This document shows, in pieces, positions 1 to 59,932 of a DNA stretch of 59,932 bases. The notes beneath the pieces are model-generated. The model ran no database searches. It had not been told where the DNA came from and was given only the letters and a program-made list of their open reading frames with translations. This DNA comes from Alphaproteobacteria bacterium (GTDB lineage: Bacteria > Pseudomonadota > Alphaproteobacteria > Micropepsales > Micropepsaceae). Position 1 is the stretch's first letter; every line of letters starts with the position of its first letter. The position numbers and the translations under genes were made by a program. Where the stretch lies: the NCBI GenBank assembly GCA_040382295.1, contig JBEIFU010000001.1, positions 1 through 59,932 on the forward strand. Reading direction: 5' to 3'.

Positions 1-139
1 CCAACAGGGTCGCAACCAAAGTGCTTCTGGACTGCAACCGATCTTACGGAAGCTAACAGCGGTGGTGGGATGCCAAACCTCGGCAGCATTTCAAGCAAGC
101 CACTCGTCAAGCAGGCGGGAACTTACGCCTAATTCACGC
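1..139. repeat. Direct terminal repeat, left copy (identical to 59794..59932)
   Basis: The first 139 nt (ccaacagggtcgcaacc...cctaattcacgc) recur exactly as the last 139 nt. This copy carries the 3' end and TAA stop (130..132) of the tailspike ORF. Confidence 0.95.
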
Positions 140-157
140 CCGAAAGGACCGTCCAAC

Positions 158-319
158 ATGGCATCCATAGAGCCTGACGCTTTCCCCGGAGATCCATATG
201 GCCACGTGACCAATCAATCCGGCCATCTCGTCTTGGGGCTGGCCATCGCCTCTGTCGCGGCATTCGCTGGCCTCTGGTGGCCCATCCCGCTTGCGGCGGC
301 GCATGATCGGCAAGGCTAA
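158..319 (+). CDS. Small hypothetical protein (53 aa), one hydrophobic segment
   Basis: ATG at 158 follows gaaagga. 'LVLGLAIASVAAFAGLWWPI' looks like a TM segment. Short, with no family recognised. Confidence 0.3.
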   Translation: MASIEPDAFPGDPYGHVTNQSGHLVLGLAIASVAAFAGLWWPIPLAAAHDRQG

Positions 320-383
320 CACCTAATCCGGTTCATGTTAGCGGTTCGCCGTTTCACTAACACGTAGTCGGCTTGATGTTAGC
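315..383. repeat. Two tandem hairpins / dyad sites with conserved arms CTAACAC-N12-ATGTTAGC
   Basis: gCTAACACctaatccggttcATGTTAGC (315..342) and aCTAACACgtagtcggcttgATGTTAGC (356..383). They lie at the convergent junction between the tailspike cassette (+) and the small-gene block (-). Confidence 0.45.
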
Positions 384-404
384 AAATGTGGCGGCGGGCA
401 TCTG

Positions 405-593
405 TCATGCTATGCCGCTTTTCTTAAAGACCCAATCTTCAAACTCGTCAACCTTGGCTTTAAGCTCAGGAAACCCCGTAGGCTGGCCATGCCATGTTTC
501 CTCTGACCCGAACAGTTCGATAGCTGCCCGTAGTTCGCCAATGGCACGGCGAACCATAGCGCGTTGCTGCGATTCACGTTCTTTCTGTGTCAT
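405..593 (-). CDS. Hypothetical protein (62 aa)
   Basis: ORF whose start (ATG 593..591) overlaps the stop (592..590) of the upstream gene as ATGA. Charged and helical. Confidence 0.5.
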   Translation of the reverse strand: MTQKERESQQRAMVRRAIGELRAAIELFGSEETWHGQPTGFPELKAKVDEFEDWVFKKSGIA

Positions 594-922
594 TCATTCA
601 TCCTCTCTAGTGGCCGGGTCAGCGATGGTCCGGCCATTGGTGTTTGTGGCGGCGGGCATAAGACGTTGCTCATTCTGGCCGCATTCAGCAGGACCAGCGT
701 CCGCCTTTCTTGGTTCTTTTTATGTCCTGCCATGAACCGTGCAAACCAATCAGTATTTTGATAGTCTACAGGTTCACCGGCTGGTTTACCGCATGACGGG
801 CACTCAAGCTGCATGGCGGCAGACGGCGGGAACACGGCAACCCAATCCCATGCGCAGTCCATGCAGACAACGTAGGCTGTAGCGTGCGGGCGGTAGTCGT
901 CCAGGCTCACTATATCAGTCAT
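590..922 (-). CDS. Zinc-ribbon protein (CxxC...CxxC)
   Basis: 'CMDC' and 'CPSC' pairs. I chose the ATG at 922 (MTDIVSL), which overlaps the upstream stop by 8 nt. Confidence 0.5.
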   Translation of the reverse strand: MTDIVSLDDYRPHATAYVVCMDCAWDWVAVFPPSAAMQLECPSCGKPAGEPVDYQNTDWFARFMAGHKKNQERRTLVLLNAARMSNVLCPPPQTPMAGPSLTRPLERMNE

Positions 923-1238
923 GGCTTCCACCCTCTGCGATCTTGGCGCGGATGATTGCGATCAGCCATGCGCGGGCCAAGTCGGGATGGCACGCATGTG
1001 TGGCAGGTGGAACGCCTTGGGAAGCGTAAACATGCCATCCTCCTTCTATATCAGGCCCATTCATGGATAGCTTATACCTTGGCAACACCGCCTGATGCAG
1101 CGACTTGGCGGCGTCGAGTGAGCCAAAATAGGCAAGTTCGGCCCATCCATCAAACCCGGCATCCTCAAACGCCATCGTTGTTGCCGTCCCCGCCTCCACC
1201 ATTTCCAGCAGCTTTGTCAGCTCGGCGCGGTCACTCAT
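915..1238 (-). CDS. Hypothetical protein (107 aa)
   Basis: ORF starting MSD. ATGAGTGA overlap with the upstream stop. Confidence 0.5.
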   Translation of the reverse strand: MSDRAELTKLLEMVEAGTATTMAFEDAGFDGWAELAYFGSLDAAKSLHQAVLPRYKLSMNGPDIEGGWHVYASQGVPPATHACHPDLARAWLIAIIRAKIAEGGSHD

Positions 1239-1678
1239 GGCGCATCCCCCGCCAATGCTTCGTCGATAGCCGCATAAATCTTTTCAATCGACAATCCATG
1301 CCGGGTTATCAGGCTTGCGCGGACCAAAGCTTTTAGCCGCTCCACCTCTGCCTTTTCGGCGCGTTCCAACATCAGCGCGAATGTCTTGTCACGCTCGGCC
1401 ATGATGTAGGCGCGGTCTTTCATCACCGCGTTGCATTGCGCCTCTGCCCTCAGTTGGGCTTCGTATGCCTCTGCCGCTTGGCCAGCGTCGGATAGCATTT
1501 GCATACGGGCTTCCCGCAGTTCAGCCTCTGCCTTTTCGGCGCGGGCTTGCAGGGCTTCGATGGCTTCGGATGCCTTGACCATTGCCTCGGCGTCTTGGCC
1601 CCATCTTATGCGCTCGCCCATAGTTATCATGGTTGCGAGGATGTTCAGGTCAGCGGCTAGTATGCGATAGTCACTCAT
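1235..1678 (-). CDS. Coiled-coil hypothetical protein, paralog A
   Basis: Shares 'ARAEKAEAELREARMQMLSDAGQAAEAYEAQLRAEAQCNAVMKDRAYIM' and the C-terminal 'ALAGDAP' with the next gene. Confidence 0.6.
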   Translation of the reverse strand: MSDYRILAADLNILATMITMGERIRWGQDAEAMVKASEAIEALQARAEKAEAELREARMQMLSDAGQAAEAYEAQLRAEAQCNAVMKDRAYIMAERDKTFALMLERAEKAEVERLKALVRASLITRHGLSIEKIYAAIDEALAGDAP

Positions 1679-2181
1679 GGCGCATCCCCCGCAAGGGCGG
1701 CGCGGATTTGTTGCGCTGCGGTCGCCTGACCATTGACGAATTGGCTTTTGCTCACAGGCCCGTCAAACAAGTCGCACGCCTTCATTCCCCGATCCACCTG
1801 TGCCAGCGCGGCGTCCCTCTGCCGCATGATGTAGGCGCGGTCTTTCATCACCGCGTCACAAGCGGCTTCGGCCTTTAGTTGGGCTTCATACGCATCTGCT
1901 GCCTGGCCAGCGTCGGATAGCATTTGCATACGGGCTTCACGCAAGTCGGCCTCTGCCTTTTCGGCGCGGGCAAGCGCGGCGGCAAGCTGTGCCTCTAGCG
2001 CGGCGATCTGGGCGGTGTGCAGGTCAGCGCGGATGTATTCGGTGGCGTCGAATACGGGCTTCTTTTCATGCCAAAATGGGACATTCAGACCGTATTCGTC
2101 CTCATTTTCAAAGTCGCATTCATCAACTGTGTAAGCCCATATCCGGTTCGGCATGTCAGCCCTGATGTCGTCGTGGGTCAT
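1675..2181 (-). CDS. Coiled-coil hypothetical protein, paralog B
   Basis: Carries 'ARAEKAEADLREARMQMLSDAGQAADAYEAQLKAEAACDAVMKDRAYIM ... ALAGDAP'. Start set at MTHDD (2181), which forms an ATGA overlap with the upstream stop. Confidence 0.6.
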   Translation of the reverse strand: MTHDDIRADMPNRIWAYTVDECDFENEDEYGLNVPFWHEKKPVFDATEYIRADLHTAQIAALEAQLAAALARAEKAEADLREARMQMLSDAGQAADAYEAQLKAEAACDAVMKDRAYIMRQRDAALAQVDRGMKACDLFDGPVSKSQFVNGQATAAQQIRAALAGDAP

Positions 2182-2381
2182 GGTCGTGCCTCCGGTCTGA
2201 TCGAGGTCAAAGGCGCCAAGGGCATTGCCCGGCACCCGGCCGCGATGTGGGTCTGCCCTTCACGCTCCGCCCACTCGATCACCTTCGGCAGGTCGTACCG
2301 GCAGGCGTTCATGGTCTCATAGGCCCCGACGCGGTAGGGATCATGTCCGGCCATCGTCCACATGAAAAGGACAAAGGTCAT
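2178..2381 (-). CDS. Hypothetical protein (67 aa)
   Basis: Start MTFVLF at 2381 forms an ATGA overlap with the upstream micro-ORF stop. Confidence 0.45.
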   Translation of the reverse strand: MTFVLFMWTMAGHDPYRVGAYETMNACRYDLPKVIEWAEREGQTHIAAGCRAMPLAPLTSIRPEARP

Positions 2382-2494
2382 AGCAGCACCCACAGGACAC
2401 CGACGATGATCGCAATCGCCACAAAACCAGCACAGCCAAGAAGGAGAACCACAACTACCATCGAGTCGCCGTCGTCATTGTTGTCGTCACGCAT
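2378..2494 (-). CDS. Small membrane peptide (38 aa)
   Basis: 'MRDDNNDDGDSMVVVVLLLGCAGFVAIAIIVGVLWVLL': an acidic head followed by one TM segment. Coupled at both ends. Confidence 0.4.
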   Translation of the reverse strand: MRDDNNDDGDSMVVVVLLLGCAGFVAIAIIVGVLWVLL

Positions 2495-2717
2495 CGTCAA
2501 TCTCCCGATCCCGCTTCCGTTCATAAAGGTAATCGCCGTCAGGCTCCTCGCGTTTGCACGCGGGGCACTCCACTTCCCCGGAATAGCCGCACTCGTCACA
2601 GCCATGACCAGCGCATTCTGGGCAGTCGACAAGATAACCACCCCCACATTCCGCACACCGGCCGTCATCCGGACCGGCCAGCCGCCAAGCGTCATAGTCG
2701 CTCACTTCGCCCTCCAA
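2487..2717 (-). CDS. DnaJ-type cysteine-rich zinc-finger protein
   Basis: Four CxxC units: 'CAECGGGY','CPECAGHG','CDECGYSG','CPAC'. Confidence 0.6.
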   Translation of the reverse strand: MEGEVSDYDAWRLAGPDDGRCAECGGGYLVDCPECAGHGCDECGYSGEVECPACKREEPDGDYLYERKRDREIDDA

Positions 2718-2884
2718 GATCTGTAAAGCTCATCCAGCAGGCCCTCTGACTTGAGGGCCCGCCACCGAAACCGGACATCCTCGAGCCGCACATCAAGCCC
2801 GATCGCAATGTCCTCGACGCCATAACCCTCGCGCATCAGCGCAAGGATCTGGCTCGTCACCAGCCGGTCAATCACTCGCGTCAC
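2702..2884 (-). CDS. Small HTH DNA-binding protein (start uncertain; the ORF is open up to 2923)
   Basis: 'ILALMREGYGVEDIAIGLDVRLEDV' is HTH-like. GTG candidates lie at 2884 and 2875. Confidence 0.4.
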   Translation of the reverse strand: MTRVIDRLVTSQILALMREGYGVEDIAIGLDVRLEDVRFRWRALKSEGLLDELYRSWRAK

Positions 2885-3038
2885 GCTCTTGATCCTTCTC
2901 CTCGAGCCGGTAAGACTGGACAAGCCGGGCGACGATCTCCGCCGTCATGCTCCGATAGTTTGCCTCGGAAGACGCGCGGATCCGATCCCTCAAGACCTCC
3001 GGAATCCGCAGCCGGAAATGTGGGTCATCTCTAGACAT
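2868..3038 (-). CDS. Arc/MetJ-type ribbon-helix-helix DNA-binding protein
   Basis: 'FRLRIPEVLRDRIRASSEANYRSMTAEIVARL' matches the Arc-like RHH pattern. Confidence 0.65.
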   Translation of the reverse strand: MSRDDPHFRLRIPEVLRDRIRASSEANYRSMTAEIVARLVQSYRLEEKDQERDASD

Positions 3039-3052
3039 CACTGCCCCCTTCA

Positions 3053-3289
3053 TCACACCTCTCCCCTTGTAAGCCTGGGCGGAAACTCATCCGCAAGATC
3101 CGGCTCAGACATCATCACCTTCAAAGCCTTCGCCAGAGCCCGGCACTCGCCATAACAGAGCTCCATTGCATGCTTGCCATACCTGAAAATGATCACATCC
3201 TCCGACACGGTGTGAGCAACCTTGATGGACTCCTTGCCGGCGCTGTCGAAGATCACAATCTCGCAGATCTGTGCATTCGTCAGTATCAC
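3053..3289 (-). CDS. Hypothetical protein (78 aa)
   Basis: ORF with ATGA-type coupling to the upstream gene. Confidence 0.5.
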   Translation of the reverse strand: MILTNAQICEIVIFDSAGKESIKVAHTVSEDVIIFRYGKHAMELCYGECRALAKALKVMMSEPDLADEFPPRLTRGEV

Positions 3290-3774
3290 ACCACCTCCAC
3301 TTCGCAGCCAATACGCTTCAAAATCGCCATCACGCGCGCCATGTCAGCCTGCTTGGCAGACACCAGCAAAACACGATCCGGCAACGGCGCAGGCTTCTCA
3401 ACCCGAACAACCGGCCCAGGATGCTGAATGCTGTCCAGCAAAAACTGAAACTGCTCAACTCCACCCGGCCGAACAGGCGGCGGATTGGGCGCAAGCTCAG
3501 TCGTGCAATCATTCTTGAACTCATACGCCGGCGCCGCATCCGAAGGCGCAACCTCCGGGTTCAAGCGCAGCCACATCTCCGCAGACTTCTCGATCGAGCG
3601 CGACGGAATAATCTTCCCAAACAACCAGTGACGGACAGTGCCACGCATGTCCAACGCCTTGTCCATCCCATCCCTCTGGTCAAACCGCTTCGCCATCGCA
3701 ACCAGCGCAGGGCGGCCCGCCGCCCCAATCCGGTCCCAAACCCCTGCATACTCGCTGTACAAACGACCGGTCAT
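3286..3774 (-). CDS. Hypothetical protein (162 aa)
   Basis: Long ORF with normal composition, coupled to its neighbours. Confidence 0.55.
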   Translation of the reverse strand: MTGRLYSEYAGVWDRIGAAGRPALVAMAKRFDQRDGMDKALDMRGTVRHWLFGKIIPSRSIEKSAEMWLRLNPEVAPSDAAPAYEFKNDCTTELAPNPPPVRPGGVEQFQFLLDSIQHPGPVVRVEKPAPLPDRVLLVSAKQADMARVMAILKRIGCEVEVV

Positions 3775-4223
3775 TTCAAACCCTCCGCCCGCATCGCAGC
3801 AACCACCAAAGATCCCGCAATCCCACGCGCCACCTTTGGCGCAAACTGCATGGTGGTAAATGCCGGGCCGTCCTGACTTTCAATCACGACGATGTCTTCG
3901 AAAACCCCGACGCTCAACACATCGCCATGGTAATCCTTGAACTCACTAAACTCGACCGGTCGGCCACTCAGAGATTCCGCGCGGGCCCGCGTGATGGCCA
4001 AGATCCGCCGGCCCAAATCCGGATTGAAATCAAGAATGTGAGTCGCAACAGCAAAAGCCGCCGGCTCGATGCCGCGGCTCCACAGACCCGCTGACACAGG
4101 CTGATCGCCCAGAAGCACAGCCTTAAGATCAATGCGGTCCTGGTGGATCTTGGCCGCCTCCTCGGTATCGTGCTTGTTCCCGTCACTCGTCTTGTAAATA
4201 ATCAGTTGCGTGATCTCGCTCAT
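3771..4223 (-). CDS. Hypothetical protein (150 aa)
   Basis: Long ORF and first gene of the coupled run 4223->405. Confidence 0.55.
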   Translation of the reverse strand: MSEITQLIIYKTSDGNKHDTEEAAKIHQDRIDLKAVLLGDQPVSAGLWSRGIEPAAFAVATHILDFNPDLGRRILAITRARAESLSGRPVEFSEFKDYHGDVLSVGVFEDIVVIESQDGPAFTTMQFAPKVARGIAGSLVVAAMRAEGLK

Positions 4224-4341
4224 CCGTCGCCTCCATCACCGTGCATCAGCGCACGATGACACCATCTCACACCATTATGCCTCACGCAAGACGTAAAATG
4301 GCCGGGTTGCAAAATCCCGAACCCAAAGCTAAACACAACAC

Positions 4342-4418
4342 GTCGCGGTGGAGCAGTCCGGTAGCTCGTCAGGCTCATACCCTGGAGGCCGAGGGTTCAA
4401 ATCCCTCCCGCGCAACCA
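4342..4418 (+). tRNA. tRNA-Met (anticodon CAT), initiator-like, with an imperfect acceptor stem
   Basis: Cloverleaf by eye: D arm GAGC/GCTC (A11:T24), anticodon stem TCAGG/CCTGG, loop CTCATAC (CAT at 4376..4378), T arm GAGGG-TTCAAAT-CCCTC, encoded ACCA at the 3' end. Acceptor pairs 3-7 are good; 1:72 (G/A) and 2:71 (T/C) are mismatched. Confidence 0.75.
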
Positions 4419-4449
4419 CCCATCCCCAGAAGACAGAGTCCCACACCCG

Positions 4450-4986
4450 CTACTGCCCGATCAGATCCCTGATCATGGCCGCGAACTCCGCGTTGTTCGA
4501 CCGGAAGTCATCAACATGAACGTCGCTTTTCCCCATGTTGCAGTCATTGCACAGAACCTGCAGGTTTCTCAAATCAAGCGCCAACGCAGGATATTTCCTC
4601 CGGGGCCTGATGTGATCAACAACAAGCCGGCCAGCCTCGGTGTCCCCAGGCCGCCAGCCGCAGCACTGGCACCGATGCCCGTGCACCTTCAACGCCTCAT
4701 ACCTCACGGCCTTCCACTCCCACGACGCATAGAACCCGTCCGGTCCTCCGCGCGCCGCCTTCTCTCGGACAGGATCTCGAGACACCTTCAAAGCCATGCG
4801 CGCCGCAGCCATCAGCCACAACCTCAGCTCCCGCTCGCTTCGCGGCCGACGCCCACTCAAAAATGGGCCAAGCACCTTCTCAGCCAACTTGTTCGAGATG
4901 TTGCCGCCGCCATGACCAAGATGCCTGACCGCCCGAACCACCAAATCCCGGTAATCACTCCCCCCTGAATCTTCCTTACTACCCAT
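4450..4986 (-). CDS. HNH endonuclease
   Basis: 'HGHRCQCCGW...VVDHIRPRRKYP...NLQVLCNDCNMGK'. Start set at MGSKED (4986); the ORF is open to 5085. Confidence 0.8.
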   Translation of the reverse strand: MGSKEDSGGSDYRDLVVRAVRHLGHGGGNISNKLAEKVLGPFLSGRRPRSERELRLWLMAAARMALKVSRDPVREKAARGGPDGFYASWEWKAVRYEALKVHGHRCQCCGWRPGDTEAGRLVVDHIRPRRKYPALALDLRNLQVLCNDCNMGKSDVHVDDFRSNNAEFAAMIRDLIGQ

Positions 4987-5085
4987 CTCAAACCTTATCC
5001 TTAGCTGTTCGTTTGACAGAATGATGCTTAAAGCCCGGGGATCAAACCCAGCCAGCACCATCTGTCTCCCGTGATCTTGCCTCAA

Positions 5086-5554
5086 ACCTCAGAGCCTTGA
5101 GCCGCCACGATTGACAGGCTTCGCGTTTCGATCCGCGCCGCCCGGCCCCACATCCTAACCGCCTGATCGTGGCAGTCCCTCGCTTACACCATAGGGGCAC
5201 CCGCCTCGCAGCAGGAATGATCGGTGCGGGCGCTATGCGAAGCTCCACCTAGTAACGCCCTGGTCTCAACAGACGCGGCGCTACCAAGCATAAGGCCACC
5301 GCGTTTTTCCGTGGCAGGGGTTGCGCGCTCGACCGTGTTACAGTATATCACGCCTCAATCCGGTGACGCTTGTTCCCTGCCAAGGTTTTGCAAGTGTCAT
5401 CCAGGCCGCGCTTGAGATTCGTCTCGCGCGGCCTTCCCTTTCCTAAACCCCATCACATCTCCGCGTCAACTGTTACGATATAACAGCCCACATGCCCACA
5501 AAACCGCGCCGCTTTTTTTGAAAGCACCATCCCCCAGCACAAAAATTTTCGGGG
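5086..5554. other. Large apparently non-coding region with A/T tracts and hairpins
   Basis: No convincing ORF. T7 run at 5513..5519, AAAAATTTT at 5541..5549, perfect hairpin CTGTTAcgataTAACAG at 5470..5486, GC hairpin GCCGCGC-N14-GCGCGGC at 5405..5432, near-palindromic AGTATATCA at 5342..5350. Confidence 0.5.
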
Positions 5555-5827
5555 CTATATGGGAGATCGCGTTTTTTTTGGCCACACAGGGCAAGGGTAA
5601 GAGGGGCCCATATACACGCACCCCCTCGGGGGGCCGGGGCCGGGTCGCGCATGGCGGGTGGCGGTCGCAAGCCTGTCCAGCCTGTGGGTCCCATCGGGCC
5701 GATCGTGGGGCCATGGCCTGTCAACCAGGTAGCGCAATCCGTCAACCTGGCGCTGTCCCCCTGCCATGAGCAAGCCTGTCCCTGTCCCTGCCCCGTCCAC
5801 CCCATGGTGCATATGCCTCGTGTTCAT
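5555..5827 (-). CDS. Possible small ORF (90 aa) coupled to terS
   Basis: ATGA overlap with the terS stop and G/C-rich third positions. The His/Arg/Gly/Pro-rich composition is unusual, and other frames are also open. Confidence 0.3.
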   Translation of the reverse strand: MNTRHMHHGVDGAGTGTGLLMAGGQRQVDGLRYLVDRPWPHDRPDGTHRLDRLATATRHARPGPGPPRGCVYMGPSYPCPVWPKKTRSPI

Positions 5828-6423
5828 GTGTCCGAAGCTGGCAGGGTTTTGAGGCCGTAACCTGTCGTTGAGGCGTGGTCGATGGCGTCGAGCATAAGCC
5901 GCAGCTTGTCCGCCGGGATGGTCACGTCGAACTGCGCAAGCAAGTGGACCATCTGTTGCACCAACTCCTTCGCGGATGCGCCGCCGAGCAACGCTTGGGC
6001 GCCTGCGCTGCCTGACCCCTCGCCTCGTGCAACGGCCTCACTGAACTGCTCGGGCGCAAATCTGGCCATGAGCCATTGCCGGGCTTGGATGCGGACCTTT
6101 GTCCTTTCGATGTGCTCGCGGTTGAGTGTGGGCTTGATCGGTTGCCCCCGCTTCCCGGTGGCCTTGATCCAGTCCTCCGACGAGTCGTCCGCAAGGTGGA
6201 TGATCTCATTTGCCCAGCTTCGCATCTGCTCTCTCTGGGCCTGATTGTAGGCCAAAGCGAACGCTGGCCTATCTCTTATCCACGTCCAGACAGATGTCAT
6301 AGTTGGCATATTTGGCTCTTGAAGGATGCTTGTGAGTGTTTCTCCTGATGCGATGCGGTAACAGATTTGGTCTGCAAGCTTTTGATCATAGGAGGGAATA
6401 CGGAAAGCGGCGATTGGTTGCAT
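5824..6423 (-). CDS. terS: Terminase small subunit
   Basis: 'ADQICYRIASGETLTSILQEPNMPTMTSVWTWIRDRPAFALAYNQAQREQM...IIHLADDSSEDW...RIQARQWLMARFAPEQF' matches the HTH-containing small-terminase family of Bordetella BPP-1-like phages. Confidence 0.7.
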   Translation of the reverse strand: MQPIAAFRIPSYDQKLADQICYRIASGETLTSILQEPNMPTMTSVWTWIRDRPAFALAYNQAQREQMRSWANEIIHLADDSSEDWIKATGKRGQPIKPTLNREHIERTKVRIQARQWLMARFAPEQFSEAVARGEGSGSAGAQALLGGASAKELVQQMVHLLAQFDVTIPADKLRLMLDAIDHASTTGYGLKTLPASDT

Positions 6424-6452
6424 GGTGCTGTCCTGTGGGTTGTTGTGCGCTG

Positions 6453-6482
6453 TTTATAGCGTGCGAAGCACGGGCGCGGCAA
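6453..6482 (-). promoter_or_regulatory. Candidate sigma70-type promoter for terS (TTGCCG-N18-TATAAA)
   Basis: Read on the minus strand, upstream of the terS ATG. Hexamers only, not validated. Confidence 0.35.
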
Positions 6483-6528
6483 ATTTTCCACAACGGCTAA
6501 AATACGGCCGTTATGCGTCCAGGGGGGC

Positions 6529-6558
6529 TTGACATGGGTTTTGTGATCGGCCTAGTGT
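6529..6558 (+). promoter_or_regulatory. Candidate sigma70-type promoter for the early (+) operon (TTGACA-N18-TAGTGT)
   Basis: Perfect -35 at 6529..6534. An inverted repeat GTGTCactgacgGACAC overlaps the -10 region and the likely start site. Confidence 0.4.
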
Positions 6559-6603
6559 CACTGACGGACACTACAAACAACGAACGAAGGAAGGAACGAG
6601 GCG

Positions 6604-6882
6604 ATGGCGACGATTAGGATGCATGAGGGTCTGGAGTATATCCGCCCGGACGAGATGGCGGAGTGTGTTGATGGGGTTCTGGCTGTGCCGGGGCTTTATG
6701 AGGCGCTGTGGCAGTCGATGGATGACATGAAGCCGCTGGGCGAGTTGATCGACATGGAGGAGAGCGGGCCGGGTGATGCGGTTGGGCTGAACAGCATTGC
6801 GTCGGTCTGGGGCAAGTTTTCGGACGATCACAAGTTGGCTCTGAACGCGCTGTCGAAGAAGGCGGAAGGGGGGGTTTGGTGA
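6604..6882 (+). CDS. Hypothetical protein (92 aa)
   Basis: First ORF after the promoter, with RBS ggaaggaacgagg upstream. Confidence 0.55.
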   Translation: MATIRMHEGLEYIRPDEMAECVDGVLAVPGLYEALWQSMDDMKPLGELIDMEESGPGDAVGLNSIASVWGKFSDDHKLALNALSKKAEGGVW

Positions 6883-7049
6883 TGCGGACGCTGACCTTTG
6901 AGGCGACGGCTGACATGCTGATCCTGATCCTTGAGGACGGGAGTGATGAGGGGCGGGAGTTTGCGCGGGGGGAGTTGCGGCGCTGGGGCGTGATGCTTGA
7001 TGACTTGGCGGCTTTGAATGCTGCTCGGGACTTGGCGACGGCGGGTTGA
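6882..7049 (+). CDS. Hypothetical protein (55 aa; below the cut-off of the ORF track)
   Basis: TGATG coupling. 'MRTLTFEATADMLILILEDGSDEGREFARGELRRWGVMLDDLAALNAARDLATAG'. Confidence 0.4.
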   Translation: MRTLTFEATADMLILILEDGSDEGREFARGELRRWGVMLDDLAALNAARDLATAG

Positions 7050-7109
7050 TCTTGTTGCCAGCCCTTGCGGGGGCTGGACGCTGGAACAACCAGAGAGAGG
7101 ACTAGGGCG

Positions 7110-7325
7110 ATGATGATTGGCAAGAGTGGCGGATCTGGGGCGCGGATTGTGCCGGGGATCCGGTGGCGTGAGGCTGGCGAGGCGAGCCTTGCGGAGCAGC
7201 TTGCGGCGCTGGTTGCTGAGTTGCGGATCACGCGGGACGAGAGCGAGCGGGCCGAGCTGCGGGACGAGATTGCGGCGCACAAGCGTTTTATGGCTCGGGC
7301 GACGGGGAGGGCGATCCATGGGTAA
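7110..7325 (+). CDS. Hypothetical protein (71 aa)
   Basis: Start MMIGKSGG follows gagagagga. Confidence 0.45.
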   Translation: MMIGKSGGSGARIVPGIRWREAGEASLAEQLAALVAELRITRDESERAELRDEIAAHKRFMARATGRAIHG

Positions 7326-7524
7326 GGTGCTGGTGACGTATTGGGTTGGCATGGGGCAGGTGACTGACCCTGAATGCTACAAGGGCCGGGCGGCTTTGGG
7401 TGATCCTGAATGGCAGTTTTCGGACGGGCCTGTTGGGGATCGGTCAACGTCGCATGACTTCCTGACCTTGGCTGAGGGCTTGGCGGCGCTGTCGCCCTGC
7501 ATCGTGATCTGGGAGGCTGTGTGA
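7318..7524 (+). CDS. Hypothetical protein (68 aa)
   Basis: MGKVLVTYW start, 8-nt overlap with the previous stop. Confidence 0.45.
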   Translation: MGKVLVTYWVGMGQVTDPECYKGRAALGDPEWQFSDGPVGDRSTSHDFLTLAEGLAALSPCIVIWEAV

Positions 7525-7817
7525 TGGGCAAGTCTTTGGCGTGTCCCTACGTGATCGAATATCGGGATCAGGCGGGGGATTGGAACTGGTGCGTCTGGAA
7601 CGTGCGGGGCGGTGTGAATCGGACGGGGCATGGCCAGCCGACGAACGCGAACGCGGAGGCGTGGCGGGTGAAGATGAATCGGTCTTTCCAGCCGGGTGGC
7701 GTGAACGGCCATGTGTCGGACGCGCGGGGTTATGTGGTGCATATCAACGCGGTTCGGATCAAGCACAACGGGCGAGTGGTGGCGTCGTCATCCATGCCCA
7801 TGTTTGAGGCGGTATAA
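7521..7817 (+). CDS. Hypothetical protein (98 aa)
   Basis: ATGA-type coupling, normal composition. Confidence 0.5.
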   Translation: MMGKSLACPYVIEYRDQAGDWNWCVWNVRGGVNRTGHGQPTNANAEAWRVKMNRSFQPGGVNGHVSDARGYVVHINAVRIKHNGRVVASSSMPMFEAV

Positions 7818-8395
7818 TGGGCAAGCGGATGCAACCTGACCTGTTCACGCAGGGAGTTGTTGACGCGCTGTTGGCGCGGTTTGGTGACGCGGGCCGGGTG
7901 TTGTGCGCAGATCGGGCCGACTTGGTCGCGGTGCCGGGCATGAGTGAGGCGGCGGCGGACGGGTTTGACGCGGTGCGGGTTGCGGCCTTGGCGCTGCTTC
8001 GGGCGCGGGTTCAGGATCGTGACATTCTGACCTCTTGGGCGGCGGTGGTGGATTACTGCCATGCGCAAATCGCGCACAAGACGCGGGAGGCGTTTCATGT
8101 CCTGTTTCTGGACCGCAAGAACTGCCTGATTGCGGACGAGTGCATGGGGAACGGGACGGTTGACCATGTGCCAGTCTATCCGCGCGAGGTGGTTCGCCGG
8201 GCGATTGCGCTGGACGCTTCGGCGCTGGTGCTGGTGCATAATCATCCATCTGGAGACCCGACACCTTCGGACTCGGATAGGGCGATGACAGACATGATTG
8301 TGGCGGCCTGCGGGGCGCTGGGGCTGACCGTGCATGACCACATTGTTATCGGACACGGGCGGGAAACGAGTTTCAGGGCGATGGGGTGGCTGTGA
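7817..8395 (+). CDS. radC: RadC-like JAB/MPN-domain protein
   Basis: JAMM motif 'ALVLVHNHPSGDPTPSDSD' plus an N-terminal helix-hairpin-helix-like region. Confidence 0.8.
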   Translation: MGKRMQPDLFTQGVVDALLARFGDAGRVLCADRADLVAVPGMSEAAADGFDAVRVAALALLRARVQDRDILTSWAAVVDYCHAQIAHKTREAFHVLFLDRKNCLIADECMGNGTVDHVPVYPREVVRRAIALDASALVLVHNHPSGDPTPSDSDRAMTDMIVAACGALGLTVHDHIVIGHGRETSFRAMGWL

Positions 8396-8471
8396 TGACG
8401 CAGCGGTGAGGGGTGACGTGTTCACCCTGATCCCGTGCGCCATGGTGGCGGCGATGAGAGAGGGCGAGAGA

Positions 8472-9173
8472 ATGGGCGAACTGAAAGACACCGAGGGCTG
8501 GGAACTGATGGGCGGCGGCGAGATCGTCACGCATCGGGGGCGGACCTTCCGGGTTGAGGCTGAGCGCGACGACGACGCAGGCACGCCTTGGGACGACAGC
8601 GACGGACACGGGCCAGTTTCGGAGTGGACACAGCGGGCCAAGCTGCCGGGTGAAATGGTGTTGACCGAGGACCGATTCAGAAAACGCTACTACGACTTTG
8701 CCAAGGCGTGCCGGATGGCGCGGCGCGAAGGCTGGGGTTTCCTGCCTGAGCCTCTTGTGACCAAAGAGACGGCGGAAGGCTGGACCGCGACGGCGGGGAC
8801 GTTCACGGCGACGGACACGGACATCAACAAGGCAATCTCTGCGGTCTATGCCGCGCATCGGGCGACCATGACGGCGCGGGAATATGCAGCCGGGGCGGCG
8901 ATGCGCGACTTCGAGTTTCTGCGCGGCTGGTGCAAGGACGATTGGCAATTCAACATCGTGACTGTCACCGAGTTGGACGAGGACGGCGACGACAAGGAAT
9001 CCGAAAGCCTTTGCGGCGTGGACAACGCGCGGGACGAATACCTGATCGAGGTCGCGCTTGAACTGGCCGACACGATTGCAGACCGGGCTGATGAGGCTGA
9101 CGCGGTGGACCGGACTGCATGGGCGGTTGAGATGGAAGCCTCCCGCCCTGACCTTTACCAGATGGGGGCCTGA
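8472..9173 (+). CDS. Hypothetical acidic protein (start uncertain; the ORF is open from 8334)
   Basis: I chose ATG 8472 because agagagggcgagaga lies upstream. 'DDDAGTPWDDSDGHGPVSEW' motif. Confidence 0.5.
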   Translation: MGELKDTEGWELMGGGEIVTHRGRTFRVEAERDDDAGTPWDDSDGHGPVSEWTQRAKLPGEMVLTEDRFRKRYYDFAKACRMARREGWGFLPEPLVTKETAEGWTATAGTFTATDTDINKAISAVYAAHRATMTAREYAAGAAMRDFEFLRGWCKDDWQFNIVTVTELDEDGDDKESESLCGVDNARDEYLIEVALELADTIADRADEADAVDRTAWAVEMEASRPDLYQMGA

Positions 9174-9175
9174 CC

Positions 9176-9499
9176 ATGGGCGAGATATGGGTGAACATGC
9201 AGGACAAGGCGCTGTCGGGCTGGGGCTTGGCGGAGGGACGGCGCGCGATCTACTGCATCCAGTGCGACACGCGGGCCGAGGCTGACGCGATCGAGGCGGC
9301 GGCGCGGGATCGGTCGGAGATGAAACACATCGGCATCTCTGACAAGCCGCGCCGACCTGCTGGGGCCAAGGTCACGATCAGGCATATCTCGCAGATCGGC
9401 GGCGACTGGTTGAAGAAGATGGACGCGGAAACCAAGGCCGGAGTGGAGGCCAAACGGGCCGCCAGGTTGGCGCAATTCGTGGGAGGGCAAGAACCATGA
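9176..9499 (+). CDS. Hypothetical protein (107 aa)
   Basis: ORF in the coupled early operon. Confidence 0.5.
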   Translation: MGEIWVNMQDKALSGWGLAEGRRAIYCIQCDTRAEADAIEAAARDRSEMKHIGISDKPRRPAGAKVTIRHISQIGGDWLKKMDAETKAGVEAKRAARLAQFVGGQEP

Positions 9500-9804
9500 A
9501 CCTGATCCTGAACGGCGAGGGCGTTGCAACGGCGGAACTGAACCCCGGCAAGGTGCTCGACCTTGACCTGAACCTCTACGCCTACCACGGGCCGGATAAG
9601 GCGACCTTGGCCTATCTGGTCACGGTCCTGAAAGCTGGGGCAGCGGGTGATCTGGCGGCATACCGGGCCATCGTGGCAGAGGATCCGATCATGCACGACC
9701 GCGACCAGGCGGCGATCTGGGTCACACGCTACGGGACCAAGCTGACCCCGAAAGAGGCGGCACGGGTTTTTGATTGGGAACGGCGCGGGAGTTACCGGAG
9801 ATGA
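9496..9804 (+). CDS. Hypothetical protein (102 aa)
   Basis: ATGA coupling. Confidence 0.5.
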   Translation: MNLILNGEGVATAELNPGKVLDLDLNLYAYHGPDKATLAYLVTVLKAGAAGDLAAYRAIVAEDPIMHDRDQAAIWVTRYGTKLTPKEAARVFDWERRGSYRR

Positions 9805-10103
9805 GCAACCTTGAGGATCACATGGCGGAGCAAGCGCAGATCACGGCGGAATGGGAGGACCTGTGCGTGCGCAGGGCAGAGGGCGATATTCACACGCGAT
9901 GCGCCCCTGCTTGGGCTTGGGAGATCATCGACTCTGTTCTGGCCGACCGTGCGGCATGGCGGAACACGTCACGCGGGCCACCTGACATCGGCCGGGCGTG
10001 GCTCGCAATGAATTTGGCAAGCTCTGGGGTGACCTACGATCACATGGAGCGGAATCCGATCTACGAGGACGACGAACGCCTGACAGAGGAGGTAGGGCAA
10101 TGA
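9801..10103 (+). CDS. Hypothetical protein (100 aa)
   Basis: ATGA coupling at 9801. Confidence 0.5.
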   Translation: MSNLEDHMAEQAQITAEWEDLCVRRAEGDIHTRCAPAWAWEIIDSVLADRAAWRNTSRGPPDIGRAWLAMNLASSGVTYDHMERNPIYEDDERLTEEVGQ

Positions 10104-10216
10104 TTGGATATTGGAAGCTTCGCGGATTCTTTCATGCCTACGTCAAGGGGCGCAAGATCGGATCTTTCCCGACCCCGGAGGAGGCTCAAGCGGCAATCAA
10201 CAAGGAGGTGGCATGA
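10100..10216 (+). CDS. Small protein (38 aa) with an AP2-like motif
   Basis: 'GYWKLRGFFHAYVKGRKIGSFPTPEEAQAAIN' resembles the AP2/HNH-associated DNA-binding motif. ATGA coupling at both ends. Confidence 0.35.
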   Translation: MIGYWKLRGFFHAYVKGRKIGSFPTPEEAQAAINKEVA

Positions 10217-10422
10217 TGTGCGGAAGATTTGGCGCAGGAGGGACCGAGTCGACCCTGGCGGCGGTGGTGGTAGCTGAAAACCCCGCCAAGCCAGCCAGCG
10301 GCCACGCCACGAAGGCTGCGGGGGCGTTCCGTTCCGAACTGACCCCGACCGGCGAGCAATACGTTATCCCGGGGTGTGAGAAGGATCACGCGCCGGGCAT
10401 CAAGCAACTGAACCTGTTTTGA
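10213..10422 (+). CDS. Hypothetical protein (69 aa)
   Basis: ATGA coupling at 10213. Confidence 0.4.
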   Translation: MMCGRFGAGGTESTLAAVVVAENPAKPASGHATKAAGAFRSELTPTGEQYVIPGCEKDHAPGIKQLNLF

Positions 10423-10432
10423 GGGCGAGACG

Positions 10433-10696
10433 ATGACAATGACGGTTTACAGCGACAAGACGGTTTCTCTTGACGGTCGCCAAGTTGGGCGGATTGACCG
10501 CGACAGCTACGAAAAGCGGACACACAATCAGGGCGTGACCACTTTTTTCACAGCGTCCGGAGATGTCACGAAAACCGGATACGACACCCCGCATGTGATT
10601 GCCGCTATGCTTTACGTTCCGGCTCTCCCCGGCCACGTTTCGGACTGGATCATAAACCCCGAGTTTGAAGCCGAAGTTGCGAGGATCGTAGCATGA
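10433..10696 (+). CDS. Hypothetical protein (87 aa)
   Basis: ORF with gagggcgagacg upstream. Confidence 0.5.
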   Translation: MTMTVYSDKTVSLDGRQVGRIDRDSYEKRTHNQGVTTFFTASGDVTKTGYDTPHVIAAMLYVPALPGHVSDWIINPEFEAEVARIVA

Positions 10697-11130
10697 CAAT
10701 GACTGCAACCAAAGCCGACCCCTACCGCTTTTTCGTCTACCGCGCCGGGGAGTGCCACATCTGGGGCGCATGTCCGACCTATGAGCGGGCCGTCACGCTG
10801 GCGGCCGAGGCGCTGGCGCGGAATCCTGGGCCTGAATACCTGATCTCCGAGGATTGGGACGCCTTCTTTGAGGCTGCGTCGGCGCGGTTCATGACCGGGC
10901 CTGCGAAGATCGACCGCGACCGCTGGGATGACATGCTCAATATCATGCCGCTGATGCGCTGGAAAATGCGACCGGATGGCGTCGAGGTGTTCATGATCTG
11001 CGAAGCCACCTACGGCGATGTCTACACGCAATTCGGGCGCGTCGGTGATCTGTATGCTGAAAAGCCTGTCCGGCTGAACATGATCGAGACGCACCTGACC
11101 CGGGCAGAGATCGAGGCCGTCAATGTTTGA
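10693..11130 (+). CDS. Hypothetical protein (145 aa)
   Basis: ATGA coupling, globular composition. Confidence 0.55.
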   Translation: MTMTATKADPYRFFVYRAGECHIWGACPTYERAVTLAAEALARNPGPEYLISEDWDAFFEAASARFMTGPAKIDRDRWDDMLNIMPLMRWKMRPDGVEVFMICEATYGDVYTQFGRVGDLYAEKPVRLNMIETHLTRAEIEAVNV

Positions 11131-11359
11131 GATGTTCAAGGCGATCTGGAACCTGATGCGAGGGCGGGAGACACCGCCCCCGCCTGTGATCGTGGCGCGT
11201 GACGGCGGCGGGGAATACCCGCTGACCGTCATCGACGGCCACTGGACCATCCATTCAGAGTCCGGATCGGAGACCGTCCACGGGCTGGCCCATGCTGCCA
11301 GGATTGCGAGCGAGTGGGCCAAGGCTGGCGTCAAGCCACCAAAGGACATAAAGATATGA
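11123..11359 (+). CDS. Hypothetical protein (78 aa)
   Basis: Coupled ORF. Confidence 0.45.
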   Translation: MFEMFKAIWNLMRGRETPPPPVIVARDGGGEYPLTVIDGHWTIHSESGSETVHGLAHAARIASEWAKAGVKPPKDIKI

Positions 11360-12546
11360 GGGAACAAGATGACTTGGTGTTACGTCCCAGAAACGGCCTC
11401 AGCCTCTGCGCTGGGGCCGGTGGCCTTGATATGGGCCTCATGCTCGCAGAGCCCGGCTTTCACACCCGATGCTTTGTCGAGTGGGAGGATTACCCCCGGC
11501 AATCCATCATCGCCGCCCAGCGCGCCGGATACCTTACCCACGCCCCAATCTGGGACGATGTCACCACCTTCGACGGGCGACCATTCCGGGGCGCAATCGA
11601 CACAATCCTTGCCGGGTATCCCTGCCAGCCATTCAGCGCCGCTGGACAGCGCAAGGGGGACGACGACGAACGCCACCTCTGGCCCGACGTTGCCCGGATC
11701 ATCCGAGAGGTCCAACCCCGCTGGGTATTCCTTGAGAACGTCGCCGGCCATGTCAGCCTCGGCCTTGAAACCGTGCTGCGAGAACTATGGGACATGGGCT
11801 GGACGCCTGCGGCTGGCCTATTCTCAGCGGCTGAAGTCGGTGCGCCGCATGAACGGCTCAGGATCTTCATCGTGGCCTACCTTGCAGACGCGAGACATTC
11901 GCAGCGGGGATCAGCCGGGCGGGATCAGGCAGCAGCGCAAAGCGGCGACGGGATGGTCACAGAACCTGAACGACGTGGCAGAGGGGCAATGGCAGACGCC
12001 GGGATCGGACAGTTTCCGATCGAGGGGCGGGGACCGGAAGGAAGAAATGGGGCTGGATCAGCAAGCACGGGCCGCACAATGGCCGACACCAGCGGCACGG
12101 GACTGGAAGGGCGAGAACGGGGCGGATCACCTGACCAATGGGACGGGCAGGCTGCACATGGATCAGTTGCCCAACGCGGTAGCCCACGGCTTTTCCCACC
12201 CGGACCCGGTGACGCCGATGGCTGGGCCGACGCTCTCGCAGTTGCGCCCGATCTGGCGCCCGCTGCGGGCTTGGGTGATTGCCTCGCATGGGCGGGCCGT
12301 CTGGCGCAGGCTCTGGAAGGGCCGGAGCAAGCGGCGGCTCAACCCCATGTTCGTAGGATGGCTCATGGGCTGGCCTCCAGGTCACGCGCTTTGCGATTGC
12401 TCGGCAACGGAGTCGTCCCGCTGGCAGCAGCACATGCGTTTCGCTCTCTCGCAACTGCCCATGGCCTCTGGCCCGTGGATCTGGAAACCGCCCGCGCCGG
12501 TGGTGACAGAGACGCAAGGCAATCTGTTTGGGAGTTGAAGCAATGA
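11356..12546 (+). CDS. DNA (cytosine-5) methyltransferase
   Basis: Motif I 'LSLCAGAGGLDMG', IV 'GYPCQPFSAAGQRKG', VI 'VFLENVAG', VIII 'APHERLRIFIVA', X 'LLGNGVVPLAAAHA'. ATGA coupling at both ends. See the finding on the overlapping frame. Confidence 0.75.
   Translation: MREQDDLVLRPRNGLSLCAGAGGLDMGLMLAEPGFHTRCFVEWEDYPRQSIIAAQRAGYLTHAPIWDDVTTFDGRPFRGAIDTILAGYPCQPFSAAGQRKGDDDERHLWPDVARIIREVQPRWVFLENVAGHVSLGLETVLRELWDMGWTPAAGLFSAAEVGAPHERLRIFIVAYLADARHSQRGSAGRDQAAAQSGDGMVTEPERRGRGAMADAGIGQFPIEGRGPEGRNGAGSASTGRTMADTSGTGLEGRERGGSPDQWDGQAAHGSVAQRGSPRLFPPGPGDADGWADALAVAPDLAPAAGLGDCLAWAGRLAQALEGPEQAAAQPHVRRMAHGLASRSRALRLLGNGVVPLAAAHAFRSLATAHGLWPVDLETARAGGDRDARQSVWELKQ
11369..12538 (+). CDS. Alternative (+1) frame fully open across the methylase gene, carrying WxTP repeats and an 'RLNPMFVGWLMGWPPG' motif
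   Basis: 'SSSWPTLQTRD','GQWQTPGSDS','AQWPTPAARDWKG','RRLNPMFVGWLMGWPPGH'. In the second half the third-position G/C is higher than in the methylase frame. Status unresolved. Confidence 0.3.
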   Translation: MTWCYVPETASASALGPVALIWASCSQSPAFTPDALSSGRITPGNPSSPPSAPDTLPTPQSGTMSPPSTGDHSGAQSTQSLPGIPASHSAPLDSARGTTTNATSGPTLPGSSERSNPAGYSLRTSPAMSASALKPCCENYGTWAGRLRLAYSQRLKSVRRMNGSGSSSWPTLQTRDIRSGDQPGGIRQQRKAATGWSQNLNDVAEGQWQTPGSDSFRSRGGDRKEEMGLDQQARAAQWPTPAARDWKGENGADHLTNGTGRLHMDQLPNAVAHGFSHPDPVTPMAGPTLSQLRPIWRPLRAWVIASHGRAVWRRLWKGRSKRRLNPMFVGWLMGWPPGHALCDCSATESSRWQQHMRFALSQLPMASGPWIWKPPAPVVTETQGNLFGS

Positions 12547-12803
12547 AATCCTACCATGTGCTGCTCATCCGTCAGCAACTCAAGCTCACGCAAGCGCAGA
12601 TGGCGCTGGCCATGGGCATCAGCCTGACCCACTGGCGCAACATCGAGCGCGGGCGGGCCGAGACCGGGCCGTTGGTTGACCGCGTCCTGCGCCTTTTGGA
12701 GGACGGCACGATCAGGCCCGAGGATCTGACCGACGGCAAGCCCTACGTTCCCGAGGCGGTGTTTGTGTCTGGCCGCTCGAACAGCGGGGTTGACTTCCAG
12801 TAA
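12543..12803 (+). CDS. XRE-family HTH transcriptional regulator
   Basis: 'LIRQQLKLTQAQMALAMGISLTHWRNIERGR'. ATGA coupling to the methylase stop. Confidence 0.7.
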   Translation: MKSYHVLLIRQQLKLTQAQMALAMGISLTHWRNIERGRAETGPLVDRVLRLLEDGTIRPEDLTDGKPYVPEAVFVSGRSNSGVDFQ

Positions 12804-12961
12804 TCCGCCGGCAGGCACGACAGGCAGAACCACTCGCCATCACGACCGGACCGCCAAGCCACGCCCCTTCCAAAGGGGGCGTGTTTTTCTTTGCAAACCA
12901 CACACGGAAAGGTCCGGACCGCCGACTTCTTGGGCTGCTCCCCGAACAGATCACCCTGCAT
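12743..12961 (-). CDS. Small zinc-ribbon protein (72 aa)
   Basis: 'MQGDLFGEQPKK...CVVCKEKH...CLSCLPADYW'. G/C-rich third positions. Overlaps the 3' end of the XRE gene convergently by 61 nt. Confidence 0.45.
   Translation of the reverse strand: MQGDLFGEQPKKSAVRTFPCVVCKEKHAPFGRGVAWRSGRDGEWFCLSCLPADYWKSTPLFERPDTNTASGT
12861..12892 (+). terminator. Rho-independent terminator of the early (+) operon
   Basis: ACGCCCC-ttccaaa-GGGGCGT followed by GTTTTTCTTTG. It lies inside the convergent minus-strand ORF 12743..12961. Confidence 0.55.
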
Positions 12962-13559
12962 CGTTAAACCTCTCGCTGTCATTGCCCCAGACTGACCAGC
13001 CCCGACGATGCGACCGGCTGAACAGCTCGCACCTAGGCCCCAGGTACAGCCGCTCGATCGCCTCGTACTGCTGATCGGGCTTGCGGCTGTGCTCACGGAC
13101 CCGCGCCACGATCAACTCGCGGATCCCGAGATCAAGGCGGCGCGGGGATCCACGCATGAACAGCCAGCAATCTTCGGTCTGGCGGCGCGTCCCGTGGCCA
13201 AGGCCCATGAACCACGTCGCCTGATCGAACGCCTGCGCATCGGCGGCGGCCCCCTTGTTGACCTTCGCCCATGTGAACGCCTTCGAGCTGAACGTGAAAC
13301 CCCAACGCCGCGCTAGATCGAACGCCTGCGGGGTGTGACTCGAGGTCGACCACATGAACAGCGCGCAATCGGACGCGGCCAGCCGGGCCACGGGCAGGGC
13401 GGCCATGTCATCGAAGCTCATGGTCGGATAGTGCTGCTCTGGCGCGCGCTGCGGCACACCGCTTCCGCTCTCGGAATACCCAGCGAAGTGCCAGGGCGGA
13501 TCACACGGGATCACGCCATACCCTCCAACGGACAAAGTCCCAAACGGCCACTCACCCAT
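12951..13559 (-). CDS. MT-A70-family N6-adenine DNA methyltransferase
   Basis: 'VIPCDPPWHF' (DPPW), 'CALFMWST','SRKPDQQYEAIERL'. Confidence 0.8.
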   Translation of the reverse strand: MGEWPFGTLSVGGYGVIPCDPPWHFAGYSESGSGVPQRAPEQHYPTMSFDDMAALPVARLAASDCALFMWSTSSHTPQAFDLARRWGFTFSSKAFTWAKVNKGAAADAQAFDQATWFMGLGHGTRRQTEDCWLFMRGSPRRLDLGIRELIVARVREHSRKPDQQYEAIERLYLGPRCELFSRSHRRGWSVWGNDSERFNDAG

Positions 13560-13761
13560 TGAACCACCGGATCGCTGACGCGGTCATGAGGCGGGCAATC
13601 TCGAACATCGCCCAGCCGACCAAGATCGAGAACACCATGGCGCGCAACACCATCAGGACGGCGACCACCAGATAGGCAAAGCTGCCGGGCTCAAGTTCCG
13701 GCTTCTCGTCGTCCTCGGGGGGTTCGTGCTTTGGAAACCTGACAATCTCACCCACGATCAT
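13552..13761 (-). CDS. Small membrane protein (start uncertain; the ORF is open to 13812)
   Basis: 'FAYLVVAVLMVLRAMVFSILVGWAMFEIA' forms two hydrophobic segments. Confidence 0.45.
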   Translation of the reverse strand: MIVGEIVRFPKHEPPEDDEKPELEPGSFAYLVVAVLMVLRAMVFSILVGWAMFEIARLMTASAIRWFNG

Positions 13762-14446
13762 GAAACCCCGGCTCATCCATCCAGTCATTCCCGGCGCCCT
13801 CGACAACCTCATCCTTCACTGCCGCCGCGCGCATCCCTGCCGCCATCAGCGGGTTTGCCAAGCGCGCCTTGCGAAGCGCCTGCATCTCCGCGCTGTCGGG
13901 CACAACCGTCTCCGTCCAGTGCGGTTTGCCTTGAAGTTCAGTGTACTGAAAGTCCTCGACCGTCAGGGCCATGGGGTTGCGTTTCACCGCCTCAATCCGC
14001 TTGGGCGTAAACCCGGCGCTGTGCAGAGCCTTCTCAGCCCTTTCCTTTTCACCATCAGACCTCGAGGTGTGAACAGCCGTGATCTGCAATCTTTCCCGGT
14101 ATGCCAGCTCATCGGCCATCGGCGCCATGGCCCGGCTTGCCAAGAGCCCGATCTCAGCCGGTGAAGGGCGGCGGCTCATGGTCCGCGCCCATTCGTCGAA
14201 ACCCTTTGCAACCGCCCACTTCGGCAGATGCGTGAGAGCCCTTCGAAACTCCTCCAGCATGGCAGCCCGATCTTGGGGATCCATGTCGGGATCAAAGTAA
14301 AGTTTCAGAACCACACGCGCCCGGTCCAGCACATAGGCATCATCGCCCGGCGAACGGATCGCTAGGGTCAGGTCCGCGCTTGATCTCTCCTGCAGCGAGA
14401 CGACGTGTGTATTCCCTGTGGGCAGCGTCAAATTGTTTCCGGTCAT
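13748..14446 (-). CDS. Hypothetical protein (232 aa), replication-module associated
   Basis: Start MTGNNL follows aacggaggcaaag. Overlaps the upstream DUF1376 gene by 107 nt. Confidence 0.55.
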   Translation of the reverse strand: MTGNNLTLPTGNTHVVSLQERSSADLTLAIRSPGDDAYVLDRARVVLKLYFDPDMDPQDRAAMLEEFRRALTHLPKWAVAKGFDEWARTMSRRPSPAEIGLLASRAMAPMADELAYRERLQITAVHTSRSDGEKERAEKALHSAGFTPKRIEAVKRNPMALTVEDFQYTELQGKPHWTETVVPDSAEMQALRKARLANPLMAAGMRAAAVKDEVVEGAGNDWMDEPGFHDRG

Positions 14447-15107
14447 CTTTGCCTCCGTTGATCCCCTTGGGTGTTGGTTTTCTCTCGATCGCCGTGCGGA
14501 CCCAATTCCGCCACGTCGCATGCCAATCGAGCTTGGACGCCGTCGCCCCAGCCCTCGAGTGCCAGTAGTCTTTGAACTTCTCGGACTCAGATCGGATCTC
14601 GCCTTCGGTCATACCCTCAGCAAGCGCCCACTCACCCCAATCCATGGGCAAGAACCAGTCCACAGGAAGCCGCGCAGCTCGCTTGCGTGGCAAAGAAGCT
14701 TTAGCTTCTTCTTTCTTCTCTGGTTCTGGTTCTGTATGGTTAAGCCGTGGCTGAGCCGTGGCTTCGGTTAAGCCTTTGTTTGTCTTAGGTTTCGATCCGT
14801 TTTCGCGCTGTTTATCCCGCATCATCTTCAAATTATCTACCTCCAAACTTGCGCGAAAGTTGGAGATAATTCCGTTTTCAGCTATCAGCTTGCCCGCTGA
14901 GATCAGCTTTTCACGGTATCCGTTCCACGCCCTGACCGAGCATCCAAGCAGGCCGGAGATGTAGCGAGCGTCATCAGGAAGGTTCCCGCCCTGCATGTAA
15001 ATCAGGTCCAGCGTCAGCCGGTATGCGCCCTTCAATTCAAACGGCATCCCTATGGTGCCTTCCATGAAGTCGCGGGGGTATGCCTTGTAGTAGGGGAGAC
15101 CGTTCAT
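14340..15107 (-). CDS. DUF1376 (YdaU-like) replication organiser protein
   Basis: N-terminus 'YYKAYPRDFMEGTIGMPFELKGAYRLTLDLIYMQGGNLPDD' is typical of DUF1376, followed by a basic and acidic linker. Confidence 0.6.
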   Translation of the reverse strand: MNGLPYYKAYPRDFMEGTIGMPFELKGAYRLTLDLIYMQGGNLPDDARYISGLLGCSVRAWNGYREKLISAGKLIAENGIISNFRASLEVDNLKMMRDKQRENGSKPKTNKGLTEATAQPRLNHTEPEPEKKEEAKASLPRKRAARLPVDWFLPMDWGEWALAEGMTEGEIRSESEKFKDYWHSRAGATASKLDWHATWRNWVRTAIERKPTPKGINGGKDDRKQFDAAHREYTRRLAAGEIKRGPDPSDPFAGR

Positions 15108-15310
15108 TCAGGCCGCCATCCGGCCCGGATGGCCCTGACGTGCTTGTTTGTGTTGATCTGGCTCAGGCCGATGGATCTGGCGCACTCGATCGCCCTGCCG
15201 CCTGGGTTGTCCATGTACCATCGGTAAACCCGCGTTCGGTTCGCGGCGGCGTCAATGCGCAAGTGCCCGTTTTTCTTCTTGGCCCGCTTCACCACCGTCT
15301 CGGTCATCAT
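15104..15310 (-). CDS. Small basic HTH-like DNA-binding protein
   Basis: 'GGRAIECARSIGLSQINTNKHVRAIR'. First gene after an AT-rich intergenic region, with ATGA coupling downstream. Confidence 0.4.
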   Translation of the reverse strand: MMTETVVKRAKKKNGHLRIDAAANRTRVYRWYMDNPGGRAIECARSIGLSQINTNKHVRAIRAGWRPE

Positions 15311-15377
15311 CGCCCCGCATGGATATTAATTTCCAAGAGGTATGCTTTTTGTCGATATGGGTCAACACGAATATGCG

Positions 15378-15426
15378 GAAAAGAGAAACCCGCCACCGGG
15401 GGCGAGCCGGTAGCGGGCTGTGGCGG
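15378..15426 (-). terminator. Rho-independent terminator after 15490..16557
   Basis: Minus strand: CCGCCAC...GTGGCGG stem (15390..15396 / 15420..15426) with an inner GC stem, followed by GTTTCTCTTTTCC. Confidence 0.5.
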
Positions 15427-15489
15427 AGTGGTGACCAGAGATCGGGCGATGACGGTCACACGGAGACCTATGTCCGCACGCCCATCAGG

Positions 15490-16557
15490 TCAAGCTCTTT
15501 TCTTGGTGCTCTTGGTGGACCAGCTCAGCCAGCCATCGGCCCAGAATGTGAGGTGAGGCGCGATCTCGAAGGGGTTTGCGTCCAGCGGAAGCCCGCTCTC
15601 GGCGGCAAGGTATCCGCTCTTTGTGGCGTCGTCCTCGACCGCCATCTGTGCTGCTGCCTGCACGTTGCCCCAGAGGGTGGCCGCAAAGCCGCCCGCCTTG
15701 TACGGGCAAGGACTGCTTCCATTTCCTTCCATCTCGTCCACTTCAAGAGACTTCAAAGCGGCAGACCTGACCTTTGCGATCTGTTCCTCTGCGGTATCGA
15801 ATCCGGCTTCCCATTGAGTGAAATCCTGACCGGCGTCAAAATCAAAAGGGTTGTCCTTGATGCCGCTACCATTGATCCGCGCGTTGTAGCCCATCTGTTC
15901 GGCTGACAGCGTCTCGTCGTCTTCCGGTTCGCCGCCGGTGTCGGACTCGGCCTCGGCGTCGGACTCTGGAATGGTCTCTGCTTCGTCATGGAATATCTGG
16001 CCGACAACGGTCTCAAGCGCAGCTTGCATCCGCTCCACATCATCAAGCGACTTGTCCATGTCGGCGGCGATCGCTGTCTCCTCATCGGGCGACATGGGCG
16101 TGAACTTGACATCGAGCGGCAGTGAGGGCTGGTCGGGATCCGCCTCGATCTCGCCCCGCGACTGATCGAACTGCTCCACGTCCGCCACGATGATCTTGAT
16201 CACCTTCTTGCCGACCCGGTTAAGCGACAGGACAACCTCGTCCTCGGCCAGACCGGCGGCCGTCAGCTCCACGACGCCATCCTTGACCCCGTACTTCTTG
16301 AGCTGAGCATGGATCACCGGCCGCCCGGACTGTGCCACGACCTCGACGATCGCGTTGACCAGTTGATATGCCAACCCGGTCACTGCGGAGATCTCGCCCA
16401 TCTGCTGGTCCTGCGAGAGCTTGCCCCATGTCGTCGCCTGAATATCCATGCGGCGCCGCGCCATGAACATATCCCGAATGTCGCCCACCAGAGTATCGGA
16501 ACGAAGCTGGAACACTTCTCCCGTTTCGGGGTCTGTGATGTCGATATAGGTCTTCAT
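15490..16557 (-). CDS. Acidic hypothetical protein with C-terminal Rmf/CrpP-like repeats
   Basis: C-terminal repeats 'GYNARINGSGIKDNPFDF...WEAGF','CPYKAGGFAATLWG','GYLAAESGLPLDANPFEI...WADGWLSW' resemble the ribosome-modulation-factor motif G-x-x-A-x-x-G-x5-(C/N)P(Y/F)...W..GW. Confidence 0.5.
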   Translation of the reverse strand: MKTYIDITDPETGEVFQLRSDTLVGDIRDMFMARRRMDIQATTWGKLSQDQQMGEISAVTGLAYQLVNAIVEVVAQSGRPVIHAQLKKYGVKDGVVELTAAGLAEDEVVLSLNRVGKKVIKIIVADVEQFDQSRGEIEADPDQPSLPLDVKFTPMSPDEETAIAADMDKSLDDVERMQAALETVVGQIFHDEAETIPESDAEAESDTGGEPEDDETLSAEQMGYNARINGSGIKDNPFDFDAGQDFTQWEAGFDTAEEQIAKVRSAALKSLEVDEMEGNGSSPCPYKAGGFAATLWGNVQAAAQMAVEDDATKSGYLAAESGLPLDANPFEIAPHLTFWADGWLSWSTKSTKKRA

Positions 16558-17018
16558 GTTTGCCCTCCAAAAAGGCTGGTTTGTGATAATTTGGCGATCA
16601 GTTTTTCAGAAGCCGCACGGATCGGCCCCCACTTCGTAGCGTCTTCCTCGACGAGCCAGATCGAGACATGATCACCGGCCCACCACCTCAGCCGCAAGTC
16701 CACCAAGTATCTGTCATCAGGTGTCTTCTTGGACTTGTGCAGCGCATCGAAGATGCCCTTGCCCATGTTGTCCAGGTCAGCGGCGGTCTTGGCGGCAGGG
16801 ATCTTTACGTCCGCCCGCCAATAACACTTGTCGGGCAGACCGATCTGGCTGTTGAGCTGGTACTGCGCGTGGGTCATCCAAGCGGCGTAATCCTTGCTCG
16901 CCACCTTCACCACTTGAAACGCCCCGGTCTTGAGCTTCCGCCTTATCGGGACCGTGGCGTTGTTGACCGACGGCGGCGGGTCAATCAGTTTGAGGTTCCG
17001 GATCTTGGGTGTGACCAT
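16554..17018 (-). CDS. rusA: RusA-family Holliday junction resolvase
   Basis: 'DLDNMGKGIFDALHKSKKTPDDRYLVDLRL' matches the RusA catalytic Asp motifs. Confidence 0.7.
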   Translation of the reverse strand: MVTPKIRNLKLIDPPPSVNNATVPIRRKLKTGAFQVVKVASKDYAAWMTHAQYQLNSQIGLPDKCYWRADVKIPAAKTAADLDNMGKGIFDALHKSKKTPDDRYLVDLRLRWWAGDHVSIWLVEEDATKWGPIRAASEKLIAKLSQTSLFGGQT

Positions 17019-17163
17019 TTTTCGCCAGCTCCTCCAGTCTGCGCTCCATCAGCCACATGATCTGGTCTTTCTGCGTCCGCCGATCGAGATCACAGCACAC
17101 CGCCAGAATCCTGCGCTCTGCCTTGGTCACCTTGATCGACAGGGTTTGCGTGACATCTGCCAT
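16981..17163 (-). CDS. Ribbon-helix-helix (CopG/Arc-like) protein
   Basis: 'TLSIKVTKAERRILAVCCDLDRRTQKDQIMWLMERRLEEL'. Start MADV follows aaggaggcgg. Confidence 0.55.
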   Translation of the reverse strand: MADVTQTLSIKVTKAERRILAVCCDLDRRTQKDQIMWLMERRLEELAKNGHTQDPEPQTD

Positions 17164-17237
17164 TCCGCCTCCTTTACGTCCTGTTTGTTCCAACAAGGGC
17201 CACCCTGCACACGTCGGATATGGACGCAAAATAGCCG

Positions 17238-17266
17238 TTGACAGATGGGGAGATAGCATCCATGCT
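17238..17266 (+). promoter_or_regulatory. Candidate promoter for the recombination operon (TTGACA-N17-CATGCT)
   Basis: Perfect -35 but a weak -10, in a divergent intergenic region. Confidence 0.3.
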
Positions 17267-17292
17267 CCGTTCGTGGCAATAGGCGAGTTGGC

Positions 17293-17484
17293 ATGGGCGA
17301 TTATTCAAAGGGCGGTGGATCACCGGAAATGCGCGGCAATTGCGATCGCTACTATGGGCGTATCCCTCGGCCGCACAAATGGATGGACCCGCTCGGGCGC
17401 CAGCAAGTCGAGCTGACAGAACAGAACGAGATTGCCGCCTACTGGTGCGGGTACAATGGCGAGATGGAGCGCAAAGAGTGGTGA
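17293..17484 (+). CDS. Hypothetical protein (63 aa)
   Basis: ORF whose stop overlaps the GTG start of the exonuclease gene. Confidence 0.4.
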   Translation: MGDYSKGGGSPEMRGNCDRYYGRIPRPHKWMDPLGRQQVELTEQNEIAAYWCGYNGEMERKEW

Positions 17485-18647
17485 CCGAAATTATCGACTA
17501 TACGGATGGCATTTACTTCGACCTGGACGAGGCGGCCTATCACAAGATTCCGCGGCTCTCGATGTCGGGGATTCAGAAGATGATGATCAGCCCGGCTGAC
17601 TTCTGGGCCTCGAGCTGGCTCAACCCGAACAAGGACGACGAGGAGAAGGAGCAGACAAACGCGCAGATCCTTGGCCGCGCCTATCACGTTGCCCGGTTCG
17701 AGCCTGCGCGGTTCGACGCGACCTACTGTCGGGATCTCGAGAAGAACGAGATGCCAGAGGGGACGCTGTTCACCGATGCGGAGATCAGCGCCGCGCTTGA
17801 GGTGCTGGGAAAGCCGAAGACGGTGAAGGGCGAGAAGGTGTTGGACAAGGCCATCCGCCTGATCGACGCCGGGTTTGAGGGGTCTGTCTGGCACTATGAG
17901 CGCGCAATGTTTGACGCGGAGATGGGCGGCATCATCCCGATCAAGGGTGATATCTATGATCAACTTCGCATCGACGTTGACACGATCCACAATAACCCAG
18001 AGGTCGAGGTGTTCCTGACCGGCGGCGTGCCAGAGGTATCCATCCTGTGGACCGATGCTGAGACTGGCATCCAGATGAAGTGCCGGATCGACTACCTGCG
18101 CCCGACGGGCATGACCGATTTCAAGACCTTCGACAACACGCGGGGCCAGCACGTTCAGAACGCGATCTTGAGTGCGATCAAGTTCAACCGCTATTACATT
18201 CAGGCGTTCGGGTACTGGCAGGCCATCGAGCTTGTCCGTGCCGGCGGGCTTGGCATTGTCGGGGATGCCGATGAAGATCAGGTTCATCTCATCAACAGCA
18301 TCCGCACCCGCACTTTGCCGATGGACTGCTGGTATGTGTTCCAGCAAAAGAGCGGGATCCCGAATGTTTTTGCCGTCGAGTTTCCAGCCTTTGCAGCTCA
18401 TGAGAGCGTCGGCATGAACTCGGCCGGGCTGAGCGACGAGGCGGCGGCGCTGGCGAGCTACAAGATGGCTGCGGCAACTTTCATCCGACTCAAGGCCCAA
18501 CGTGAGATCCGCAACGCGATCGCCACGTTCGTCAAGTATTCGGAGATCTACGAGGCGGGCCAGCCGTGGTATCCTGTGCGCCCGATCATGGACGCTGGCG
18601 ATGCGGCCTACGGCTCGTACTGGCTCGAGGAGGTATGGAATGGCTGA
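17478..18647 (+). CDS. PD-(D/E)XK exonuclease (RecE/DUF3799-like)
   Basis: 'KCRIDYLRPTGMTDFKTFDNT' (D...D-x-K) and 'YYIQAFGYWQA'. GTG start at 17478 follows GGAG. Confidence 0.7.
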   Translation: MVTEIIDYTDGIYFDLDEAAYHKIPRLSMSGIQKMMISPADFWASSWLNPNKDDEEKEQTNAQILGRAYHVARFEPARFDATYCRDLEKNEMPEGTLFTDAEISAALEVLGKPKTVKGEKVLDKAIRLIDAGFEGSVWHYERAMFDAEMGGIIPIKGDIYDQLRIDVDTIHNNPEVEVFLTGGVPEVSILWTDAETGIQMKCRIDYLRPTGMTDFKTFDNTRGQHVQNAILSAIKFNRYYIQAFGYWQAIELVRAGGLGIVGDADEDQVHLINSIRTRTLPMDCWYVFQQKSGIPNVFAVEFPAFAAHESVGMNSAGLSDEAAALASYKMAAATFIRLKAQREIRNAIATFVKYSEIYEAGQPWYPVRPIMDAGDAAYGSYWLEEVWNG

Positions 18648-18936
18648 AACCATCAAGCTCACCCCAAGGTCCCAAGCCATCGCTTACCGGATCTGGGCGA
18701 TTGCTAAGCCCCTTGAGTGGGACATCTCGATTGCCGATCTGGCAGAGCAGTTGAATCTTAGCCACCACTCCATCCGCTCCGTCCTGCAACTCAAGGGCTG
18801 GATAAACAGGCTCCGGCTCAGCGAGCGGCGCGACAACAACGACATGCTGATCGGTGAGATCAAGTCGCAGACAACACTTCCGGGTGCCGCCTCGTGGCAG
18901 GACCCCAGATCATATGAGGAATCCAACCATGCCTGA
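18640..18936 (+). CDS. Hypothetical protein (98 aa)
   Basis: Coupled ORF between the exonuclease and erf. Confidence 0.5.
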   Translation: MAETIKLTPRSQAIAYRIWAIAKPLEWDISIADLAEQLNLSHHSIRSVLQLKGWINRLRLSERRDNNDMLIGEIKSQTTLPGAASWQDPRSYEESNHA

Positions 18937-19693
18937 CGACCAGAAGAACCTGCCAGCGCAGCATGTGGCGGCCCCGGGCCTCAATCCGATGGTGATCTGG
19001 GAGGACATTGTGCGCATGGCGCATGAGAAAGAGATAGACGCCGGAAAAATCGGTCTCCTGCTTGGCCACCAGATCACCATGATGGACTATGCGTCCAAGA
19101 CCGCGTTCACGGCGGCCAAGAATGCGGCCATGATGGAGATGCCTGTTGTCACCAAGGACAGCATGATCGTCCACAACGGAAAGCTGATCGGCAAGTACAC
19201 CAAATATGAGGATTTGCGGCGCGTCATCGACCCGATCCTGAACCGCCACTATCTCAGGATCACGCATCGGCCAGGGTTCAACGACGCGATGAAAATGCCG
19301 ACCGTCGAGGCGATCCTGATTTTTGCCCGGGACAACATGGCCTACACCGAGGAGTGTGGGCCCATGCCGATCCCATTCGACACCGGGGGCGCCAAGAGCG
19401 CCACCCAAGGGGCAGGCTCATCCCTGCAGTACGGCATGCGCTACACGACCTGCGCGGCGCTGGGGATCGTGCAGGAAGGCATCGACAACGACGCGCGCAA
19501 CACGACTAAGGTCGACGCTGGTGAGGCTTGGCAGACCCGGATCTCCGATGATGGCATGCAGGCCGCCAAGGGTGGATCGGCATCCTACAACCAATGGTTC
19601 ACGGCCCTGACCAACATGCAAAAGGGGTGGCTGGTGGATGAAGGCAAGCACGCCTCATTCAAGAAGGCCGCCGCCGAGATCGACGGGCTTTAA
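18929..19693 (+). CDS. erf: ERF-family single-strand annealing protein
   Basis: 'KYTKYEDLRRVIDPIL' and 'QGAGSSLQYGMRYTTCAALGIVQEGIDND' match the ERF signature. Confidence 0.7.
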   Translation: MPDDQKNLPAQHVAAPGLNPMVIWEDIVRMAHEKEIDAGKIGLLLGHQITMMDYASKTAFTAAKNAAMMEMPVVTKDSMIVHNGKLIGKYTKYEDLRRVIDPILNRHYLRITHRPGFNDAMKMPTVEAILIFARDNMAYTEECGPMPIPFDTGGAKSATQGAGSSLQYGMRYTTCAALGIVQEGIDNDARNTTKVDAGEAWQTRISDDGMQAAKGGSASYNQWFTALTNMQKGWLVDEGKHASFKKAAAEIDGL

Positions 19694-19707
19694 CAATGGA
19701 GAACCAT

Positions 19708-20037
19708 ATGTCTTATACGACGCAAGGACCATCAACGCTGGGCGGGATGCCCGGGAGATCGGCAGATTACCCTGTTGCCCCCCAGACTGCCCCCAGCATC
19801 CTTGAGGGGTACGTCAAAGAGCTGGGGATGATCCTTGACCGGCTTGCAGACCAACAGAGCAATCTGGATCAGATCCACACAAAGCTCTTTGGCCCGACAC
19901 CAAAGGCCCATGGAAGCGGAGGACCGGAGGTGCCTTACGAGGGCGGGGTGTTCGATTCAATGCGCCTGCGCGTCCAAAGGATTCACGAGACGCTGGCCGA
20001 GAGCGATGCTCTGATCCAGCAGCTCCGGCAGCTTTAA
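19708..20037 (+). CDS. Hypothetical protein (109 aa)
   Basis: ATG at 19708 follows ggagaa. Confidence 0.5.
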   Translation: MSYTTQGPSTLGGMPGRSADYPVAPQTAPSILEGYVKELGMILDRLADQQSNLDQIHTKLFGPTPKAHGSGGPEVPYEGGVFDSMRLRVQRIHETLAESDALIQQLRQL

Positions 20038-20075
20038 GGAATAGGGCGGCCAGTCCTCCCGGTCGTCCTAAACTG

Positions 20076-20115
20076 CCGGCCCGGTTAATCCTCCCTGACC
20101 GGGCCGGACTTTTTC
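20076..20115 (+). terminator. Rho-independent terminator
   Basis: CCGGCCCGGT-N12-ACCGGGCCGG followed by ACTTTTTC. Confidence 0.6.
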
Positions 20116-20134
20116 ATCAACAAGGGCGAAACCC

Positions 20135-21547
20135 ATGAAAATCATCGAACTCTATGCAGAGAACCTGAAGCGCCTGAAAGTGATCCAGATCAAACCCGAT
20201 ACCGGGCTGGTCGAGATCACCGGGAAGAACGGTCAGGGCAAGACCTCCGTCCTTGACGCGATCTGGTGGGCGCTGGGCGGGACCGAGAACATCCAGTCAT
20301 CACCGATCCGCACGGGCGAGTCCCACGCATCCGTGACCGTCGACCTTGGCGACATGAAGGTCGAGCGGAAATTCATCGCGCAGGATGACGGGACCTACAC
20401 CACGTCCTTGAAACTGACGACCCCGGACGGCGCGCGCTACGACAAGCCGCAGAGCCGCCTTGACGACCTGCTGGGCCGGTTCACCTTCGATCCGCTGGCC
20501 TTCCTGCGTCTGAACCCGGTCGATCAGGTCCGGTCCCTGCAAGGGCTGGTGGCGAGCTTCGACTTTGCCGCCGCCGACAAATATAACAAGATCGACCTCG
20601 AGGAGCGGCGCGACTGGAATCGTACCGCCAAGACGGCCAGAGAGGTGGAAAGCACCCTTCGCGGCCAGTTGCCGGAGGTGATTCCGGAGCCTGTAGACGT
20701 TTCCAAGGCCATGAACGACCTGATCGAGGCTCAGCGCCACAACAACAAGGTCGAAGAAACGGCGCGGCTGCTAACGATTGCAAAGAACAACCGTGACGAT
20801 GCCGAACGGCGCGTTGCCACGCTCAAGCAACAGATCGAGGCGGCCGAGGAGGTCCTGACCTTCGCCACGAATAGCGTGACCGAGATCGAGGAGACGGTGA
20901 CAGAGAGGGTCGACACCAGCCCCCTGCAGGAGAAGATCGCCGGCGCACAACAGGTGAACGCCATGGTGACGAAGGCCGCCGAGGCTGAACGTCAGGATGG
21001 AGTTGCCAAGCACGCTGAATCCATGTCGGCTCAGTTGACTGCGAAGGTCGAGGCGCGCAAGGCCGCCGCGATCGCTGCGATCAAGGAGGCCCAGATCCCG
21101 GTGGAAGGTCTGGCGATCGTGGATGACCGCGTGACGCTGGATGGAATCCCGTTCGAGCAAGTGAGCGATGCCATGCAGCTCCGCGCGTCGGTCGCTTTGG
21201 CCATCGCCATGAACCCCAAGCTGCGCGTCCTGCGCGTCCGCGACGGGTCCCTGTTGGACGATGACGCCCTCGAGATCATGCGCCAGATGTGCGCCGATCA
21301 GGATTATCAGATCTGGATCGAGCGCGTCGACTCGAGCGGCGAGATCGGCATCGTGATGGAAGACGGCGCGATCAAGGGTCAGGTCATCGAACCCACGCCG
21401 GAACCCGAGAAAGCCCCCAAGAAGGAAGCGAAGGAAAAGCCCGCCGAGCCTGTGGGTGAACCTGTGGATGACGACGCACCAAAGCGGCCCAGCGCAGCCG
21501 AACGCCTCGCCGCCGCGCGCGCCCAGACCTCGATGAAACTGGAGTGA
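20135..21547 (+). CDS. SMC/RecF/Rad50-like AAA ATPase
   Basis: N-terminal Walker A 'GKNGQGKTSVLDAI', a long coiled-coil middle, and a C-terminal 'LRVLRVRDGSLLDDDA' Walker-B/D-loop-like segment. Confidence 0.6.
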   Translation: MKIIELYAENLKRLKVIQIKPDTGLVEITGKNGQGKTSVLDAIWWALGGTENIQSSPIRTGESHASVTVDLGDMKVERKFIAQDDGTYTTSLKLTTPDGARYDKPQSRLDDLLGRFTFDPLAFLRLNPVDQVRSLQGLVASFDFAAADKYNKIDLEERRDWNRTAKTAREVESTLRGQLPEVIPEPVDVSKAMNDLIEAQRHNNKVEETARLLTIAKNNRDDAERRVATLKQQIEAAEEVLTFATNSVTEIEETVTERVDTSPLQEKIAGAQQVNAMVTKAAEAERQDGVAKHAESMSAQLTAKVEARKAAAIAAIKEAQIPVEGLAIVDDRVTLDGIPFEQVSDAMQLRASVALAIAMNPKLRVLRVRDGSLLDDDALEIMRQMCADQDYQIWIERVDSSGEIGIVMEDGAIKGQVIEPTPEPEKAPKKEAKEKPAEPVGEPVDDDAPKRPSAAERLAAARAQTSMKLE

Positions 21548-21550
21548 CCC

Positions 21551-21748
21551 ATGAAAGATGAACCCCTGCCCCCGCTCTCCGATCTCCTGAAACCGCTCTC
21601 GGCTAAGGTCATGCCGACATCCGCCAAGCTCAAGCAGAACGGCGGCATCATGAGTGATGCTGACGCAACAGCCCTGCAGCGACGAGAGAACGCCCGACCT
21701 CAACGATGGAACACGACGAAGTTCAACTTCGGGAAGGGTCTGAAATGA
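21551..21748 (+). CDS. Hypothetical protein (65 aa)
   Basis: Coupled ORF at the end of the operon. Confidence 0.4.
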   Translation: MKDEPLPPLSDLLKPLSAKVMPTSAKLKQNGGIMSDADATALQRRENARPQRWNTTKFNFGKGLK

Positions 21749-21751
21749 AGG

Positions 21752-21779
21752 GGCCGGGCATAGCGCCCGGCCTTTCTCA
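21752..21779. terminator. Hairpin terminator at a convergent junction
   Basis: GGCCGGGC-atagc-GCCCGGCC followed by TTTCTCA. It sits between the (+) operon end and the stop of the 4403-aa gene. Confidence 0.55.
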
Positions 21780-24700
21780 TTCCGGCATGATGTCCATCTG
21801 GCGCTCGTAGAGCCGGTCCCGCTGCCCGTTGATGCGATCCACGGCCCGGTCCAGCGCACGCTCGTCGATCATGTTCCGCTCAAACTGCCTCACAAGAGAC
21901 CGCTCCTTGGCGTCCAGCTCACGATTGATGCGGTCAAACTCGATCTGCCAGGAAACAAACCCCGTCTCCACATCCTGCGGCTTGAGCTTCACCCCAAAAG
22001 AGTTGAGCAAAGCGGCGCCGGGATCATAAGGCGCGTTGCTGTTCCACTGGCGAGCGTCACCCATCACGGCCCGCAAAAGCTGCTCCTGATACCAAGAGTT
22101 GGGGATCCAGACCGCCGACGGCATGTAGGATTTCCAGAGGTAATCGGCGCGCGCCGCCATGCGCTCGGAGAACGTGTCCGTCAGCGGGTTGAAAATCTCC
22201 TCGCCGGTGAAGGCCGTCTTGTTCAAGTATAGCTCCATCCCGATCATCAGCGGGCCGCCGACCTGCAGCCATGACGGGATGTCTCCCTGCAGGTCAAACA
22301 CATCTCCCGCCGGGATCCAGCGCCGCACATCAAGGAACACCGGCATTTCGTCCTGCAGCCATGGCATCCGCATCATGCGCGGCAAGCCTATGTCGGTGAA
22401 GGGGACGCCGATCCAAGTCTTGCCCTGCTGGTCTTCGCGCATGCTGTTGCGCTCATCTTCCTCGTCGTCATCGGACGGCGCAACTGCATAGGCCAGCGTG
22501 TTCAGGGCTTGGGTGATGATGATGTACTTGGCGATCTTCCACGGCCGCTCTGCCATGGTCTGGGCGATCTTCGGGATGGCGCGGTAGGTATAGCCGATGA
22601 ACGGCAAGACCGTCGTGCGGGCGACGTTGATCCACGGCGCGCGGATGTCGTAGTTCAGGAACTGGTCCCTGGCCTCGATCGCCGCCTCGTCGATGGTCGC
22701 GCCCTGCTTGCGACGGCGCAGGTACAGCGCCATGCGGAATAACTGATCTTCGAGCTGGTAGGCTCTCAGCATCCCGCCGTCGACGGCCTTCAACGCCCCG
22801 ACGATCTTGTCCATGACAAGGCCGATCTTGCCAAACTCTCCCTCAAGGCCGCCCTTTCCGCCGCGCATCTCGTCAGCGATCTGCTGCAGGAGGGGCTGCA
22901 GGACGTTGTCGCGGATCTCCGATGTCACGAAGTCAGCGCCGAAAGCCCCAGCCTGGGCGGCCTCCTGATAGTCAGCATCGCCCCTTATGTAGGATGCGAC
23001 CCCGGCAAACAGGTCCTCAGTGCGAACGTCCGCCATGTCCATGAACATCCAGTTGGACATCATGTTGTTCATGTGGACAACCGGGTTGCGGGCGGTCTTG
23101 TTCAGCTTCCACTGCGTCAGGATCTTCTGATAGAAAAATGGGCTTTGCAGTTGCCGCAGCTCCTCCATGTCGCGCCAGATATCGGCCCGCACATACATGC
23201 CGGCCAGCGCCCCATAGCGGGCCGCTTGGGACTTGGCGATCTTCGCGTCAGGGACCTTCACCCACTCGAGGTCGGTGTTGATGAAGATGCGGCTCAGGAA
23301 CCCACGGCGCTCGGGGTTCTCGTCAACTTTTGCATCGGCCGGTGGCTTCTTGGTGGCCCACTGCTCATTCTTGGCGATGTCCGCAAAGAACCGGCCCGTG
23401 GCCAGATCGTGGGCCATGAGCTGGTACGTCTTGGCGATCGTGTAGCGGGCGTCAAGGATCTCCCCCATTTTCGCCCGCTCAGCCTTGGTAAAGTCGCGCC
23501 AGAGCGTGACCTTTCCGTTGTTCTCTCCGCGCACCTCGAACGTGCCCCGGTCATCGTAGTTGTCGATCGAGGCCGGGATCTGCTGATCGGCCGGTAGGTA
23601 CACCCGACGCACCATCCTGCCGCTTGGGGATTCCATCCCGGTCAGCGGGTCAATGTTGGACGTAGACCGCACCTCGAGGACTCGGATCATCTCCCCGACT
23701 TGGGGCTTGCCGCGCCGCGCGCCAAGGAACGCCTCGTTGTCCTTGAAAATACGCTCGATCGCGACCTCTTTGAATATGCCGCGTCCCTTGAACTGGTCTC
23801 CCACGATCCTGCGGCGCCGGGATCTGCCAAGAGCCCGCACCATCGCCTCAAGGGATCCCACGTCCTCCTCGCCCTTTGCGTAGACCCGGTGCAGGTACTT
23901 GCCCTTGTTGCGCTCGTAGGATTCCCGTGAGATCAGACCAAGCTCGACCGCCTCAAGCCCCATCTGGTCGATCGCTTTGCGGATCGGCTCGGAAAGGTTC
24001 TCCATCGTCGCGCTTGGAAGCTCCTCGCCAGTCATGATCGCCTGCAGGGTTTTCAGCTCATCAACGCTCAGGTTTGCCTTGGCGATGGCGTCGATGTGCT
24101 CCTTGCCCTCTGCCGTCAGGATGGCCTCGTCAACGCCGCGCCGCCGGTCCCTCTCGACGTATTCCTCTGGCAGTCCGTACCTGTCGACGATACCGGCGCG
24201 CACGCGCTCCACCAGCGGGCTCATGAAGCCCATCTTCTGCTCGACAACCAGATTGCGGATCACCTTCTCGGCCGCCTTGCCATAATTCCAGCGGCCGTAC
24301 TGATCGAGGCCACCGACGGCCATGAACGGGATCCGGAAAGCGGCATCTATGGGCTGCGTCATCACGGTGCGCAGGAACGACTCTTTGCGGTGCTTGACCG
24401 GCGTCTGCATGGTCACCCCGGACGTGACGGGCTGTCCCACCATCGCGCTTGCGACCCGGTTGGCCCCGCGCTGTGCCTTGGCAAAGCGAACCTCGGCCGC
24501 CCGTTCGGAGATCGACATCGAGGGCCCGCCCATCGATTCAAGGATCTGCTGATCGGGGGCCACGTCCTCGGTCATCCATGGCGGGATCTGGCCGCGCTGC
24601 CCTTCCGTGAAGTCCTGGCGGCGCTGAACATTCCGCGCCTCAACCTCGCCAGCCAAGCGAACGTAAACCTGCTCAGGCGTCAGGCCGGTCTTGGCAACCA

Positions 24701-27700
24701 AAGCGGCCGATCGGCCACCCTCAATGTTTCCGCCGGTCTGGAAGCCTTCTATGTTTTGAACGGAGTGCTGCAGCTCATGCAGGATCACATCCCTGATCTC
24801 GTCTGCGGTCAGAGATGGGTTGAGGGTAATCCTTGCGCGATTGAGTGGGGTAGCCTTGTAGAACGCGCCCCGTGTTGGCCCCTTCAATCTTCGATCGAGG
24901 GCAACATCTATCGTTTTAGCCCCAAGAATTGGGAAGGCATCATATAGCTCCGGATGGTCAAGGATGTCCTCGAGCTTTGCCATGTAATCGGTGTTTACCG
25001 CCCACGGGTCAGCTTGGAAGTTTCCTCGCAATTCAAGCATGGCATCCGGCTTGATGGCAGAGCCAATATCGTTGATCTCAAACCGCCACTTCCCATCAGC
25101 GCCCTTGAACCATCCGGTCTTGGCGATGATCTCGTCACGGGTCGCGCCGTTCTTCTCCATCTTCTTCGCGTCTGCGAGCATGATCTTGCGACCACCCTCG
25201 CCCGCCTTATCAAGGTTTCTCGATGCCCTCTCTCCCGCAAACATATACCGAACGCCGCCAGCCGTTTCGGCGGTCATCTGTTGGCCACGCCGCCCCACCG
25301 CCCCAGCGTTGATCTTGGAGAGAACCGATTCCGCGGTGGTGAAGCCCTCGCCGCGCAGCGCCGACCGGAACGCCTCGATCAGCGACATGATGCGCTCGAA
25401 CGCCGACCGGACAAACCCGGTCTGCTTTTGCCCCGCGACCCACCGCGCAAATCCCTCCGCAATGACCTCCTCGAGGATCTGTTCCTCGGTCAGCCCCATC
25501 CCGCCATATTCTCGACGCTGTTCCGCAAGCAGATCTGTCTGCCCCAAGGCCCACCTCTCAAGGGCATCCCACTCAGCCTTGCGGAATAGACCATAGGGAG
25601 ATCCGCTCCAAAGCCGAGATGACCGCAGCGCATGGATGACCTCATGCCGCAGGGTGCCAATGGCCGACGGGTTGACGCCGCTGGTCTCGGTGTCCAGCGC
25701 CACGGTGATCATGCCGCTAAAGAACGCCCCATCAGCCTCTATGGTGGTGCCGTCCCCCAGAACGCCAAACAGCTTCTCGACCACATCCACGTCAATATCG
25801 GGCAGGCCCAGCTTGGAAGCCTCTTTCTTGAGGTTCAGCGCGATCGAGCGGGCCTTGATCTTGTCAAACGGGGTGGCGGGCCGCTCCACCTCCAAACCTC
25901 CGCCCAACTGCTCGCGCTGTGCGCGCTTGGAGAGATTGGTGGCTGTGTCGGTCGGACCTTTTGCTTTGGAGAACCGCGCCCGCTCCTGGCCGTCCCGCGA
26001 CGGGATGTCGGGCAGGGTCTCGCCGGTGATGGCGCGCGCCTCGTTCTTGTCGACGTTGGTCTCGTATTCCGTTCCCAGGTTGTCGGCATAGATCTTCAAG
26101 ACCCGCTCAAGATCGGCCCGGCTCATGTCCTTGCGCCAGATCTTGTCTTGGCGCTTCATGAAGTCGCCCACCAGCGCGATGACAGCGCGGTTTTTCACAT
26201 ACTTGTTGCCGCCCTTCGCGGTCACAATCACCGCAAACTGACCGCTCTGCATGAACGACACGCGCAGGATATTGTCCTCGTCCGTGACGACGCGGCTTCC
26301 CGGGTTTCCCTGCAGGAACTCCGTGACCATGCTGATCTCCGGGAACCTGACCGGCTGATCTGCCATCGCGCGGGCGGCATCAAAATTCGCAGGCAGGAGG
26401 ACACCCTGTTTCAGGTTGCCATCGCTGTCCGTGTAGTAGGTGATCAACCCTCTCTCGAGCTGCGCGAACCCGGCCGGGATGTTGCCGGTGATCATCTGGC
26501 GCGTCTCGCGGCTCTCCGTTTGACCCAGATCAAACTGCCGCATGATCTGGGATTGGGTGAACGCCGGAGACGGGTTCCACCTGTAGTCAGGCATATCACC
26601 CATGAGCCGCGACAGCGGGACGCGGATCTCCTTGGCGGCGTCCGCCACCGCAATCCGAACGGTCATCGCTGATGCGGCCGTCGGGCGCCGGCTGGCCTTG
26701 GTGATGTCGACACCGAGAGCCACAGCCGAATAGGTGGTTGCCTCGTCGGCGGAGACCTGCACCGTGATACTGCCGTGCCGTCCGGGGCGCAGATCGCCAA
26801 GCATCCGCGTGATGTCCATGAGCCGCTGCTGTTGAGCCCCGATGTCCGCAATGGTGCGGTTGATCGCGTCTTGGGCTTTGTCCTTCTGCTTGTCGGTCTC
26901 AGCCTTCTCAAGGCGCTCCTCTTGAGCCGCCAGCCGGTCCCTCAGAACCTGCTCTTGAGCTGGCATCGCATCCCGCAGCGTCTTGGTCTGTTCGGTCACG
27001 AACGCATCCGCGCTCTTGCCATCCAGCGCGCGGGCAACCTCCTCGTTGACCTGCTCGGCCGTGTAAGAGCGGCCAATCTTCTTCACGTCGACCGTCTCGA
27101 TGAAGGCCGCGCGTCCGAACGGGCTGGTTTCATCGCTGGCCGGGACCAGCTCGGTCTGGTTGATCGTCTTGGCGTCCAGCTCGAGCACCTTGGCCTCGAG
27201 CGCGTTCATGCCCATGCGATCGAGGTTGTCGATCATGTCCTTATAGGAGGTCTCGATCTCGTCGTAGATCTCATCCACCAGATCAGGCGGGAACGACACC
27301 AAGCGCCCGGTGAACTTCGAGGCAATATCGGTGTTATTGTCGCCCGGCCAGATGTCGACCATGGCCGAATAGACCGGGTTCTCCCGCAGGAAGTTGGCAA
27401 CGACGATGTCGCCGTACTGGTTGATGAAGTCGGTCACGTTGTCGAGCGAGACCGCGCCCTTCTTGGATGCGGTAGTATTTGCATTGAGCGAAGCCATCTT
27501 GCGCATGAGCACAGCCGCCGGTCGCTTCTCCACAGACAGATCCGAGATGCCGATGGTAAAACCTGGGAGCTGTGTCTGCCCCGTGCGATGGATCCGGCCC
27601 AGCATCTGCATGAAAAGGTCGATGTTCGGTTCGGCCTGCAGGATGATCATATGGCGCGGCTTGCCATCGTTCCCCGGCTTGTTGGTCGCATGCATGCTGA

Positions 27701-30700
27701 ACCCGGTCGAGCCGGAGCGGTTGATGACCAGCGCATCCAGAGCCCCGGAGTTATAATCATTCATCACGCGCTTCTTGCCAGCCCCGGAGGACTCGCGCTT
27801 GGTGATAATCCCGTCCTCGATGATCATGGATCGCCCGGTGATCTCACCAACATTGATCCCGGCCGCGCGCAGGCCATCCATGATCGCATCAATCGGTGAC
27901 CCCGCCAGACCGCCCAGATCCGCATTCAGGACGAACTGCCGAGCTTCCTCGAATGCGTCAAGCGCCTGCTGGCCGCCGTGCTCAATGATGTCGTCATCGG
28001 TGAGGTAGATGTATTCCTTGGTGTCCTTGTCGATCTTCCTGGTCACTCGCCGCAACCGCCGAAGGTATCGTTCCAGAATGACGTTGAACGGGAGATCGAA
28101 CTTCTCTCCGACCCGCGCACCGACGGCCGCCATGTGCTCGGTCATGATTGACGCATTGGTGTTGGACAGGGCGATGATCGGCTTCTTCCCGTCACGGAAC
28201 AGAGCGATGGCCTCCTCGATGGCCGATGGAACCTTGATGGCCAGGAGGAACTGCGCGGCGACGTTGTGCATGACGCTCGCGAAGCCCTGTGATTTCAGTC
28301 CAGATGAGCCGGTTGACAGGTCATCGGCCATGGCCTCCGCTTCCTGTTTCATACCGTCGATGAACGACTTGCGAACATCCTCCATGACATCAATGTCAAG
28401 ATTCAGGATTGCGCGCAGCACCCCAGCCCCGCGTTCAGCCAAGGCCCTATCCGTGATGTAGATCTCGGGATCCATCTTGATCCCGTCATATGAACGCTCG
28501 CGCCGCGCATACTGGCCCGAGTCCACAAGCATGTTGGAGATGACTTGCTGCAGCGGGACCCCGCCCTTCACAATCATGTCGGCCAGATCGTCAATGCTTC
28601 CGACGCTCAGCGCCAGATCGGTCGCGCTGTAGAGGGACATGACATAGGGGTTCTTGGCATAGGTCGCGCTCGAGTAGACGACGCCTTGGGCTCCTTGCAG
28701 AAGCTCCCGGATGAAAGCCGAGCGCGGAACCTTGTCGTCGTCGGCCCGATCGTTCGGCCGCCCGCCGCCTGCCTCGTGGCTCTCATCCAGAACGAACATG
28801 GCGTTGCCAGCGACAGCCCGCATGGCATTCATGCGCTCCGTGTCGCGGCCCTTGACCTGCTGCATCTGGCTATAGGTCGTGAACAGCATCTTCTGGCCAT
28901 CAGGAAGGCGGCCCGTGGCCTGCATTGTGGTCATCGCCTTGCCCAGAGGCTTGGCCGTCATGGAATAGAGCTTGTCTTCCGGCTCAGACGAGAGCGGGAC
29001 AGCGTCCTTGCCGCGCAGATCCGGGTTAGTGACCATGACGCTCTCATGGATCTTCGGCATGCCGATGTCGCGCATGTCGCGGATCATGTCCGAATAGAGC
29101 GCCGAGTCCTTGGTGATGAAAACCGGGGTCAGGCCCTTGAGCATCGCATAGCGCAGCATCGCTGCCACGAACCGGCCTTTGCCCACGCCGGTCTGGTCCC
29201 CGATGATGAAACCTTTCCCCTTGGAGACGTTGTCGATCGCCAGCGCCAAGGCGTCCACCTGTTCTGCGGAGAAGTAGCCACCCACGGCCTGATCGGCGGA
29301 CCCAAGAAGCTCATCGAGCGTATATCCGAGCTCCTTTGCCACAAAGGCGTCAATGTCGCCCACGCGCGCCTCGAGCGCATCAAGGGCGCGGGACATGGCG
29401 GCCTGCATATTGCGCGGGACAAGGGTGCCAACGGCGAATGTCGCCTTGGAGCGCGGCTCGTATTGAACCTGAAAGACTGTTTCGACCTCGAGGTTTTGCC
29501 GGTCTAGGTCAGGCCGTGGTACACCCGACCCAGGAACTCGATCAGCCTCTCCGGTTCCGGGTTCGGTCCCACCTCCAGATCCATCCTCTTGTCCGGTTTG
29601 ATCTGGTCGGGCTGGATCGGCCACATCTGGCTGAACACTCCCGCTCGTTCCTGCAGGGTCTCGGACTCCTCCGACATCAGCTCCCCCACCTGTTCCAGCC
29701 ACCGGGCTGCGGACAGGCCGTCCACCCGCTCCACCGTCTGGGCGAGAAGCTGTGCCGCCGTCGCCGGCCCCGCCTCCCGGACCATCCGATTGATCTTGGC
29801 CGCGAGGGCCAGCCGGTAGTTTTCCAGCGTTAGCGGTCTGACCGGGCGCGGTATCTCCACCGTCCCGATCCCCTGCATCGACCCTTCTGGGGTCCAGCGT
29901 ATTTTTTCCATCAAGTCGCTCTCCCAACTCTTGCCACGTCGTATAGATAGGGGGCGGAACCTTCGTTGGATAGGGTTTTGTTGCGTTTTTTCCCTTCCCC
30001 GCGATAACGATCACATCCACGGGCCAGCCAGCCCCCTGCCGCTCATACAGACGGCCGTCGACCGTGAAGTGCTCAGAGACCCAATACCCGTCATAGAGCT
30101 GCTTGTAGAAGCGCCGGGTCATCTCGCCCTGGTATGCCTTCTTACGGGCGTCGATGTCGGTTTCCTTCTTGCCTCCGATGATCAGCACGGCCATGCCGTT
30201 TTCAGGCAAGCCCTCGAGTCCCTTCATGACGATCGCATGGTCAATCTCGGTGGTGGTGCCGTCCCCCATGGTGAAGGTCTGCACGATTCCGGTGTCGCTC
30301 CGCACCTTGCCAAACGGCGGGTTGGTCAAGAGCAGGCTGTAGGATCCCGGCTCATGCGTCATCGCATCGCCCTCGGTGATCTTCGCCTTGTCGCCCAGGA
30401 CGCGGCGCAAGCCCTCGACCCGCTCCGCCTGCATCTCGTTGGCGATGACCTTGGCCGGGTTGGCTTCCATCAGAAGCATCCCGTTCCCGGCCGTGGGCTC
30501 ATATGTGGTCTTGTTGGGGCCAGCCTTGCCCAGCCGCGATGCCAGATAGGCCAGCGGCGCCGGGGTCGAATAAGCCTGCATGAGCATGCTGGTCGATGTG
30601 CGCTGGGCGAGTTTCGGCTGGGACTCGTACAGATCCATCATATCGCTGTAGATCTCGGCCTCAGACTGGCCAGCCTCGTTGCCCTCGGCCACCAGCTCGC

Positions 30701-33700
30701 GCGCCCGCAGCACCACGGCAACCTCGATCGCCTCCTCGAGATCCTTCGCCATGTCGGGGCTGTAGGCGGTCCCGGTCAGGTCCTTCACAAGGGCCCGCGC
30801 CTCCACGATCGTCTTGAACCCAACCCCCTTGCGAAACTCAGCCAAGAAACCATCGGTGATCGCCGCCCGCCACGCTTCCGGCGTCATCGGTTCGGGCTCA
30901 GGCTCCGGTTCGGGATCCGGCTCAGGCTGTGCCTCGGCCGCCTCCTTCTCCTCGCGGATCAGGCGGGCCATCTCCTGCATGACGGCGCGGTCATCGTCCA
31001 TGTCGGCAATGGACTCGCCCTGAACCTCCATCTCGCCACGGATCGAGTTGTAGGAGTCGCGCAGCATCCGAGAAAGCTCTGCGAGCGGACGCTTCAACTT
31101 GTCCGCAATGGAGATCGCATATTCGCGGAACCGGCGAAGGCCGCCCTCGACGTATAGCTCTCCCAAGCGAACCGTCAGCATGAAGATCTTTGGGTCGAGG
31201 CCAGCATTGAGTTGCGTCCGCAGCGCCTCATCAATCTGCGCGGCCAAGTCATCAGCCTCCGCCTGCTTCTCCGGGCTCAGGAGTGGTTGCTTGACGGCAG
31301 GCTTGGCGGCCGGGCGTGGCGCTGCCGGGCGCTGGGCTGGCGCAGGAGCGGGCTTCTCCGCCTTGGGTGGTGTCGGTGCGGGCGCGGGCGCCTCGGGCGG
31401 CTGTGGGGCCGGCGCGGGCGGCGTTACGGGCTCGGTGCCGGTTTCTTCTGGCGCAGTTTCAGGTCCAGCTTGCGGGCGGCCGCCATCATTTCCCGGTCGT
31501 TGTGCCGCTTGCCCACCTTGAGCATTGCCCGGGCGGCCGCCCCCTGCGCCGCCGCCGAAGAGACTTGGGGCTGCGGCTTCTTCGTCTGCGGTGATTTCAT
31601 TCACGATCTCCTGTGGTGTCCGGATTGGTTTTGGCTCGACCCCAGGCAGGTTGCCTTGGTCAATGCGTTCCTTCATGGCCTCGTCGACATATGCCTCGAG
31701 GAACTCCTGCATCCGACCCTTGCTGACCATGCGCGTGCCGGCCGGGTTGAAAAAGGCGTCCTGAACCAGCTCCGCGATCGGGTCAAGCGGAGTGGCGAAG
31801 GCGTCGATCTGCGCGCGGGCCCCTTTCAGATCCTCGTCACGGGTCCGGAAGTCAGCAATGTTCTGCGCCGCGCTGATGATCTGCGGCGTGATGTCCATTG
31901 AAGGATCCACCTCGCCTGCCTCGATTGCTGCCTTGAGCTGGACGACGCGACCAGCGGCTTCCGTCATGGCGCCGGTGATTGACTTGATGTCGTCGTTCAG
32001 GGACTCCGACATGCGCGACAAGAGCTTTTCGTCACCATAAGCCCGGTAAAACAGCGCAGTCTGGAAGCGCCGCTGGCCCTCGACAGTCAAGCCGCCCTCT
32101 TTGGTGACCAGCGCACCTTGCGCGGTCTGGGGCAGTTTCCCGATGAAGGCGCGGATCATGTCGCGGTTGCTCGTGCTGGACATGCCGCCGCCACGGTAAA
32201 GGTCGATCACGCTGCGGTCGATCAGGCTCGCGTCGGACCGCGCGTTCTCGGATGCGGACATGGCCAAGGTTGCCGGCGTGTTGGACGCGGTGGTGAAGTT
32301 GCTCGCAACGTCGGTGACCCGGCGACGGATGATGACCGGGTTCTTCATCCCAGCCGCTTCCGGATACCGCTCCTGCACATAGGCCCGGTATTCCTCAGCC
32401 GTGCCGCGCTCGTAGGCCCGGCGCAAGCCGATGACCCGGCCATTGCCGGATTCAATCACGCGGCCGTCCATGCCGGTGATCGGGGATCCACGGTCGGTTT
32501 CGGGAGACTGGTCGAGGCGGCGCGGGTTGGGCTGGTTGGCGATTCTCTCGATCTGGGCTTGAGACGCGGCGCGGTCGCGGTCGCGCGGCTGCAGCTCCGG
32601 CGGATAGCCTTCCTGATCGGACGTGAGAAGGCTGTCTGCCTCGACCACCATCGTCTCAACGTCGACGGGGTCATTGTCAGGCGTGTCGATCGTGGTGACG
32701 CGATCCGGGTTGACCGGGCGGCTCTCTTGCGCTGGTGCTGTTACCGGGGCCTCGGCCGGGGCAGTCGTGGTGGTCGTTCCTGTGGTCGGCGCTTCTGGCG
32801 CACTTGGCGTCTCCGCTGCAGGGGTTTCAGGGGCAGGCCCACCGGCCGGGCCATAGAGGACATCGAGATCAACGGCGCCGGTCGGGACGTTGACGGGGGC
32901 GGGCGCTTCAACTGTCTGCGCAGCCGTGCCCAGCCCTGACTTGGGCGGCAGGGGTTGCCCGGACTCGATCGCATCGAGCGCCGCCAAGCCGGTCTCCATC
33001 ACATCGTTCGGGACTACAGGATTGGCCTGTTCCTCTGGCGTCAGGCGGGGGCCGCCTGCAGGGCCGCCGCCAAGGCGATCCTGATTGCGACGATCCCTCT
33101 CGCCAGCATAGACCGCGTTGCCCCATTCGATCGGCGCAGTTATGGCTTCTGCCAGCGCCTCCATGATGACCTCGCGCGGGCTGAACTCTTGCCCCGTCAC
33201 AACCCTCGCCGCTGCTTCGCCGCCGCCTCCGGTCAGGGCCTGAACGAACGTGTTGAAAACAGCATCGCCAAGCTCTGACTTGAACAGCGCACGGGCGGCG
33301 ACCCCTTGCCCCAAAGCCTCCGCCGCTGAAATCACGAGGCTTCTCAAGAGCCCTCTGCGATTTGCATCAGCAATCAATTCCGGGTTTTCGAGTGCAGCCC
33401 TCGCATCCGCAGGGGTTTCGAGGCTGACGTTGTTCTCCTGCAGCATCTCGTTGAACGAGGACCCGTATTCCTGGGCCATTGATCCGGCTGTAAGCGCGGC
33501 CACCCCTGCCGCCGGACTTCTTGTGGCGACTGTGACTGCGGTCGTTGCGGCCAGAACCGGAAGGGATTCTGCCGCGACTTCCGACATGAAGATGGTGAAA
33601 TCAAGTGGGTTGGCCGCGATCGTGCTGAGCGTAGCACCCCAAGTGTCGTCATCCTCCGCGAACAGGCGCTGCAACCTCTGGCCTGCAGGGGAGAACGGAA

Positions 33701-34988
33701 TGTCTGACGCGCGGTCGATCAGAGCCTGATGTTGAACCGCCCGTTCCTCGAGCCATTGACGGTATTCTGGATCGGCCTCCGCCCCTCTGGCGTAAACTAT
33801 GCGGGTATCGAAGTCTTGAAGTACGGTTTCAACGCTCGATGCCGGGAAGCCCTGCTCGTAGAGGTATATGATCATCTCTTGCGGATCAGTGAATGACCTG
33901 CCCTCTGGCGGCGATCCGGTAATGCCCTGATAGATGTCTGCAAGAATCCCCTCGGGGCCGATGGCTGCATCGTTGAACGATCTTACGCCCAATGAAAACT
34001 GCAGTGCCGGGAGTGTCGAGCGGGCGCGCAGAATACCGCGCGTCCAAGCCCGGCCTAGCGCCGTTCCCTCCGGGTTGTCGGGATTGTCCGGAACCAACTG
34101 CTCGGCCGTTTGGCTGATTGCGCCAGCCCGGGACGGCGGCAAGAGCGCGGCGCCAAGGCCCTCGGATACAGGCTGCAGCGGCCGTCCCTCGGTCTGGCCC
34201 AGCGCCTCGTTTCGCGCCTCAAGGCTGCGGTCGACCACCTCGGGGCGCGGCTGGGTGACGTTCCGCAGGCCCTCACCGACGATCGGGAACGGCATGGCGG
34301 ACATGACGGGCAGCATGTCAGGCCCGCTATAGGCGGCCGTCCCAAGGCCGGTGGCTGGGGCTGGCTGTGGCGCTGGTGCTGCCGTGGGGCCCGGGGATCC
34401 TGCTGGTCCGACCGCGCGCGGAAACTGCGCTGCCTGCTGGCGGATGTCGGCCTCTGGCGGTCGCATGGATCCCGGGCCGGTCAAGGCCGCACCCTCGGAC
34501 AGCTTGCTTTGCAGATCCGCGATCTCCGCCTCGAGCTGGGCCGCCTGCCCCTGCATGATCTCAAGACTGGATGGCGAGACCCCGGGCCGCCCCATCTGGG
34601 CGCGCAGGTCGTTGAGCGTCCGAACCCGCTGCTCGATCATGGCTTGCGCGGCGCGGGCGTTGCGATCGCCCATCTGGACGCCAAGCCCCATCGGGGCCGG
34701 GCTGTCCTGCGGCATCATCGGTGTCGCGTCACCCCCTCGAGTCGACGGGCGCGTGACGAGGCCGTTCACGCCAAACGGAGACTGCGTGGAATCGGCCGGG
34801 ATCACCGGGTCTGGAATCTGCGTGCTTCTGATCGCCGGGCTGGGCGTCTCTTGCGGCAGGGCCGGGGGCGTGCGCGTCGGCTCTGACCGGTTCGACGGGC
34901 TGCCGTACACTTCATCAAGGGAGAAGGTCTTTGGTTGCGCGGATGTCGTCCCGTAAACGTCATCCAGAGAGAATATCCGCTCAGCCAT
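21777..34988 (-). CDS. Giant polyvalent protein (4403 aa): ParB-like + N6-methyltransferase + strawberry-notch-like SF2 helicase + two HExxH metallopeptidase-like domains + a long C-terminal region
   Basis: Single uninterrupted ORF. Motifs are listed in the domain features below. GGAG lies 7 nt upstream of the ATG and there is a 3-nt gap to the preceding gene. Last gene of the virion operon. Confidence 0.9.
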   Translation of the reverse strand: MAERIFSLDDVYGTTSAQPKTFSLDEVYGSPSNRSEPTRTPPALPQETPSPAIRSTQIPDPVIPADSTQSPFGVNGLVTRPSTRGGDATPMMPQDSPAPMGLGVQMGDRNARAAQAMIEQRVRTLNDLRAQMGRPGVSPSSLEIMQGQAAQLEAEIADLQSKLSEGAALTGPGSMRPPEADIRQQAAQFPRAVGPAGSPGPTAAPAPQPAPATGLGTAAYSGPDMLPVMSAMPFPIVGEGLRNVTQPRPEVVDRSLEARNEALGQTEGRPLQPVSEGLGAALLPPSRAGAISQTAEQLVPDNPDNPEGTALGRAWTRGILRARSTLPALQFSLGVRSFNDAAIGPEGILADIYQGITGSPPEGRSFTDPQEMIIYLYEQGFPASSVETVLQDFDTRIVYARGAEADPEYRQWLEERAVQHQALIDRASDIPFSPAGQRLQRLFAEDDDTWGATLSTIAANPLDFTIFMSEVAAESLPVLAATTAVTVATRSPAAGVAALTAGSMAQEYGSSFNEMLQENNVSLETPADARAALENPELIADANRRGLLRSLVISAAEALGQGVAARALFKSELGDAVFNTFVQALTGGGGEAAARVVTGQEFSPREVIMEALAEAITAPIEWGNAVYAGERDRRNQDRLGGGPAGGPRLTPEEQANPVVPNDVMETGLAALDAIESGQPLPPKSGLGTAAQTVEAPAPVNVPTGAVDLDVLYGPAGGPAPETPAAETPSAPEAPTTGTTTTTAPAEAPVTAPAQESRPVNPDRVTTIDTPDNDPVDVETMVVEADSLLTSDQEGYPPELQPRDRDRAASQAQIERIANQPNPRRLDQSPETDRGSPITGMDGRVIESGNGRVIGLRRAYERGTAEEYRAYVQERYPEAAGMKNPVIIRRRVTDVASNFTTASNTPATLAMSASENARSDASLIDRSVIDLYRGGGMSSTSNRDMIRAFIGKLPQTAQGALVTKEGGLTVEGQRRFQTALFYRAYGDEKLLSRMSESLNDDIKSITGAMTEAAGRVVQLKAAIEAGEVDPSMDITPQIISAAQNIADFRTRDEDLKGARAQIDAFATPLDPIAELVQDAFFNPAGTRMVSKGRMQEFLEAYVDEAMKERIDQGNLPGVEPKPIRTPQEIVNEITADEEAAAPSLFGGGAGGGRPGNAQGGQAAQRPGNDGGRPQAGPETAPEETGTEPVTPPAPAPQPPEAPAPAPTPPKAEKPAPAPAQRPAAPRPAAKPAVKQPLLSPEKQAEADDLAAQIDEALRTQLNAGLDPKIFMLTVRLGELYVEGGLRRFREYAISIADKLKRPLAELSRMLRDSYNSIRGEMEVQGESIADMDDDRAVMQEMARLIREEKEAAEAQPEPDPEPEPEPEPMTPEAWRAAITDGFLAEFRKGVGFKTIVEARALVKDLTGTAYSPDMAKDLEEAIEVAVVLRARELVAEGNEAGQSEAEIYSDMMDLYESQPKLAQRTSTSMLMQAYSTPAPLAYLASRLGKAGPNKTTYEPTAGNGMLLMEANPAKVIANEMQAERVEGLRRVLGDKAKITEGDAMTHEPGSYSLLLTNPPFGKVRSDTGIVQTFTMGDGTTTEIDHAIVMKGLEGLPENGMAVLIIGGKKETDIDARKKAYQGEMTRRFYKQLYDGYWVSEHFTVDGRLYERQGAGWPVDVIVIAGKGKNATKPYPTKVPPPIYTTWQELGERLDGKNTLDPRRVDAGDRDGGDTAPGQTANAGKLPAGPRGQDQSDGPGGGAGDGGTASRPDGGAGGRPVRSPVAGTGGGADVGGVRDPAGTSGSVQPDVADPARPDQTGQEDGSGGGTEPGTGEADRVPGSGVPRPDLDRQNLEVETVFQVQYEPRSKATFAVGTLVPRNMQAAMSRALDALEARVGDIDAFVAKELGYTLDELLGSADQAVGGYFSAEQVDALALAIDNVSKGKGFIIGDQTGVGKGRFVAAMLRYAMLKGLTPVFITKDSALYSDMIRDMRDIGMPKIHESVMVTNPDLRGKDAVPLSSEPEDKLYSMTAKPLGKAMTTMQATGRLPDGQKMLFTTYSQMQQVKGRDTERMNAMRAVAGNAMFVLDESHEAGGGRPNDRADDDKVPRSAFIRELLQGAQGVVYSSATYAKNPYVMSLYSATDLALSVGSIDDLADMIVKGGVPLQQVISNMLVDSGQYARRERSYDGIKMDPEIYITDRALAERGAGVLRAILNLDIDVMEDVRKSFIDGMKQEAEAMADDLSTGSSGLKSQGFASVMHNVAAQFLLAIKVPSAIEEAIALFRDGKKPIIALSNTNASIMTEHMAAVGARVGEKFDLPFNVILERYLRRLRRVTRKIDKDTKEYIYLTDDDIIEHGGQQALDAFEEARQFVLNADLGGLAGSPIDAIMDGLRAAGINVGEITGRSMIIEDGIITKRESSGAGKKRVMNDYNSGALDALVINRSGSTGFSMHATNKPGNDGKPRHMIILQAEPNIDLFMQMLGRIHRTGQTQLPGFTIGISDLSVEKRPAAVLMRKMASLNANTTASKKGAVSLDNVTDFINQYGDIVVANFLRENPVYSAMVDIWPGDNNTDIASKFTGRLVSFPPDLVDEIYDEIETSYKDMIDNLDRMGMNALEAKVLELDAKTINQTELVPASDETSPFGRAAFIETVDVKKIGRSYTAEQVNEEVARALDGKSADAFVTEQTKTLRDAMPAQEQVLRDRLAAQEERLEKAETDKQKDKAQDAINRTIADIGAQQQRLMDITRMLGDLRPGRHGSITVQVSADEATTYSAVALGVDITKASRRPTAASAMTVRIAVADAAKEIRVPLSRLMGDMPDYRWNPSPAFTQSQIMRQFDLGQTESRETRQMITGNIPAGFAQLERGLITYYTDSDGNLKQGVLLPANFDAARAMADQPVRFPEISMVTEFLQGNPGSRVVTDEDNILRVSFMQSGQFAVIVTAKGGNKYVKNRAVIALVGDFMKRQDKIWRKDMSRADLERVLKIYADNLGTEYETNVDKNEARAITGETLPDIPSRDGQERARFSKAKGPTDTATNLSKRAQREQLGGGLEVERPATPFDKIKARSIALNLKKEASKLGLPDIDVDVVEKLFGVLGDGTTIEADGAFFSGMITVALDTETSGVNPSAIGTLRHEVIHALRSSRLWSGSPYGLFRKAEWDALERWALGQTDLLAEQRREYGGMGLTEEQILEEVIAEGFARWVAGQKQTGFVRSAFERIMSLIEAFRSALRGEGFTTAESVLSKINAGAVGRRGQQMTAETAGGVRYMFAGERASRNLDKAGEGGRKIMLADAKKMEKNGATRDEIIAKTGWFKGADGKWRFEINDIGSAIKPDAMLELRGNFQADPWAVNTDYMAKLEDILDHPELYDAFPILGAKTIDVALDRRLKGPTRGAFYKATPLNRARITLNPSLTADEIRDVILHELQHSVQNIEGFQTGGNIEGGRSAALVAKTGLTPEQVYVRLAGEVEARNVQRRQDFTEGQRGQIPPWMTEDVAPDQQILESMGGPSMSISERAAEVRFAKAQRGANRVASAMVGQPVTSGVTMQTPVKHRKESFLRTVMTQPIDAAFRIPFMAVGGLDQYGRWNYGKAAEKVIRNLVVEQKMGFMSPLVERVRAGIVDRYGLPEEYVERDRRRGVDEAILTAEGKEHIDAIAKANLSVDELKTLQAIMTGEELPSATMENLSEPIRKAIDQMGLEAVELGLISRESYERNKGKYLHRVYAKGEEDVGSLEAMVRALGRSRRRRIVGDQFKGRGIFKEVAIERIFKDNEAFLGARRGKPQVGEMIRVLEVRSTSNIDPLTGMESPSGRMVRRVYLPADQQIPASIDNYDDRGTFEVRGENNGKVTLWRDFTKAERAKMGEILDARYTIAKTYQLMAHDLATGRFFADIAKNEQWATKKPPADAKVDENPERRGFLSRIFINTDLEWVKVPDAKIAKSQAARYGALAGMYVRADIWRDMEELRQLQSPFFYQKILTQWKLNKTARNPVVHMNNMMSNWMFMDMADVRTEDLFAGVASYIRGDADYQEAAQAGAFGADFVTSEIRDNVLQPLLQQIADEMRGGKGGLEGEFGKIGLVMDKIVGALKAVDGGMLRAYQLEDQLFRMALYLRRRKQGATIDEAAIEARDQFLNYDIRAPWINVARTTVLPFIGYTYRAIPKIAQTMAERPWKIAKYIIITQALNTLAYAVAPSDDDEEDERNSMREDQQGKTWIGVPFTDIGLPRMMRMPWLQDEMPVFLDVRRWIPAGDVFDLQGDIPSWLQVGGPLMIGMELYLNKTAFTGEEIFNPLTDTFSERMAARADYLWKSYMPSAVWIPNSWYQEQLLRAVMGDARQWNSNAPYDPGAALLNSFGVKLKPQDVETGFVSWQIEFDRINRELDAKERSLVRQFERNMIDERALDRAVDRINGQRDRLYERQMDIMPE
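24549..25136 (-). other. Domain: second HExxH module, about aa 3285-3480
   Basis: 'TGWFKGADGKWRFEINDIG' followed by 'VILHELQHSVQNIEGFQTGG' (HELQH = 24765..24779) and 'GEVEARNVQRR'. Confidence 0.5.
25269..25871 (-). other. Domain: zincin-like metallopeptidase 1, about aa 3040-3240
   Basis: 'GTLRHEVIHALRSS' (HEVIH = 25632..25646). Confidence 0.5.
27309..29462 (-). other. Domain: SF2 helicase, strawberry-notch-like, about aa 1843-2560
   Basis: Walker A 'GDQTGVGKGR' (aa 1931-1940), motif II 'FVLDESHE' (aa 2065-2072), motif VI 'LGRIHRTGQ' (aa 2463-2471). Confidence 0.8.
29504..29911 (-). CDS. Embedded +1-frame ORF (135 aa from the ATG) inside the methylase-helicase linker
   Basis: 'MEKIRWTPEGSMQGIGTVEIPRPVRPLTLENYRLALAAKINRMVREAG...'. 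GGGAGAG lies 9 nt upstream of the ATG. The GC3>GC1>GC2 pattern belongs to this frame, not to the megaprotein frame. Confidence 0.4.
   Translation of the reverse strand: MEKIRWTPEGSMQGIGTVEIPRPVRPLTLENYRLALAAKINRMVREAGPATAAQLLAQTVERVDGLSAARWLEQVGELMSEESETLQERAGVFSQMWPIQPDQIKPDKRMDLEVGPNPEPERLIEFLGRVYHGLT
29949..30671 (-). other. Domain: N6-adenine DNA methyltransferase, about aa 1440-1680
   Basis: Motif I 'YEPTAGNGMLL' (aa 1496) and motif IV 'LLLTNPPFGK' (NPPF = 30312..30323). Confidence 0.8.
32304..32666 (-). other. Domain: ParB/Srx-like (DdrB-ParB type), about aa 775-895
   Basis: 'PPELQPRDRDRAASQAQIERIANQPNPRRL...PITGMDGRVIESGNGRVIGLRRAYERG'. Confidence 0.55.
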
Positions 34989-34991
34989 AAA

Positions 34992-36404
34992 TCACTCCAT
35001 TGCGACGAGGTTGGTTCCATCGAACCGCGCTGTGATGGTCTGGCCATCTCTCCTGAACGTATAGACCTGTCCCGTCACAAGATCATCCCTGTTTGTTGGG
35101 AGGGGCTGTGCTTGCCTTGTCGGCTCGGTCCCTGCTGCCCCGCCAAGACCAGTCGGCGCCGCCGGATCTGCAGGAAGCGGCGAATCTGCGGTTGATGCAG
35201 CCCGACGGTCTTCCTCGGTCTGGCCGTCATAGTTGAACGTCCCTGTGAACCGCTGAGCAGTTTGAGCTGGGGTGTCGCTGATCCAGCCGCTCTCAGCCGG
35301 GCGCGTCTCGACCGTGTCAAACTGCATGCCGCCAATCGCCTTGGCATAGGCAGCCGTCTCGCTCAGGTTCTCCTCGGTCATCAGGCGCAGAACTTCTTCC
35401 GCGACAACTGCAATGAGGTTCGGATCTGGCTGCGGATCTCGCCCGGGGCTGCTTGGAAGCATCACAGCCGGAAGGTTCTCAATCCTTGTCAGCGTGGTGG
35501 ATTTCAGGTCTGCCGGATCCTCATCCGCGCGATCGGACGCTGATGGCGTGTTGGTCTCGATCACCGGCTTTCCGTCGACCCCCATGACCTCGACAGTCTG
35601 GCCCCGTGAGTTGGTCCCCATGCGGGTTTTCGTGCCGTCGCCGTTGTCGCGCCAGAAAGGATTGGTGACGCCCTCATCTGGCTGCACCCCGATTCCAAGG
35701 CCGGTGCGGATATCGTCCCGGACAGATTCCGGAACATCCGGGTTTGCAAGAACATCGAAGACCGCACTCATGTCCGTTGAGAGGCCACCGTGCGTGCGCG
35801 CATAGTCGGAGAGATTGGTGCCATTGGAATCGGCCGGATCGTACTCCCCGTTGCTCTCGAGGAAGTTTCTCATTCCGCCCTGACCGCCAAGATGGGCCAT
35901 CGCGATCATGCCAGATCGCGTGATCGGAACCCCGTTGATCGTCTGGCCAGCAAAGCGTTCCTCAAGGTTGTTGCGGTCGATGAAGTCGTTGATGTCTTGG
36001 AAGTGCCATTGCTCGACCTCCACCTGCAGATCCGGATTAGCCCGAAACTGGTCGATGGAAATACGAGGCGCCCCATTGGCGCTGGCCCAATCATCCAACC
36101 GGCCCTGACCAAACTGGCTGCGCCCAACATAGCCTTCTGAGTTGGCCGCGTTGAAGTTGCCCCCGCTCTCGGTCCCGAAAAGGCTTTCGTAGACGTTGGA
36201 AACGTCGGATGTGAGCTGGTCCTGACGGTCAATGCCGCGCTGGTAATCGGCGTTCTGCCAATCCCGGTCCTGCTGACGGTCCTGCAGTTGCCATTTCCGC
36301 TCCTGCGCGCGAAGGGCTTCCTCGCGCTTCATGCGGGCGTTCTCAACCATCTGGCCGCCCATGCCCCCTGCCGCGCCCGCCAGAATGAGTCCAAGTCCTG
36401 CCAT
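34992..36404 (-). CDS. Internal virion protein with a lytic transglycosylase-like domain
   Basis: N-terminal TM 'GLGLILAGAAGG', then 'LFGTESGGNFNAANSEGYVGRSQFG...MIAMAHLGGQGG', which is SLT/lysozyme-like. Confidence 0.55.
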   Translation of the reverse strand: MAGLGLILAGAAGGMGGQMVENARMKREEALRAQERKWQLQDRQQDRDWQNADYQRGIDRQDQLTSDVSNVYESLFGTESGGNFNAANSEGYVGRSQFGQGRLDDWASANGAPRISIDQFRANPDLQVEVEQWHFQDINDFIDRNNLEERFAGQTINGVPITRSGMIAMAHLGGQGGMRNFLESNGEYDPADSNGTNLSDYARTHGGLSTDMSAVFDVLANPDVPESVRDDIRTGLGIGVQPDEGVTNPFWRDNGDGTKTRMGTNSRGQTVEVMGVDGKPVIETNTPSASDRADEDPADLKSTTLTRIENLPAVMLPSSPGRDPQPDPNLIAVVAEEVLRLMTEENLSETAAYAKAIGGMQFDTVETRPAESGWISDTPAQTAQRFTGTFNYDGQTEEDRRAASTADSPLPADPAAPTGLGGAAGTEPTRQAQPLPTNRDDLVTGQVYTFRRDGQTITARFDGTNLVAME

Positions 36405-36409
36405 CGAAG

Positions 36410-37033
36410 TTACATCCCTGCTGGCGCGGCTGGTGGCGGCGCGGTTGCCATCTCGTCAGTCTGTGCTGACACATCCCCTGTCATTGCCTGCAGCTCGCCA
36501 GACTGGCTCATCTGCTGCAGAGCCGCTGCGTCCTGGGCCTTCATGTCATCGCCATAAAGACCCTGCGCCGCAGCCTGCTGCCCGATCAGATCCATGGCGG
36601 CATAATAGCTCTTGTCGATCATGGCTTGGTCGAACTCCGCGACCTTGGATTTCTCCGCCAGCTCCACCACCGCCTCGACGATCTCGATCACGGCGTTCAT
36701 GACCACATCGCCGGGAAGCTCAACGCCACTCTCCTTGGCCGAGTCGTAAACCCGCTGCGTGATCCCCGCGACAACCTGCCCGACCTTGTCCTCGATCGCG
36801 CCGCCCGGGGCGCGCAACATATCGAGGGTCTTCGGCATCATCTTCTTGTCGTAGAGAGCCAAGAAAGACATGCTCACAAACTTGTCGTACATCTCTTGTT
36901 CTTCGGGGCTGGCCGCCTCGGTCCCCATCGACATCTCAGGCTGTGGCGCGGCTGCCATAGGCGCGGCTGGGCCGGGAGCCGGGGCCGCTGCTGGCGCCAT
37001 CGGTTGCTGCATTGCCATTCCAAGACCGGCCAT
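36410..37033 (-). CDS. Putative internal virion protein (207 aa)
   Basis: Position in the ejection-protein block. Pro/Ala-rich ends and a helical core. Confidence 0.45.
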   Translation of the reverse strand: MAGLGMAMQQPMAPAAAPAPGPAAPMAAAPQPEMSMGTEAASPEEQEMYDKFVSMSFLALYDKKMMPKTLDMLRAPGGAIEDKVGQVVAGITQRVYDSAKESGVELPGDVVMNAVIEIVEAVVELAEKSKVAEFDQAMIDKSYYAAMDLIGQQAAAQGLYGDDMKAQDAAALQQMSQSGELQAMTGDVSAQTDEMATAPPPAAPAGM

Positions 37034-37044
37034 AGGTGTTCTCC

Positions 37045-37767
37045 TTATGAGTAGACGATCGCCTGCGATTCACGGTCATAGCGGACCCGTGGGCGGCGCG
37101 GCTGTTCTGATGCTGGCCTGACGGCTGGACGCCCGGCGGGATTGGCCATGGGCGCTGTCGGCTGAGCCATTGCGGCCGGGGCTGCTGCCGATGCAGAGCT
37201 TGCCATCCTTGCGGTCTCGGCCGGCCCGCGCGCCATTGGGGCGGATCCGTTGCGAGCTGGTGCGCCAAGCCCGGTTTTCCCTGTCATCGGTGACGACGAG
37301 CCGAACATCATTGCTTCGCCCGCGCCCTCGTAGCTGGCCTTGAGGCGGTTTTCCTCGTCAATCCGAGACTGCTCCTCCGCCTCCTGAGCCTGCCCGGTGA
37401 AATAGCCCTGAGCCGCGCCCTGCACCGCGCTTCCGATCATGGCATTGCTGCCCAGATTGGACAGGAAGCCGCCCAGGCCGGTGCCCGTTGCTGCAGTCGC
37501 GCCCGTTGCTGCGGTGGCTGCACCTGTGGCCCCGGCCGCCGCACCCCCGCCGAACAGGTTCGAGACCCAAGACCCGACGCTGCCAAAGAGGCCGCCACCT
37601 CCTGCGGCGGCGCCAGTAGCTGCGGTCCCGGCACCAGCGCCAGCGACAAGTCCAAAGCCGCCGGTCAGGAAGGCAACCCCGGCGATGATCGCGACTGGAC
37701 CGATCTTCTTGACGAAGTCGCCCACCTTGCGGAACACCTTCTTGATCCCGCTGACAAGACCGCTCAT
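37045..37767 (-). CDS. Gly/Ala-rich membrane-associated internal virion protein (240 aa)
   Basis: TM 'IGPVAIIAGVAFLTGGFGLVAGAGAG' followed by long G/A repeats. Confidence 0.45.
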   Translation of the reverse strand: MSGLVSGIKKVFRKVGDFVKKIGPVAIIAGVAFLTGGFGLVAGAGAGTAATGAAAGGGGLFGSVGSWVSNLFGGGAAAGATGAATAATGATAATGTGLGGFLSNLGSNAMIGSAVQGAAQGYFTGQAQEAEEQSRIDEENRLKASYEGAGEAMMFGSSSPMTGKTGLGAPARNGSAPMARGPAETARMASSASAAAPAAMAQPTAPMANPAGRPAVRPASEQPRRPRVRYDRESQAIVYS

Positions 37768-38255
37768 TTCAAGATCTCCCGTTCATACACAAAACCCGTC
37801 TCCGTCATCTTTGCCCGCTTGAGCAGAGCCTTAGACCGAGAAGGATCCACGATCGCGTTCGTGTTTGCCTGCCTGATCAGCCTCACATCCGGACATGACA
37901 CTGCCCACTTGTGCATCGCGCGCAGCAATCGTGCCCCAGACTGCGCATGTGCGTTGTCTCGCGCATACCACAAAAGATCTGTCGCCTCGAGTACGTCCAT
38001 GACGTGATAAATCGGCTGCAGGATCCCTATGATGAACGCCTCGACATCTCCGCCACGGTCAGCCACGGCGCAGAAGGTCCCGCCGCTGGTCTTTGCGCCG
38101 TTGCGCTGCATGCACTGCACGAAGAAAGCCTTGCCCCGCTGCTCATCATAGGGGCCAAAACGGCCATAATCAGACCGGCGATGGGCATCACCAAGCAGGG
38201 CGGCCAGCGACGGGATGTCACTGAACGTCATGGTCCTGATTGATGCTCTCGTCAT
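37764..38255 (-). CDS. GNAT-family N-acetyltransferase (putative)
   Basis: 'AFIIGILQPIYHVMDVLEATDLLWYARDNAHAQSGARLLRAMHKWA' is acetyl-CoA-binding-motif-like. Start MTRASI at 38255. Confidence 0.5.
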   Translation of the reverse strand: MTRASIRTMTFSDIPSLAALLGDAHRRSDYGRFGPYDEQRGKAFFVQCMQRNGAKTSGGTFCAVADRGGDVEAFIIGILQPIYHVMDVLEATDLLWYARDNAHAQSGARLLRAMHKWAVSCPDVRLIRQANTNAIVDPSRSKALLKRAKMTETGFVYEREILK

Positions 38256-38262
38256 CTGATGC

Positions 38263-39381
38263 TCAATTCCTCGTCGTTCGGGGGGATGTGGTCGTGTTGT
38301 CACGCCCGCCGCCGCCGCCAGATCCAGCCCAAGGGTTTGCCGGCCAATCAAAAGCTGTGTCGTACAGGTCCTCGGCATAGTTGACCTGCGTCTTGACCAG
38401 ATCCTGCGCCGCCTTGATCTGGCTTCTCCGCTCAGCGGCGGTCAGGTTGGGGTTCGCCAGAATGTTTGAAACCATCGTGTTGTAGCTCGAGAAGGCGTTG
38501 CCGATCATGGTGTTCACGGCGTTCCGGTCGGCACCTGCATCGTCTCTCCGCGCAAGAGACCTTTGCAACTGGCGGTTCAACTGTGCCTGTGCTTCCTGAA
38601 ACGCCCTGTCATCAGCGGACTCGTCGGCCTTGAATAGGCGATCAAGCTGGTTCTGGTTTGCGGTGAAACTGTTCTGCGCGTTGGTCATCCGTTCCTCGAA
38701 GGTCTGGGCCCTGCCCTGAACGGTCAGCTCCTGAGCGCGATCGAGCTGGTTCTGACTACCCTGAAACCTTTGCTCTGCACCCAGAATCCGCTCTTGGGTT
38801 TCCCGGTTGAACCCTTCCAGAAGCAGGTTTTGCCGCGTCCCAAGCCCGCTCAGGTTCTTCTGAAATGACTGCTGCGCGTCCTGGCTGGCGATTGGAACCA
38901 CATAATCCAACGTTGCCGCTTGCGCCGCGCCAGCCGCCATGGAGCTGTTGAGAAGCCCGCGCGATGCTGCCGTTGCCAGCCCCTTGTTGGCGGCATTCTG
39001 CATCATCAAGCTATCTTTGCTCGAATACTCATTGACCCGGTCATAGGTGCTGTCGGCCCGCCCGTCGTATTGAGGGTTGTTCGGGTCGTTCGGATCGCCT
39101 CCAAAGGTTCCCGCTGGGGCGCCGAGTCCGGTCGGCTGTGCGGCTGCCGGGGCTGCGGCTGGTGCGGCTGCTGGCGGCGTTGCCTGTGTCGGGGTGGTGG
39201 CTGTGGCGGGTGCCCCTGTAGAAGGAGTTGTTGTTGCAGGGGCGGCGGTGCTCGCCGGTGTCCTGATAGGCGGCGTGGGCGGTGTCGTGACGACGCCTTT
39301 GGGCTTGACCTTTGGGCGCGTCGGATTGCCGCCGGGGGTCATCAGACTTCTGTTTACAAGTTTCACCTCAGTAGCCCTCAC
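38263..39381 (-). CDS. Structural/internal protein with a Pro/Thr/Ala-rich N-terminus and a Gln-rich coiled coil (start uncertain)
   Basis: Long ORF with GTG starts at 39381 or 39366. Confidence 0.5.
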   Translation of the reverse strand: MRATEVKLVNRSLMTPGGNPTRPKVKPKGVVTTPPTPPIRTPASTAAPATTTPSTGAPATATTPTQATPPAAAPAAAPAAAQPTGLGAPAGTFGGDPNDPNNPQYDGRADSTYDRVNEYSSKDSLMMQNAANKGLATAASRGLLNSSMAAGAAQAATLDYVVPIASQDAQQSFQKNLSGLGTRQNLLLEGFNRETQERILGAEQRFQGSQNQLDRAQELTVQGRAQTFEERMTNAQNSFTANQNQLDRLFKADESADDRAFQEAQAQLNRQLQRSLARRDDAGADRNAVNTMIGNAFSSYNTMVSNILANPNLTAAERRSQIKAAQDLVKTQVNYAEDLYDTAFDWPANPWAGSGGGGGRDNTTTSPRTTRN

Positions 39382-39437
39382 CTTTTTGCTTGACCGGAAG
39401 CATATACGAAAAAACTGGAATCACCCAGACATCAAAA

Positions 39438-39767
39438 TCATCCCAGATCCGCGTACACCTTGACCCGGATGTAACCGTCATTCGGGAAGGTCTCGATCTT
39501 GCCGTTTGAATAGGTGACCTCAAACTCCGCGTTGTAGACGCCGACCGTGTCCGTGTCTGCCGATATCCACTCATACTCGACAATGCCGTCCGTTGCATCG
39601 CCAACAACATCCACCGCCGCCCGCGTGATCGTCGCGGTCCCAGACGTGGTTTTCATGTTCAAAACGACGGTCGCGCCGGTCAGGTTTGGAGTCGGACTTA
39701 GCTCATATTGAAGGGTCGGAGACGTGTCGCCACGCTTGATCGTGAAGGTCTCTATTACAGACGACAT
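39438..39767 (-). CDS. Ig-like/BppU-N-like small structural protein (109 aa)
   Basis: 'FTIKRGDTSPTLQYEL...GATVVLNMK...GIVEYEWISADTDTVGVYNAEFEVTYSNGKIETFPNDGYIRVKV'. Confidence 0.45.
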   Translation of the reverse strand: MSSVIETFTIKRGDTSPTLQYELSPTPNLTGATVVLNMKTTSGTATITRAAVDVVGDATDGIVEYEWISADTDTVGVYNAEFEVTYSNGKIETFPNDGYIRVKVYADLG

Positions 39768-39788
39768 GGTGTGCCCCTTTCATATGGC

Positions 39789-40427
39789 TCAGTTTACACG
39801 CCTTGCAGAGCGCGGGCTATTATTCAGGATTGACCCACCTCGAACGCTACTGGTCGAGATGATTGCGTTATTGGGGCTGGCAGCCGGGCTGGCCGATCGC
39901 CCAACCCCGTCCGGAAACTGAATCGTCGGGGCAAAGAAGGAGACCGAATAGGATGACGCCGGGAAGGTGACAAAGCCTGTCACGTTGATGGCGGGCGCTG
40001 GCAGTGAGGCTGAAAAACTTGTGAGCGGGATGTTTATTGGCGCGGCGGCGCCAGTGATGATCGGCGCGATCAGGGTCAGATCAATCGTGGCGAGCGGGAC
40101 GGCAACAGATCCGGACGCCGCAATAGAGGGAGACGGCGCGGTGATCGAGTAGCTTGTGACCGGTGCTGAAAGGATCCCGGCTGATGTGATGACCGGCGCT
40201 GGCAGTGATGCAGAGAAGCTCGTTACAGGAATGTTGATTGGCGCGGCGGCTGTGATGACCGGAGCGATCGCGTTCAGATCGAACGAAGTCAGGGGGGCTT
40301 GGAGAATACCGCCCGCTGTCACCCCGGGAACGGGCGCGGTGGTCGAGTAGCTCGTGACCGGTGCGGTCAGTTGGACCGCGCCGGATGCCTTACCGATGGT
40401 GCCAGTGAGAAGCCAGTGCGTCAGCAT
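39789..40427 (-). CDS. Repeat-containing tail/fibre-associated protein (212 aa)
   Basis: Two units of about 66 aa containing 'APVTSYS..APSP...PINIP(V/L)TSFSASLPAP'. The DNA repeat spans about 39978..40376. Confidence 0.5.
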   Translation of the reverse strand: MLTHWLLTGTIGKASGAVQLTAPVTSYSTTAPVPGVTAGGILQAPLTSFDLNAIAPVITAAAPINIPVTSFSASLPAPVITSAGILSAPVTSYSITAPSPSIAASGSVAVPLATIDLTLIAPIITGAAAPINIPLTSFSASLPAPAINVTGFVTFPASSYSVSFFAPTIQFPDGVGRSASPAASPNNAIISTSSVRGGSILNNSPRSARRVN

Positions 40428-40463
40428 ATCCGGTCACTCAGCCATTGCGGGCGCAGCATGGCA

Positions 40464-43091
40464 TTACCAGAACAGAAGGGTGCGGAAGCATTCCTGAAAT
40501 GAGGCTCTGTTAAGCCACAGGTATTTCAGCCCATCTTTTGTCGTGAAAATCTCCATGCGGTTGCCGATGATCGCCGTTGGGGCGACGTAGGGATACATGG
40601 AAGCGCCGTTGATCTTTCCAGTCACGACATCAAGCGACATGACACGCTGAGTGGCGTCCTTGTGGAAATAGATGCGGTCCATGCCATCGTAGGCAGTCAT
40701 CGTGCCGGTTGACAGAGTTTCGGAGAGCGGCGCGGTGTTGATCGCCGAGATCCTGTCCGTTGTCAGGTCTACGCGCTCAAAACCATACAAGCCGCCGCCT
40801 CTGGCAATCCACATATACCGCCCACGATATGATTGGAGCGTCGTGCCAAATGCCCAATTTGCATTCGTGCCAACACCCTTGGCGTTGCCTTCGAGGATCG
40901 CGTACTGCGTTACCAAAGTCACCGGAAGCGTGATCGTGCTGACCGTCAGCGTGTTGCTGGTGTTCGACGCGATGATCGCCTCAATGGGACCGCCCGAGGT
41001 CAGAACGCGCACGCGGCGACCAGCCCAGATGTTCACCGCCCAAGATTTCCCCGTGTCTTGAATGGTAGTGGTGGATTGCGTTCCGGTCGCGACGCCAAAA
41101 TCCAGCGTGCCGATGGTATCGCCGCGAGCGATTGAGTAGCGGCTGACGCCGTTCGTTGGAGCAGTGACCGTGGCAGCGAAGGTCAGCGTGGTCGCGGTGT
41201 TGCTGGCGATGCGAACCACTTGACCAGTCGCAGAACCAGAGGCGGCGGTAATCGCTGCTGTGTTCATATAGACGAGCCGGCCGGCGTGTTCGTTCGTCGT
41301 CCAGTTTTTCGTCAGGTCGGTCAGCGTCGTGGTGGACTGAGCGCCGGTAAGAGTGGACGATGCGGGCGTTCCGGCCATCGTGTAGGTGAACGTTGTGGCA
41401 GAGGCTACCGTGGCGATGGCGACGGCCGTCACGTTGTAGTTTGCATCGGTGGCGCCGCGCACCGTGACGAGGTCACCGACGCGGAATTGATGCGCGTGCG
41501 CCGTGGTGACGGTCGCTGTGGTTGTCACGTTGGACAGCGATGCAATAGCGACGGGCAGATGACCTCCCACAGTCGCGGCAGCGTTTCGAGCCATGCCCCA
41601 ATCAATCTGCCGCCCGAAAGTGGGAACCTGCGAATCCATGTTGTGCATCAGGATCGCGGCGTTACCGCCCGAGACAAAATACAAAGTATCGGGATTGGCT
41701 TGGATGGCAAAAACAGACGTGTTGTCCGGGTTTGTCGTCCAGGGAAGCTGGACCGTCAGCGCGGTCGCCGTGTTGCTGGCGATTATGCGCGTCTGCCCGC
41801 GCCCGGTGCCGTGCAGGATGCGGACAACGAAGTTGGTCCACTGGTTTGTCGTCCAAGCCTTCGTGCTGTCGGTGATCGTCGAGGCCGCGCCCGATGTGGC
41901 AATTCCCGCGTCAAATCCGCTGATCAGGTATCGGCTTGTCGCGTCCGGTGCAGTGCCTGCGCTGCTCCACGTCAGCGTCGTGCCCGTGTTGCTGGCGATC
42001 TGTCTGATCTGCCCTGCTGCGGCGCCAGAGTAAATAAAGACCCAATACCCGGCCCACTGGTTCGTGCTCCACGCAGCCTCGTCAACGCCACGAGTGGCAT
42101 CAATTAGTGAGATGCTGTTGCCGCCAGTCGCTTTTCCGCGATCCCAGATCGAGGCGTTCTCTGTCGTGCGCTCGATGGAAAAGTCGGTGAGCGCCGCGAT
42201 ATAGTTGTTGGTGTTGGCTGGCAGGATATACCAGGTGTCCGTAAGGATGCAGTAAGCCTGGAGCGTGTAGAACGGAGCGCCAGCCGAACTGCCGCAAAGC
42301 ACCATTCCCGACTGAATGCGAAACACCGACGTCGTGTCTGGCGTGGTGGCCCAAGCGGAATCGACGGTGAGAACCTGCGACTCGATGGAGTAAAACGTCT
42401 GAGAGCCAGCCGTGGCAGAAATAGCGGGGGCAAAGATCGCTGGATTGTGCCACGGGTCGTTCATCTGCAGCGTATCGCCCATTGTCAGCACCGTTGCGGT
42501 GTTTGACATAATTCTGCGAATTTGGCCCGCGCTGTTCGCAGGCGTGTTTGCCACTCGCAGCGTGTATCCTGCCCAGGCATTACCGCCCCAAGCCTTGAGC
42601 GTGTCTGTCAGCGTGATGCCGCCAAGAGCGTTGGCGACGGCGGTGGCGATGCCGCTATCTGCGACGACCGGCTCCGCAGCAGCAGTGATCGTGCGCCGCT
42701 GGCCCGCGCCAGTACCAGACACAATGACCACATCATAGCCGACCATGCTCGCTTGGCTGATTGCCGCAACGGTCAACGTAGTCGAAGTCGCCGCAATGAC
42801 GCGATCCTCCGGACCAAGCGCCCCGGCAAACTTCATCGCGCTGAAGGTAGCGGGTGCAATCGGCGGCGACTGCAACTGCTGGAACATGTCAGTCCACGTA
42901 TCGTAGCGGAAGAACTGCGTGGCCGAAATCATGTAGTAGATGTAGCGCCCATGTTCAGAAGGCAGGAAGTTGCCGTTGTCCGCCGAGCATGTCGAGGAAA
43001 GCGCCGACGATACAGCAGGGGCAAATCGGGTCCATTCCCAAACGGGCGTGTCAACTTGCGGAGTGAGGGTGTTTGATGTCAACGCTGGCAT
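40464..43091 (-). CDS. Large tail fibre/spike-like protein with five repeat modules (875 aa)
   Basis: Repeated 'K(A/N/S)W..N.W(A/T)G..V.....G.GQ.R.I.SNT(A/G)T.LT'. Confidence 0.55.
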   Translation of the reverse strand: MPALTSNTLTPQVDTPVWEWTRFAPAVSSALSSTCSADNGNFLPSEHGRYIYYMISATQFFRYDTWTDMFQQLQSPPIAPATFSAMKFAGALGPEDRVIAATSTTLTVAAISQASMVGYDVVIVSGTGAGQRRTITAAAEPVVADSGIATAVANALGGITLTDTLKAWGGNAWAGYTLRVANTPANSAGQIRRIMSNTATVLTMGDTLQMNDPWHNPAIFAPAISATAGSQTFYSIESQVLTVDSAWATTPDTTSVFRIQSGMVLCGSSAGAPFYTLQAYCILTDTWYILPANTNNYIAALTDFSIERTTENASIWDRGKATGGNSISLIDATRGVDEAAWSTNQWAGYWVFIYSGAAAGQIRQIASNTGTTLTWSSAGTAPDATSRYLISGFDAGIATSGAASTITDSTKAWTTNQWTNFVVRILHGTGRGQTRIIASNTATALTVQLPWTTNPDNTSVFAIQANPDTLYFVSGGNAAILMHNMDSQVPTFGRQIDWGMARNAAATVGGHLPVAIASLSNVTTTATVTTAHAHQFRVGDLVTVRGATDANYNVTAVAIATVASATTFTYTMAGTPASSTLTGAQSTTTLTDLTKNWTTNEHAGRLVYMNTAAITAASGSATGQVVRIASNTATTLTFAATVTAPTNGVSRYSIARGDTIGTLDFGVATGTQSTTTIQDTGKSWAVNIWAGRRVRVLTSGGPIEAIIASNTSNTLTVSTITLPVTLVTQYAILEGNAKGVGTNANWAFGTTLQSYRGRYMWIARGGGLYGFERVDLTTDRISAINTAPLSETLSTGTMTAYDGMDRIYFHKDATQRVMSLDVVTGKINGASMYPYVAPTAIIGNRMEIFTTKDGLKYLWLNRASFQECFRTLLFW

Positions 43092-43100
43092 TTGGGAGCC

Positions 43101-43541
43101 TCATGCAAAGGTCAAGCGCGAGCGAATGCCCAGCGCAACTGCGTGTTTGGAGATGTTGATGTATTGCTCACGGTCCATGCCGGCATTGGCTATGATGTTG
43201 GAGACGGCGGTGACGGCAGAAACAGTTGATACTGTGGTGACACCGGAAACGGTTGTGACAGCGCCTATTGTTCCCGCGTCCACCACGACGCGCTGGCGCT
43301 GCGCGCTGTCCACGATGGCGATGCTCTCCATCATCTTGACCATGCGAGACATGAGAACAATCAGGCTTTCCAGCCTGTCCGACGTTACGGGCAGGCGGTT
43401 CGTGGCGCTGACATCAACATAGGCGCCGTCATCTCCAAAGCCGACTTTGGTTCTTGGGTAATGGACGCTGCCAATTTCATCGGTTGCCAGAACGTCCGTT
43501 CCAGCGCCCGTGTTTGCCAAGGCGGTGAGATTGTCAGCCAT
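43101..43541 (-). CDS. Hypothetical structural protein (146 aa)
   Basis: ORF in the tail region. Confidence 0.5.
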   Translation of the reverse strand: MADNLTALANTGAGTDVLATDEIGSVHYPRTKVGFGDDGAYVDVSATNRLPVTSDRLESLIVLMSRMVKMMESIAIVDSAQRQRVVVDAGTIGAVTTVSGVTTVSTVSAVTAVSNIIANAGMDREQYINISKHAVALGIRSRLTFA

Positions 43542-43609
43542 CAGAGACCACCTAACGCAATCGCGATGGTTGCGCCGCCGGTCTTGGCGCCTTGGGATTG
43601 GATGGCCAT
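43541..43609 (-). CDS. Micro-ORF (22 aa) with a strong RBS
   Basis: AAGGAGAG lies 4 nt upstream of the ATG. 'MAIQSQGAKTGGATIAIALGGL'. Its TGA shares the A of the next gene's ATG. Confidence 0.35.
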   Translation of the reverse strand: MAIQSQGAKTGGATIAIALGGL

Positions 43610-43637
43610 TGGTCTCTCCTTTTGGTGGTTGCCGGCG

Positions 43638-44090
43638 TTAAACCAGCGTCAGGATTCCGGATGCGTTGAACGTGATCGTTCGGGAGTCTGCGTTGCTCAT
43701 CGAGATCGACGCCTCGTTGTCGATGATCAGGATCAAGGGGTCGGCTGGAGATGTTGGGGTGTCATTGAAGATGTAGATGTAGCGCCACGTCGCCAGCGTC
43801 CCGCCAGAAGCGGTAATGGTGAAATCGGACGCATCAAAGGTGTAGGTGCCAGCCGATTCAACAGATGTCACGCCATCCAGAACCCGGTCGACAGTCAGGG
43901 TGTCTGAATAGTTGGTGTAGGAGATCTGGGTGACGTTCGCCAAGATCCCGTTTCCTGTCAGGGTTGGATTGCTCGACTCTGACGCTGGTGCCGTGTTTGA
44001 AAGGGCGATCCTGATGGAATCAGACCCCAAGTTGTGGACCTTTTCCGCAAGGTCCTCCACGAAGTCGCGGATCTTTACTGTGACTACCAT
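43638..44090 (-). CDS. Hypothetical beta-rich structural protein (150 aa)
   Basis: ORF in the tail region. Confidence 0.5.
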   Translation of the reverse strand: MVVTVKIRDFVEDLAEKVHNLGSDSIRIALSNTAPASESSNPTLTGNGILANVTQISYTNYSDTLTVDRVLDGVTSVESAGTYTFDASDFTITASGGTLATWRYIYIFNDTPTSPADPLILIIDNEASISMSNADSRTITFNASGILTLV

Positions 44091-44101
44091 TGGGCCGTTC
44101 C

Positions 44102-44344
44102 TTATGCGCGTTCGCGGGCCTGATAGGCCGGGATGACGACACCCAAGGCTCCGGCCATGGAGGTGATGACCGGGACCCAGATGGCGGCAAGCCCTTGGTC
44201 ATAGGCCGTGATCCCGGCAATCAGCATGGTGACGATGATGCCGCCCCAGATGCCGAATTGCAACTTTCTGATCGGGGCCGCCGAGGGCTGGTTGACGAGT
44301 GCTCCCGGGGTAGGCTTGACGGGCTCTTGATCTGGTAAAAACAT
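44102..44344 (-). CDS. Putative holin (80 aa, two TM segments)
   Basis: 'FGIWGGIIVTMLIAGITAY' and 'IWVPVITSMAGALGVVIPAY'. Immediately downstream of the endolysin. Confidence 0.5.
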   Translation of the reverse strand: MFLPDQEPVKPTPGALVNQPSAAPIRKLQFGIWGGIIVTMLIAGITAYDQGLAAIWVPVITSMAGALGVVIPAYQARERA

Positions 44345-44361
44345 CTTCTGATCCTTTCGGG

Positions 44362-44748
44362 TTAAGCGGGATACTTTGCCCATGACAGTTGCCAGTGCGG
44401 GCCGTCCTTGAAGTTGGTCCAGTCGCCGCCCCACTCGATATCAACGCCTTGATCATAAGCGGCCAGCTTCACAGCCGGGGCAAGGCGGTGGTAGAGCGGC
44501 CAGTCCCAAGACACCTTGCCTGCGACGAGCGGGGCGATATCGACTGCATGGCCCGTCAGGTGGCGACTGCGCAGCGTTTGGGATGCACCGGACGCAACAA
44601 GCTGTTTTTGACGCGCCAACGTGCGCAGACCTTCCAAGACCCGGAAGTCAATCGCCGCCTCCTGCAGCGCGACATCCATGACTCTTCGTAGATCAGGGTG
44701 GATGCCCTGCAGTTTTTCAAGGGAAGTTTTCGACCAACGTCTTGCCAT
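44362..44748 (-). CDS. Endolysin, peptidase M15 (L-alanyl-D-glutamate peptidase-like)
   Basis: 'GLRTLARQKQLVASGASQTLRSRHLTGHAVDIAP...DIEWGGDWTNFKDGPHWQL'. Confidence 0.75.
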   Translation of the reverse strand: MARRWSKTSLEKLQGIHPDLRRVMDVALQEAAIDFRVLEGLRTLARQKQLVASGASQTLRSRHLTGHAVDIAPLVAGKVSWDWPLYHRLAPAVKLAAYDQGVDIEWGGDWTNFKDGPHWQLSWAKYPA

Positions 44749-44776
44749 CTCAAATCTCCTTGGTTTCAGATCCTGC

Positions 44777-45106
44777 TTAAGGCGTCCCGCCCATTCCGGC
44801 TCTTATTGTTGCAACAAGAGCCCCGATTGCAATCACGAAGCCAGCTACCCTTACCACCATTCCGGAGATTATGCCTCCACTCTCGTAGGCCACGGTGATG
44901 CGCCCTACTCTGTCGAGCAAAGACTTCTCCTGACCTGCTTGGGGCTCCATGAGAGCGCGGTAAAGGTTGTCGAGCTTTTGAGACATTTCCTGCATTGAAT
45001 CGACGATATCCGCGTGTTCCTTCTTCAGGTCAGCGATGTGCGCCGCTTGGTTCTGGATGCGATTATGCAGATCAGCCACACTCAATCTTGCGTTCTCAAC
45101 CATCAT
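44777..45106 (-). CDS. Membrane protein with a coiled coil and a C-terminal TM (possible lysis accessory)
   Basis: 'GIISGMVVRVAGFVIAIGALVATI'. Adjacent to the endolysin. Confidence 0.4.
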   Translation of the reverse strand: MMVENARLSVADLHNRIQNQAAHIADLKKEHADIVDSMQEMSQKLDNLYRALMEPQAGQEKSLLDRVGRITVAYESGGIISGMVVRVAGFVIAIGALVATIRAGMGGTP

Positions 45107-46272
45107 GCCTGCTCCAACACTTTGATGCGGCGCAGCGCGTCGGCCAGCCCCGCCACCAGTTCCGGTACCAGCTTAGAGTAATCGACGCCCTGCGGCACAA
45201 TACTTCCGGTCTCTGCATCCACGGCATCCTTGGCCCCGCTCACAGCCTGCGGTGCGACGGTTTGCAGAACATGGGCCAGTGCGCCAAACTGCGGGCCGAG
45301 CTGCGGATGCGCAATCCATGTGAACCATGTCAACGCCTGATCCAGCTCCAAGATCCGCGCCTCGATGTCGAAGCCCTCCGGCGCGTCTGTCACGATCTTG
45401 AGGCGGTAGTCTGACGACGTGTTGTAGGAGGTTGCGCCCGCTGAAACAGAGATGGAACCGACCGACACACCAACTCGACGGATCGAAAAGGCAGTACCAT
45501 CGCCGTCGGTCCTATTCGTGGTAATCAGCGTGCTGTCACGGGCAACCTGAATTGCACCGATGGCAGCAATAGACACGCCAGCCGTTCCCGATGTACCCAC
45601 GTTGTCGGTCGTCAAGTCCCCGAATCGGTGCGAGCCGGACGATACGATCCTGGAATACTCGACTCCATTGTTCACAAAGCCGATAGCGTTTGACGTTGGT
45701 CTCCAAAAGCCCGTATCAGGATCGGATGCAAACGTCATCCCCGGCACCAACGAGGTCCCGTCCGCCGCCCCCAACTGAACCCCGGACGCCATTATCAACA
45801 TTGACGCGCTGACCGTGACGGCAAGTGTGCCATTAACCGAAAAGCCGATCTGATCCACTGCCGCCCGATACATGCCCGTGTTCTGGTCGCCCTCAAACGC
45901 ATATCCCGGCAACGCCGCTGTGCCGTAGTCACCAAGGATATTAACTCCGGCCCCCATCTTGAGGGTGTTATCGGAGAACGTTGCCCGAAGAACACCATTC
46001 GTCGCCACGCCAACCGCATCCGACGCGGGCCTGTAAATCCCGGTGTTCGGGTCAGAAATGAAGCTGACAGACGGCAAGGCGGCTGTTCCGGGCCCGACAA
46101 GGGCCGCGCCGTCCGGGGTGACCGCGAACTTCTCCGCGCCGGTCAACTGCATGGAAAAAAGACGGCTGGCGGCTGCATATGCCGTACCGGTGACGTTCAT
46201 CTTAATGCCGTACCAGACGGTGGCGGCGTTGTTCCAAGTGTCGGTCAGGGCGGCGATGTATTGCGATGGCAT
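45103..46272 (-). CDS. Tail fibre with a C-terminal S74-type intramolecular chaperone
   Basis: Repeats 'F.SDPNTG.YRPA.D..G...NG' and a C-terminal 'TSSDYRLKIVTD...LVPELVAGLADALRRIKVLE'. Start MPSQYI at 46272. Confidence 0.65.
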   Translation of the reverse strand: MPSQYIAALTDTWNNAATVWYGIKMNVTGTAYAAASRLFSMQLTGAEKFAVTPDGAALVGPGTAALPSVSFISDPNTGIYRPASDAVGVATNGVLRATFSDNTLKMGAGVNILGDYGTAALPGYAFEGDQNTGMYRAAVDQIGFSVNGTLAVTVSASMLIMASGVQLGAADGTSLVPGMTFASDPDTGFWRPTSNAIGFVNNGVEYSRIVSSGSHRFGDLTTDNVGTSGTAGVSIAAIGAIQVARDSTLITTNRTDGDGTAFSIRRVGVSVGSISVSAGATSYNTSSDYRLKIVTDAPEGFDIEARILELDQALTWFTWIAHPQLGPQFGALAHVLQTVAPQAVSGAKDAVDAETGSIVPQGVDYSKLVPELVAGLADALRRIKVLEQA

Positions 46273-46280
46273 GTCAGGGC

Positions 46281-48161
46281 CTACCTTTTCAGTTTCCGGG
46301 GGGCATAGTTGATCGTCATGGCCGTGAAGGTGTGGGGCCGCTCCTCGGTCGTCTCGGTCAGGACGGTAACGGCGATGTTGGTTCCCTGTCCCTGCAGGTC
46401 GACATAGAGATTTCCGACCACGCTGTCGGTCCAAGTCAGGTCTTGATGGTTGGCGATCTCGGTGAATGCGCGGGTGGCCGCTTCAACGCTGAAAACGCGC
46501 TCGCCGCCCTGAACCTGCGTCGGCCGGTTGTATTCGACCTGAAAGCTCACAGCCGCTGCAAATTCGTCCTTTGCATCAACCTCAAGATCGGACATGAAGT
46601 AACGCTTCTCCAAGCGCGGTGTCCGCATCGTGTTCCACGACAAGGTGAAAAATGCCGGAACCGCCGCGCCATCAAAGGAATTTCCGGACTCCATCTCGTA
46701 GACGAACCCGTCCGCGCCACCCATGAAAACCCGCTCTTTGCCGGTCTGGTCATCAAGCTCGCCAGTGCATGCACAAACCGGCTCAATCGGCAGCTTGACG
46801 GGCATAAGCTCCGGAGTGCGCCGACCCATGAACATGAGCAACCCTGCGCCATCAGACCAGAAGATCCGGTACTGCGCCTTGCGCCTGAGCCTGAGAGAAC
46901 AAACCGGCGAATCGTCCGCATCGAGCCGCGCATCAAGGAGGGGGCTCACGCCGCCGGAAAGCGTGCCAAGACGGAAATCCCCGAACCGTTGCGTCGGCTC
47001 GAGCCTTCGCAGGCCGCCGTCGTCAAGGTAGATCGGCTCGTCCATCATCTGGGCTGACCCCGGGAATGCCCCGGCGCCGCTCGATATGGTGTTCTTCACG
47101 AATGTCGCTGAGCTGGTCCCGGTGATGTAGTAGATGGCAGCCCGGCAGAAGACGACCAGCGAGTTGTTGGCAGTGTCAAGGAGCCCGGTAATCTCTGCCC
47201 CAACGCCAATCTCCCCAGCGCCAGTGACGGCCCGGTACTCCAGAGGCTCGCCCAGGCTTGAGTTGAGAAGTGATCCGCCCGGGAACCCAAGAAACAGGTG
47301 GTCTGCATACTGCCCGATGTACTGCGGCCGATCAAACGCATAGCGGACAACGACGTTATCCCCAAAGGAGTTGATCACGTCATCCCCAAACCTGTTCAAG
47401 ATCTGGATGACCTGCTCGCTCGCGCCTTGGGAACCGGTGTGAATTGCATGGGCAAACTCGCCGTCGAACTCATAGGCCGTCCGGATCCCGTTGCAGAAAT
47501 ACATCCGCCACAGGCTCGAGGACCCATAGAAGTTATGGTTGACGAAGCGATAGGTCCCGCCCTCGCCCAGCTCGTCTGAAATCAGCGTTGTCATGGTGGC
47601 GGACCCGCCGACCCCGTCGGTGATGATCTCGCCGGTTACAAAGGTCCCGGTGATGTCGTAGACGGTCAGGTAGCCCGTGGCCGTGCCGTCATAAGCCCCG
47701 GATTGCGTGGCCTCGCGCTTGATCTGTGCCGTCGCCCCAGACGTGCCACCAGTGACGATCTCTCCCTCGGTGAATTGAACGGTGCCGGTCGAGAAGGCCA
47801 TGGTTGACCCAAAGACGACAGGCTCCCAGCCTGCGGCCCCAGACTTGTACATCGCCCCTGTGCCCGCGCCGGTGTCGCGGAAAGCCCAAACGAAGCCACT
47901 GTAGACCCAGACGCCGCGAACGGGGCCGGTCCCAGGGACCTCCTCGATCAGCGCCCGCAGCGCATCTTTCGTGGCCGTGTCAACGCCGGTTGATGGCGCG
48001 GTTCTGCCATCATACCGCTCATACCCCAAGATCCGGGTGTAGCCTTGATCATCGGGCTCATAGTTGCAGGCCGCAACAGCAGCGCCGGGCGGAATGGAAA
48101 TGGGGGCCGAGACCAGATCCAGTCCACCCATCAGAGCAAAGGTGTCTGGTGTTTGGCTCAT
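46281..48161 (-). CDS. Putative tail nozzle / tubular-B-like protein (626 aa)
   Basis: Assigned from size and position after the adaptor-like gene. 'ALMGGLDLVSAPISIPPGAAVAACNYEP...GYERYDG'. Confidence 0.4.
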   Translation of the reverse strand: MSQTPDTFALMGGLDLVSAPISIPPGAAVAACNYEPDDQGYTRILGYERYDGRTAPSTGVDTATKDALRALIEEVPGTGPVRGVWVYSGFVWAFRDTGAGTGAMYKSGAAGWEPVVFGSTMAFSTGTVQFTEGEIVTGGTSGATAQIKREATQSGAYDGTATGYLTVYDITGTFVTGEIITDGVGGSATMTTLISDELGEGGTYRFVNHNFYGSSSLWRMYFCNGIRTAYEFDGEFAHAIHTGSQGASEQVIQILNRFGDDVINSFGDNVVVRYAFDRPQYIGQYADHLFLGFPGGSLLNSSLGEPLEYRAVTGAGEIGVGAEITGLLDTANNSLVVFCRAAIYYITGTSSATFVKNTISSGAGAFPGSAQMMDEPIYLDDGGLRRLEPTQRFGDFRLGTLSGGVSPLLDARLDADDSPVCSLRLRRKAQYRIFWSDGAGLLMFMGRRTPELMPVKLPIEPVCACTGELDDQTGKERVFMGGADGFVYEMESGNSFDGAAVPAFFTLSWNTMRTPRLEKRYFMSDLEVDAKDEFAAAVSFQVEYNRPTQVQGGERVFSVEAATRAFTEIANHQDLTWTDSVVGNLYVDLQGQGTNIAVTVLTETTEERPHTFTAMTINYAPRKLKR

Positions 48162-48859
48162 GCCAAGGGACCCCCGCTCGAAATGAATGGCATGGCCTTG
48201 AGACGCAGGTTCTGCATGGCGCTGTCGTAGAAGGCTTGCCAGTTGGGCTGCATTTGCACAGCCTCGTCATATGTCCCCAGAAGGATCACGCCCTGCCAGA
48301 CGATCGCCATGTGGTTTTCCTCTGGCATCTCTGGCGTATCCGTGTTCGCAGCGAGTTGCTGGATCGCCTTCCGGTAGCGCCCGCGCAGGGTGTAGACGGC
48401 ATCTGGCGTGGGCCAGAGAACGATCTTGTCGTCGGGATCCACCGAGAAATAGGCCGGCTTGCCGGTGTCATCGGCCGCCGCGCCAAACAGCATGGTGTTG
48501 TTGAAGTCGTCCCACTCCCGCCAACCCAACCAGTATTCCTCGGCCCGCCCGGCCGATGTCAGGTAGGCGGAGACGGAATGGCGTTCCTGCGTCGGATTGA
48601 TCACCCACGACGAAAACCGAGTTGAGATGCCAAGATTTGCAGCCGTGTACCGCTGCTGCGCCGCAACCGTGACGCCGGAAAAAGCCCCCTCGAGCCAGCG
48701 CCAGTCACGCCGCTCGCGCTGGATCATGTTGTAGGATTCGGCGCCCCAGCCCACGATCGCCCTCATTTTGCCGTTCTGACCGACGACGGATGTCGGCTGA
48801 ACCCCGGAAACCACTCCGGATTCCTGGGCAATTCGCTGGCAGATCTCGAGGTACGTCAT
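48158..48859 (-). CDS. Putative adaptor / tail tubular-A-like protein (233 aa)
   Basis: Position. 'DKIVLWPTPDAVYTLRGRYRK' resembles adaptor families. ATGA coupling. Confidence 0.4.
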   Translation of the reverse strand: MTYLEICQRIAQESGVVSGVQPTSVVGQNGKMRAIVGWGAESYNMIQRERRDWRWLEGAFSGVTVAAQQRYTAANLGISTRFSSWVINPTQERHSVSAYLTSAGRAEEYWLGWREWDDFNNTMLFGAAADDTGKPAYFSVDPDDKIVLWPTPDAVYTLRGRYRKAIQQLAANTDTPEMPEENHMAIVWQGVILLGTYDEAVQMQPNWQAFYDSAMQNLRLKAMPFISSGGPLA

Positions 48860-48873
48860 GGGCTGGGCTCCGA

Positions 48874-49365
48874 TCAGGCGTAGGAGAACGGATAGGCCGA
48901 CACATCCTTGCGGGCTTGCAGGCCGCCGAACATATTGGAATCGGCGTCGTACTCGTCATAGGCATGCTCGACGGCGTTTTTCAGAACCTCGACATACGCC
49001 TCCGGAACCCAGACGGGCGTGCCGCGAGGGATCAACATGATCCGGCCATTGACGCCGACAGGGACAGGACGATCGCCGCCGGTCCGGTCAGATGTCTGGA
49101 TGATGATCTTGACCGACTTGGAGCCATCCTCATTGGTGCGAAAGCGATCCGTGTCCGTCGGGCGAACCGCGTCAGGCATCGAGGCCGCATACTCGAACGG
49201 CACGGTGATGAATTTCACGGTATAGCCGACCTGCGCCAGCTTGGCCTGCAGTTGGACAAGCGTCTCGCGGCCGTGCAGGTCAGGGACGCCAAGAACGTCC
49301 GAGAGGAAGCCCCGGATCTCGGCAAGGCTGCAGTCACCGATGTCTTTTTGAATGCGTTCGATCAT
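48874..49365 (-). CDS. Hypothetical virion-module protein (163 aa)
   Basis: Start MIERIQ with ATGA coupling. Confidence 0.5.
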   Translation of the reverse strand: MIERIQKDIGDCSLAEIRGFLSDVLGVPDLHGRETLVQLQAKLAQVGYTVKFITVPFEYAASMPDAVRPTDTDRFRTNEDGSKSVKIIIQTSDRTGGDRPVPVGVNGRIMLIPRGTPVWVPEAYVEVLKNAVEHAYDEYDADSNMFGGLQARKDVSAYPFSYA

Positions 49366-49769
49366 TGTGGTGTCTCCGTGAAGGTGATGTCCGAGTTGCG
49401 CAGGGACGCAATCGCGGCGGGTGGAAGAAGGGCGGCATCGCCGGCAACCCGAAGGCTGGCAAGGAATCTGCCATTCAGGTAAACCGCGACGGGATTGGTC
49501 TGGGATTCGATGACGCGAACCCATGCCCACGGGCCCTCATCAGCCACGGCATCAAGCTCGGGCCCATCAGGGGCGGCCAGCTCGGCGTCAGCCTTGGCGA
49601 CGATCGTGTCCCATGTCAGGTCGCGCTCATCCTTGGTCATCGGCTCAAGGCCATCCTTGGTCAGAACCGCATTGATCGCGTCAAGGCGCGGCTTTCCATC
49701 GGCATTGAACTCATCGGTGGAAAGCAATGCCGCTGCATTGGCGATCTGCCGTTCTCGGTCATCGAGCAT
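49362..49769 (-). CDS. Hypothetical virion-module protein (135 aa)
   Basis: ORF. Confidence 0.5.
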   Translation of the reverse strand: MLDDRERQIANAAALLSTDEFNADGKPRLDAINAVLTKDGLEPMTKDERDLTWDTIVAKADAELAAPDGPELDAVADEGPWAWVRVIESQTNPVAVYLNGRFLASLRVAGDAALLPPAAIASLRNSDITFTETPQ

Positions 49770-49799
49770 GTCGCTCTGTCCTCTGTTGAAGTGGAGTGA

Positions 49800-49819
49800 G
49801 CGGGGCCCAGCGGCCCCGC
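49800..49819 (-). terminator. GC hairpin (attenuator or RNA-stability element)
   Basis: GCGGGGCC-cagc-GGCCCCGC, with no U tract. Confidence 0.4.
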
Positions 49820-49827
49820 CCCTTGGC

Positions 49828-50148
49828 TTATGCGTCGTTGGTCCCGGCTTTCCAGTAAAGGACCTCGGCCACGACGTTCATGTCGGCGTCGGTTCCGAGG
49901 GTGAAACCGACAGCCGTGGTGCCGTCCACGCCGGCATAGAGCGAGATGCCGCCGGAGGTGATGGCAGTCCCGGTCCCGGCGGCAACCCGCTTGAAGCCGT
50001 GTGCTGCGGTCATGCCGGTCTGCCATTTCAGTTCGTCCCGGCTGGTCAGATTGAAGATTTCAACCCAATCCGGCTGGAAACCGATTGCGAAGTTCATCGC
50101 AGCGCCGGTCCCGACGGCGGTTCCGTATGCAAAGTGACCCTTGTGCAT
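49828..50148 (-). CDS. Small beta-rich protein next to the capsid gene (possible decoration protein)
   Basis: Flanked by hairpins on both sides, with RBS aaggagaag. Confidence 0.4.
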   Translation of the reverse strand: MHKGHFAYGTAVGTGAAMNFAIGFQPDWVEIFNLTSRDELKWQTGMTAAHGFKRVAAGTGTAITSGGISLYAGVDGTTAVGFTLGTDADMNVVAEVLYWKAGTNDA

Positions 50149-50176
50149 GGGTCTTCTCCTTTTGAGTGATGAGATT

Positions 50177-50202
50177 GCCCACGGCGGTCAATCGCCGTGG
50201 GC
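50177..50202 (-). terminator. Hairpin after the major capsid gene
   Basis: GCCCACGGCG-attgac-CGCCGTGGGC (10-bp stem), with no clear U tract. Confidence 0.45.
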
Positions 50203-50208
50203 TATGCC

Positions 50209-51207
50209 TTAGAGGGCGGTGCAGGCGACTTCGAGGCGGGCCATCCACGTCTCGTTGAGGCGAACCGCAACGAACCACGATTTCCAGCCGACATAGCCGC
50301 GCTGGCCCAGGGGGTCATCCTTGGTCTTGGAGTTGACCGGGATGATCGTGGGTTCAACCGCGCCTTGCCCTTTGAGGCCGACCGTGCCGTAGGCATCACG
50401 TCCGAAGTACAGAACGGGATACACGTCGGCATTGGTTCCGGTCTGGGAGACCATCGAGCCCTTGGCGCCGCCGCCGTCCTGGAACTCCTCGAGATCCGGG
50501 GAAAGGACGTAGCGGACATCGTCCACCGTGCCCAGCTCCTCGGCGCAGATCGCTTGGCGCGAACCGTATTCCGCGACCGGGAGAAACCCGGGCATGTTGC
50601 GGATGTCGTTTTCAAGGTCGGTGTGCGCCACGGCAACGAAAGCCGCTTCGATCGGGGAGGTGTTGTAGTTTGGGGAAGCCGAGAGGATCGAAGTGATCTT
50701 CATGGCCTTTTGGGCTTTCAGGGCGCGCGTGATCGCCCGCTGCTTGCCCAGCGAGATCGGCGTGTTCACGTCCGTCCGTGCAGAGCCGTTGGAGTAGAAG
50801 ACGTTCGTTCCGGCGCGCACAACCGCATAGGTCAGCTTTTCCATCGTGCGACCGATGTTCTCGCCTGCCTGCATGGTTGCGTCGTTCAGGACGGGGTCCT
50901 CGTGGGTGTCCTCGATGACATCGGTGATCGAGACGACCATGCCGTACTGGCGGAGGGTAGCAGTCACGTCTTCATACGAGAAGGCGGTGGATGACGGCGT
51001 CACGCCTTCAACAAGTGGTGTGGTGACTGCGGAGAACACGATCGGCCGGCGGAACTTGATGACGGTCGATTTGTTTCTCGGCATGCGCTTGGTCATCCCG
51101 AACTTGTCGAGGACCATGACGGGGCCTGCATGCTTGAGCATTTCGCGCTCTGCATACACGTTTGTCCGCTGAGAAATGCCAGCGGCAGTGCTTGTGGTAA
51201 GAGTCAT
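50209..51207 (-). CDS. Major capsid protein (HK97 fold, N4 gp56-like family)
   Basis: 'YAEREMLKHAGPVMVLDKFGMTKRMPRNKSTVIKFRRP'. 332 aa, following the scaffold gene. Confidence 0.75.
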   Translation of the reverse strand: MTLTTSTAAGISQRTNVYAEREMLKHAGPVMVLDKFGMTKRMPRNKSTVIKFRRPIVFSAVTTPLVEGVTPSSTAFSYEDVTATLRQYGMVVSITDVIEDTHEDPVLNDATMQAGENIGRTMEKLTYAVVRAGTNVFYSNGSARTDVNTPISLGKQRAITRALKAQKAMKITSILSASPNYNTSPIEAAFVAVAHTDLENDIRNMPGFLPVAEYGSRQAICAEELGTVDDVRYVLSPDLEEFQDGGGAKGSMVSQTGTNADVYPVLYFGRDAYGTVGLKGQGAVEPTIIPVNSKTKDDPLGQRGYVGWKSWFVAVRLNETWMARLEVACTAL

Positions 51208-51233
51208 TTGGCTCTCCTGATGGAGTGCCGCAG

Positions 51234-52163
51234 TTAGCGCCGGTTACGCTTTTCCTGATCAAGCCGCTCAAAATGGTCCCAATGCGCTTCCGGACTATCA
51301 CCCGGCCCGGGGGCGGGGGTTGTGACCGTTGCTGCCGTGGACCTCTGCGATTGAGCCCCTGCCAGTTGCTTTTCCCTGCGCGCCTGCAGCGTTGATGTGC
51401 TGTTCGGGGCGGGGGCATTGCCGGTGGCCGCAAGCTGGAGGGATTCCTTGAAGGACGCGACCACAAGGGCCGCCGATTGACCGTCCACGATATCAACCTC
51501 GTTGCGCTTGAAGGCATCTCGGATCTGGCGGGGCTGATCTTGGATCCACTCTCTGAACACGGCGGCATTTTGTCGGATTACATCCAAACCGTCCGGGTGT
51601 TCTTTCTCGAAGATCTCATTCTGTTGGTCGATCAGCTCTTTCAGTTGTCCCTTGGTGTCTTCAATGTCCGCGTCCGCATTGGCGACGATCTGGTTCAGGA
51701 CTTTGTCGTTGGCCTCGGCCATCTCAACGAGAGGGCTGAAATCCGAATACTCATCCTTGACCTTTGCGAGCCCCTGCTTGGTCTCCGGGGTTGTGGCGGT
51801 GGTCTGAATTTCCCTCTTGGTGTTCTCGAGCCTGTCCAGTTTGGCCTGCAAGGAAGCCGCTTTCTTGGTCAGGGCCGATATCCGTCCTTTGTCGCTTTCG
51901 ATCGAGTGGCGCAGACGCTCGTTCTGGGCCGCAAGATCTTCCGTCGGTTTGCCATTGGTGGTTTCCGACCTCTGGTCATCCTGTCCCTGTTGAGCGTCAG
52001 GAGCGCCTTGGGCTGAGACGAGGGGTTCATCGTCGGGTGATGCCTCACCGTTGGAGTCTTCCGCCTCAAGTTCATTCCAGAGCTGCTGCGCTTCGTCAAT
52101 TTCTTTGGAGGCGTTGTCCGCGTCCGTTGAAACCTGGGCAGTCTTTTCCGTCATCCGATCCAC
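51234..52163 (-). CDS. Scaffolding protein
   Basis: Acidic and helical, 309 aa, between the portal and capsid genes. Confidence 0.55.
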   Translation of the reverse strand: MDRMTEKTAQVSTDADNASKEIDEAQQLWNELEAEDSNGEASPDDEPLVSAQGAPDAQQGQDDQRSETTNGKPTEDLAAQNERLRHSIESDKGRISALTKKAASLQAKLDRLENTKREIQTTATTPETKQGLAKVKDEYSDFSPLVEMAEANDKVLNQIVANADADIEDTKGQLKELIDQQNEIFEKEHPDGLDVIRQNAAVFREWIQDQPRQIRDAFKRNEVDIVDGQSAALVVASFKESLQLAATGNAPAPNSTSTLQARREKQLAGAQSQRSTAATVTTPAPGPGDSPEAHWDHFERLDQEKRNRR

Positions 52164-52246
52164 CTATCATATCCGCAACGGCCCTCGGGCGGCGGCGGGG
52201 TTTCCCGGTTTCCCGGGGTTCGGCGCGTCCCTTCTGGGAGGCACCA

Positions 52247-52462
52247 TCAGGCGATCGGTATTCCGGCGCCTGGAATCTGCTGCAGCGTAGCCTTTTCTTG
52301 AATTTCAGCCTCAAGAAGGCGAATTTCCCTGATCTGGCCTCGTAGCGTTGATGTCTGAGCTACATCGTGATCGGTCTCCAAAGCAAGATGTAGTGTGGTG
52401 ATCCTGTCCGCCACATAGCGCAAAAGAAGCATCTTAGCTACAGAATCCAGCTTCAAACTCAC
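52247..52462 (-). CDS. Hypothetical protein (71 aa)
   Basis: ATGA coupling to the portal stop. Confidence 0.45.
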   Translation of the reverse strand: MSLKLDSVAKMLLLRYVADRITTLHLALETDHDVAQTSTLRGQIREIRLLEAEIQEKATLQQIPGAGIPIA

Positions 52463-54732
52463 ACCGACCCCCCAGAGCTTGTGCCTGTCTCGCGCTGCAA
52501 GGCAATCTCGGCAGCCAGCATCAGTTTTTCATGTCGCTGCTTTGCGTCGAATTGACGCTTCTTCTCGGCCAACTCGTCCTCGCTCATGTTCAGCATTTCA
52601 GCGAGCCTGTTCATGCCGGCATCAAAGCCCATCTGGGCGATCCGCTCGCGCGTGGACCATTCCAGCTCGACCCGTGCAGTCTGCGCCTCGACCTCCTCGC
52701 GCTTGACCTTGACCTCCTCTACCTTGGCCTCTGCAGCGGCTTGCGCGGCGGCGGCGGCGGGATCCACCTTTGCCTCGGCCTCGGCCATGTCCTTGCGGTA
52801 TTCCCGCTCGGATTTCAGGATCTCGTCGACCGGGATCATGTTGGCCCTGAAAATGGCGCGCAACAGGCCGTCTGACTTGATCATCGGCCCGTAGACAGGG
52901 TGATCGCCGAAGATCTGGGCGATCATCAGAAGGTTGTTGGCCAGCATCTCGCGAACCAGAAGGACGCCCGACCCCCGGGCCGCCACCTCGTAATCGCCCT
53001 TGATGTTGTCCTTTTTGGAAAACTGCATGTTCCAGTGATAGAAGCGGGTGATCATGGGGATGATGATGTTGTCGTCGTAGAGCCGCACCATGCGCCGGAA
53101 GATCACGTTTGCGCTGTTCATCAGGAGCGCCATGCCCTGCGCGGTCTTGGTCACGCCGGTCCCTTGCTCGCCCTGTGCGATGGCGGGCATGCCGGATATC
53201 TCGTCGTGCAGATCCCGAGCCAGACCGATGATGTTGGCAAGCTCGTTCTGGTTGGAGTCGATGTTGAAGGACTCGAACGCCGGAACCCCGGACACGCTCT
53301 TGGTCTGATCCCTTACCCAGATCTTGCGCGGAGTCAGTGTCCAGTCGCCGTCCTGCGGATGCACCAGCCCTTGCGTCACCACGATCTGCGGGCCGGTCGA
53401 CAAGGCTGAGTTGTCCATCATCATCCGGAAGGCGGCATTGAAAACGATCTGCGGATTCCGGACAATCCACGGGATGCCATAGCCGAAGGGTGACGCCTCA
53501 TCTGGGCGCACCGTGAAGACGGAGTAGATGCAGTCGTTGGAGTCCAGCGGGTGCAGGGCGAACGACAGGACCTTGCCTTGGCAGAACCACACCTTGACGT
53601 AATAGCTGGTCAGGATGTCGACCTCGCCGCTGCTCTCCGGCATGAATGCAGCCGCCAGGAGCTTCATGTCCTCGGTCTCGACCGGCCCGGTGTATTCCCA
53701 GACGTGATAGAGATTGCGGTTCAGCCCGGAATCGTTGGAGTTGGTGATGGTGTTGATTTGGGACTTGTAGGCAGGCATCCCCTCGCTGGGTTTCTGGCTC
53801 AGGATCTCACGGACAACATCCTTGTCGATATCGTCGCGTTCCTTGGTCAGGCGGCGCAGTTGGTCAGGTGTGAGCAAGTGGCGCTCTAAATCGCCACGGC
53901 CATTTGCAACATCCTGAGAATCTGGATCCGGATAATATGACCACGGGTCGACCCAATGCATGCCGGGGTCAAGGTTCTGAACAAACTGCAGTTCATAGGA
54001 TGTCGCGCCCGTCACTGGATCTTTGGTCGACACCCACTTGCGCCGTCCCCGGCCGCCGGCCACCGGCCCTTTGACCACCCCGAAACCGATCTTGCAGCCG
54101 TCCGAGATCGCCATGCGCGCCTGCGCCGGTGCGCCGCATTGTTGGAGCTGGTCCGCGATCTCCTTCTCCATCAGCTCGGCGCGGCGGGATGCCTCGTCGA
54201 GGATGGCCTGCAGTTCATCATGCGCGGCCCGTGCGGTCTTCTCTTGTTCCTCAACGACGCGCTTTTGTGTCTCGAGTCCCTGCACCTCCTCGGCCGGTGC
54301 ACCGCTCTGGGACGCCGCCATTGATTGCTCATGGAGCTGATCGGCTTCCTTGGTCAGGCGATCAAGGTTCGCCATGGCCTCCTCGGCCTGCTTGGTCAGC
54401 TCAGGGACCGGCGTGGGGCCGATCGACCAGTTCTTGTCGTCGGTCGGAAACAGGAGGTCGAACAGCCGCGCGATCAGGGTGTCGGTCTTGGGCGCCGTCA
54501 TGTTCATGAAGATCTGGGAGCTTTTCGATTCCTCGAGCCGCTTGGTGATCGCGTCGTTGTAGATGCCGTGGTATTGCTGCAGATCCTCGATCCAGCGGTT
54601 TTCCACAATAATGCGGCGGTCAACCCGGCGCTTTGCCTCGGCAGCAAGGGTGTCGACGAAAGCCTCGAGCCTCTTGTTCAGGGCCTCTGGCTTCTCCTCT
54701 TTGTAACCGCTGGCTTTCATATCGCCATCCAT
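52459..54732 (-). CDS. Portal protein (757 aa)
   Basis: Assigned from size and position directly after terL. The start shares a nucleotide with the terL-C stop. Confidence 0.65.
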   Translation of the reverse strand: MDGDMKASGYKEEKPEALNKRLEAFVDTLAAEAKRRVDRRIIVENRWIEDLQQYHGIYNDAITKRLEESKSSQIFMNMTAPKTDTLIARLFDLLFPTDDKNWSIGPTPVPELTKQAEEAMANLDRLTKEADQLHEQSMAASQSGAPAEEVQGLETQKRVVEEQEKTARAAHDELQAILDEASRRAELMEKEIADQLQQCGAPAQARMAISDGCKIGFGVVKGPVAGGRGRRKWVSTKDPVTGATSYELQFVQNLDPGMHWVDPWSYYPDPDSQDVANGRGDLERHLLTPDQLRRLTKERDDIDKDVVREILSQKPSEGMPAYKSQINTITNSNDSGLNRNLYHVWEYTGPVETEDMKLLAAAFMPESSGEVDILTSYYVKVWFCQGKVLSFALHPLDSNDCIYSVFTVRPDEASPFGYGIPWIVRNPQIVFNAAFRMMMDNSALSTGPQIVVTQGLVHPQDGDWTLTPRKIWVRDQTKSVSGVPAFESFNIDSNQNELANIIGLARDLHDEISGMPAIAQGEQGTGVTKTAQGMALLMNSANVIFRRMVRLYDDNIIIPMITRFYHWNMQFSKKDNIKGDYEVAARGSGVLLVREMLANNLLMIAQIFGDHPVYGPMIKSDGLLRAIFRANMIPVDEILKSEREYRKDMAEAEAKVDPAAAAAQAAAEAKVEEVKVKREEVEAQTARVELEWSTRERIAQMGFDAGMNRLAEMLNMSEDELAEKKRQFDAKQRHEKLMLAAEIALQRETGTSSGGSV

Positions 54733-55475
54733 CAGTATCCAGCCTTTCTGTCAGCGATCGTGACAACATTTGTCATATCGGTCTTCGCCATCCGGACAGA
54801 CCCGACCAAGTGGAATGTCATGTACCCATATCGCAGGGCGTCGATCGCGTGGTCGTTCTTCTTGACCACCTTCCCGTTCTCGTCCCTGCGGTAAAACCGG
54901 TACTCGTTCAAAAGACCTGCAAGAGTCGAAAAAACCTTGAGCCGGCCAATGGAAAAGGCCGTCCACAACTCAAAGAGCCCGGCGTCCACCGCGTTGATTG
55001 CCGGCGTCACCACCAGACCCAAGTTGCGATATGTCTCGATCAGTTGCTTGCCCTCGTCCTGACTGCGCCCGCGCGCGGCCGGGTCGATGGCGCCCCTAAC
55101 CCAATCTCCACGGGCCTTGATGGCAGAGACGTGGACGATGGGAAGTGCCTGCCCCTGATAATGCTCGGCATAGGCGTACATCGTATTGTCGTCGGGGTTC
55201 CGCGCAAGCCAGATCGCCGCAGTCCTGTTCCAACCCACGTCCATCCCATAGGCCCGGGGCCAGTAATTCGGGATCGTGAAGGGCTGGACGACGATCTCGC
55301 TTTCGGGGATCGGGAAGATCGCTCCGGATCCGAGTGATGGAATGCCCTTCGATCGCGCATCGCGCAGATATGGTGGCGTGGAATCCAGCATCTCGCGCTT
55401 GGTCTTCTCGTCCAGGTGGGGAACATCGTCCCAACCGGCGTTGACCATGTACTTGGATTCCGAAACGTGACCCAT
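54732..55475 (-). CDS. terL: Terminase large subunit, C-terminal nuclease half (separate ORF)
   Basis: 'NAGWDDVPHLDE','YGMDVGWNRTAAIW','KKNDHAIDALRYG'. An in-frame TGA at 55509..55511 lies 11 codons upstream of the ATG. Confidence 0.8.
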   Translation of the reverse strand: MGHVSESKYMVNAGWDDVPHLDEKTKREMLDSTPPYLRDARSKGIPSLGSGAIFPIPESEIVVQPFTIPNYWPRAYGMDVGWNRTAAIWLARNPDDNTMYAYAEHYQGQALPIVHVSAIKARGDWVRGAIDPAARGRSQDEGKQLIETYRNLGLVVTPAINAVDAGLFELWTAFSIGRLKVFSTLAGLLNEYRFYRRDENGKVVKKNDHAIDALRYGYMTFHLVGSVRMAKTDMTNVVTIADRKAGY

Positions 55476-55531
55476 GAGATTCCCATCGAATTGTGGTGCG
55501 CCCCACCATCACGGCAGGGCGCATCGAGAGA

Positions 55532-55990
55532 TCAGAGCGGATCAAGGGCAAGCACGAGCCAGCCGGTGAGGTTCAGCGTAGTCGGGGTCATGCCGGTGGT
55601 GTTGACGTTCATGCCGATGGTGTCGCCAGCCTTGAAGGCAACGCCCTGCTCAAACTCCACAAAGGACGTGTCCGATTGCGGAAGCGCGGTGCTGAGTGTC
55701 ACGGCGCTGTCGTTGAAGGTAACGGCGGCCCCGTTGATCGAGGCGCGGCCGACGATCGTGCCGGCGGTCACATCAGCGTCGGTGGTGATCATCATCCCGA
55801 CAATCCGGCCACCTTGGGCCATCTTGGTCTCTCGGGTGGAGAGGGAAAGAGCCGTCGCAGTGTTGAAGTATGCCAGCGAAAGAAATGTCGAGGCGGTGCC
55901 GGCCACGTCGTTTGTGACGAAGGGGCCCAGCGTTACGTTCATCTTCACGGCATCGAGACGGTTCAGTCTCCTGTTTGGCGTAGCGGTCAT
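55532..55990 (-). CDS. 152-aa beta-rich ORF inserted between the two terL halves
   Basis: CAGGAGAC RBS 7 nt upstream of the ATG. 'MTATPNRRLNRLDAVKMNVTLGPFVTNDVAG...'. No endonuclease or intein motifs. Confidence 0.55.
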   Translation of the reverse strand: MTATPNRRLNRLDAVKMNVTLGPFVTNDVAGTASTFLSLAYFNTATALSLSTRETKMAQGGRIVGMMITTDADVTAGTIVGRASINGAAVTFNDSAVTLSTALPQSDTSFVEFEQGVAFKAGDTIGMNVNTTGMTPTTLNLTGWLVLALDPL

Positions 55991-56027
55991 GTCGAAGTCT
56001 CCTGATCTATTTCATAAAGGATCGGCG

Positions 56028-56816
56028 CTACTCCGGCGCCACCGGACGCATGTCTTCTGGAAGGAACGATATCACAACATCACTCATTCCCTCTAGTGGG
56101 GTAAATGTGAGCATGACAATACCATTAGTGGTGGCCGTCCGGATCAGTGCCTCGCCATAGACATCTTGCGGCGGCTCCTCATCGAACCACACGCAATGCT
56201 GGCTCGTACCCTCGAAAGATCCACGTCCCTGCTGATAGGATTTAAGGCCCAGAAGCGAGAATCCGCCCGTGACATGCAGGATCCGCACGGTGTCAGCCAG
56301 ATCGGGAACACCGGCCTTCCACGTCACGTTGCCCGGAAGGTGGCCCGGGATGACGCCGGTTCCGTCGAACCGTTTGCGGCCAGCGACGGTGATCGGGTCG
56401 CCAAGAAGGGTCTTTTGGACGATGTCGCGGGTGGTTTCGTTTGTCTTGCCGGCCGCCCAGGCACGGATCGGGGTCTTGAAGCGCCGCCCCTCCCACCACT
56501 CGGGATATAGCCCGGTCAGGTGGCATGCGGTCTCATAGCCGCCCGCGCCGAACGTCTTGCCAACCCGGTTGCCTGCCATGAAACACCGCTCTCGGTACTC
56601 CGCTCCCATCTTGAAAAACTCAAGGTGCTTTTCGTACTTCTCTCGGGCGAAGATGGTTGTCCCATCCGGCTGCGGCTGGTCCTGATCGGGGAAAAGTTCA
56701 AAAAACTTGCGCTGCGACTTCCGCCGCGCCATCTCGCTCAGGAGGGCGACGAGGTTCCCAAGGCCGGTCAGTTCTGCGGTCAATTCTGCCTCTTTTCGGT
56801 CAGTGATCGCGCGCAT
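56028..56816 (-). CDS. terL: Terminase large subunit, N-terminal ATPase half (separate ORF)
   Basis: Walker A 'MAGNRVGKTF', 'YPEWWEGRRF', Walker B 'CVWFDEEP'. Ends '...TFTPLEGMSDVVISFLPEDMRPVAPE' followed by TAG. Confidence 0.8.
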   Translation of the reverse strand: MRAITDRKEAELTAELTGLGNLVALLSEMARRKSQRKFFELFPDQDQPQPDGTTIFAREKYEKHLEFFKMGAEYRERCFMAGNRVGKTFGAGGYETACHLTGLYPEWWEGRRFKTPIRAWAAGKTNETTRDIVQKTLLGDPITVAGRKRFDGTGVIPGHLPGNVTWKAGVPDLADTVRILHVTGGFSLLGLKSYQQGRGSFEGTSQHCVWFDEEPPQDVYGEALIRTATTNGIVMLTFTPLEGMSDVVISFLPEDMRPVAPE

Positions 56817-56939
56817 GATAGGGGCGAAAGGCGGTTCTCGCCATAAATGATTGTCTCGTTGTAGCGCGACCGTGTCGATCGTGCTAGGTTGCCCTAAAAT
56901 TCAGGCGTCCAGGCGCATACCCACAGCAGAGAGGCCCCC

Positions 56940-57218
56940 ATGGCACAGAACACCAAGATCCTCGTCCCAGCCAACACCGCGACACTCCTGACGGACTCCG
57001 CAGTCACCGCACTGACGTTCACGGTCGAGGGTCAATTCCCTGTCCAACTTCAGGGCAGGTCTGGGACCGGAGCTATCACGACTTGGGGCCCGACATATGA
57101 CTCTGGGCAAGGCGAACTGAACATTGCCGTGGCAGACCTATTTCCTGGCGTTTCAGGAGCCGACCGGGTGTATGCCTTGGCCTTTTCTCCCACCGTCGTC
57201 TGGGTCAGCCATGCGTGA
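56940..57218 (+). CDS. Small beta-rich hypothetical protein (92 aa)
   Basis: First gene of the divergent (+) cassette. Confidence 0.45.
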   Translation: MAQNTKILVPANTATLLTDSAVTALTFTVEGQFPVQLQGRSGTGAITTWGPTYDSGQGELNIAVADLFPGVSGADRVYALAFSPTVVWVSHA

Positions 57219-59925
57219 GATCATCTCGCCGTTTGATGGGTTCGGATCGCCGTTCGGGCCACGTCGGGCTGGCGGGGCTGCGGCTCCCGCTGTCTTTGAC
57301 TACACGATCACCAACGATGCGCAGTGGGCGACAATCCCCGCAGGTATCCTATCGGGTGGCGGTCGAGTTGGGATTGAACCCGGCAACTACACGGCCAAGA
57401 CGATCACGGCGGCCCCTTCATCACGCTTGGTATTTGAGGCGACCAATCCCGGCAGCAAGCCGGTAATTGATCGGATTACTTTGAACGGCAGCCAGCGGAT
57501 TACACTCAAGTCGCTGCGCATTGTCTCCTCACAGTGGGCGGATTCCGTCGTAACAAATAACTGCGTGACCCTCACTGGATCAAACGTTTCACCGATCTTG
57601 GATAGTTGTGATCTTCAGGGCAACTATCGCGGCACAGTTGGGCCGATTGATGTAGTCAACAATCTACCCGAATACGCCTGCATTGCAGCAGATGTGTCTG
57701 GCGGGGCGATCAGTGCGCTCGAAATCACCCAGCCCTATGTCGGCACGCTAATTGCCGATGGCGTCCACAGCCTGGACTTTACTCCGGCAGGTGGGACAGG
57801 GGCAACGGCGACTTTCACGGTCACTGGTGGGGACATCGTGAGTACAAGTCTGACAGCCGGGGGTTCTGGATATACAACATCGAGCCACCGTACACGGCGG
57901 GCGATTTGGACCGGACAGCGCCGGATGCTGGACTGGTTGCCGTGGGGCATCCGGGGTTCAAGTTCAACCGGGGTAAGCGGCATTGTCGTGCAGGACTGCA
58001 CGTTTGATACGCTCGCAAACGCCTTCAAGCCGGGCACGGTAAATGGCAGCGTCACGTCGCTGCGCAACACCTTCACGCGGACTTATATGGATGTGCAGTC
58101 GTTTGGGCTGTCTCACCCGGACGCGCCCTATCCTGTCACGATTGCCTTCAACTACTCGTCACTGCCATTCTCGATCGCGCAGAAAGACGCGGGCGATCCG
58201 CATTCGGACGTTGTGCAACTCTTCGCGGACGACCTCGGCGGAGCGGGCAACATCACAACAGCGAATTGGGAGAACGTGTTGGTGTACGGGAACGTCCATC
58301 AAGACGGTACTTGCAGAGGCTCGGTGCAGGGTATGATCATCGCGGACATGCCCTCAGGCGTGTCTTTCGCAGGCTCGAAGTTCGTCGGAAACCACATTGC
58401 ATCCAACGAGCAACCTCTTGGGATTGCTATAACCAACCCGCGCGACTGTTACATCTACGCGAATAGCATCATCCGACACGATCACACTGACACCGTGCGC
58501 AACGTTTCAGCAGTCCAGCTTCGCGTCCCCGGCATTCAAGACAATCCGGGTGGTGGGTACTACGCCTACGGGAGCAATCTGGTAGGCCACAACATCGTTG
58601 AGGGGTTCGATGCCAATGGCTTCGGGATTCCAGAAGTCAACGGCCAGCGGTACTCAAATACCATCCTTGGGGCCATAGGTGCAACGGTTGCATACACGTC
58701 CGTATTCACGGCCCCGACCGGGGCGCGGGCGACGTTGGCGCAGATCAAATCCGCTTATACCCCCATCGGTGCATACTCGGCCAAGGGCGCTTTTGGATCA
58801 GCCAGTCCTGTAGATGTCGTGAACCGCACTTACAGTCTGAGCCTTGAACCGACTTATGTGCAATTTGATGACTTGATCGGGCAGGCGCTTAACACGCAAG
58901 TTACATCGAACTGGTCGCGGATCGTCGGCGGACCTGCAACACGGTCAATCAGCGTCTCGGGGGCCAGCGCCCAATGGCGACAGGCGGATGATGCGTCAGG
59001 CACAAACGCAACAGCGTGGACATCTTCCAGCGGAACCCTGACTATCGGTAAGTTCCTGCAAGTCCGGGCCACATCCGGGGGTGATGGCGCATCGGTGACC
59101 GCGAACGTTACTATCGGTAGCGAGGTCTATTCGTGGGGCGTAACATCTCTGTCAACAGCGTCGTTTGTAGCCATTGACAACGGCGGCTCTGCGCGGTCAA
59201 GCGTTTCTGCACTCAGCACAGACACTGGCATTCGGAAGGTAGCTATTGCGTTCAGAATGCGCCCCGATGCGGTCACTGCCGGAGCAAATTTCTTCGCGGA
59301 TTCGGCTGCATCAACCTTCCGAGTTTGGTTTCCCACAACAGGCGCATTTCGTGGGCAGTTCTTCAATTCGGGTAGAGTACAACTGCGGCCCGTTCTGACG
59401 CCCACAACTGTTATGAAGACGCACATCATAACGCTGGACTTCACGAACCCCAACGCGGCGCAGGGCTGCTCTTGGGCCACCATTGAAGACGGTATTCTGC
59501 TCAACAACACAACGGGTTCAGGTGGCACATTCGACAGCCGGTCAGTAGCTGGGTCTGGCTCAGACTACGGCGCGGCCAGTCTGCAAGCGTCAGGTGCGAC
59601 TTCGGCCCTTTTCCACTCTGCTGGTGACCTCGGTATCTTTGGTGAATCAGACGGTGGTGGGACGCTATTCGATGGGGCCTTCGAGTTCATGTGGATCGAT
59701 TGGGGCGGCAGTGGTTACACCATCCCCGACATCACGCTGGCTTCCATCCGAAACAAATGGGCGGCTGGTATCATCGGGGCCAATGGCAACGGTCCAACAG
59801 GGTCGCAACCAAAGTGCTTCTGGACTGCAACCGATCTTACGGAAGCTAACAGCGGTGGTGGGATGCCAAACCTCGGCAGCATTTCAAGCAAGCCACTCGT
59901 CAAGCAGGCGGGAACTTACGCCTAA
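57211..59925 (+). CDS. Tailspike / depolymerase-like protein with a right-handed beta-helix (904 aa)
   Basis: 'RITLNGSQRITLKSLRIVSS...CVTLTGSNVSPILDSCDLQGN', 'GIVVQDCTFDT'. Start MREIISP. The 3' end lies in the terminal repeat. Confidence 0.6.
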   Translation: MREIISPFDGFGSPFGPRRAGGAAAPAVFDYTITNDAQWATIPAGILSGGGRVGIEPGNYTAKTITAAPSSRLVFEATNPGSKPVIDRITLNGSQRITLKSLRIVSSQWADSVVTNNCVTLTGSNVSPILDSCDLQGNYRGTVGPIDVVNNLPEYACIAADVSGGAISALEITQPYVGTLIADGVHSLDFTPAGGTGATATFTVTGGDIVSTSLTAGGSGYTTSSHRTRRAIWTGQRRMLDWLPWGIRGSSSTGVSGIVVQDCTFDTLANAFKPGTVNGSVTSLRNTFTRTYMDVQSFGLSHPDAPYPVTIAFNYSSLPFSIAQKDAGDPHSDVVQLFADDLGGAGNITTANWENVLVYGNVHQDGTCRGSVQGMIIADMPSGVSFAGSKFVGNHIASNEQPLGIAITNPRDCYIYANSIIRHDHTDTVRNVSAVQLRVPGIQDNPGGGYYAYGSNLVGHNIVEGFDANGFGIPEVNGQRYSNTILGAIGATVAYTSVFTAPTGARATLAQIKSAYTPIGAYSAKGAFGSASPVDVVNRTYSLSLEPTYVQFDDLIGQALNTQVTSNWSRIVGGPATRSISVSGASAQWRQADDASGTNATAWTSSSGTLTIGKFLQVRATSGGDGASVTANVTIGSEVYSWGVTSLSTASFVAIDNGGSARSSVSALSTDTGIRKVAIAFRMRPDAVTAGANFFADSAASTFRVWFPTTGAFRGQFFNSGRVQLRPVLTPTTVMKTHIITLDFTNPNAAQGCSWATIEDGILLNNTTGSGGTFDSRSVAGSGSDYGAASLQASGATSALFHSAGDLGIFGESDGGGTLFDGAFEFMWIDWGGSGYTIPDITLASIRNKWAAGIIGANGNGPTGSQPKCFWTATDLTEANSGGGMPNLGSISSKPLVKQAGTYA

Positions 59926-59932
59926 TTCACGC
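59794..59932. repeat. Direct terminal repeat, right copy (identical to 1..139)
   Basis: Exact 139-nt match to the start of the window. The unique genome length is therefore 59,793 bp. Confidence 0.95.

Follow-up and report, generated by a model that had tools for sequence, protein, structure and literature searches.

The domain set of the polyvalent proteins comprises a zincin peptidase, a helicase of the SWI2/SNF2 clade, an adenine methylase, a ParB domain of the DdrB type, and LPD domains (Iyer et al. 2017, PMC5512222). The methylase-helicase dyad, with the DarB protein of phage P1 as its archetype, has Strawberry-notch versions in a few cases, and a processed form of a second P1 protein, DdrB, is incorporated into the P1 head (PMC5512222). 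In phage N4, gp50 carries an HExxH-containing C1 subdomain followed by a C2 subdomain of ∼1,100 residues and is organized as beads on a string (PMC13434306). The gp69 protein of phage JC1 (4,515 aa, 22.1% of the genome) was represented by 51 unique peptides from purified virions (PMC9144972). Other giant phage proteins relevant to the comparison are the following:

Bcep22 gp75, 4,602 aa: the final structural gene, with a terminator behind it and an acyltransferase gene upstream
H66 (F116-like) gp60, 3,787 aa: "verified by mass spectrometry as part of the virion," according to the record note
POI1126 gp30, 4,841 aa: a large gene closing a run of virion-associated genes
vB_Pun_Y3 giant protein, 3,421 aa: stands at the end of the structural module in the phage that is the nearest cultured relative by capsid
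phi24B gp47, 2,811 aa: a proposed ejection protein and proposed periplasmic conduit

The window (the whole 59,932-nt stretch of DNA that was analyzed) has an exact terminal overlap, its last 139 bases being the same as its first 139, and therefore represents a complete genome of 59,793 bp in a circular or terminally redundant assembly. The gene described here closes an operon that includes, upstream of it, the large terminase gene terL (in two pieces) and the genes for the portal, the major capsid protein, a tail fiber and another tail protein, an acetyltransferase-like protein, and a 470-aa protein with a lysozyme-like domain. Such a location among virion genes, with terminase, portal, capsid, and tail fiber genes upstream in the same operon, is a trait of the polyvalent class. 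The gene, its signals, and its neighbors are as follows:

21777..34988, minus strand: the giant ORF, 4,403 aa plus stop, with an ATG start; terminal cistron of the virion operon
34995..34998, minus strand: GGAG ribosome-binding site, read from the sequence, inside the last codons of the upstream gene
21752..21772, minus strand: GC-rich hairpin terminator of 9 bp (8 of them GC), beginning 5 nt past the stop of the giant gene
∼21553-21740, plus strand: small ORF converging on the giant gene at the hairpin
34992..36404, minus strand: 470-aa protein with a lysozyme-like domain at aa 73-207 (phrog_26675 endolysin, 2e-20; phrog_27932 tail lysozyme; no Pfam match)
37764..38378, minus strand: 204-aa acetyltransferase-like protein (phrog_1249, 9e-10), four genes upstream of the giant gene

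The earlier note on this DNA had described an uninterrupted 13.2-kb ORF covering ∼22% of the genome, preceded by a 3-nt gap and a GGAG ribosome-binding site and lying at the end of the head-tail operon, and this description holds in every respect. The frame runs for 4,403 codons from ATG to stop, which makes up 22.1% of the 59,793-bp circle; the upstream gene for the putative internal protein ends in a TGA at 34994-34992, 3 nt before the ATG of the giant gene, and the GGAG is read at 34998-34995; and the hairpin after the stop, together with the terminase, portal, and major capsid protein genes upstream, places the gene at the end of that operon. Given the base composition of the minus strand, 4,403 codons free of stops would arise by chance with a probability of ∼10^-62.

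The 470-aa protein with the lysozyme-like domain is a probable internal or ejection protein. The acetyltransferase synteny is also seen in the annotated records of Bcep22, POI1126, and vB_Pun_Y3, and the gene was detected by tblastn in five related contigs (L008, L023, L025, L027, and L033). The major capsid protein is distantly similar to N4 gp56 (24% identity over 163 residues). Pfam searches with 9 neighboring structural proteins and the ORF inside the terL gap returned no match, an Rfam scan for an intron in the split terminase gene found none, and a 933-aa plus-strand ORF at 57124-59925 was unmatched in all searches tried. Past the hairpin, the plus strand carries recombination genes that code for a PDDEXK nuclease, ERF, and an SbcC-like ATPase. 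A DNA methyltransferase is also encoded by a gene of its own elsewhere in the same genome.

The giant protein could be divided into the following regions:

34902..34973, minus strand: duplicated acidic/aromatic motif FSLD(D/E)VYG, aa 6-29, two copies 16 residues apart
33069..34001, minus strand: conserved N-terminal region, aa ∼330-640, with mildly hydrophobic Ala-rich helices at 460-500 and 547-570 (from hydropathy)
31764..32678, minus strand: DdrB-type ParB/Srx domain with a conserved extension, aa 771-1075 (Pfam core 771-890, PF18763, 2e-31)
30960..31256, minus strand: conserved segment just upstream of the methylase, aa 1245-1343, common to "DarB-like" giants; no Pfam match
29889..30671, minus strand: N6-adenine methyltransferase-like domain, aa 1440-1700, with motif I (EPTAGNG) at 1497 and motif IV (NPPF) at 1556
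26382..29222, minus strand: Strawberry-notch-type SF2 helicase, aa 1923-2869, consisting of AAA_34 (1923-2173, 1e-19), Helicase_C_4 (2378-2533, 2e-15), and a C-terminal extension
25269..25871, minus strand: first HExxH module, aa 3040-3240, with HEVIH at 3115 and EEVIAEGF downstream
24519..25244, minus strand: LPD23 (3249-3307; PF18838, 6e-15) and the second HExxH module, aa 3249-3490, with HELQH at 3404 and GEVEARN downstream
21780..24371, minus strand: conserved C-terminal module (C-module), aa 3540-4403, ∼860 aa, without a Pfam or NCBIfam model

All of the motifs quoted in the earlier note were found at the expected places, namely, FSLD[DE]VYG at aa 6 and 22, LQPRDRDR at 799, ESGNGRVIGLRRAY at 846, EPTAGNG at 1497, NPPF at 1556, GVGKGR at 1934, DESH at 2068, HRTGQ at 2467, HEVIH at 3115, and HELQH at 3404. 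Four domains (ddrB-ParB, AAA_34, Helicase_C_4, and LPD23) score above Pfam's own cutoffs, and tiled Pfam scans gave nothing at aa 300-770, 880-1130, 2860-3260, and 3500-4403. Megablast of the gene against phages and plasmids, as well as NCBIfam and PDB sequence searches with the whole protein, produced no match. The modules are separated by Pro/Ala/Gly-rich low-complexity linkers that amount to ∼590 residues in total. No transmembrane helices were found at the usual threshold in the whole protein, in which no 19-residue window reaches a Kyte-Doolittle value of 1.6; the hydrophobic stretches reported for the last ∼900 residues are present but mild.

The ParB module proposed from the motifs passes the Pfam cutoff, and the same region matches phrog_5143 (1e-66) and phrog_2299. 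A tblastn alignment of aa 763-1020 with P1 DdrB shows 35% identity over ∼258 residues. The conserved segment at aa 1245-1343 has tblastn matches in POI1126 gp30, Klebsiella LASTA and SopranoGao, and Serratia Parlo and a BLASTP match in Bcep22 gp75; judging from the published domain descriptions (PMC5512222), it is possibly LPD36.

The adenine methylase turned out to be weaker than claimed. Motifs I and IV are present in gamma-class order, and the region matches the DNA methyltransferase family phrog_3820 at 1e-5, but the Pfam (N6_Mtase/MTS) and PDB (EcoKI M, E=0.11) matches are below threshold. The SF2 helicase is better defined: AAA_34 and Helicase_C_4 occur together, a combination that marks Strawberry-notch helicases, as had been suggested. 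A single family, phrog_14770, spans aa 1444-2869 (2.5e-50). A methylase-like domain located upstream of an SF2 helicase in one ORF is the arrangement of the P1 DarB type.

Both HExxH motifs of the two peptidase-like modules are present, although the modules themselves are less readily assigned. The HEVIH module has no match in Pfam or any other library; its relatives share the consensus HExxH...ExxIAxAF in the alignment, and it is found upstream of the C-module in 16 of 26 related giants. For the HELQH module, all Pfam matches are sub-threshold (DUF6782, 5e-4; SprT, 0.024; M78, 0.026), the GEVEARN segment downstream of it is conserved, and H66 gp60 shows 34% identity across 250 aa of the LPD23-HExxH part. 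In the structure model of aa 3040-3500, pLDDT is ∼90 at LPD23-HELQH, and the HEVIH half is poorly predicted; a PDB fold search with this model gave nothing significant, with weak IrrE/PprI matches only. Catalytic motifs are preserved in the methylase, in the helicase, and at both HExxH sites. The ORF combines ParB, a methylase-like domain, a Strawberry-notch helicase, LPD23, and two HExxH modules, a set typical of the polyvalent class, with the zincin assignment of the HExxH modules being sub-threshold.

Three aspects of the family go beyond the earlier note: the conserved C-module, the N-terminal repeat, and the exchange of the domains that lie between them. The C-module (aa ∼3540-4403) has no match in Pfam, NCBIfam, or PDB sequences, yet it is strongly conserved. 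Searches of a clustered protein database retrieved 7 homologues and then 114; a profile run against 1.84 billion cluster representatives matched 8,433 proteins at E≤1e-3 and 3,074 at E≤1e-30. The module is C-terminal in all of the 150 matches listed and ends ∼15 residues or less from the C terminus in nearly all of them, and the proteins bearing it, among the matches listed, range from 0.9 to 5.9 kaa, up to 5,947 aa. The N-terminal parts of the homologues vary and include ART-PolyVal, InPase, RadC-like JAB, ddrB-ParB, LPD1, LPD3, ResIII/SNF2, and LAGLIDADG domains. The C-module was also detected in 31 IMG/VR contigs, 25 of which are 45 to 71 kb in size, and the ORF that holds it exceeds 2,200 aa in 25 of the 26 tabulated loci, several being longer than 4,200 aa. 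Prophage copies are found in Fulvimarina, Azospirillum, Aureimonas, and Dongia, the best-matching ones come from Rhodobacterales genomes, and a Roseobacter ORF of 838 aa consists of the C-module alone. This distribution points to temperate phages of Alphaproteobacteria.

The AlphaFold2 model of the C-module (pLDDT, 82.7; pTM, 0.79) matched the final fragments of many giant phage proteins among predicted viral structures (69 matches at E≤1e-3). In the PDB, the only match below E=1 was N4 gp50 (9pnt), and it is weak (E of 2.4e-3, probability of 0.44, TM of 0.11). Since none of the 24 PDB fold matches is described as the N4 polymerase domain alone, the similarity probably falls in the C-terminal domain of gp50. 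At the sequence level, neither hmmsearch nor hhalign linked the C-module to that domain (residues 2124-3500), and hhalign comparisons with the tails of the H66 and POI1126 proteins were not significant. Assignment of the C-module to the PLxRFG/tail-700 family (NF032893) was considered and rejected, as it has neither an NCBIfam match nor a PLxRFG motif.

At the other end of the protein, aa ∼330-640 match the N-terminal parts of four related giants (L014, L025, L027, and L033) in BLASTP, and aa 455-621 match Octadecabacter Antarctic BD virus 1 in tblastn. A literal FSLDxVYG-like pattern was sought in the relatives and found in none of them; the N-terminal repeat is kept as a pattern and not as a sequence. 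When scored as a 6-mer repeated with at least 5 of 6 identities within the first 70 residues, it is present in 86 of 132 full-length giants, compared with 2 to 10% of internal windows and ∼2% of shuffled N termini. In the giants, it starts at about residue 3, its spacing is ∼19, and D, L, and F are overrepresented in it. The relatives have tandem motifs of their own, such as LLSDEDIFG (two copies), GAFDDLIP (two or three), and (L)DxSGLxPLD (three or four); H66 gp60 begins with two copies of KPWEEF, and tandem N-terminal motifs also occur in the prophage copies. No description of such a repeat was found in the literature searched. It might represent a candidate targeting signal.

The modules located between these termini are swapped between relatives, whereas the termini themselves are family-wide. 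The C-module is present in all 26 related giants compared, and ParB or the methylase-Strawberry-notch block is present in only some of them. The closest relative, P0282 (4,264 aa, from another public assembly), is collinear with the giant protein at 57 to 84% identity over 3,853 residues but has no counterpart of aa 3258-3490. The missing stretch is precisely the LPD23-HExxH cassette, so that this cassette is a recent gain. The methylase-Strawberry-notch block is 49 to 75% identical in five homologues. Contig L008 encodes a capsid protein that is 65% identical and keeps the upstream synteny, and its last gene codes for only 1,807 aa with a pyrophosphatase domain, an HExxH module, and the C-module. 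In the 62.9-kb contig L007, the gene is split into one for a 1,450-aa protein with ParB, a Zeta toxin domain, and the N-terminal repeat and another for a separate 1,223-aa C-module protein. Phage vB_Pun_Y3 is split likewise, with the C-module in a separate protein. In the capsid relatives StenR_269 and DES1, proteins of 2,270 and 2,156 aa, respectively, occupy the same slot and share with the giant protein only the HExxH region, along with a weak C-terminal profile match.

Among the described systems, the Lessievirus proteins Bcep22 gp75 and JC1 gp69 have a matching layout. These are likewise ∼4,500 to 4,600 aa long, take up ∼22% of 61- to 64-kb podophage genomes, stand at the end of the morphogenesis module with a terminator after them and an acyltransferase gene a few genes upstream, combine a methylase with an SF2 helicase, and are annotated as "DarB-like antirestriction protein." However, the homology with Bcep22 gp75 covers only 41 residues (39% identity; E of 1e-4), the C-terminal profile match is weak (9.5 bits; hhalign P=0.004), the capsid belongs to another lineage, and the Bcep22 helicase is SNF2/DrmD-like, in contrast to the Strawberry-notch type seen here. 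H66/F116 gp60 is also the product of a giant gene that closes its structural operon ahead of a terminator. It has LPD23, HExxH, and a duplicated N-terminal motif, but its C terminus belongs to the NCBIfam tail-700/PLxRFG family (3e-239), which the giant protein does not match.

Similarity to P1 is seen in the ParB module, which resembles DdrB, and in the order of methylase and SF2 helicase, which is that of DarB; both P1 proteins are packaged in the head. However, DarB and DdrB are separate proteins of a myovirus, and a tblastn search of 50,697 phage records with aa 1420-4403 retrieved nothing from the P1 group at E≤1e-5 and hence no DarB. N4 gp50 is a giant ejected protein that closes a related structural module and consists of an N-terminal membrane/injection domain, cargo, the HExxH-containing C1, and the large C2; its long low-complexity linkers and the order of HExxH followed by a large C-terminal part recur in the giant protein. 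It differs in that its cargo is an RNA polymerase, of which the giant protein has none. The Pseudoalteromonas phage vB_Pun_Y3 has a 50% identical major capsid protein, the acetyltransferase synteny, and a giant protein with DdrB-type ParB (28% identity at aa 795-1217), but its C-module resides on a separate protein of 1,027 aa that is encoded downstream and carries the annotation ADP-ribosyltransferase (hhalign, 98.8%), and its giant protein has no BLASTP match to the methylase-Strawberry-notch part at E≤1e-3.

The suggestion that this combination of domains, at this size, would be unusual for a podovirus-like genome of ∼60 kb does not hold. Giants of 3,400 to 4,800 aa end the structural module in Bcep22, H66, POI1126, and vB_Pun_Y3, the C-module matches 8,433 protein clusters, and the same domain set was described by Iyer et al. 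The giant protein adds to a known class of packaged multienzyme phage proteins.

Taken together, these data favor, with a probability of roughly 0.7, the interpretation of the gene as one for a polyvalent protein of the phage type, that is, a giant internal virion protein that would be packaged and ejected, that combines a frame with exchangeable cargo, and that would act against restriction. The polyvalent-protein interpretation had been offered before, and the domain repertoire is indeed the one that Iyer et al. 2017 (PMC5512222) defined. Packaging and injection can be considered well supported by analogy with H66 gp60, JC1 gp69, P1 DdrB, and N4 gp50, because the layout matches that of Bcep22 gp75, JC1 gp69, and H66 gp60, giants with virion mass spectrometry. 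The protein would be produced late, enter the procapsid, and leave it with the DNA through the short tail. Its frame would consist of the N-terminal tandem motif, the conserved N-terminal region, the HEVIH module, and the ∼860-aa C-module, and its cargo would consist of the DdrB-type ParB nuclease/NTPase, the DarB-like methylase-Strawberry-notch dyad, and the added LPD23-HExxH cassette. The ∼590 residues of linkers could let the chain thread the tail like beads on a string. After entry, the most likely role of the methylase-translocase is to act in cis on the incoming genome and blunt restriction in the manner of P1 DarB, and that of the zincin modules is polyprotein processing. The proteolysis of host factors suggested in the earlier note gained no support.

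The conservation of the frame, in contrast to the free swapping of the enzymes, could also mean that the protein is chiefly a structural part of an ejectosome, a trans-envelope conduit for DNA, and that its enzymes are secondary passengers or inactive. The existence of the C-module as a separate protein in L007 and vB_Pun_Y3, the periplasmic conduit proposed for phi24B gp47, and the adjoining gene with a lysozyme-like domain are in line with such a role. However, the protein has no strong transmembrane segment, the catalytic motifs of its methylase, helicase, and both HExxH sites are intact, and the methylase-Strawberry-notch block of five homologues is 49 to 75% identical. A predominantly structural function is therefore rather improbable, and an ejectosome role as such is compatible with the polyvalent-protein reading.

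Still less probable is that the protein stays unpackaged and acts late in the producer cell, e.g., by methylating or remodeling progeny DNA prior to packaging. Late coexpression with the structural genes would permit this, and methylase-helicase pairs also serve in restriction-modification and defense (PMC5512222). However, positional analogues with related domain sets are found in virions, although only H66 gp60 shares a 250-residue segment with the giant protein and JC1 gp69 shares almost nothing; the DdrB-type ParB and LPD23 domains are typical of packaged polyvalent proteins; and the family-wide terminal features are hard to reconcile with a soluble enzyme. In addition, the separate methyltransferase gene of this genome can serve the progeny DNA, methylation of which therefore need not rely on the giant protein.

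A virion RNA polymerase like N4 gp50 or the crAss-like gp66, hidden in the unannotated parts and transcribing the early genes, is very improbable. The protein in the same slot of StenR_269 is annotated as "putative virion-associated RNA polymerase," the major capsid protein bears a distant resemblance to N4 gp56, and N4 gp50 is the best PDB fold match of the C-module. However, this match is probably to the C-terminal domain of gp50 and not to its polymerase, the StenR_269 and DES1 proteins share only the HExxH region, and searches of Pfam, PHROGs, NCBIfam, and PDB sequences gave no RNA polymerase match. Finally, an assembly chimera or a fusion by sequencing error can be dismissed, and the ORF, to judge from the sequences compared, is real, because P0282 from the other public assembly is collinear with it across 3,853 residues, four further homologues show the same collinearity between the methylase and the C terminus, ORFs in 25 of the 26 related loci examined exceed 2,200 aa (with some over 4,200), and the base composition is even along the whole length of the gene.

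Within the polyvalent-protein reading, a more general proposal can be made tentatively. The N-terminal tandem motif and the C-module may constitute a general frame for loading and ejection that has evolutionary relatives in the N4 virion RNA polymerase, namely, its N- and C-terminal parts, so that any cargo placed between the motif and the module gets packaged and injected; the N-terminal repeat would then be an undescribed signal for capsid targeting or ejection. If so, possible cargo would include methylase-helicase dyads, ParB, ADP-ribosyltransferase, Zeta toxin, and pyrophosphatase, with RNA polymerase being the cargo in N4. The N4 virion polymerase and the DarB-like giants would thereby be unified, and a route toward engineered protein delivery by phages would be suggested.

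By itself, the gene changes little. Its family context, however, offers testable leads on the loading and injection of 400- to 600-kDa proteins by podophages: an uncurated C-terminal family with 8,433 cluster matches, its possible tie to N4 gp50, and a simple N-terminal repeat. The natural cargo swaps and the split versions separate the frame from the payload.

The window ends overlap exactly over 139 bp (1-139 = 59794-59932), and the sequence represents an entire genome, circular or terminally redundant, with a length of 59,793 bp. In two relatives, the exchangeable enzyme domains (cargo) of the giant polyvalent protein and its conserved ~860-aa C-terminal module are encoded by separate adjacent genes:

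5476-13672, split cargo/C-terminal module locus in the 62.9-kb metagenome contig L007
15931-29305, split cargo/C-terminal module locus in Pseudoalteromonas phage vB_Pun_Y3 (L004)

In the former, the acidic/aromatic N-terminal repeat motif is retained on the cargo protein. Some homologues of the C-terminal module (P0129 and P0182) contain a LAGLIDADG_3 domain (PF14528); this domain may be the sign of an insertion in the module, either an intein or a homing endonuclease.

The large terminase gene is split over two ORFs (54732-56816, minus strand), separated by a gap of ~550 bp that contains a further ORF:

56028-56816, minus strand, N-terminal ATPase part
54732-55475, minus strand, C-terminal nuclease part
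55532-55990, 152-aa ORF inside the gap

The same arrangement, a terminase in two parts with an ORF in the gap, is found in DES1, a phage with a related capsid protein. The 152-aa ORF had no match in the Pfam search, and the Rfam search of the split region detected no intron at the gathering threshold. Elsewhere in the genome, a tRNA gene adjoins the genes for an HNH endonuclease and the small terminase:

4342-4418, plus strand, tRNA-Met (CAT)
4450-5085 and 5824-6423, minus strand, HNH endonuclease gene and small terminase gene

Features at three other loci are as follows:

57124-59925, plus strand, 933-aa ORF with a TTG start
~15781-15915, minus strand, Pfam match to ribosome modulation factor (RMF; 45 residues, E 4.9e-9)
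11369-12538, plus strand, DNA methyltransferase-like gene (phrog_1008, 1.2e-18; phrog_27243, 1.5e-50)

The 933-aa ORF is oriented against the neighbouring late genes and has no match in PHROGs, Pfam or 50,697 phage records; it represents an orphan gene or else an extended antisense reading frame. The RMF match falls within ORF 15490-16557 and may represent a phage-encoded RMF-like domain, whose gene limits are uncertain because ORFs overlap on both strands at this locus. Finally, the methyltransferase-like gene is located in the early/middle arm, separate from the giant protein; the phage therefore carries a second methylase, beyond the one in that protein.

What the first reader, a model, noticed from the sequence alone, without database searches (positions are those of the whole stretch)
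29504..29914. A protein-like +1-frame ORF is embedded in the methylase-helicase linker, and the codon-position GC signature belongs to the embedded frame
Seen in sequence: residues ~1692-1830 of the megaprotein form a Gly/Asp/Pro/Arg low-complexity stretch ('GDRDGGDTAPGQ...GGGAGDGG...').
In its own frame this stretch uses GGA/GGT/GAT codons, and my manual tally gives roughly 45% G/C at third positions. The rest of the genome, including another low-complexity linker of the same gene at ~31270-31570, prefers GGC/GAC/GCC, about 75-80% G/C at third positions in the genes I tallied.
The +1 frame over the same nucleotides is open for 136 codons. It has about 85% G/C at third positions with GC3>GC1>GC2, the normal coding pattern for this genome.
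It has an ATG (29911) with GGGAGAG 9 nt upstream and translates to a balanced, helix-rich sequence: 'MEKIRWTPEGSMQGIGTVEIPRPVRPLTLENYRLALAAKINRMVREAGPATAAQLLAQTVERVDGLSAARWLEQVGELMSEESETLQERAGVF...'. None of the other same-strand shadow ORFs inside the giant gene look like this; they are Arg/Pro/Gly junk.
The megaprotein frame takes its first codon position from the G/C-rich third position of the embedded frame, so it would stay stop-free by chance.
Inference: there are three options.
- An overprinted gene nested in a tolerant disordered linker.
- An ancestral small gene between separate methylase and helicase genes, now read through in a different frame to fuse them.
- Recoding. An A6 run (GGAAAAAAT, 29901..29909) sits exactly at the 5' boundary and could allow a +1 slip, giving a truncated methylase-only product that ends at the TAG at 29504.
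Basis: seen in the sequence. Interest (0 to 1): 0.72.

Follow-up and report, generated by a model that had tools for sequence, protein, structure and literature searches.

The report
Hidden gene inside phage giant gene
A real, conserved 135-codon gene for a small folded protein of an undescribed family is written in a second reading frame inside the "linker" of a 4,403-residue phage anti-restriction protein; the same hidden gene occurs in at least 160 related phage, plasmid and genome sequences, and was unannotated in the five cyanobacterial plasmid records checked (Gloeobacter pGMOR1 does annotate it, as a hypothetical protein).

Summary
X runs from ATG 29911 to TAG 29504 on the minus strand. 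It lies wholly inside the linker between the DNA methylase and the strawberry-notch helicase of a 4,403-aa phage polyvalent protein.

- **Spread:** 160 of 170 assessable relatives carry a homologous +1 ORF at the same place (phage contigs, plasmids, genomes; G+C 38-71%).
- **Selection on X:** changes silent in X are accepted about three times as often as changes that alter X (0.363 vs 0.114 per site, p=3e-65, 16 of 16 independent pairs). The host-frame amino acids evolve neutrally.
- **Host frame kept open:** 663 stops are expected inside X across 131 loci, and none is seen.
- **Own start signals:** the ATG sits at a fixed position and a Shine-Dalgarno core lies 7-10 nt upstream in 80% of loci.
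- **Folded protein:** AlphaFold2 gives pLDDT 94.5. There is no match in Pfam, NCBIfam, PHROGs, PADLOC, PDB or BFVD.
- **Free-standing relatives:** non-overlapped genes encode the same domain (39% identity, E=3e-23).

Frameshifting at the A6 run is rejected, because only 1 of 115 loci has such a run. X's function is unknown; I infer a partner of the methylase-helicase pair.

The parts
21777..34988 (-). Host gene: a 4403-aa polyvalent protein of a ~60-kb phage. It combines a ddrB-ParB domain, a DNA methylase, a strawberry-notch SF2 helicase, LPD23 and more.
   Evidence: ORF list. Pfam: ddrB-ParB at residues 771-890, AAA_34 at 1923-2173, Helicase_C_4 at 2378-2533, LPD23 at 3249-3307. The phage context comes from a major head protein, a head-tail adaptor (PHROG connector category), a tail fibre and an endolysin nearby.
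29916..30323 (-). C-terminal half of the methylase domain, from NPPFG to W-Q-E-L-G-E-R (residues 1556-1691). This is the anchor used to collect relatives.
   Evidence: Alignments A3 and A7. It retrieved 240 related loci.
29919..29925 (-). Shine-Dalgarno-like GGGAGAG for X, 7 nt upstream of the ATG. It lies within host codons G-E-R.
   Evidence: Sequence. A core SD is present at -16..-5 in 92 of 115 unique relatives, against 9.8% of random windows, with spacing of 7-10 nt. Synonymous codon choice is biased towards the SD in low-G+C loci, p=2e-4.
29504..29911 (-). Gene X: 135 codons plus TAG, in the +1 frame of the host gene. It encodes a small acidic alpha/beta protein of an undescribed family.
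   Evidence: G+C signature. Homologous +1 ORF in 160 of 170 loci. Purifying selection. 78 protein clusters among 1.84 billion representatives. AF2 pLDDT 94.5. Free-standing homolog P0060 at E=3e-23.
29504..29909 (-). Host-frame linker, residues about 1694-1829 (G/D/P/R-rich). It is the same DNA as X read one base earlier. Its sequence is neutral but it is kept free of stops.
   Evidence: Non-synonymous-in-X changes occur at the same rate whether silent in the host frame (0.114) or not (0.131). No cross-locus similarity in this frame, with z>5 in 1% of pairs. 663 stops expected and 0 seen.
29902..29907 (-). A6 run inside X codons 2-4. It is not a conserved recoding site.
   Evidence: Absent in L001. 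Only 1 of 115 loci has such a run.
27390..29498 (-). Strawberry-notch helicase module. It starts at R-Q-N-L-E-V-E...Q-V-Q-Y-E-P-R-S, directly after the X stop.
   Evidence: Pfam AAA_34 and Helicase_C_4. Alignment A3. The X stop lies 7-29 codons (10th to 75th percentile, median 15) before the Y-x-P-x-S motif in relatives.

Best explanation
**What it is.** X (29504-29911, minus strand) is a real protein-coding gene nested out of frame (+1) inside the giant polyvalent-protein gene.

**How it is read.**
- Both proteins are read from the same DNA and, presumably, from the same mRNA.
- Ribosomes translating the host frame pass through. They turn this DNA into a Gly/Asp/Pro/Arg-rich spacer whose residues do not matter. 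The spacer must only stay free of stop codons so that the methylase remains fused to the helicase.
- Other ribosomes start at X's own Shine-Dalgarno site and ATG, which are built into the last codons of the methylase domain. They make a 135-residue acidic alpha/beta protein.

**What is shown.** X is conserved in place and in frame across a whole clade of methylase-helicase proteins of phages, plasmids and chromosomal elements. X is under purifying selection. The host frame is neutral in sequence but selected to stay open. The start signals are conserved at the nucleotide level. X is predicted to fold, and the X domain also exists in ordinary genes.

**What is inferred.**
- Internal initiation is the route of expression.
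- X works as a dedicated partner (regulator, chaperone or third subunit) of the DarB-like methylase-helicase anti-restriction pair. I put this at about 0.35.
- The arrangement arose when a once separate methylase-X-helicase gene row was fused by read-through across X. I put this at about 0.5.
For: - **Position and frame.** In 170 loci with methylase and helicase in one open frame, the +1 frame is open over at least 80% of the linker in 134, against 1 for the +2 frame. 160 of the 170 ORFs fall in one sequence family. These loci span G+C 0.38-0.71, and 34 are below 0.50, where long chance ORFs are rare. For example, P=0.003 in Picosynechococcus pAQ6.
- **Selection.** Over 16 independent pairs the per-site rates were:
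  - silent in X, non-silent in host: 0.363
  - non-silent in X, silent in host: 0.114
  - non-silent in both: 0.131
  - silent in both: 0.373
  Fisher p=2.6e-65, and 16 of 16 pairs agree. The window vs L001 pair gives 0.36 vs 0.19, p=0.013.
- **Wobble position.** In window vs L001, differences by host codon position are 11%/2%/38% in the methylase flank and 28.5%/18.5%/16.9% in the overlap.
- **Which frame carries the similarity.** For the same nucleotides, similarity between loci is seen only in the X frame. z>5 occurs in 20% of pairs, against 1% for each other frame (p=4e-16).
- **Host frame kept open.** 663 stops are expected and none is seen. The median P(open) per locus is 0.009, and 0.025 for the window.
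- **Start signals.** The ATG lies 0-1 codons from a fixed anchor in most loci. An SD core is present in 80% of loci against a 9.8% background. Silent positions are biased to form AAGGAG.
- **Protein family.** 78 clusters of mostly 120-175 aa match full length. Six residues are nearly invariant: W6, P8, Y32, P98, L123, L127.
- **Fold.** AF2 gives pLDDT 94.5 and pTM 0.88 with 66 sequences.
- **Free-standing genes.** The non-overlapped genes P0060 and P0105 carry the domain.
Against: - There is no direct evidence of expression. No proteomics, ribosome profiling or transcript data could be consulted.
- In this G+C-rich window alone, the +1 frame being open is not significant (P=0.80), and the window vs L001 selection test is only modest (p=0.013).
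- The 170 'fused' loci were selected partly on the host frame being open. A few loci show frame switches (L078, L024, L069, L023/L118), which may be errors, decay or real variants.
- Pairwise profile comparison between distant X subfamilies is not significant on thin profiles (E=0.09-0.4). Family unity rests on intermediate sequences and on the 66-sequence alignment.
- The SD motif also encodes conserved host residues (L-K/G-E), so part of its conservation could come from the host protein.
- Nothing found here says what X does. The partner-of-the-dyad idea rests only on fixed co-location, plus one free-standing homolog lying next to a type I restriction HsdR gene.
Confidence: 0.9

Rival explanations
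1. Programmed frameshifting. Ribosomes translating the methylase slip into the +1 frame near the A6 run and make a methylase-X fusion that ends at TAG 29504. X is then not an independent protein.
For: - The window has GGAAAAAAT at the 5' boundary.
- One relative, L078, has the methylase frame running straight into the X frame and ending at the X stop.
- P0058 has X joined in frame to downstream host-frame sequence.
- So fused versions are at least viable as assembled sequences.
Against: - The A run is missing in the closest relative and in 114 of 115 unique loci. An in-phase slippery heptamer occurs in only 2 of 115.
- A +1-frame stop lies 4 codons or fewer before the ATG in half of the loci, and directly before it in over 10%.
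- The conserved SD at the optimal 7-10 nt spacing, and an ATG fixed at or within one codon of the same position in most loci, point to initiation.
- No Rfam frameshift element was found.
- A -1 slip on A_AAA_AAT would enter the other frame and stop after 26 codons.
Confidence: 0.03
2. Chance shadow ORF. In a 61% G+C genome a Gly/Asp/Pro/Arg-rich linker leaves the +1 frame open by accident, and the 'protein-like' look is a coincidence.
For: Given the host peptide and the gene's codon usage, the +1 frame would be open in 80% of simulations for this window. Long shadow ORFs are common in the giant gene, with 22 of at least 80 codons.
Against: - The same ORF is kept in loci with 38-50% G+C, where the chance is 0.003.
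- The substitution pattern follows X's codons.
- Similarity between loci exists only in the X frame.
- There is a six-residue conserved signature.
- The fold prediction is confident.
- Non-overlapped homologs exist.
Confidence: 0.01
3. Three separate genes rather than a nested one. Methylase, X and helicase are translated as separate cistrons, and the host frame across X is open but is not a meaningful fusion.
For: - PGAP annotates Gloeobacter pGMOR1 this way: X as WP_230844304.1, and the helicase starting at an ATG that overlaps the X stop.
- JGI does the same for L010 and L255.
- A host-frame ATG lies 5-8 codons after the X stop in 18 of 115 loci.
Against: - There is no stop at the end of the methylase, so ribosomes must read on.
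- Given X's protein, 663 host-frame stops are expected inside X across 131 loci and none is seen. P(open) is below 3e-4 for pAQ6 and 0.025 for the window.
- The window has no ATG, GTG or TTG in the host frame between the X stop and the conserved helicase N-terminus.
- Relatives without X (Xanthomonas, Acinetobacter) are also fused.
Confidence: 0.04
4. Compensated frameshift or assembly artefact. The true protein reads the X frame as an in-frame domain, and two indels in this sequence displaced the frame.
For: Some relatives (P0009, P0012, P0017) do have an in-frame helical domain before the helicase.
Against: - That in-frame domain is unrelated to X (hhalign E=0.5-0.7).
- Independent assemblies from many samples and finished plasmids all keep the same two-frame layout, and all indels between window and L001 are multiples of 3.
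- X has its own start and stop.
Confidence: 0.01

Closest known systems
comS nested out of frame in srfAB of Bacillus subtilis
   Same: A small independent protein is encoded in a different reading frame wholly inside a very large multidomain gene, so the two are co-transcribed (PMC12915044; the rest from my own knowledge).
   Different: - comS is 46 codons, is confined to Bacillus, and lies inside a catalytic domain.
- X is 90-175 codons and is spread over several phyla and over phages and plasmids.
- X occupies exactly the interdomain linker, and the host frame there is a neutral spacer.
Rz1 nested in the +1 frame of Rz (phage lambda spanins) and the overprinted genes of small viruses
   Same: A same-strand +1 nested gene in a phage, where both products are made from one stretch of DNA. 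The overprinting framework is reviewed in PMC8227390. The Rz/Rz1 comparison is from my own knowledge.
   Different: - In Rz/Rz1 both frames encode functional sequence and the two proteins are known partners.
- Here one frame is only a tether.
- X is not lineage-restricted or disordered, as de novo overprinted proteins usually are. It is the well-folded, conserved member of the pair.
DarB-type methylase-helicase dyad of polyvalent proteins (Iyer et al. 2017, PMC5512222)
   Same: The host gene is a polyvalent protein with an adenine-methylase motif (NPPFG) fused to an SF2 helicase. This is the module thought to protect incoming DNA from type I restriction. The window's protein also has a ddrB-ParB domain and LPD23.
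   Different: - That paper's text contains none of the words overlapping, frameshift or linker.
- The helicase here is the strawberry-notch type, not P1 DarB's own helicase.
- Fused relatives from Xanthomonas and Acinetobacter have a short acidic linker and no X.
Long overlapping genes reported in bacteria, such as the antisense ORFs in Pseudomonas aeruginosa (PMC8850804)
   Same: Long alternative-frame ORFs inside annotated genes, argued from purifying selection.
   Different: Those are antisense, evolutionarily young and species-restricted. X is same-strand, found across phyla, and has free-standing homologs and a confident fold.

Membership tests
Nested same-strand overlapping gene | One ORF lies wholly inside another on the same strand in a different frame | tested here: met
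   29504-29914 (-) lies inside 21777-34988 (-), offset +1.
Nested same-strand overlapping gene | The inner frame is under purifying selection of its own | tested here: met
   Rates are 0.363 for changes silent in X and 0.114 for changes that alter X; p=2.6e-65, 16 of 16 pairs. Similarity between loci is seen only in the X frame.
Nested same-strand overlapping gene | The outer frame is also maintained | tested here: met
   The host frame is kept open: 663 stops expected and 0 seen. However, its residues are neutral (0.114 vs 0.131, and 0.373 vs 0.363).
Nested same-strand overlapping gene | The inner gene has its own translation start signals | tested here: met
   The ATG is at a fixed position. 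An SD core is present in 92 of 115 loci against a 9.8% background, with 7-10 nt spacing. Silent sites are biased towards the SD.
Nested same-strand overlapping gene | The inner protein is detected experimentally | not testable with these tools
   No proteomic or ribosome-profiling data were available.
Programmed ribosomal frameshift | A conserved slippery sequence at the frame junction | tested here: not met
   An A6 run occurs in 1 of 115 loci and an in-phase heptamer in 2 of 115. It is absent in L001.
Programmed ribosomal frameshift | The shifted frame is open upstream, so the ribosome can enter it | tested here: not met
   The median distance from the last +1-frame stop to the X ATG is 4 codons, and it is 0 in over 10% of loci.
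Programmed ribosomal frameshift | A downstream stimulatory RNA structure | tested here: inconclusive
   No Rfam element was found in 29000-30500. No dedicated covariation analysis was done.
Polyvalent protein with DarB-like methylase-helicase dyad (host gene) | An adenine methylase fused N-terminal to an SF2 helicase in one polypeptide of a phage or conjugative element | tested here: met
   The NPPFG motif and the methylase C-terminus are homologous to proteins with PF02384 or PF01170 hits. AAA_34 and Helicase_C_4 are present. Phage structural genes lie nearby.
Any described protein family for X (Pfam, NCBIfam, PHROGs, PADLOC, PDB, BFVD) | A significant sequence or fold match | tested here: not met
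   No consistent hit was found for 66 members in any of the four HMM libraries. The profile found nothing in PDB sequences. Foldseek's best results were E=4.4 (PDB) and 0.93 (BFVD), with TM below 0.3.

The most novel reading that the evidence does not exclude
X is an ancient, near-universal third component of one clade of DarB-like methylase-helicase anti-restriction modules, and it has a fold not seen in PDB or BFVD. On this reading, the long 'low-complexity linker' typical of this clade of polyvalent proteins is not a linker that evolved as such. It is the by-product of reading through a once independent gene in the wrong frame in order to fuse its two neighbours. That would be gene fusion by overprinting, with the overprinted frame reduced to a stop-free tether.
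Probability: 0.45. Interest if true: 0.88.

Novelty: new variant of a known kind. Interest (0 to 1): 0.8.

Why it matters
- **A strong case of dual coding.** Long same-strand overlapping genes in prokaryotes and their large DNA phages are rare and mostly disputed. This one is supported by about 160 independent loci across phyla, clean dual-frame selection statistics, conserved start signals, a confident fold and free-standing homologs. It could serve as a reference case for methods that search for dual coding.
- **An annotation blind spot.** Gene callers suppress X because a giant ORF covers it. In the five cyanobacterial plasmids checked, including the model strain PCC 7002, only the host gene is annotated.
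- **A new view of the linker.** The 'disordered low-complexity linker' is re-read as the shadow of another gene. This matters for domain annotation and for studies of disordered regions.
- **A missing player in anti-restriction.** A new protein family is tied to the injected methylase-helicase module of phages and plasmids.

Tried and rejected
- **tblastn of the window's X** against the phage and plasmid collections found nothing. X diverges too fast. P0031 later found 5 plasmids.
- **blastn of 28000-31500** gave only short helicase matches in plasmids and none in phages.
- **The search for related loci with the X alignment A2** found no confirmed relatives in three collections. Switching to the conserved methylase C-terminus (A7) worked.
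- **Word-indexed protein search with X** returned only 1 hit with the single sequence and 4 with the alignment. The exhaustive HMM search returned 78 clusters.
- **The in-frame helical domain of P0009, P0012 and P0017** was tested as a possible homolog of X, which would have meant a displaced frame. It was rejected (hhalign E=0.5-0.7).
- **hhalign between thin X sub-profiles** was not significant. It was superseded by the 169-sequence network and the 66-sequence alignment.
- **AF2 with 5 sequences** gave pLDDT 45.8. It was superseded by the 66-sequence run.
- **DNA-mimic idea.** X is acidic (median pI 4.7, acidic fraction 15%), but not to the degree I recall for Ocr or ArdA, and there is no fold match. 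This is left open.
- **HsdS-like specificity subunit idea.** There is no fold or sequence match to anything in PDB. I dropped it.
- **An unfused ancestral arrangement** (methylase stop, then X, then helicase start) was looked for and not found. P0040/L255 is just a truncated contig.
Full report
**1. The observation**

The window carries a 13.2-kb ORF on the minus strand (21777-34988, 4403 aa). A 136-codon ORF lies in its +1 frame at 29504-29914, with ATG at 29911 and TAG at 29506-29504.

Over this stretch the G+C content by codon position is:
- 0.84/0.67/0.43 in the host frame
- 0.68/0.43/0.84 in the embedded frame
- 0.65/0.46/0.77 for the whole gene

A sliding-window scan shows this is the longest run in the gene where host-frame GC3 stays at or below 0.50. 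Of 22 same-strand shadow stretches of at least 80 codons in the gene, this is the only one with a coding-like profile and a balanced composition.

One detail is off. The other low-complexity stretch (31270-31570) has GC3 of 0.64, not 75-80%.

**2. Context**

The host protein has these Pfam domains:
- a ddrB-like ParB domain
- a strawberry-notch helicase (AAA_34 plus Helicase_C_4)
- LPD23

Upstream of the linker it has an adenine-methylase region with the NPPFG motif. This makes it a 'polyvalent protein' with the methylase-helicase dyad whose archetype is phage P1 DarB (PMC5512222). The neighbouring genes encode a major head protein, a head-tail adaptor (PHROG connector category), a tail fibre and an endolysin-like protein. 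The window is therefore a phage genome of about 60 kb.

**3. First relatives**

A protein search with the embedded peptide, called X from here on, found one hit. It is P0001, 68% identical, on a 913-bp metagenome contig, L001. Aligned to the window (79% nucleotide identity), L001 keeps both frames open and keeps the X ATG and stop in place. All indels are multiples of three. It lacks the A6 run (GGAACAAAGGAT).

Differences by host codon position show that the wobble position moves to X's third position:

| Region | Position 1 | Position 2 | Position 3 |
|---|---|---|---|
| Methylase flank | 11% | 2% | 38% |
| Overlap | 28.5% | 18.5% | 16.9% |

**4. The phenomenon is general**

Relatives of the host protein at about 40% identity show the same three features:
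- a G/D/E/R/P-rich linker
- the same anomalous G+C pattern (about 0.8/0.66/0.45)
- a +1 ORF of 90-115 codons starting at an ATG a few codons after a +1-frame stop

Annotated plasmids show it too.
- **Picosynechococcus sp. PCC 7002 pAQ6** (44% G+C) has a 168-codon +1 ORF that RefSeq does not annotate.
- **Gloeobacter morelensis pGMOR1** has it annotated as a hypothetical protein.
- **Fused methylase-helicase genes of Xanthomonas and Acinetobacter plasmids** have a shorter acidic linker and no +1 ORF.

Using the conserved methylase C-terminus as bait, I collected 240 more loci from genomes, metagenomes and viral contigs. The scan of these gave the following.
- In 170 loci the methylase and helicase motifs lie in one open frame. 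The +1 frame is open over at least 80% of the linker in 134 of them, and the +2 frame in 1.
- Longer linkers have X plus an extra in-frame domain.
- 160 of the 170 +1 ORFs join a single family (156 of the 169 searched were linked at E<1e-5).
- Hosts, by record title, include Cyanobacteria, Alpha-, Beta- and Deltaproteobacteria, Planctomycetes, Verrucomicrobia, a Heliobacteriaceae MAG and candidate-phyla bacteria.
- 52 loci are IMG/VR viral contigs.

**5. Which frame is selected?**

Each difference was classed by its effect in both frames and divided by the number of possible sites. Over 16 independent pairs the rates were:

| Effect in X | Effect in host frame | Rate per site |
|---|---|---|
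| silent | non-silent | 0.363 |
| non-silent | silent | 0.114 |
| non-silent | non-silent | 0.131 |
| silent | silent | 0.373 |

Fisher p=2.6e-65, and all 16 pairs agree. The rate depends only on the effect in X. X is under purifying selection (ratio about 0.3), and the host-frame residues are neutral. The window vs L001 pair alone gives 0.36 vs 0.19 (p=0.013).

For 260 random pairs of loci I also scored similarity of the very same nucleotides in each frame. The shuffle z-score exceeded 5 in 20% of pairs in the X frame, and in 1% in each of the other two frames (p=4e-16).

**6. Is the host frame open by chance?**

It is not. I held each X protein fixed and redrew codons from the host gene's own usage. 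Under that model 663 host-frame stops are expected inside X across 131 loci, and none is present. The median P(open) per locus is 0.009. It is 0.021-0.025 for the window and below 3e-4 for pAQ6.

The reverse test gives a different picture. The +1 frame being open given the host peptide is not significant in G+C-rich loci (0.80 for the window) but is significant in low-G+C ones (0.003).

A few loci show frame switches (L078, L024, L069, L023/L118). I take these to be errors or decaying copies, but this is not shown.

**7. Start signals**

- The X ATG lies 0-1 codons from a fixed point at the end of the methylase domain in most loci. The distance from the X stop to the helicase motif varies from 7 to about 150 codons (10th to 90th percentile).
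- A core SD (GGAG, GAGG or AGGA) lies at -16..-5 in 92 of 115 unique loci, against 9.8% of random windows. Spacing is mostly 7-10 nt, and the consensus is close to AAGGAG.
- In low-G+C loci, the Lys/Glu codons under the SD end in G in 24 of 32 cases, against 13.4 expected (p=2e-4). The motif is therefore selected at the nucleotide level and not only as host residues.
- In the window the SD is GGGAGAG (29925-29919), 7 nt before the ATG.
- Only 1 of 115 loci has a homopolymer of 6 or more near the start, and only 2 have an in-phase slippery heptamer. No Rfam element was found. Recoding is rejected.

**8. The protein**

- **Family.** An exhaustive profile search of 1.84 billion representative proteins found 78 clusters. 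Nearly all are 120-175 aa and match over their full length. Most of those looked up were called on short or truncated contigs, where the giant ORF is cut. The 66-sequence alignment has near-invariant W6, P8, Y32, P98, L123 and L127.
- **Fold.** AlphaFold2 on this alignment gives pLDDT 94.5 and pTM 0.88. The model has a beta-hairpin followed by six helices.
- **No known match.** There is no consistent match in Pfam, PHROGs, NCBIfam or PADLOC, none in PDB sequences, and none by fold in PDB or BFVD.
- **Charge.** X proteins are acidic, with median pI 4.7.
- **Free-standing genes.** Two clusters, P0060 (297 aa) and P0105 (282 aa), carry the X domain at the C-terminus of ordinary, non-overlapped genes. 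These lie next to a divergent Xre-type regulator and a YAcAr gene. The window's X is 39% identical to P0060 (E=3e-23). In one of these contexts the next gene is a type I restriction HsdR.

**9. Interpretation**

*Shown:* X is a real, selected, folded protein-coding gene nested in the +1 frame. The host frame over it is a sequence-neutral tether that is kept free of stops.

*Inferred:*
- Expression is by internal initiation on the host mRNA.
- X has a functional tie to the methylase-helicase dyad. The grounds are that X occurs in nearly every member of this clade, always at the same junction, in phages and plasmids alike.
- The origin was read-through fusion of a former methylase-X-helicase gene row. 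Two points favour this. The SD lies inside the last methylase codons and the ATG at the domain end, which is the usual layout of coupled cistrons. The X domain also exists on its own elsewhere.

The codon-usage signature does not settle which frame is older, because a neutral host frame lets X's usage dominate either way.

**10. Novelty**

Nested out-of-frame genes are known. Examples are comS in srfAB (PMC12915044), lambda Rz1 in Rz (my own knowledge) and viral overprinting (PMC8227390). The kind is therefore not new. What is new:
- the family itself
- its breadth
- its exact coincidence with an interdomain linker whose own reading is neutral
- the fact that the founding description of these proteins says nothing of it, and two further searches of the held library found no description

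Noticed in passing
L078 (Synechococcales MAG), about 50 codons after the methylase motif; also L024, L069 and L023/L118: In L078 the methylase reading frame runs directly into the X frame and ends at the X stop, leaving the helicase in another frame. L024 switches frame in mid-linker. These could be assembly indels, decaying copies or natural methylase-X fusion variants.
   Followed up: partly
P0058 (249 aa, JGI contig): X is joined in frame to the acidic 'DDxFG...LDEAVAGLTALF' region. In other loci that region lies in the host frame downstream of the linker, so this looks like the opposite kind of frame switch at the X stop.
   Followed up: no
L006, L007, L010, L061 and other cyanobacterial loci, 5-8 host codons after the X stop: A host-frame ATG occurs just after the X stop in 18 of 115 unique loci. 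PGAP and JGI annotate it as the helicase start. It could allow a helicase-only product by re-initiation after X. The window has no such start codon.
   Followed up: partly
L252/L253 (gene 6001-6894 in L252) and L254 (5548-6396): Free-standing 280-297-aa proteins carry the X domain at the C-terminus and an unknown N-terminal domain. They sit next to a divergent Xre-type HTH gene and a YAcAr gene. In L252 the convergent neighbour is a type I restriction HsdR.
   Followed up: partly
L028, L037, L099, L100, L192, L246 and P0012/P0017: Long-linker variants place an extra in-frame acidic motif (DLDALF..VLDEEFG) and a helical domain (FDEETYAKAKPFF...) between the X region and the helicase. X covers only the first, low-complexity part of the linker.
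   Followed up: no
window 31270-31660 (-): A second low-complexity stretch of the giant protein (Gly-rich, then Pro/Ala-rich) has host-frame G+C of 0.83-0.86/0.66-0.74/0.62-0.64. GC3 is below the gene mean of 0.77, but no same-strand ORF of at least 80 codons is embedded there.
   Followed up: yes
window 34992-59925 and 1-21547: The window is a phage genome. It has a major head protein (50209-51207 -), a head-tail adaptor (PHROG connector category) protein (52459-54732 -), a tail fibre (45103-46434 -), an endolysin-like protein directly upstream of the giant gene (34992-36404 -), and a second DNA methyltransferase-like ORF (11369-12538 +). No cultured phage in the INPHARED set resembles it.
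   Followed up: partly
L006 = NC_010480.1 (pAQ6) 98512-103931: In PCC 7002 pAQ6 a separate 'N-6 DNA methylase' CDS, a hypothetical gene and a RelE/ParE toxin gene lie immediately upstream of the methylase-X-helicase gene.
   Followed up: no
L255 (JGI contig, 21.5 kb): Here the helicase downstream of X is fused to DUF3991-Toprim domains and lies next to a relaxase gene. This is a conjugative-element version of the same module.
   Followed up: no

Follow-up and report, generated by a model that had tools for sequence, protein, structure and literature searches.

The split terL locus

The gene for the large terminase subunit (TerL) is a hallmark of tailed phages and serves in their detection, completeness assessment, phylogeny and taxonomy, on the assumption that it encodes a single two-domain chain. 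In the window, by which we mean the whole stretch of 59,932 nucleotides analysed here, a phage-like genome of ~60 kb in which portal, capsid and the remainder are intact, terL is present as two genes with an unrelated gene between them. This raises the question whether terL is broken, is rejoined at the RNA or protein level, or encodes a true two-polypeptide TerL, and what kind of gene has come to lie between the halves.

The minus strand carries three ORFs, which we call terL-N, the cargo gene and terL-C (Table 1). Their coordinates and motifs were correctly given in the initial annotation, and so were the combined length of the halves (509 aa), the non-coding spacers of 37 and 56 nt and the opening of the terL-C frame 11 codons upstream of its ATG. 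Both halves share one frame, 185 codons apart; the insert of 555 nt holds six stops in frame with terL, and the middle ORF is read in a different frame. terL-C and the portal gene (757 aa, SU10-type) overlap by stop and start codon (TGATG), and terL thus lies beside the portal in the head-assembly module, which is one mark of a large terminase of the Terminase_6 (P22/Sf6/T4-type) family. A further mark, both domains on one polypeptide, is missing; stop, insert and new start are conserved in relatives.

Table 1. Features of the split terL locus, in positions of the window.
Feature	Position	Strand	Description	Basis
terL-N	56028..56816	-	262 aa	Pfam, PHROG, dN/dS, homologue lengths
Spacer with cargo RBS CAGGAGAC	55991..56027	-	37 nt	sequence
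Cargo gene	55532..55990	-	152 aa, predicted all-beta	profile search, model, dN/dS
GC-rich stem-loop	55495..55525	-	between cargo stop and terL-C start	folding
terL-C	54732..55475	-	247 aa	Pfam, 4DKW and D6E alignments, dN/dS

The product of terL-N consists of N-terminal helices, Walker A (GNRVGKT), Walker B with the catalytic glutamate (VWFDEEP) and the C-motif (TFTPLEG), followed by a variable tail, EDMRPVAPE, and a TAG stop. It matches Pfam Terminase_6N (E 5e-14, positions 1-153 of 215) and phrog_31467 (E 4e-87), and the invariance of GNRVGKT, VWFDEEP and TFTP in 17 homologues marks it as an ASCE ATPase. The best 120 database homologues are without exception half-length (222-314 aa) and all end at one common position. 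Over its final ~90 nt terL-N shows 100% identity to the related locus L003, and beyond this stretch the identity drops. The nuclease domain of terL-C is recognised by Pfam Terminase_6C (28.5 bits, cut-off 22.6). Strong purifying selection is evident in both halves, with dN/dS of 0.02-0.06 for terL-N and 0.02-0.09 for terL-C.

Position of the break

The break had been placed in the natural inter-domain linker, with separate ATPase and nuclease genes as the result. Both claims fail, as the ATPase domain itself is cut. Residues 8-60 of terL-C align with Terminase_6N positions 162-214, the match to the P22 nuclease-domain crystal construct 4DKW starts only at terL-C residue ~48 (E 1e-22), and the linker of the D6E TerL (residues 230-241) corresponds to terL-C residues ~46-58, downstream of a beta-strand and the lid helices. 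The second half accordingly combines an RNase H-like nuclease domain with three elements that precede it: the final ATPase-core beta-strand (KYMVNAGWDDVPH), the lid helices and the linker (~residues 46-58). In the contiguous TerL of EBPR podovirus 1 the Terminase_6N profile runs unbroken across the break site (residues 61-293), and with this protein and the contiguous TerLs of Xfas53 and PaP3 as reference no residue is lost or duplicated at the break, which falls into a variable loop.

Judged from these alignments, the break is inside the ATPase domain and not in the linker. An AF2 model of the joined 509-aa sequence, computed without an alignment, was poor (pLDDT 32.7), so that the placement rests on the D6E and P22 alignments and on Pfam. 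Because the cut passes through the ATPase domain, the products cannot be viewed as an "ATPase" and a "nuclease" module that are independent of each other, and since terL-C holds the last ATPase strand, lid, linker and nuclease, the ATPase fold would have to be completed in trans.

Split and fused terL among relatives

The three-gene layout is kept in the divergent loci L003-L006 and L174, at dS values up to ~1-1.9. A survey of fused versus split terL, which the initial annotation had proposed, revealed that 96 of 158 related loci are split at the same loop and 62 are fused; at an N-half identity of at least 55% the ratio is 50 split to 4 fused. The split is hence not peculiar to the window genome, but an old, clade-wide architecture common to ~100 phages and prophages. 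It likewise occurs in genomes of cultured bacteria (Aminobacter, Aureimonas, Azospirillum, Cupriavidus, Acidovorax). In 49 split loci the halves abut or overlap (TAATG, ATGA), in varied frames and with proper ATG or GTG starts. Another 44 contain 0.15-5.8 kb of heterogeneous, unrelated cargo in the gap, including fibre-like proteins, HipA toxin or toxin-antitoxin genes, HNH, methylase and resolvase genes. The 152-aa gene was dropped into an already existing terL junction. A rough NJ tree with parsimony yields at least 12 changes between the split and fused states, a number on which we do not rely as a count of events; it indicates that the history was not one clean event, and some of the calls may be tree error.

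We also have to consider that terL is broken and non-functional, the element being a decaying prophage or packaged by a helper. Many of the surveyed loci are indeed prophages or metagenomic contigs, which need not be viable. However, both halves remain under the constraint described above at dS of ~0.4-1.3, the identical break recurs in 96 loci with motifs intact and starts precisely coupled, and the genome of the window is otherwise intact, which leaves a non-functional terL with very little probability. An assembly or sequencing artefact, either an indel or a chimera, was considered by the authors who described the split terL of phage phiPDS1 (see below). Here its probability is close to nil, as independent assemblies from JGI and from Logan samples, 55-99% identical, have the three-ORF layout.

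Splicing and recoding

Could one full-length TerL still be restored? The 555-nt insert might be a self-splicing intron, group I or other, that carries an ORF. The common frame of the halves and the conserved hairpin 3' of the ORF are compatible with this, and terL is a known intron target in Jug phages (PMC12880540). The non-coding 93 nt (37 + 56) are nevertheless too few for a ribozyme core, and each half has its own stop, start and spacing. The Rfam scan for introns suggested in the initial annotation favoured a true split: even at a relaxed E<=10 over 54500-57100 it gave no intron family, only three sub-threshold, snoRNA-like noise matches. The DNA of the cargo ORF is free to diverge at synonymous sites and therefore holds no RNA structure. 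In addition, 49 relatives are split with zero intervening sequence, so that nothing remains to be spliced, and in others the halves are out of frame with each other. An intron is thus highly improbable.

A single chain might also arise by ribosomal bypass or frameshifting, or by trans-splicing through a split intein; recoding has been suggested for the interrupted terminase genes of Streptomyces phages (PMC10732093), and fractured genes with split inteins are known (PMC2677866). In the window, the ribosome would have to jump all 555 nt with their six in-frame stops and a translated ORF. Junctions among the relatives occur in every frame and at many spacings with no common signal, so that neither splicing nor a single recoding rule fits them all. 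The ends of the halves align residue for residue with contiguous TerLs and leave no room for intein halves; flush ends and in-frame stops are not those of an intein. Restoration of a single chain by any of these routes is extremely improbable.

Conservation, selection and the survey support the earlier proposal that terL truly consists of two genes, separated by an unrelated one. The checks on the outcomes that the initial annotation had set against it (splicing, a continuous terL, a known mobile element as middle ORF), as far as they were pursued in silico, all favoured a true split.

The cargo gene

A dN/dS of 0.18-0.23 against relatives, together with 448 homologous clusters, indicates that the cargo ORF is real and not a chance frame. 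It forms an island of divergence (74% versus 99% amino acid identity) with near-identical terL on either side; its dS is 2.5 times that of the flanks, and its non-synonymous evolution is ~25 times faster than that of terL.

No credible match to the 152-aa ORF was obtained from Pfam, PHROG, NCBIfam or PADLOC, nor any by tblastn against 50,697 phage records. An exhaustive profile search, by contrast, returned the 448 clusters at E<=1e-3, 65 of them at E<=1e-30, covering profile positions ~15-152. The homologous segment is nearly always the C-terminal end of proteins of 160-1539 aa, several of which also match collagen, phage-tail-repeat, pectate-lyase or tail-fibre PHROGs; some homologues sit in other gene contexts. 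By profile homology the cargo protein is a free-standing version of the domain that forms the C-terminus of more than 400 tail-fibre-like protein clusters. The whole ~135-aa tip domain is represented, and beyond it the protein has ~15 residues only, with no fusion to a fibre shaft or anchor. No second copy of the domain and no fibre or shaft partner was found within the window.

The AF2 model of the cargo protein (6 sequences) is all-beta but of low confidence (pLDDT 58.8). Foldseek gave weak matches among minor tail proteins, fibre proteins and TNF/C1q-like jelly rolls, the best PDB matches to this low-confidence model (E ~1e-3, TM 0.41-0.46) being 4-1BBL, C1QL2, BclA and the A-1(L) short-fibre CBD; given the model, these are suggestive only. 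The earlier description of a beta-rich protein without HNH, LAGLIDADG, GIY-YIG or intein motifs agrees with the model and with the lack of nuclease matches.

The middle ORF might instead be a novel homing endonuclease or selfish element that made and keeps the split. HNH ORFs directly upstream of terL-C in two relatives (L114, L119), and the GIY-YIG ORF in the terL of Xanthomonas phage DES1, at a different site, make an endonuclease origin of the original split plausible. The 152-aa ORF itself has no nuclease motif and no match in the four annotation resources named above, belongs to a fibre-associated family with a jelly-roll-type fold in the low-confidence model, and is not needed for the split, which occurs without it. 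That this ORF is such an element is barely credible.

Another reading gives the 152-aa protein a dedicated role in packaging or assembly, such as bridging TerL-N and TerL-C or acting on the portal, similar to that of the packaging or morphogenesis accessory suggested in the initial annotation. Its place inside the split terL and shortly before the portal gene, its strong RBS and the purifying selection would fit. However, the domain is found in terL gaps only of the window's close relatives, and most split relatives have an empty gap or quite different genes, which makes the gene a cargo and not a packaging factor. Its homologues are fibre-like C-terminal domains or lie in other contexts, and it evolves far faster than terL. 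We regard a packaging role as very unlikely. From its domain context the protein is most likely, as a guess, an accessory at the virion surface, or one that binds the host surface, and not a part of the motor.

Comparison with other interrupted terminases and enzymes

Our literature search for split terminase or TerL found no dedicated study, and the precedents for a two-gene TerL are only annotations in cultured phages. The closest is KellEzio, a cultured, plaque-forming phage whose two-gene TerL receives one sentence in its description (PMC5513430). In KellEzio and Kitkat (Arthrobacter, cluster AT, Kelleziovirus) gp4 carries the ATPase domain and gp10 the nuclease domain, with five unrelated genes on the same strand in between (a RusA-like resolvase and four hypotheticals). 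The window shares the single strand, the N-to-C order and the unrelated intervening gene. The Terminase_6C match of the KellEzio nuclease half begins at residue 143 after a long N-terminal stretch, which points to a break upstream of the linker, as in the window; in either case the nuclease domain comes after the break. The two systems differ in host phylum and in the sipho morphotype of KellEzio, and show no significant BLASTP similarity. Arthrobacter matches to terL-N were weak and unrelated to cluster AT. The search found no publication offering a survey, a mechanism or a cargo-slot idea for the KellEzio split. In the isolated lytic Parabacteroides phage phiPDS1 the TerL domains are annotated as two CDS (PMC10773633), which the authors treated as a possible codon-table or assembly problem, with no intervening gene described.

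NrdA of Aeromonas phage Aeh1, a "genes-in-pieces" case, is the best mechanistic analogue: an inserted free-standing endonuclease gene, mobE, cuts the gene of an essential enzyme, whose two translated pieces are reported to reassemble in active form (PMC3045599). The insert of Aeh1 is a homing endonuclease in one phage, whereas the window has a non-nuclease insert in a clade-wide, often empty split. In Streptomyces phage phiHau3 the terminase is in pieces with interruptions of 7-10 nt and rare UUA codons, and a bypass yielding one protein has been proposed (PMC10732093); unlike in the window, its pieces are not separate genes. DES1, of the same TerL family, and the Jug phages, whose terL is cut by group I introns, are interrupted at other sites and in association with ribozymes or endonucleases, of which the insert here has neither. 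Moron or hypervariable hotspots likewise consist of conserved flanks around variable, horizontally exchanged and self-expressed genes. The window differs in that one enzyme, in two halves, provides both conserved flanks.

A probable two-polypeptide motor subunit and its implications

A two-polypeptide TerL, an inherited split and a cargo slot occupied by a fibre-tip-like gene would together explain the locus as a whole, and we assign this explanation a probability of roughly 0.7. TerL-N would supply the ATPase motifs for nucleotide binding and catalysis, and TerL-C the nuclease, the linker, the lid subdomain and the final strand of the ATPase sheet; the two would come together in each motor subunit, where this strand would complete the ATPase fold in trans. 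The two-gene layout, common to a large group of phages and prophages, is inherited, in its simplest form with genes overlapping by 1-4 nt and presumably translationally coupled. The junction, intergenic within a highly expressed late operon and bordered by very conserved coding sequence, lends itself to insertion and exchange, and the variety of cargo is consistent with a slot in which unrelated genes are swapped, probably by recombination. In the window this slot holds one gene with its own strong RBS, whose predicted product is a fibre-tip-like beta-sandwich protein.

A much broader version is rather unlikely. It extends a heterodimeric TerL with an in-trans ATPase across an undescribed assemblage of phages and prophages from Proteobacteria, Acidobacteriota and other phyla, in which the split would be kept as useful. 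The junction would then serve as a cassette slot anchored by recombination, from which genes for host interaction (fibre tips, toxins, anti-restriction) are expressed together with the late genes, and a TerL made as two chains might blunt host sensors that detect its fold, Avs-type NLRs among them (PMC11564622).

Since the two-gene TerL is common and conserved, many pipelines will mis-score or misplace such genomes; the half-genes of the present locus carried the labels "unknown function" (phrog_31467) and "domain-containing protein". A natural, viable cut inside an ASCE ATPase fold would give motor mechanics a ready-made split system for the study of subunit assembly, lid movement and communication between ATPase and nuclease. 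For phage evolution, the junction is a clear, easily recognised cargo hotspot, in which one could look for genes of host range, toxins and counter-defence.

Spacers and hairpins

The RBS of the cargo gene, CAGGAGAC, lies 7 nt upstream of its ATG, and a small terminator-like hairpin spans the terL-N stop codon (56023..56041). The stem-loop between the cargo gene and terL-C has an MFE of -31.7 kcal/mol (z -2.8), and a longer fold has the start region of terL-C paired with the last part of the cargo ORF. Among the four sequences compared, L006 and L174 keep a stem between cargo gene and terL-C although its sequence has changed, a weak hint that this hairpin may couple or tune terL-C translation.

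Organisation of the split terL

The two halves of the large terminase gene (terL-N and terL-C) and the 152-aa middle ORF (Table) are consecutive, with spacers of 37 nt (terL-N to middle ORF) and 56 nt (middle ORF to terL-C). They are directly followed by the portal gene (757 aa), whose ATG overlaps the terL-C stop (TGATG). The middle-ORF ATG is preceded by CAGGAGAC, and the terL-C reading frame is open from 11 codons before its own ATG. Both halves share one frame, 185 codons apart and with six stops in between, from which the frame of the middle ORF differs. Pfam Terminase_6N is divided between them, with positions 1-153 of 215 on terL-N and 162-214, together with Terminase_6C, on terL-C; no credible Pfam match was obtained for the middle ORF. 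PHROGs assigns phrog_31467 and phrog_2 to terL-N and phrog_5653 and phrog_2 to terL-C, and the GC content is even across the region. Layout, frames and profile matches therefore confirm the ORF description of the initial annotation.

The profile of phrog_31467 ("unknown function") extends about 20 positions beyond the break, onto terL-C residues 9-28 (55392..55451), so that some of its members must either extend further or represent fused genes that were cut short.

Features of the split terL region in the window and of loci compared with it
Feature	Locus	Position	Strand	Remarks
terL-N	window	56816..56028	minus	262 aa
Middle ORF (cargo gene)	window	55990..55532	minus	152 aa
GC-rich hairpin	window	55495..55525	minus	between cargo stop and terL-C start; MFE -31.7 kcal/mol, z -2.8
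terL-C	window	55475..54732	minus	247 aa
92-aa ORF upstream of terL-N	window	56940..57218	divergent from terL-N	no Pfam match
933-aa ORF upstream of terL-N	window	57124..59925	divergent from terL-N	no Pfam match
4403-aa ORF	window	21777..34988	minus	ddrB-like ParB, Strawberry-notch-type helicase (AAA_34, Helicase_C_4), LPD23 domains
HNH endonuclease ORF	L114	2013..2570		immediately upstream of terL-C
HNH endonuclease ORF	L119	9800..10396		immediately upstream of terL-C; related to that of L114
Fibre-like/repeat-rich gap ORF	L015	4734..7040
Fibre-like/repeat-rich gap ORF	L096	8328..10694
Fibre-like/repeat-rich gap ORF	L099	7860..8528
Fibre-like/repeat-rich gap ORF	L119	9137..9799
Stand-alone cargo homologue	L175	635..1096		57% identical; outside any terL gap
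Interrupted terL, Xanthomonas phage DES1	L002 (OK624832)	2887..5220		165-aa GIY-YIG ORF after ~118 aa
Two-gene TerL, Arthrobacter phage KellEzio	L177 (KU647626)	1607..5165		gp4 "ATPase domain", gp10 "nuclease domain"
L-numbers denote loci from other phages, prophages or contigs.

Distribution and age of the split

With terL-N as the query, 2,793 proteins were retrieved at E<=1e-20; the 120 best matches (63-77% identity) are all half-length (222-314 aa) and stop at the same point, after FLPxxMRP. Both halves were sought in each of 80 IMG/VR and 80 GTDB genome loci. They are present in 158, of which 96 are split at the break site of the window and 62 are fused; at N-half identities of at least 55%, 50 loci are split and 4 fused. 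The split is clade-wide and not confined to this genome. Carriers include cultured strains of Aminobacter, Aureimonas, Azospirillum, Cupriavidus, Acetobacter and Acidovorax as well as many MAGs; among the cultured ones are Aureimonas sp. Leaf454, Aminobacter aganoensis DSM 7051 and Cupriavidus basilensis KF708. A rough NJ tree with parsimony gives at least 12 changes between split and fused states, a count that is indicative only. Split and fused loci nevertheless each form large, coherent clades in it, and the window belongs to a clade of about 45 taxa that are all split. In twelve loci (L019, L104, L125 and nine more) a terL-N homologue is present and the ~6 kb of downstream sequence retrieved contain no terL-C, so either their gaps are still larger or the C half is located elsewhere.

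In 49 split loci the halves abut or overlap (TAATG, TGATG, ATGA, GTGA) or are a few nt apart, and the proper terL-C starts read MPxVSESKY..AGWDDVPH. Their junctions vary in frame and spacing, so neither an intron nor a single recoding rule is applicable, and the Rfam intron scan gave no match even at E<=10. Two polypeptides are the only reading common to all junctions. Of the five close homologues of the 152-aa protein, four occupy the same position, flanked by the two terL halves, on contigs that were assembled independently (L003-L006 and L174). The dN/dS values against these relatives are 0.02-0.06 for terL-N, 0.02-0.09 for terL-C, 0.08-0.12 for the portal and 0.18-0.23 for the middle ORF. 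The split is genuine and long-standing. The same layout in relatives, the low dN/dS, the negative intron scan and the abutting junctions bear out the two-gene terL of the initial interpretation, but the domain boundary and the packaging role proposed with it are not borne out.

Position of the break

When the joined halves are aligned with the contiguous TerLs of EBPR podovirus 1, Xylella phage Xfas53 and Pseudomonas phage PaP3, no residues are lost or duplicated, and the break falls into a short variable loop between ...TFTPLEGMSDVVISFLP and KYMVNAGWDDVPHL. Judging from the alignments, this loop is not the inter-domain linker in which the break had initially been placed. The Terminase_6N profile is unbroken over residues 61-293 of the EBPR TerL, spanning the break position, and the alignment with the crystal construct of the P22 nuclease domain (4DKW) begins only at terL-C residue ~48. 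In a profile of contiguous relatives, the segment "kflvqatwDDvpHls..." aligns with the D6E TerL (5OE8) from residue ~192 on. Y213, M216 and R224 of D6E belong to the lid subdomain and residues 230-241 form the linker (PMC5727402), which puts the linker at about residues 46-58 of terL-C. TerL-C thus starts with the final ASCE-sheet strand, followed by the C-terminal lid helices, and we infer that the ATPase would be complete only with both chains together.

The gap as a cargo slot

Gaps of 0.15-5.8 kb separate the halves in 44 loci, and their contents are unrelated from lineage to lineage. They include fibre or virion-structural-like proteins (L015, L096, L119 and the beta-helix protein of L105), an N4-gp49/Sf6-g66 family protein (L105), a HipA toxin with an HTH partner (L064, L141/143/152), DUF1643 (L152/154), a resolvase with a D12-type methylase (5-kb gap of L022), HNH endonucleases and various small ORFs without assigned function. 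The gap between the terL halves is a cargo slot. The HNH ORFs may be vestiges of the process by which the split or the insertions come about. Four fibre-like or repeat-rich gap ORFs (L015, L096, L099, L119) have, as compared by eye only, a similar short, Gly/Met/Arg-rich C-terminal tail, e.g., ...GFMKNIAGFMRT, ...MGRWMNR and ...LGRMMNRRG.

In the window the cargo is a sharply bounded island of divergence. Sliding identity to the closest relative, L003, is 0.9-1.0 in terL, 0.62-0.82 exactly across the middle ORF and 0.92 again at its stop; amino acid identity is 74% for the middle ORF vs. 99% for terL, and dS is 0.97 vs. 0.37 (terL-N) and 0.40 (terL-C). A cargo dS above that of the flanks would fit an exchange of alleles through recombination within the conserved terL sequence on either side.

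An exhaustive profile search with the 152-aa protein yielded 448 clusters, in almost all of which the domain makes up the C-terminal ~135 residues of proteins 160-1539 aa long. Features of the larger proteins are collagen repeats, phage-tail repeats, pectate-lyase-like beta-helices, F5/8-type-C domains or tail-fibre PHROGs, and a 248-aa homologue (P0006) is located after large phage-like ORFs without credible family match. The AF2 model is all-beta and of low confidence, and its weak Foldseek matches are to TNF/C1q-type jelly-roll folds, CBM35 and a cyanophage short-tail-fibre domain in the PDB and to Gordonia/Mycobacterium minor tail and fibre proteins and collagen-repeat proteins in BFVD. 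Searches of the protein revealed neither nuclease motifs nor matches to defence systems, and a second copy of the domain is absent from the window, as is any counterpart from the terL gaps of other lineages. From this domain context we consider it slightly better than an even bet that the protein is a stand-alone, fibre-tip-like module with a putative binding function, co-expressed as cargo with the late genes and probably associated with the virion or host surface. The packaging accessory initially suggested is not upheld; the protein is very unlikely to be a packaging factor. A 127-aa ORF with a faint match to transglutaminase-like peptidases lies upstream of the stand-alone homologue in L175.

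Comparison with other interrupted terminases

Interruption of terL by introns or endonucleases is well known, e.g., from the Jug phages (PMC12880540), and short recoding interruptions have been proposed for terminases of Streptomyces phages (PMC10732093). The interrupted terL of DES1 belongs to the same TerL family as that of the window but has another break site, and its endonuclease ORF is annotated merely as hypothetical. True two-gene TerLs have precedents only as annotations or passing remarks. In KellEzio five genes, including a RusA-like resolvase, separate the halves, to which the paper devotes one sentence (PMC5513430); ~140 residues precede the RNase H-like domain of the nuclease-bearing half, and similarity between the KellEzio halves and those of the window is not detectable. 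The terL of Parabacteroides phage phiPDS1 is split as well, although the authors of that study took the split for a probable artefact (PMC10773633). Both phages are cultured and plaque-forming, so a two-gene TerL is compatible with a viable phage. The best mechanistic analogue is the Aeh1 NrdA, which is split by mobE into pieces that reassemble (PMC3045599). Studies covering the breadth of two-gene TerLs, their fixed break inside the ATPase fold or the use of the junction for cargo did not turn up in our literature searches. The layout in this clade would represent a known but barely described kind of two-gene TerL.

Hairpin and genomic neighbourhood

The stem of the hairpin before terL-C is retained with changed sequence in L006 and L174 (four sequences compared), and in a longer predicted fold the end of the cargo ORF pairs with the terL-C start region and occludes it. 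Such a structure would be in keeping with a coupled or tuned translation of terL-C; a comparison of four sequences does not make this certain.

Homology between L003 and the window stops at 56906, and the divergently transcribed genes upstream of terL-N vary among relatives. In the window, no small-terminase gene is present beside terL-N (region 56817..59925), unlike L010, L011 and L012, in which Sf6_terminase or Terminase_2 genes are located directly upstream. The 4403-aa ORF is a "large polyvalent protein", a kind found in phages and conjugative elements.
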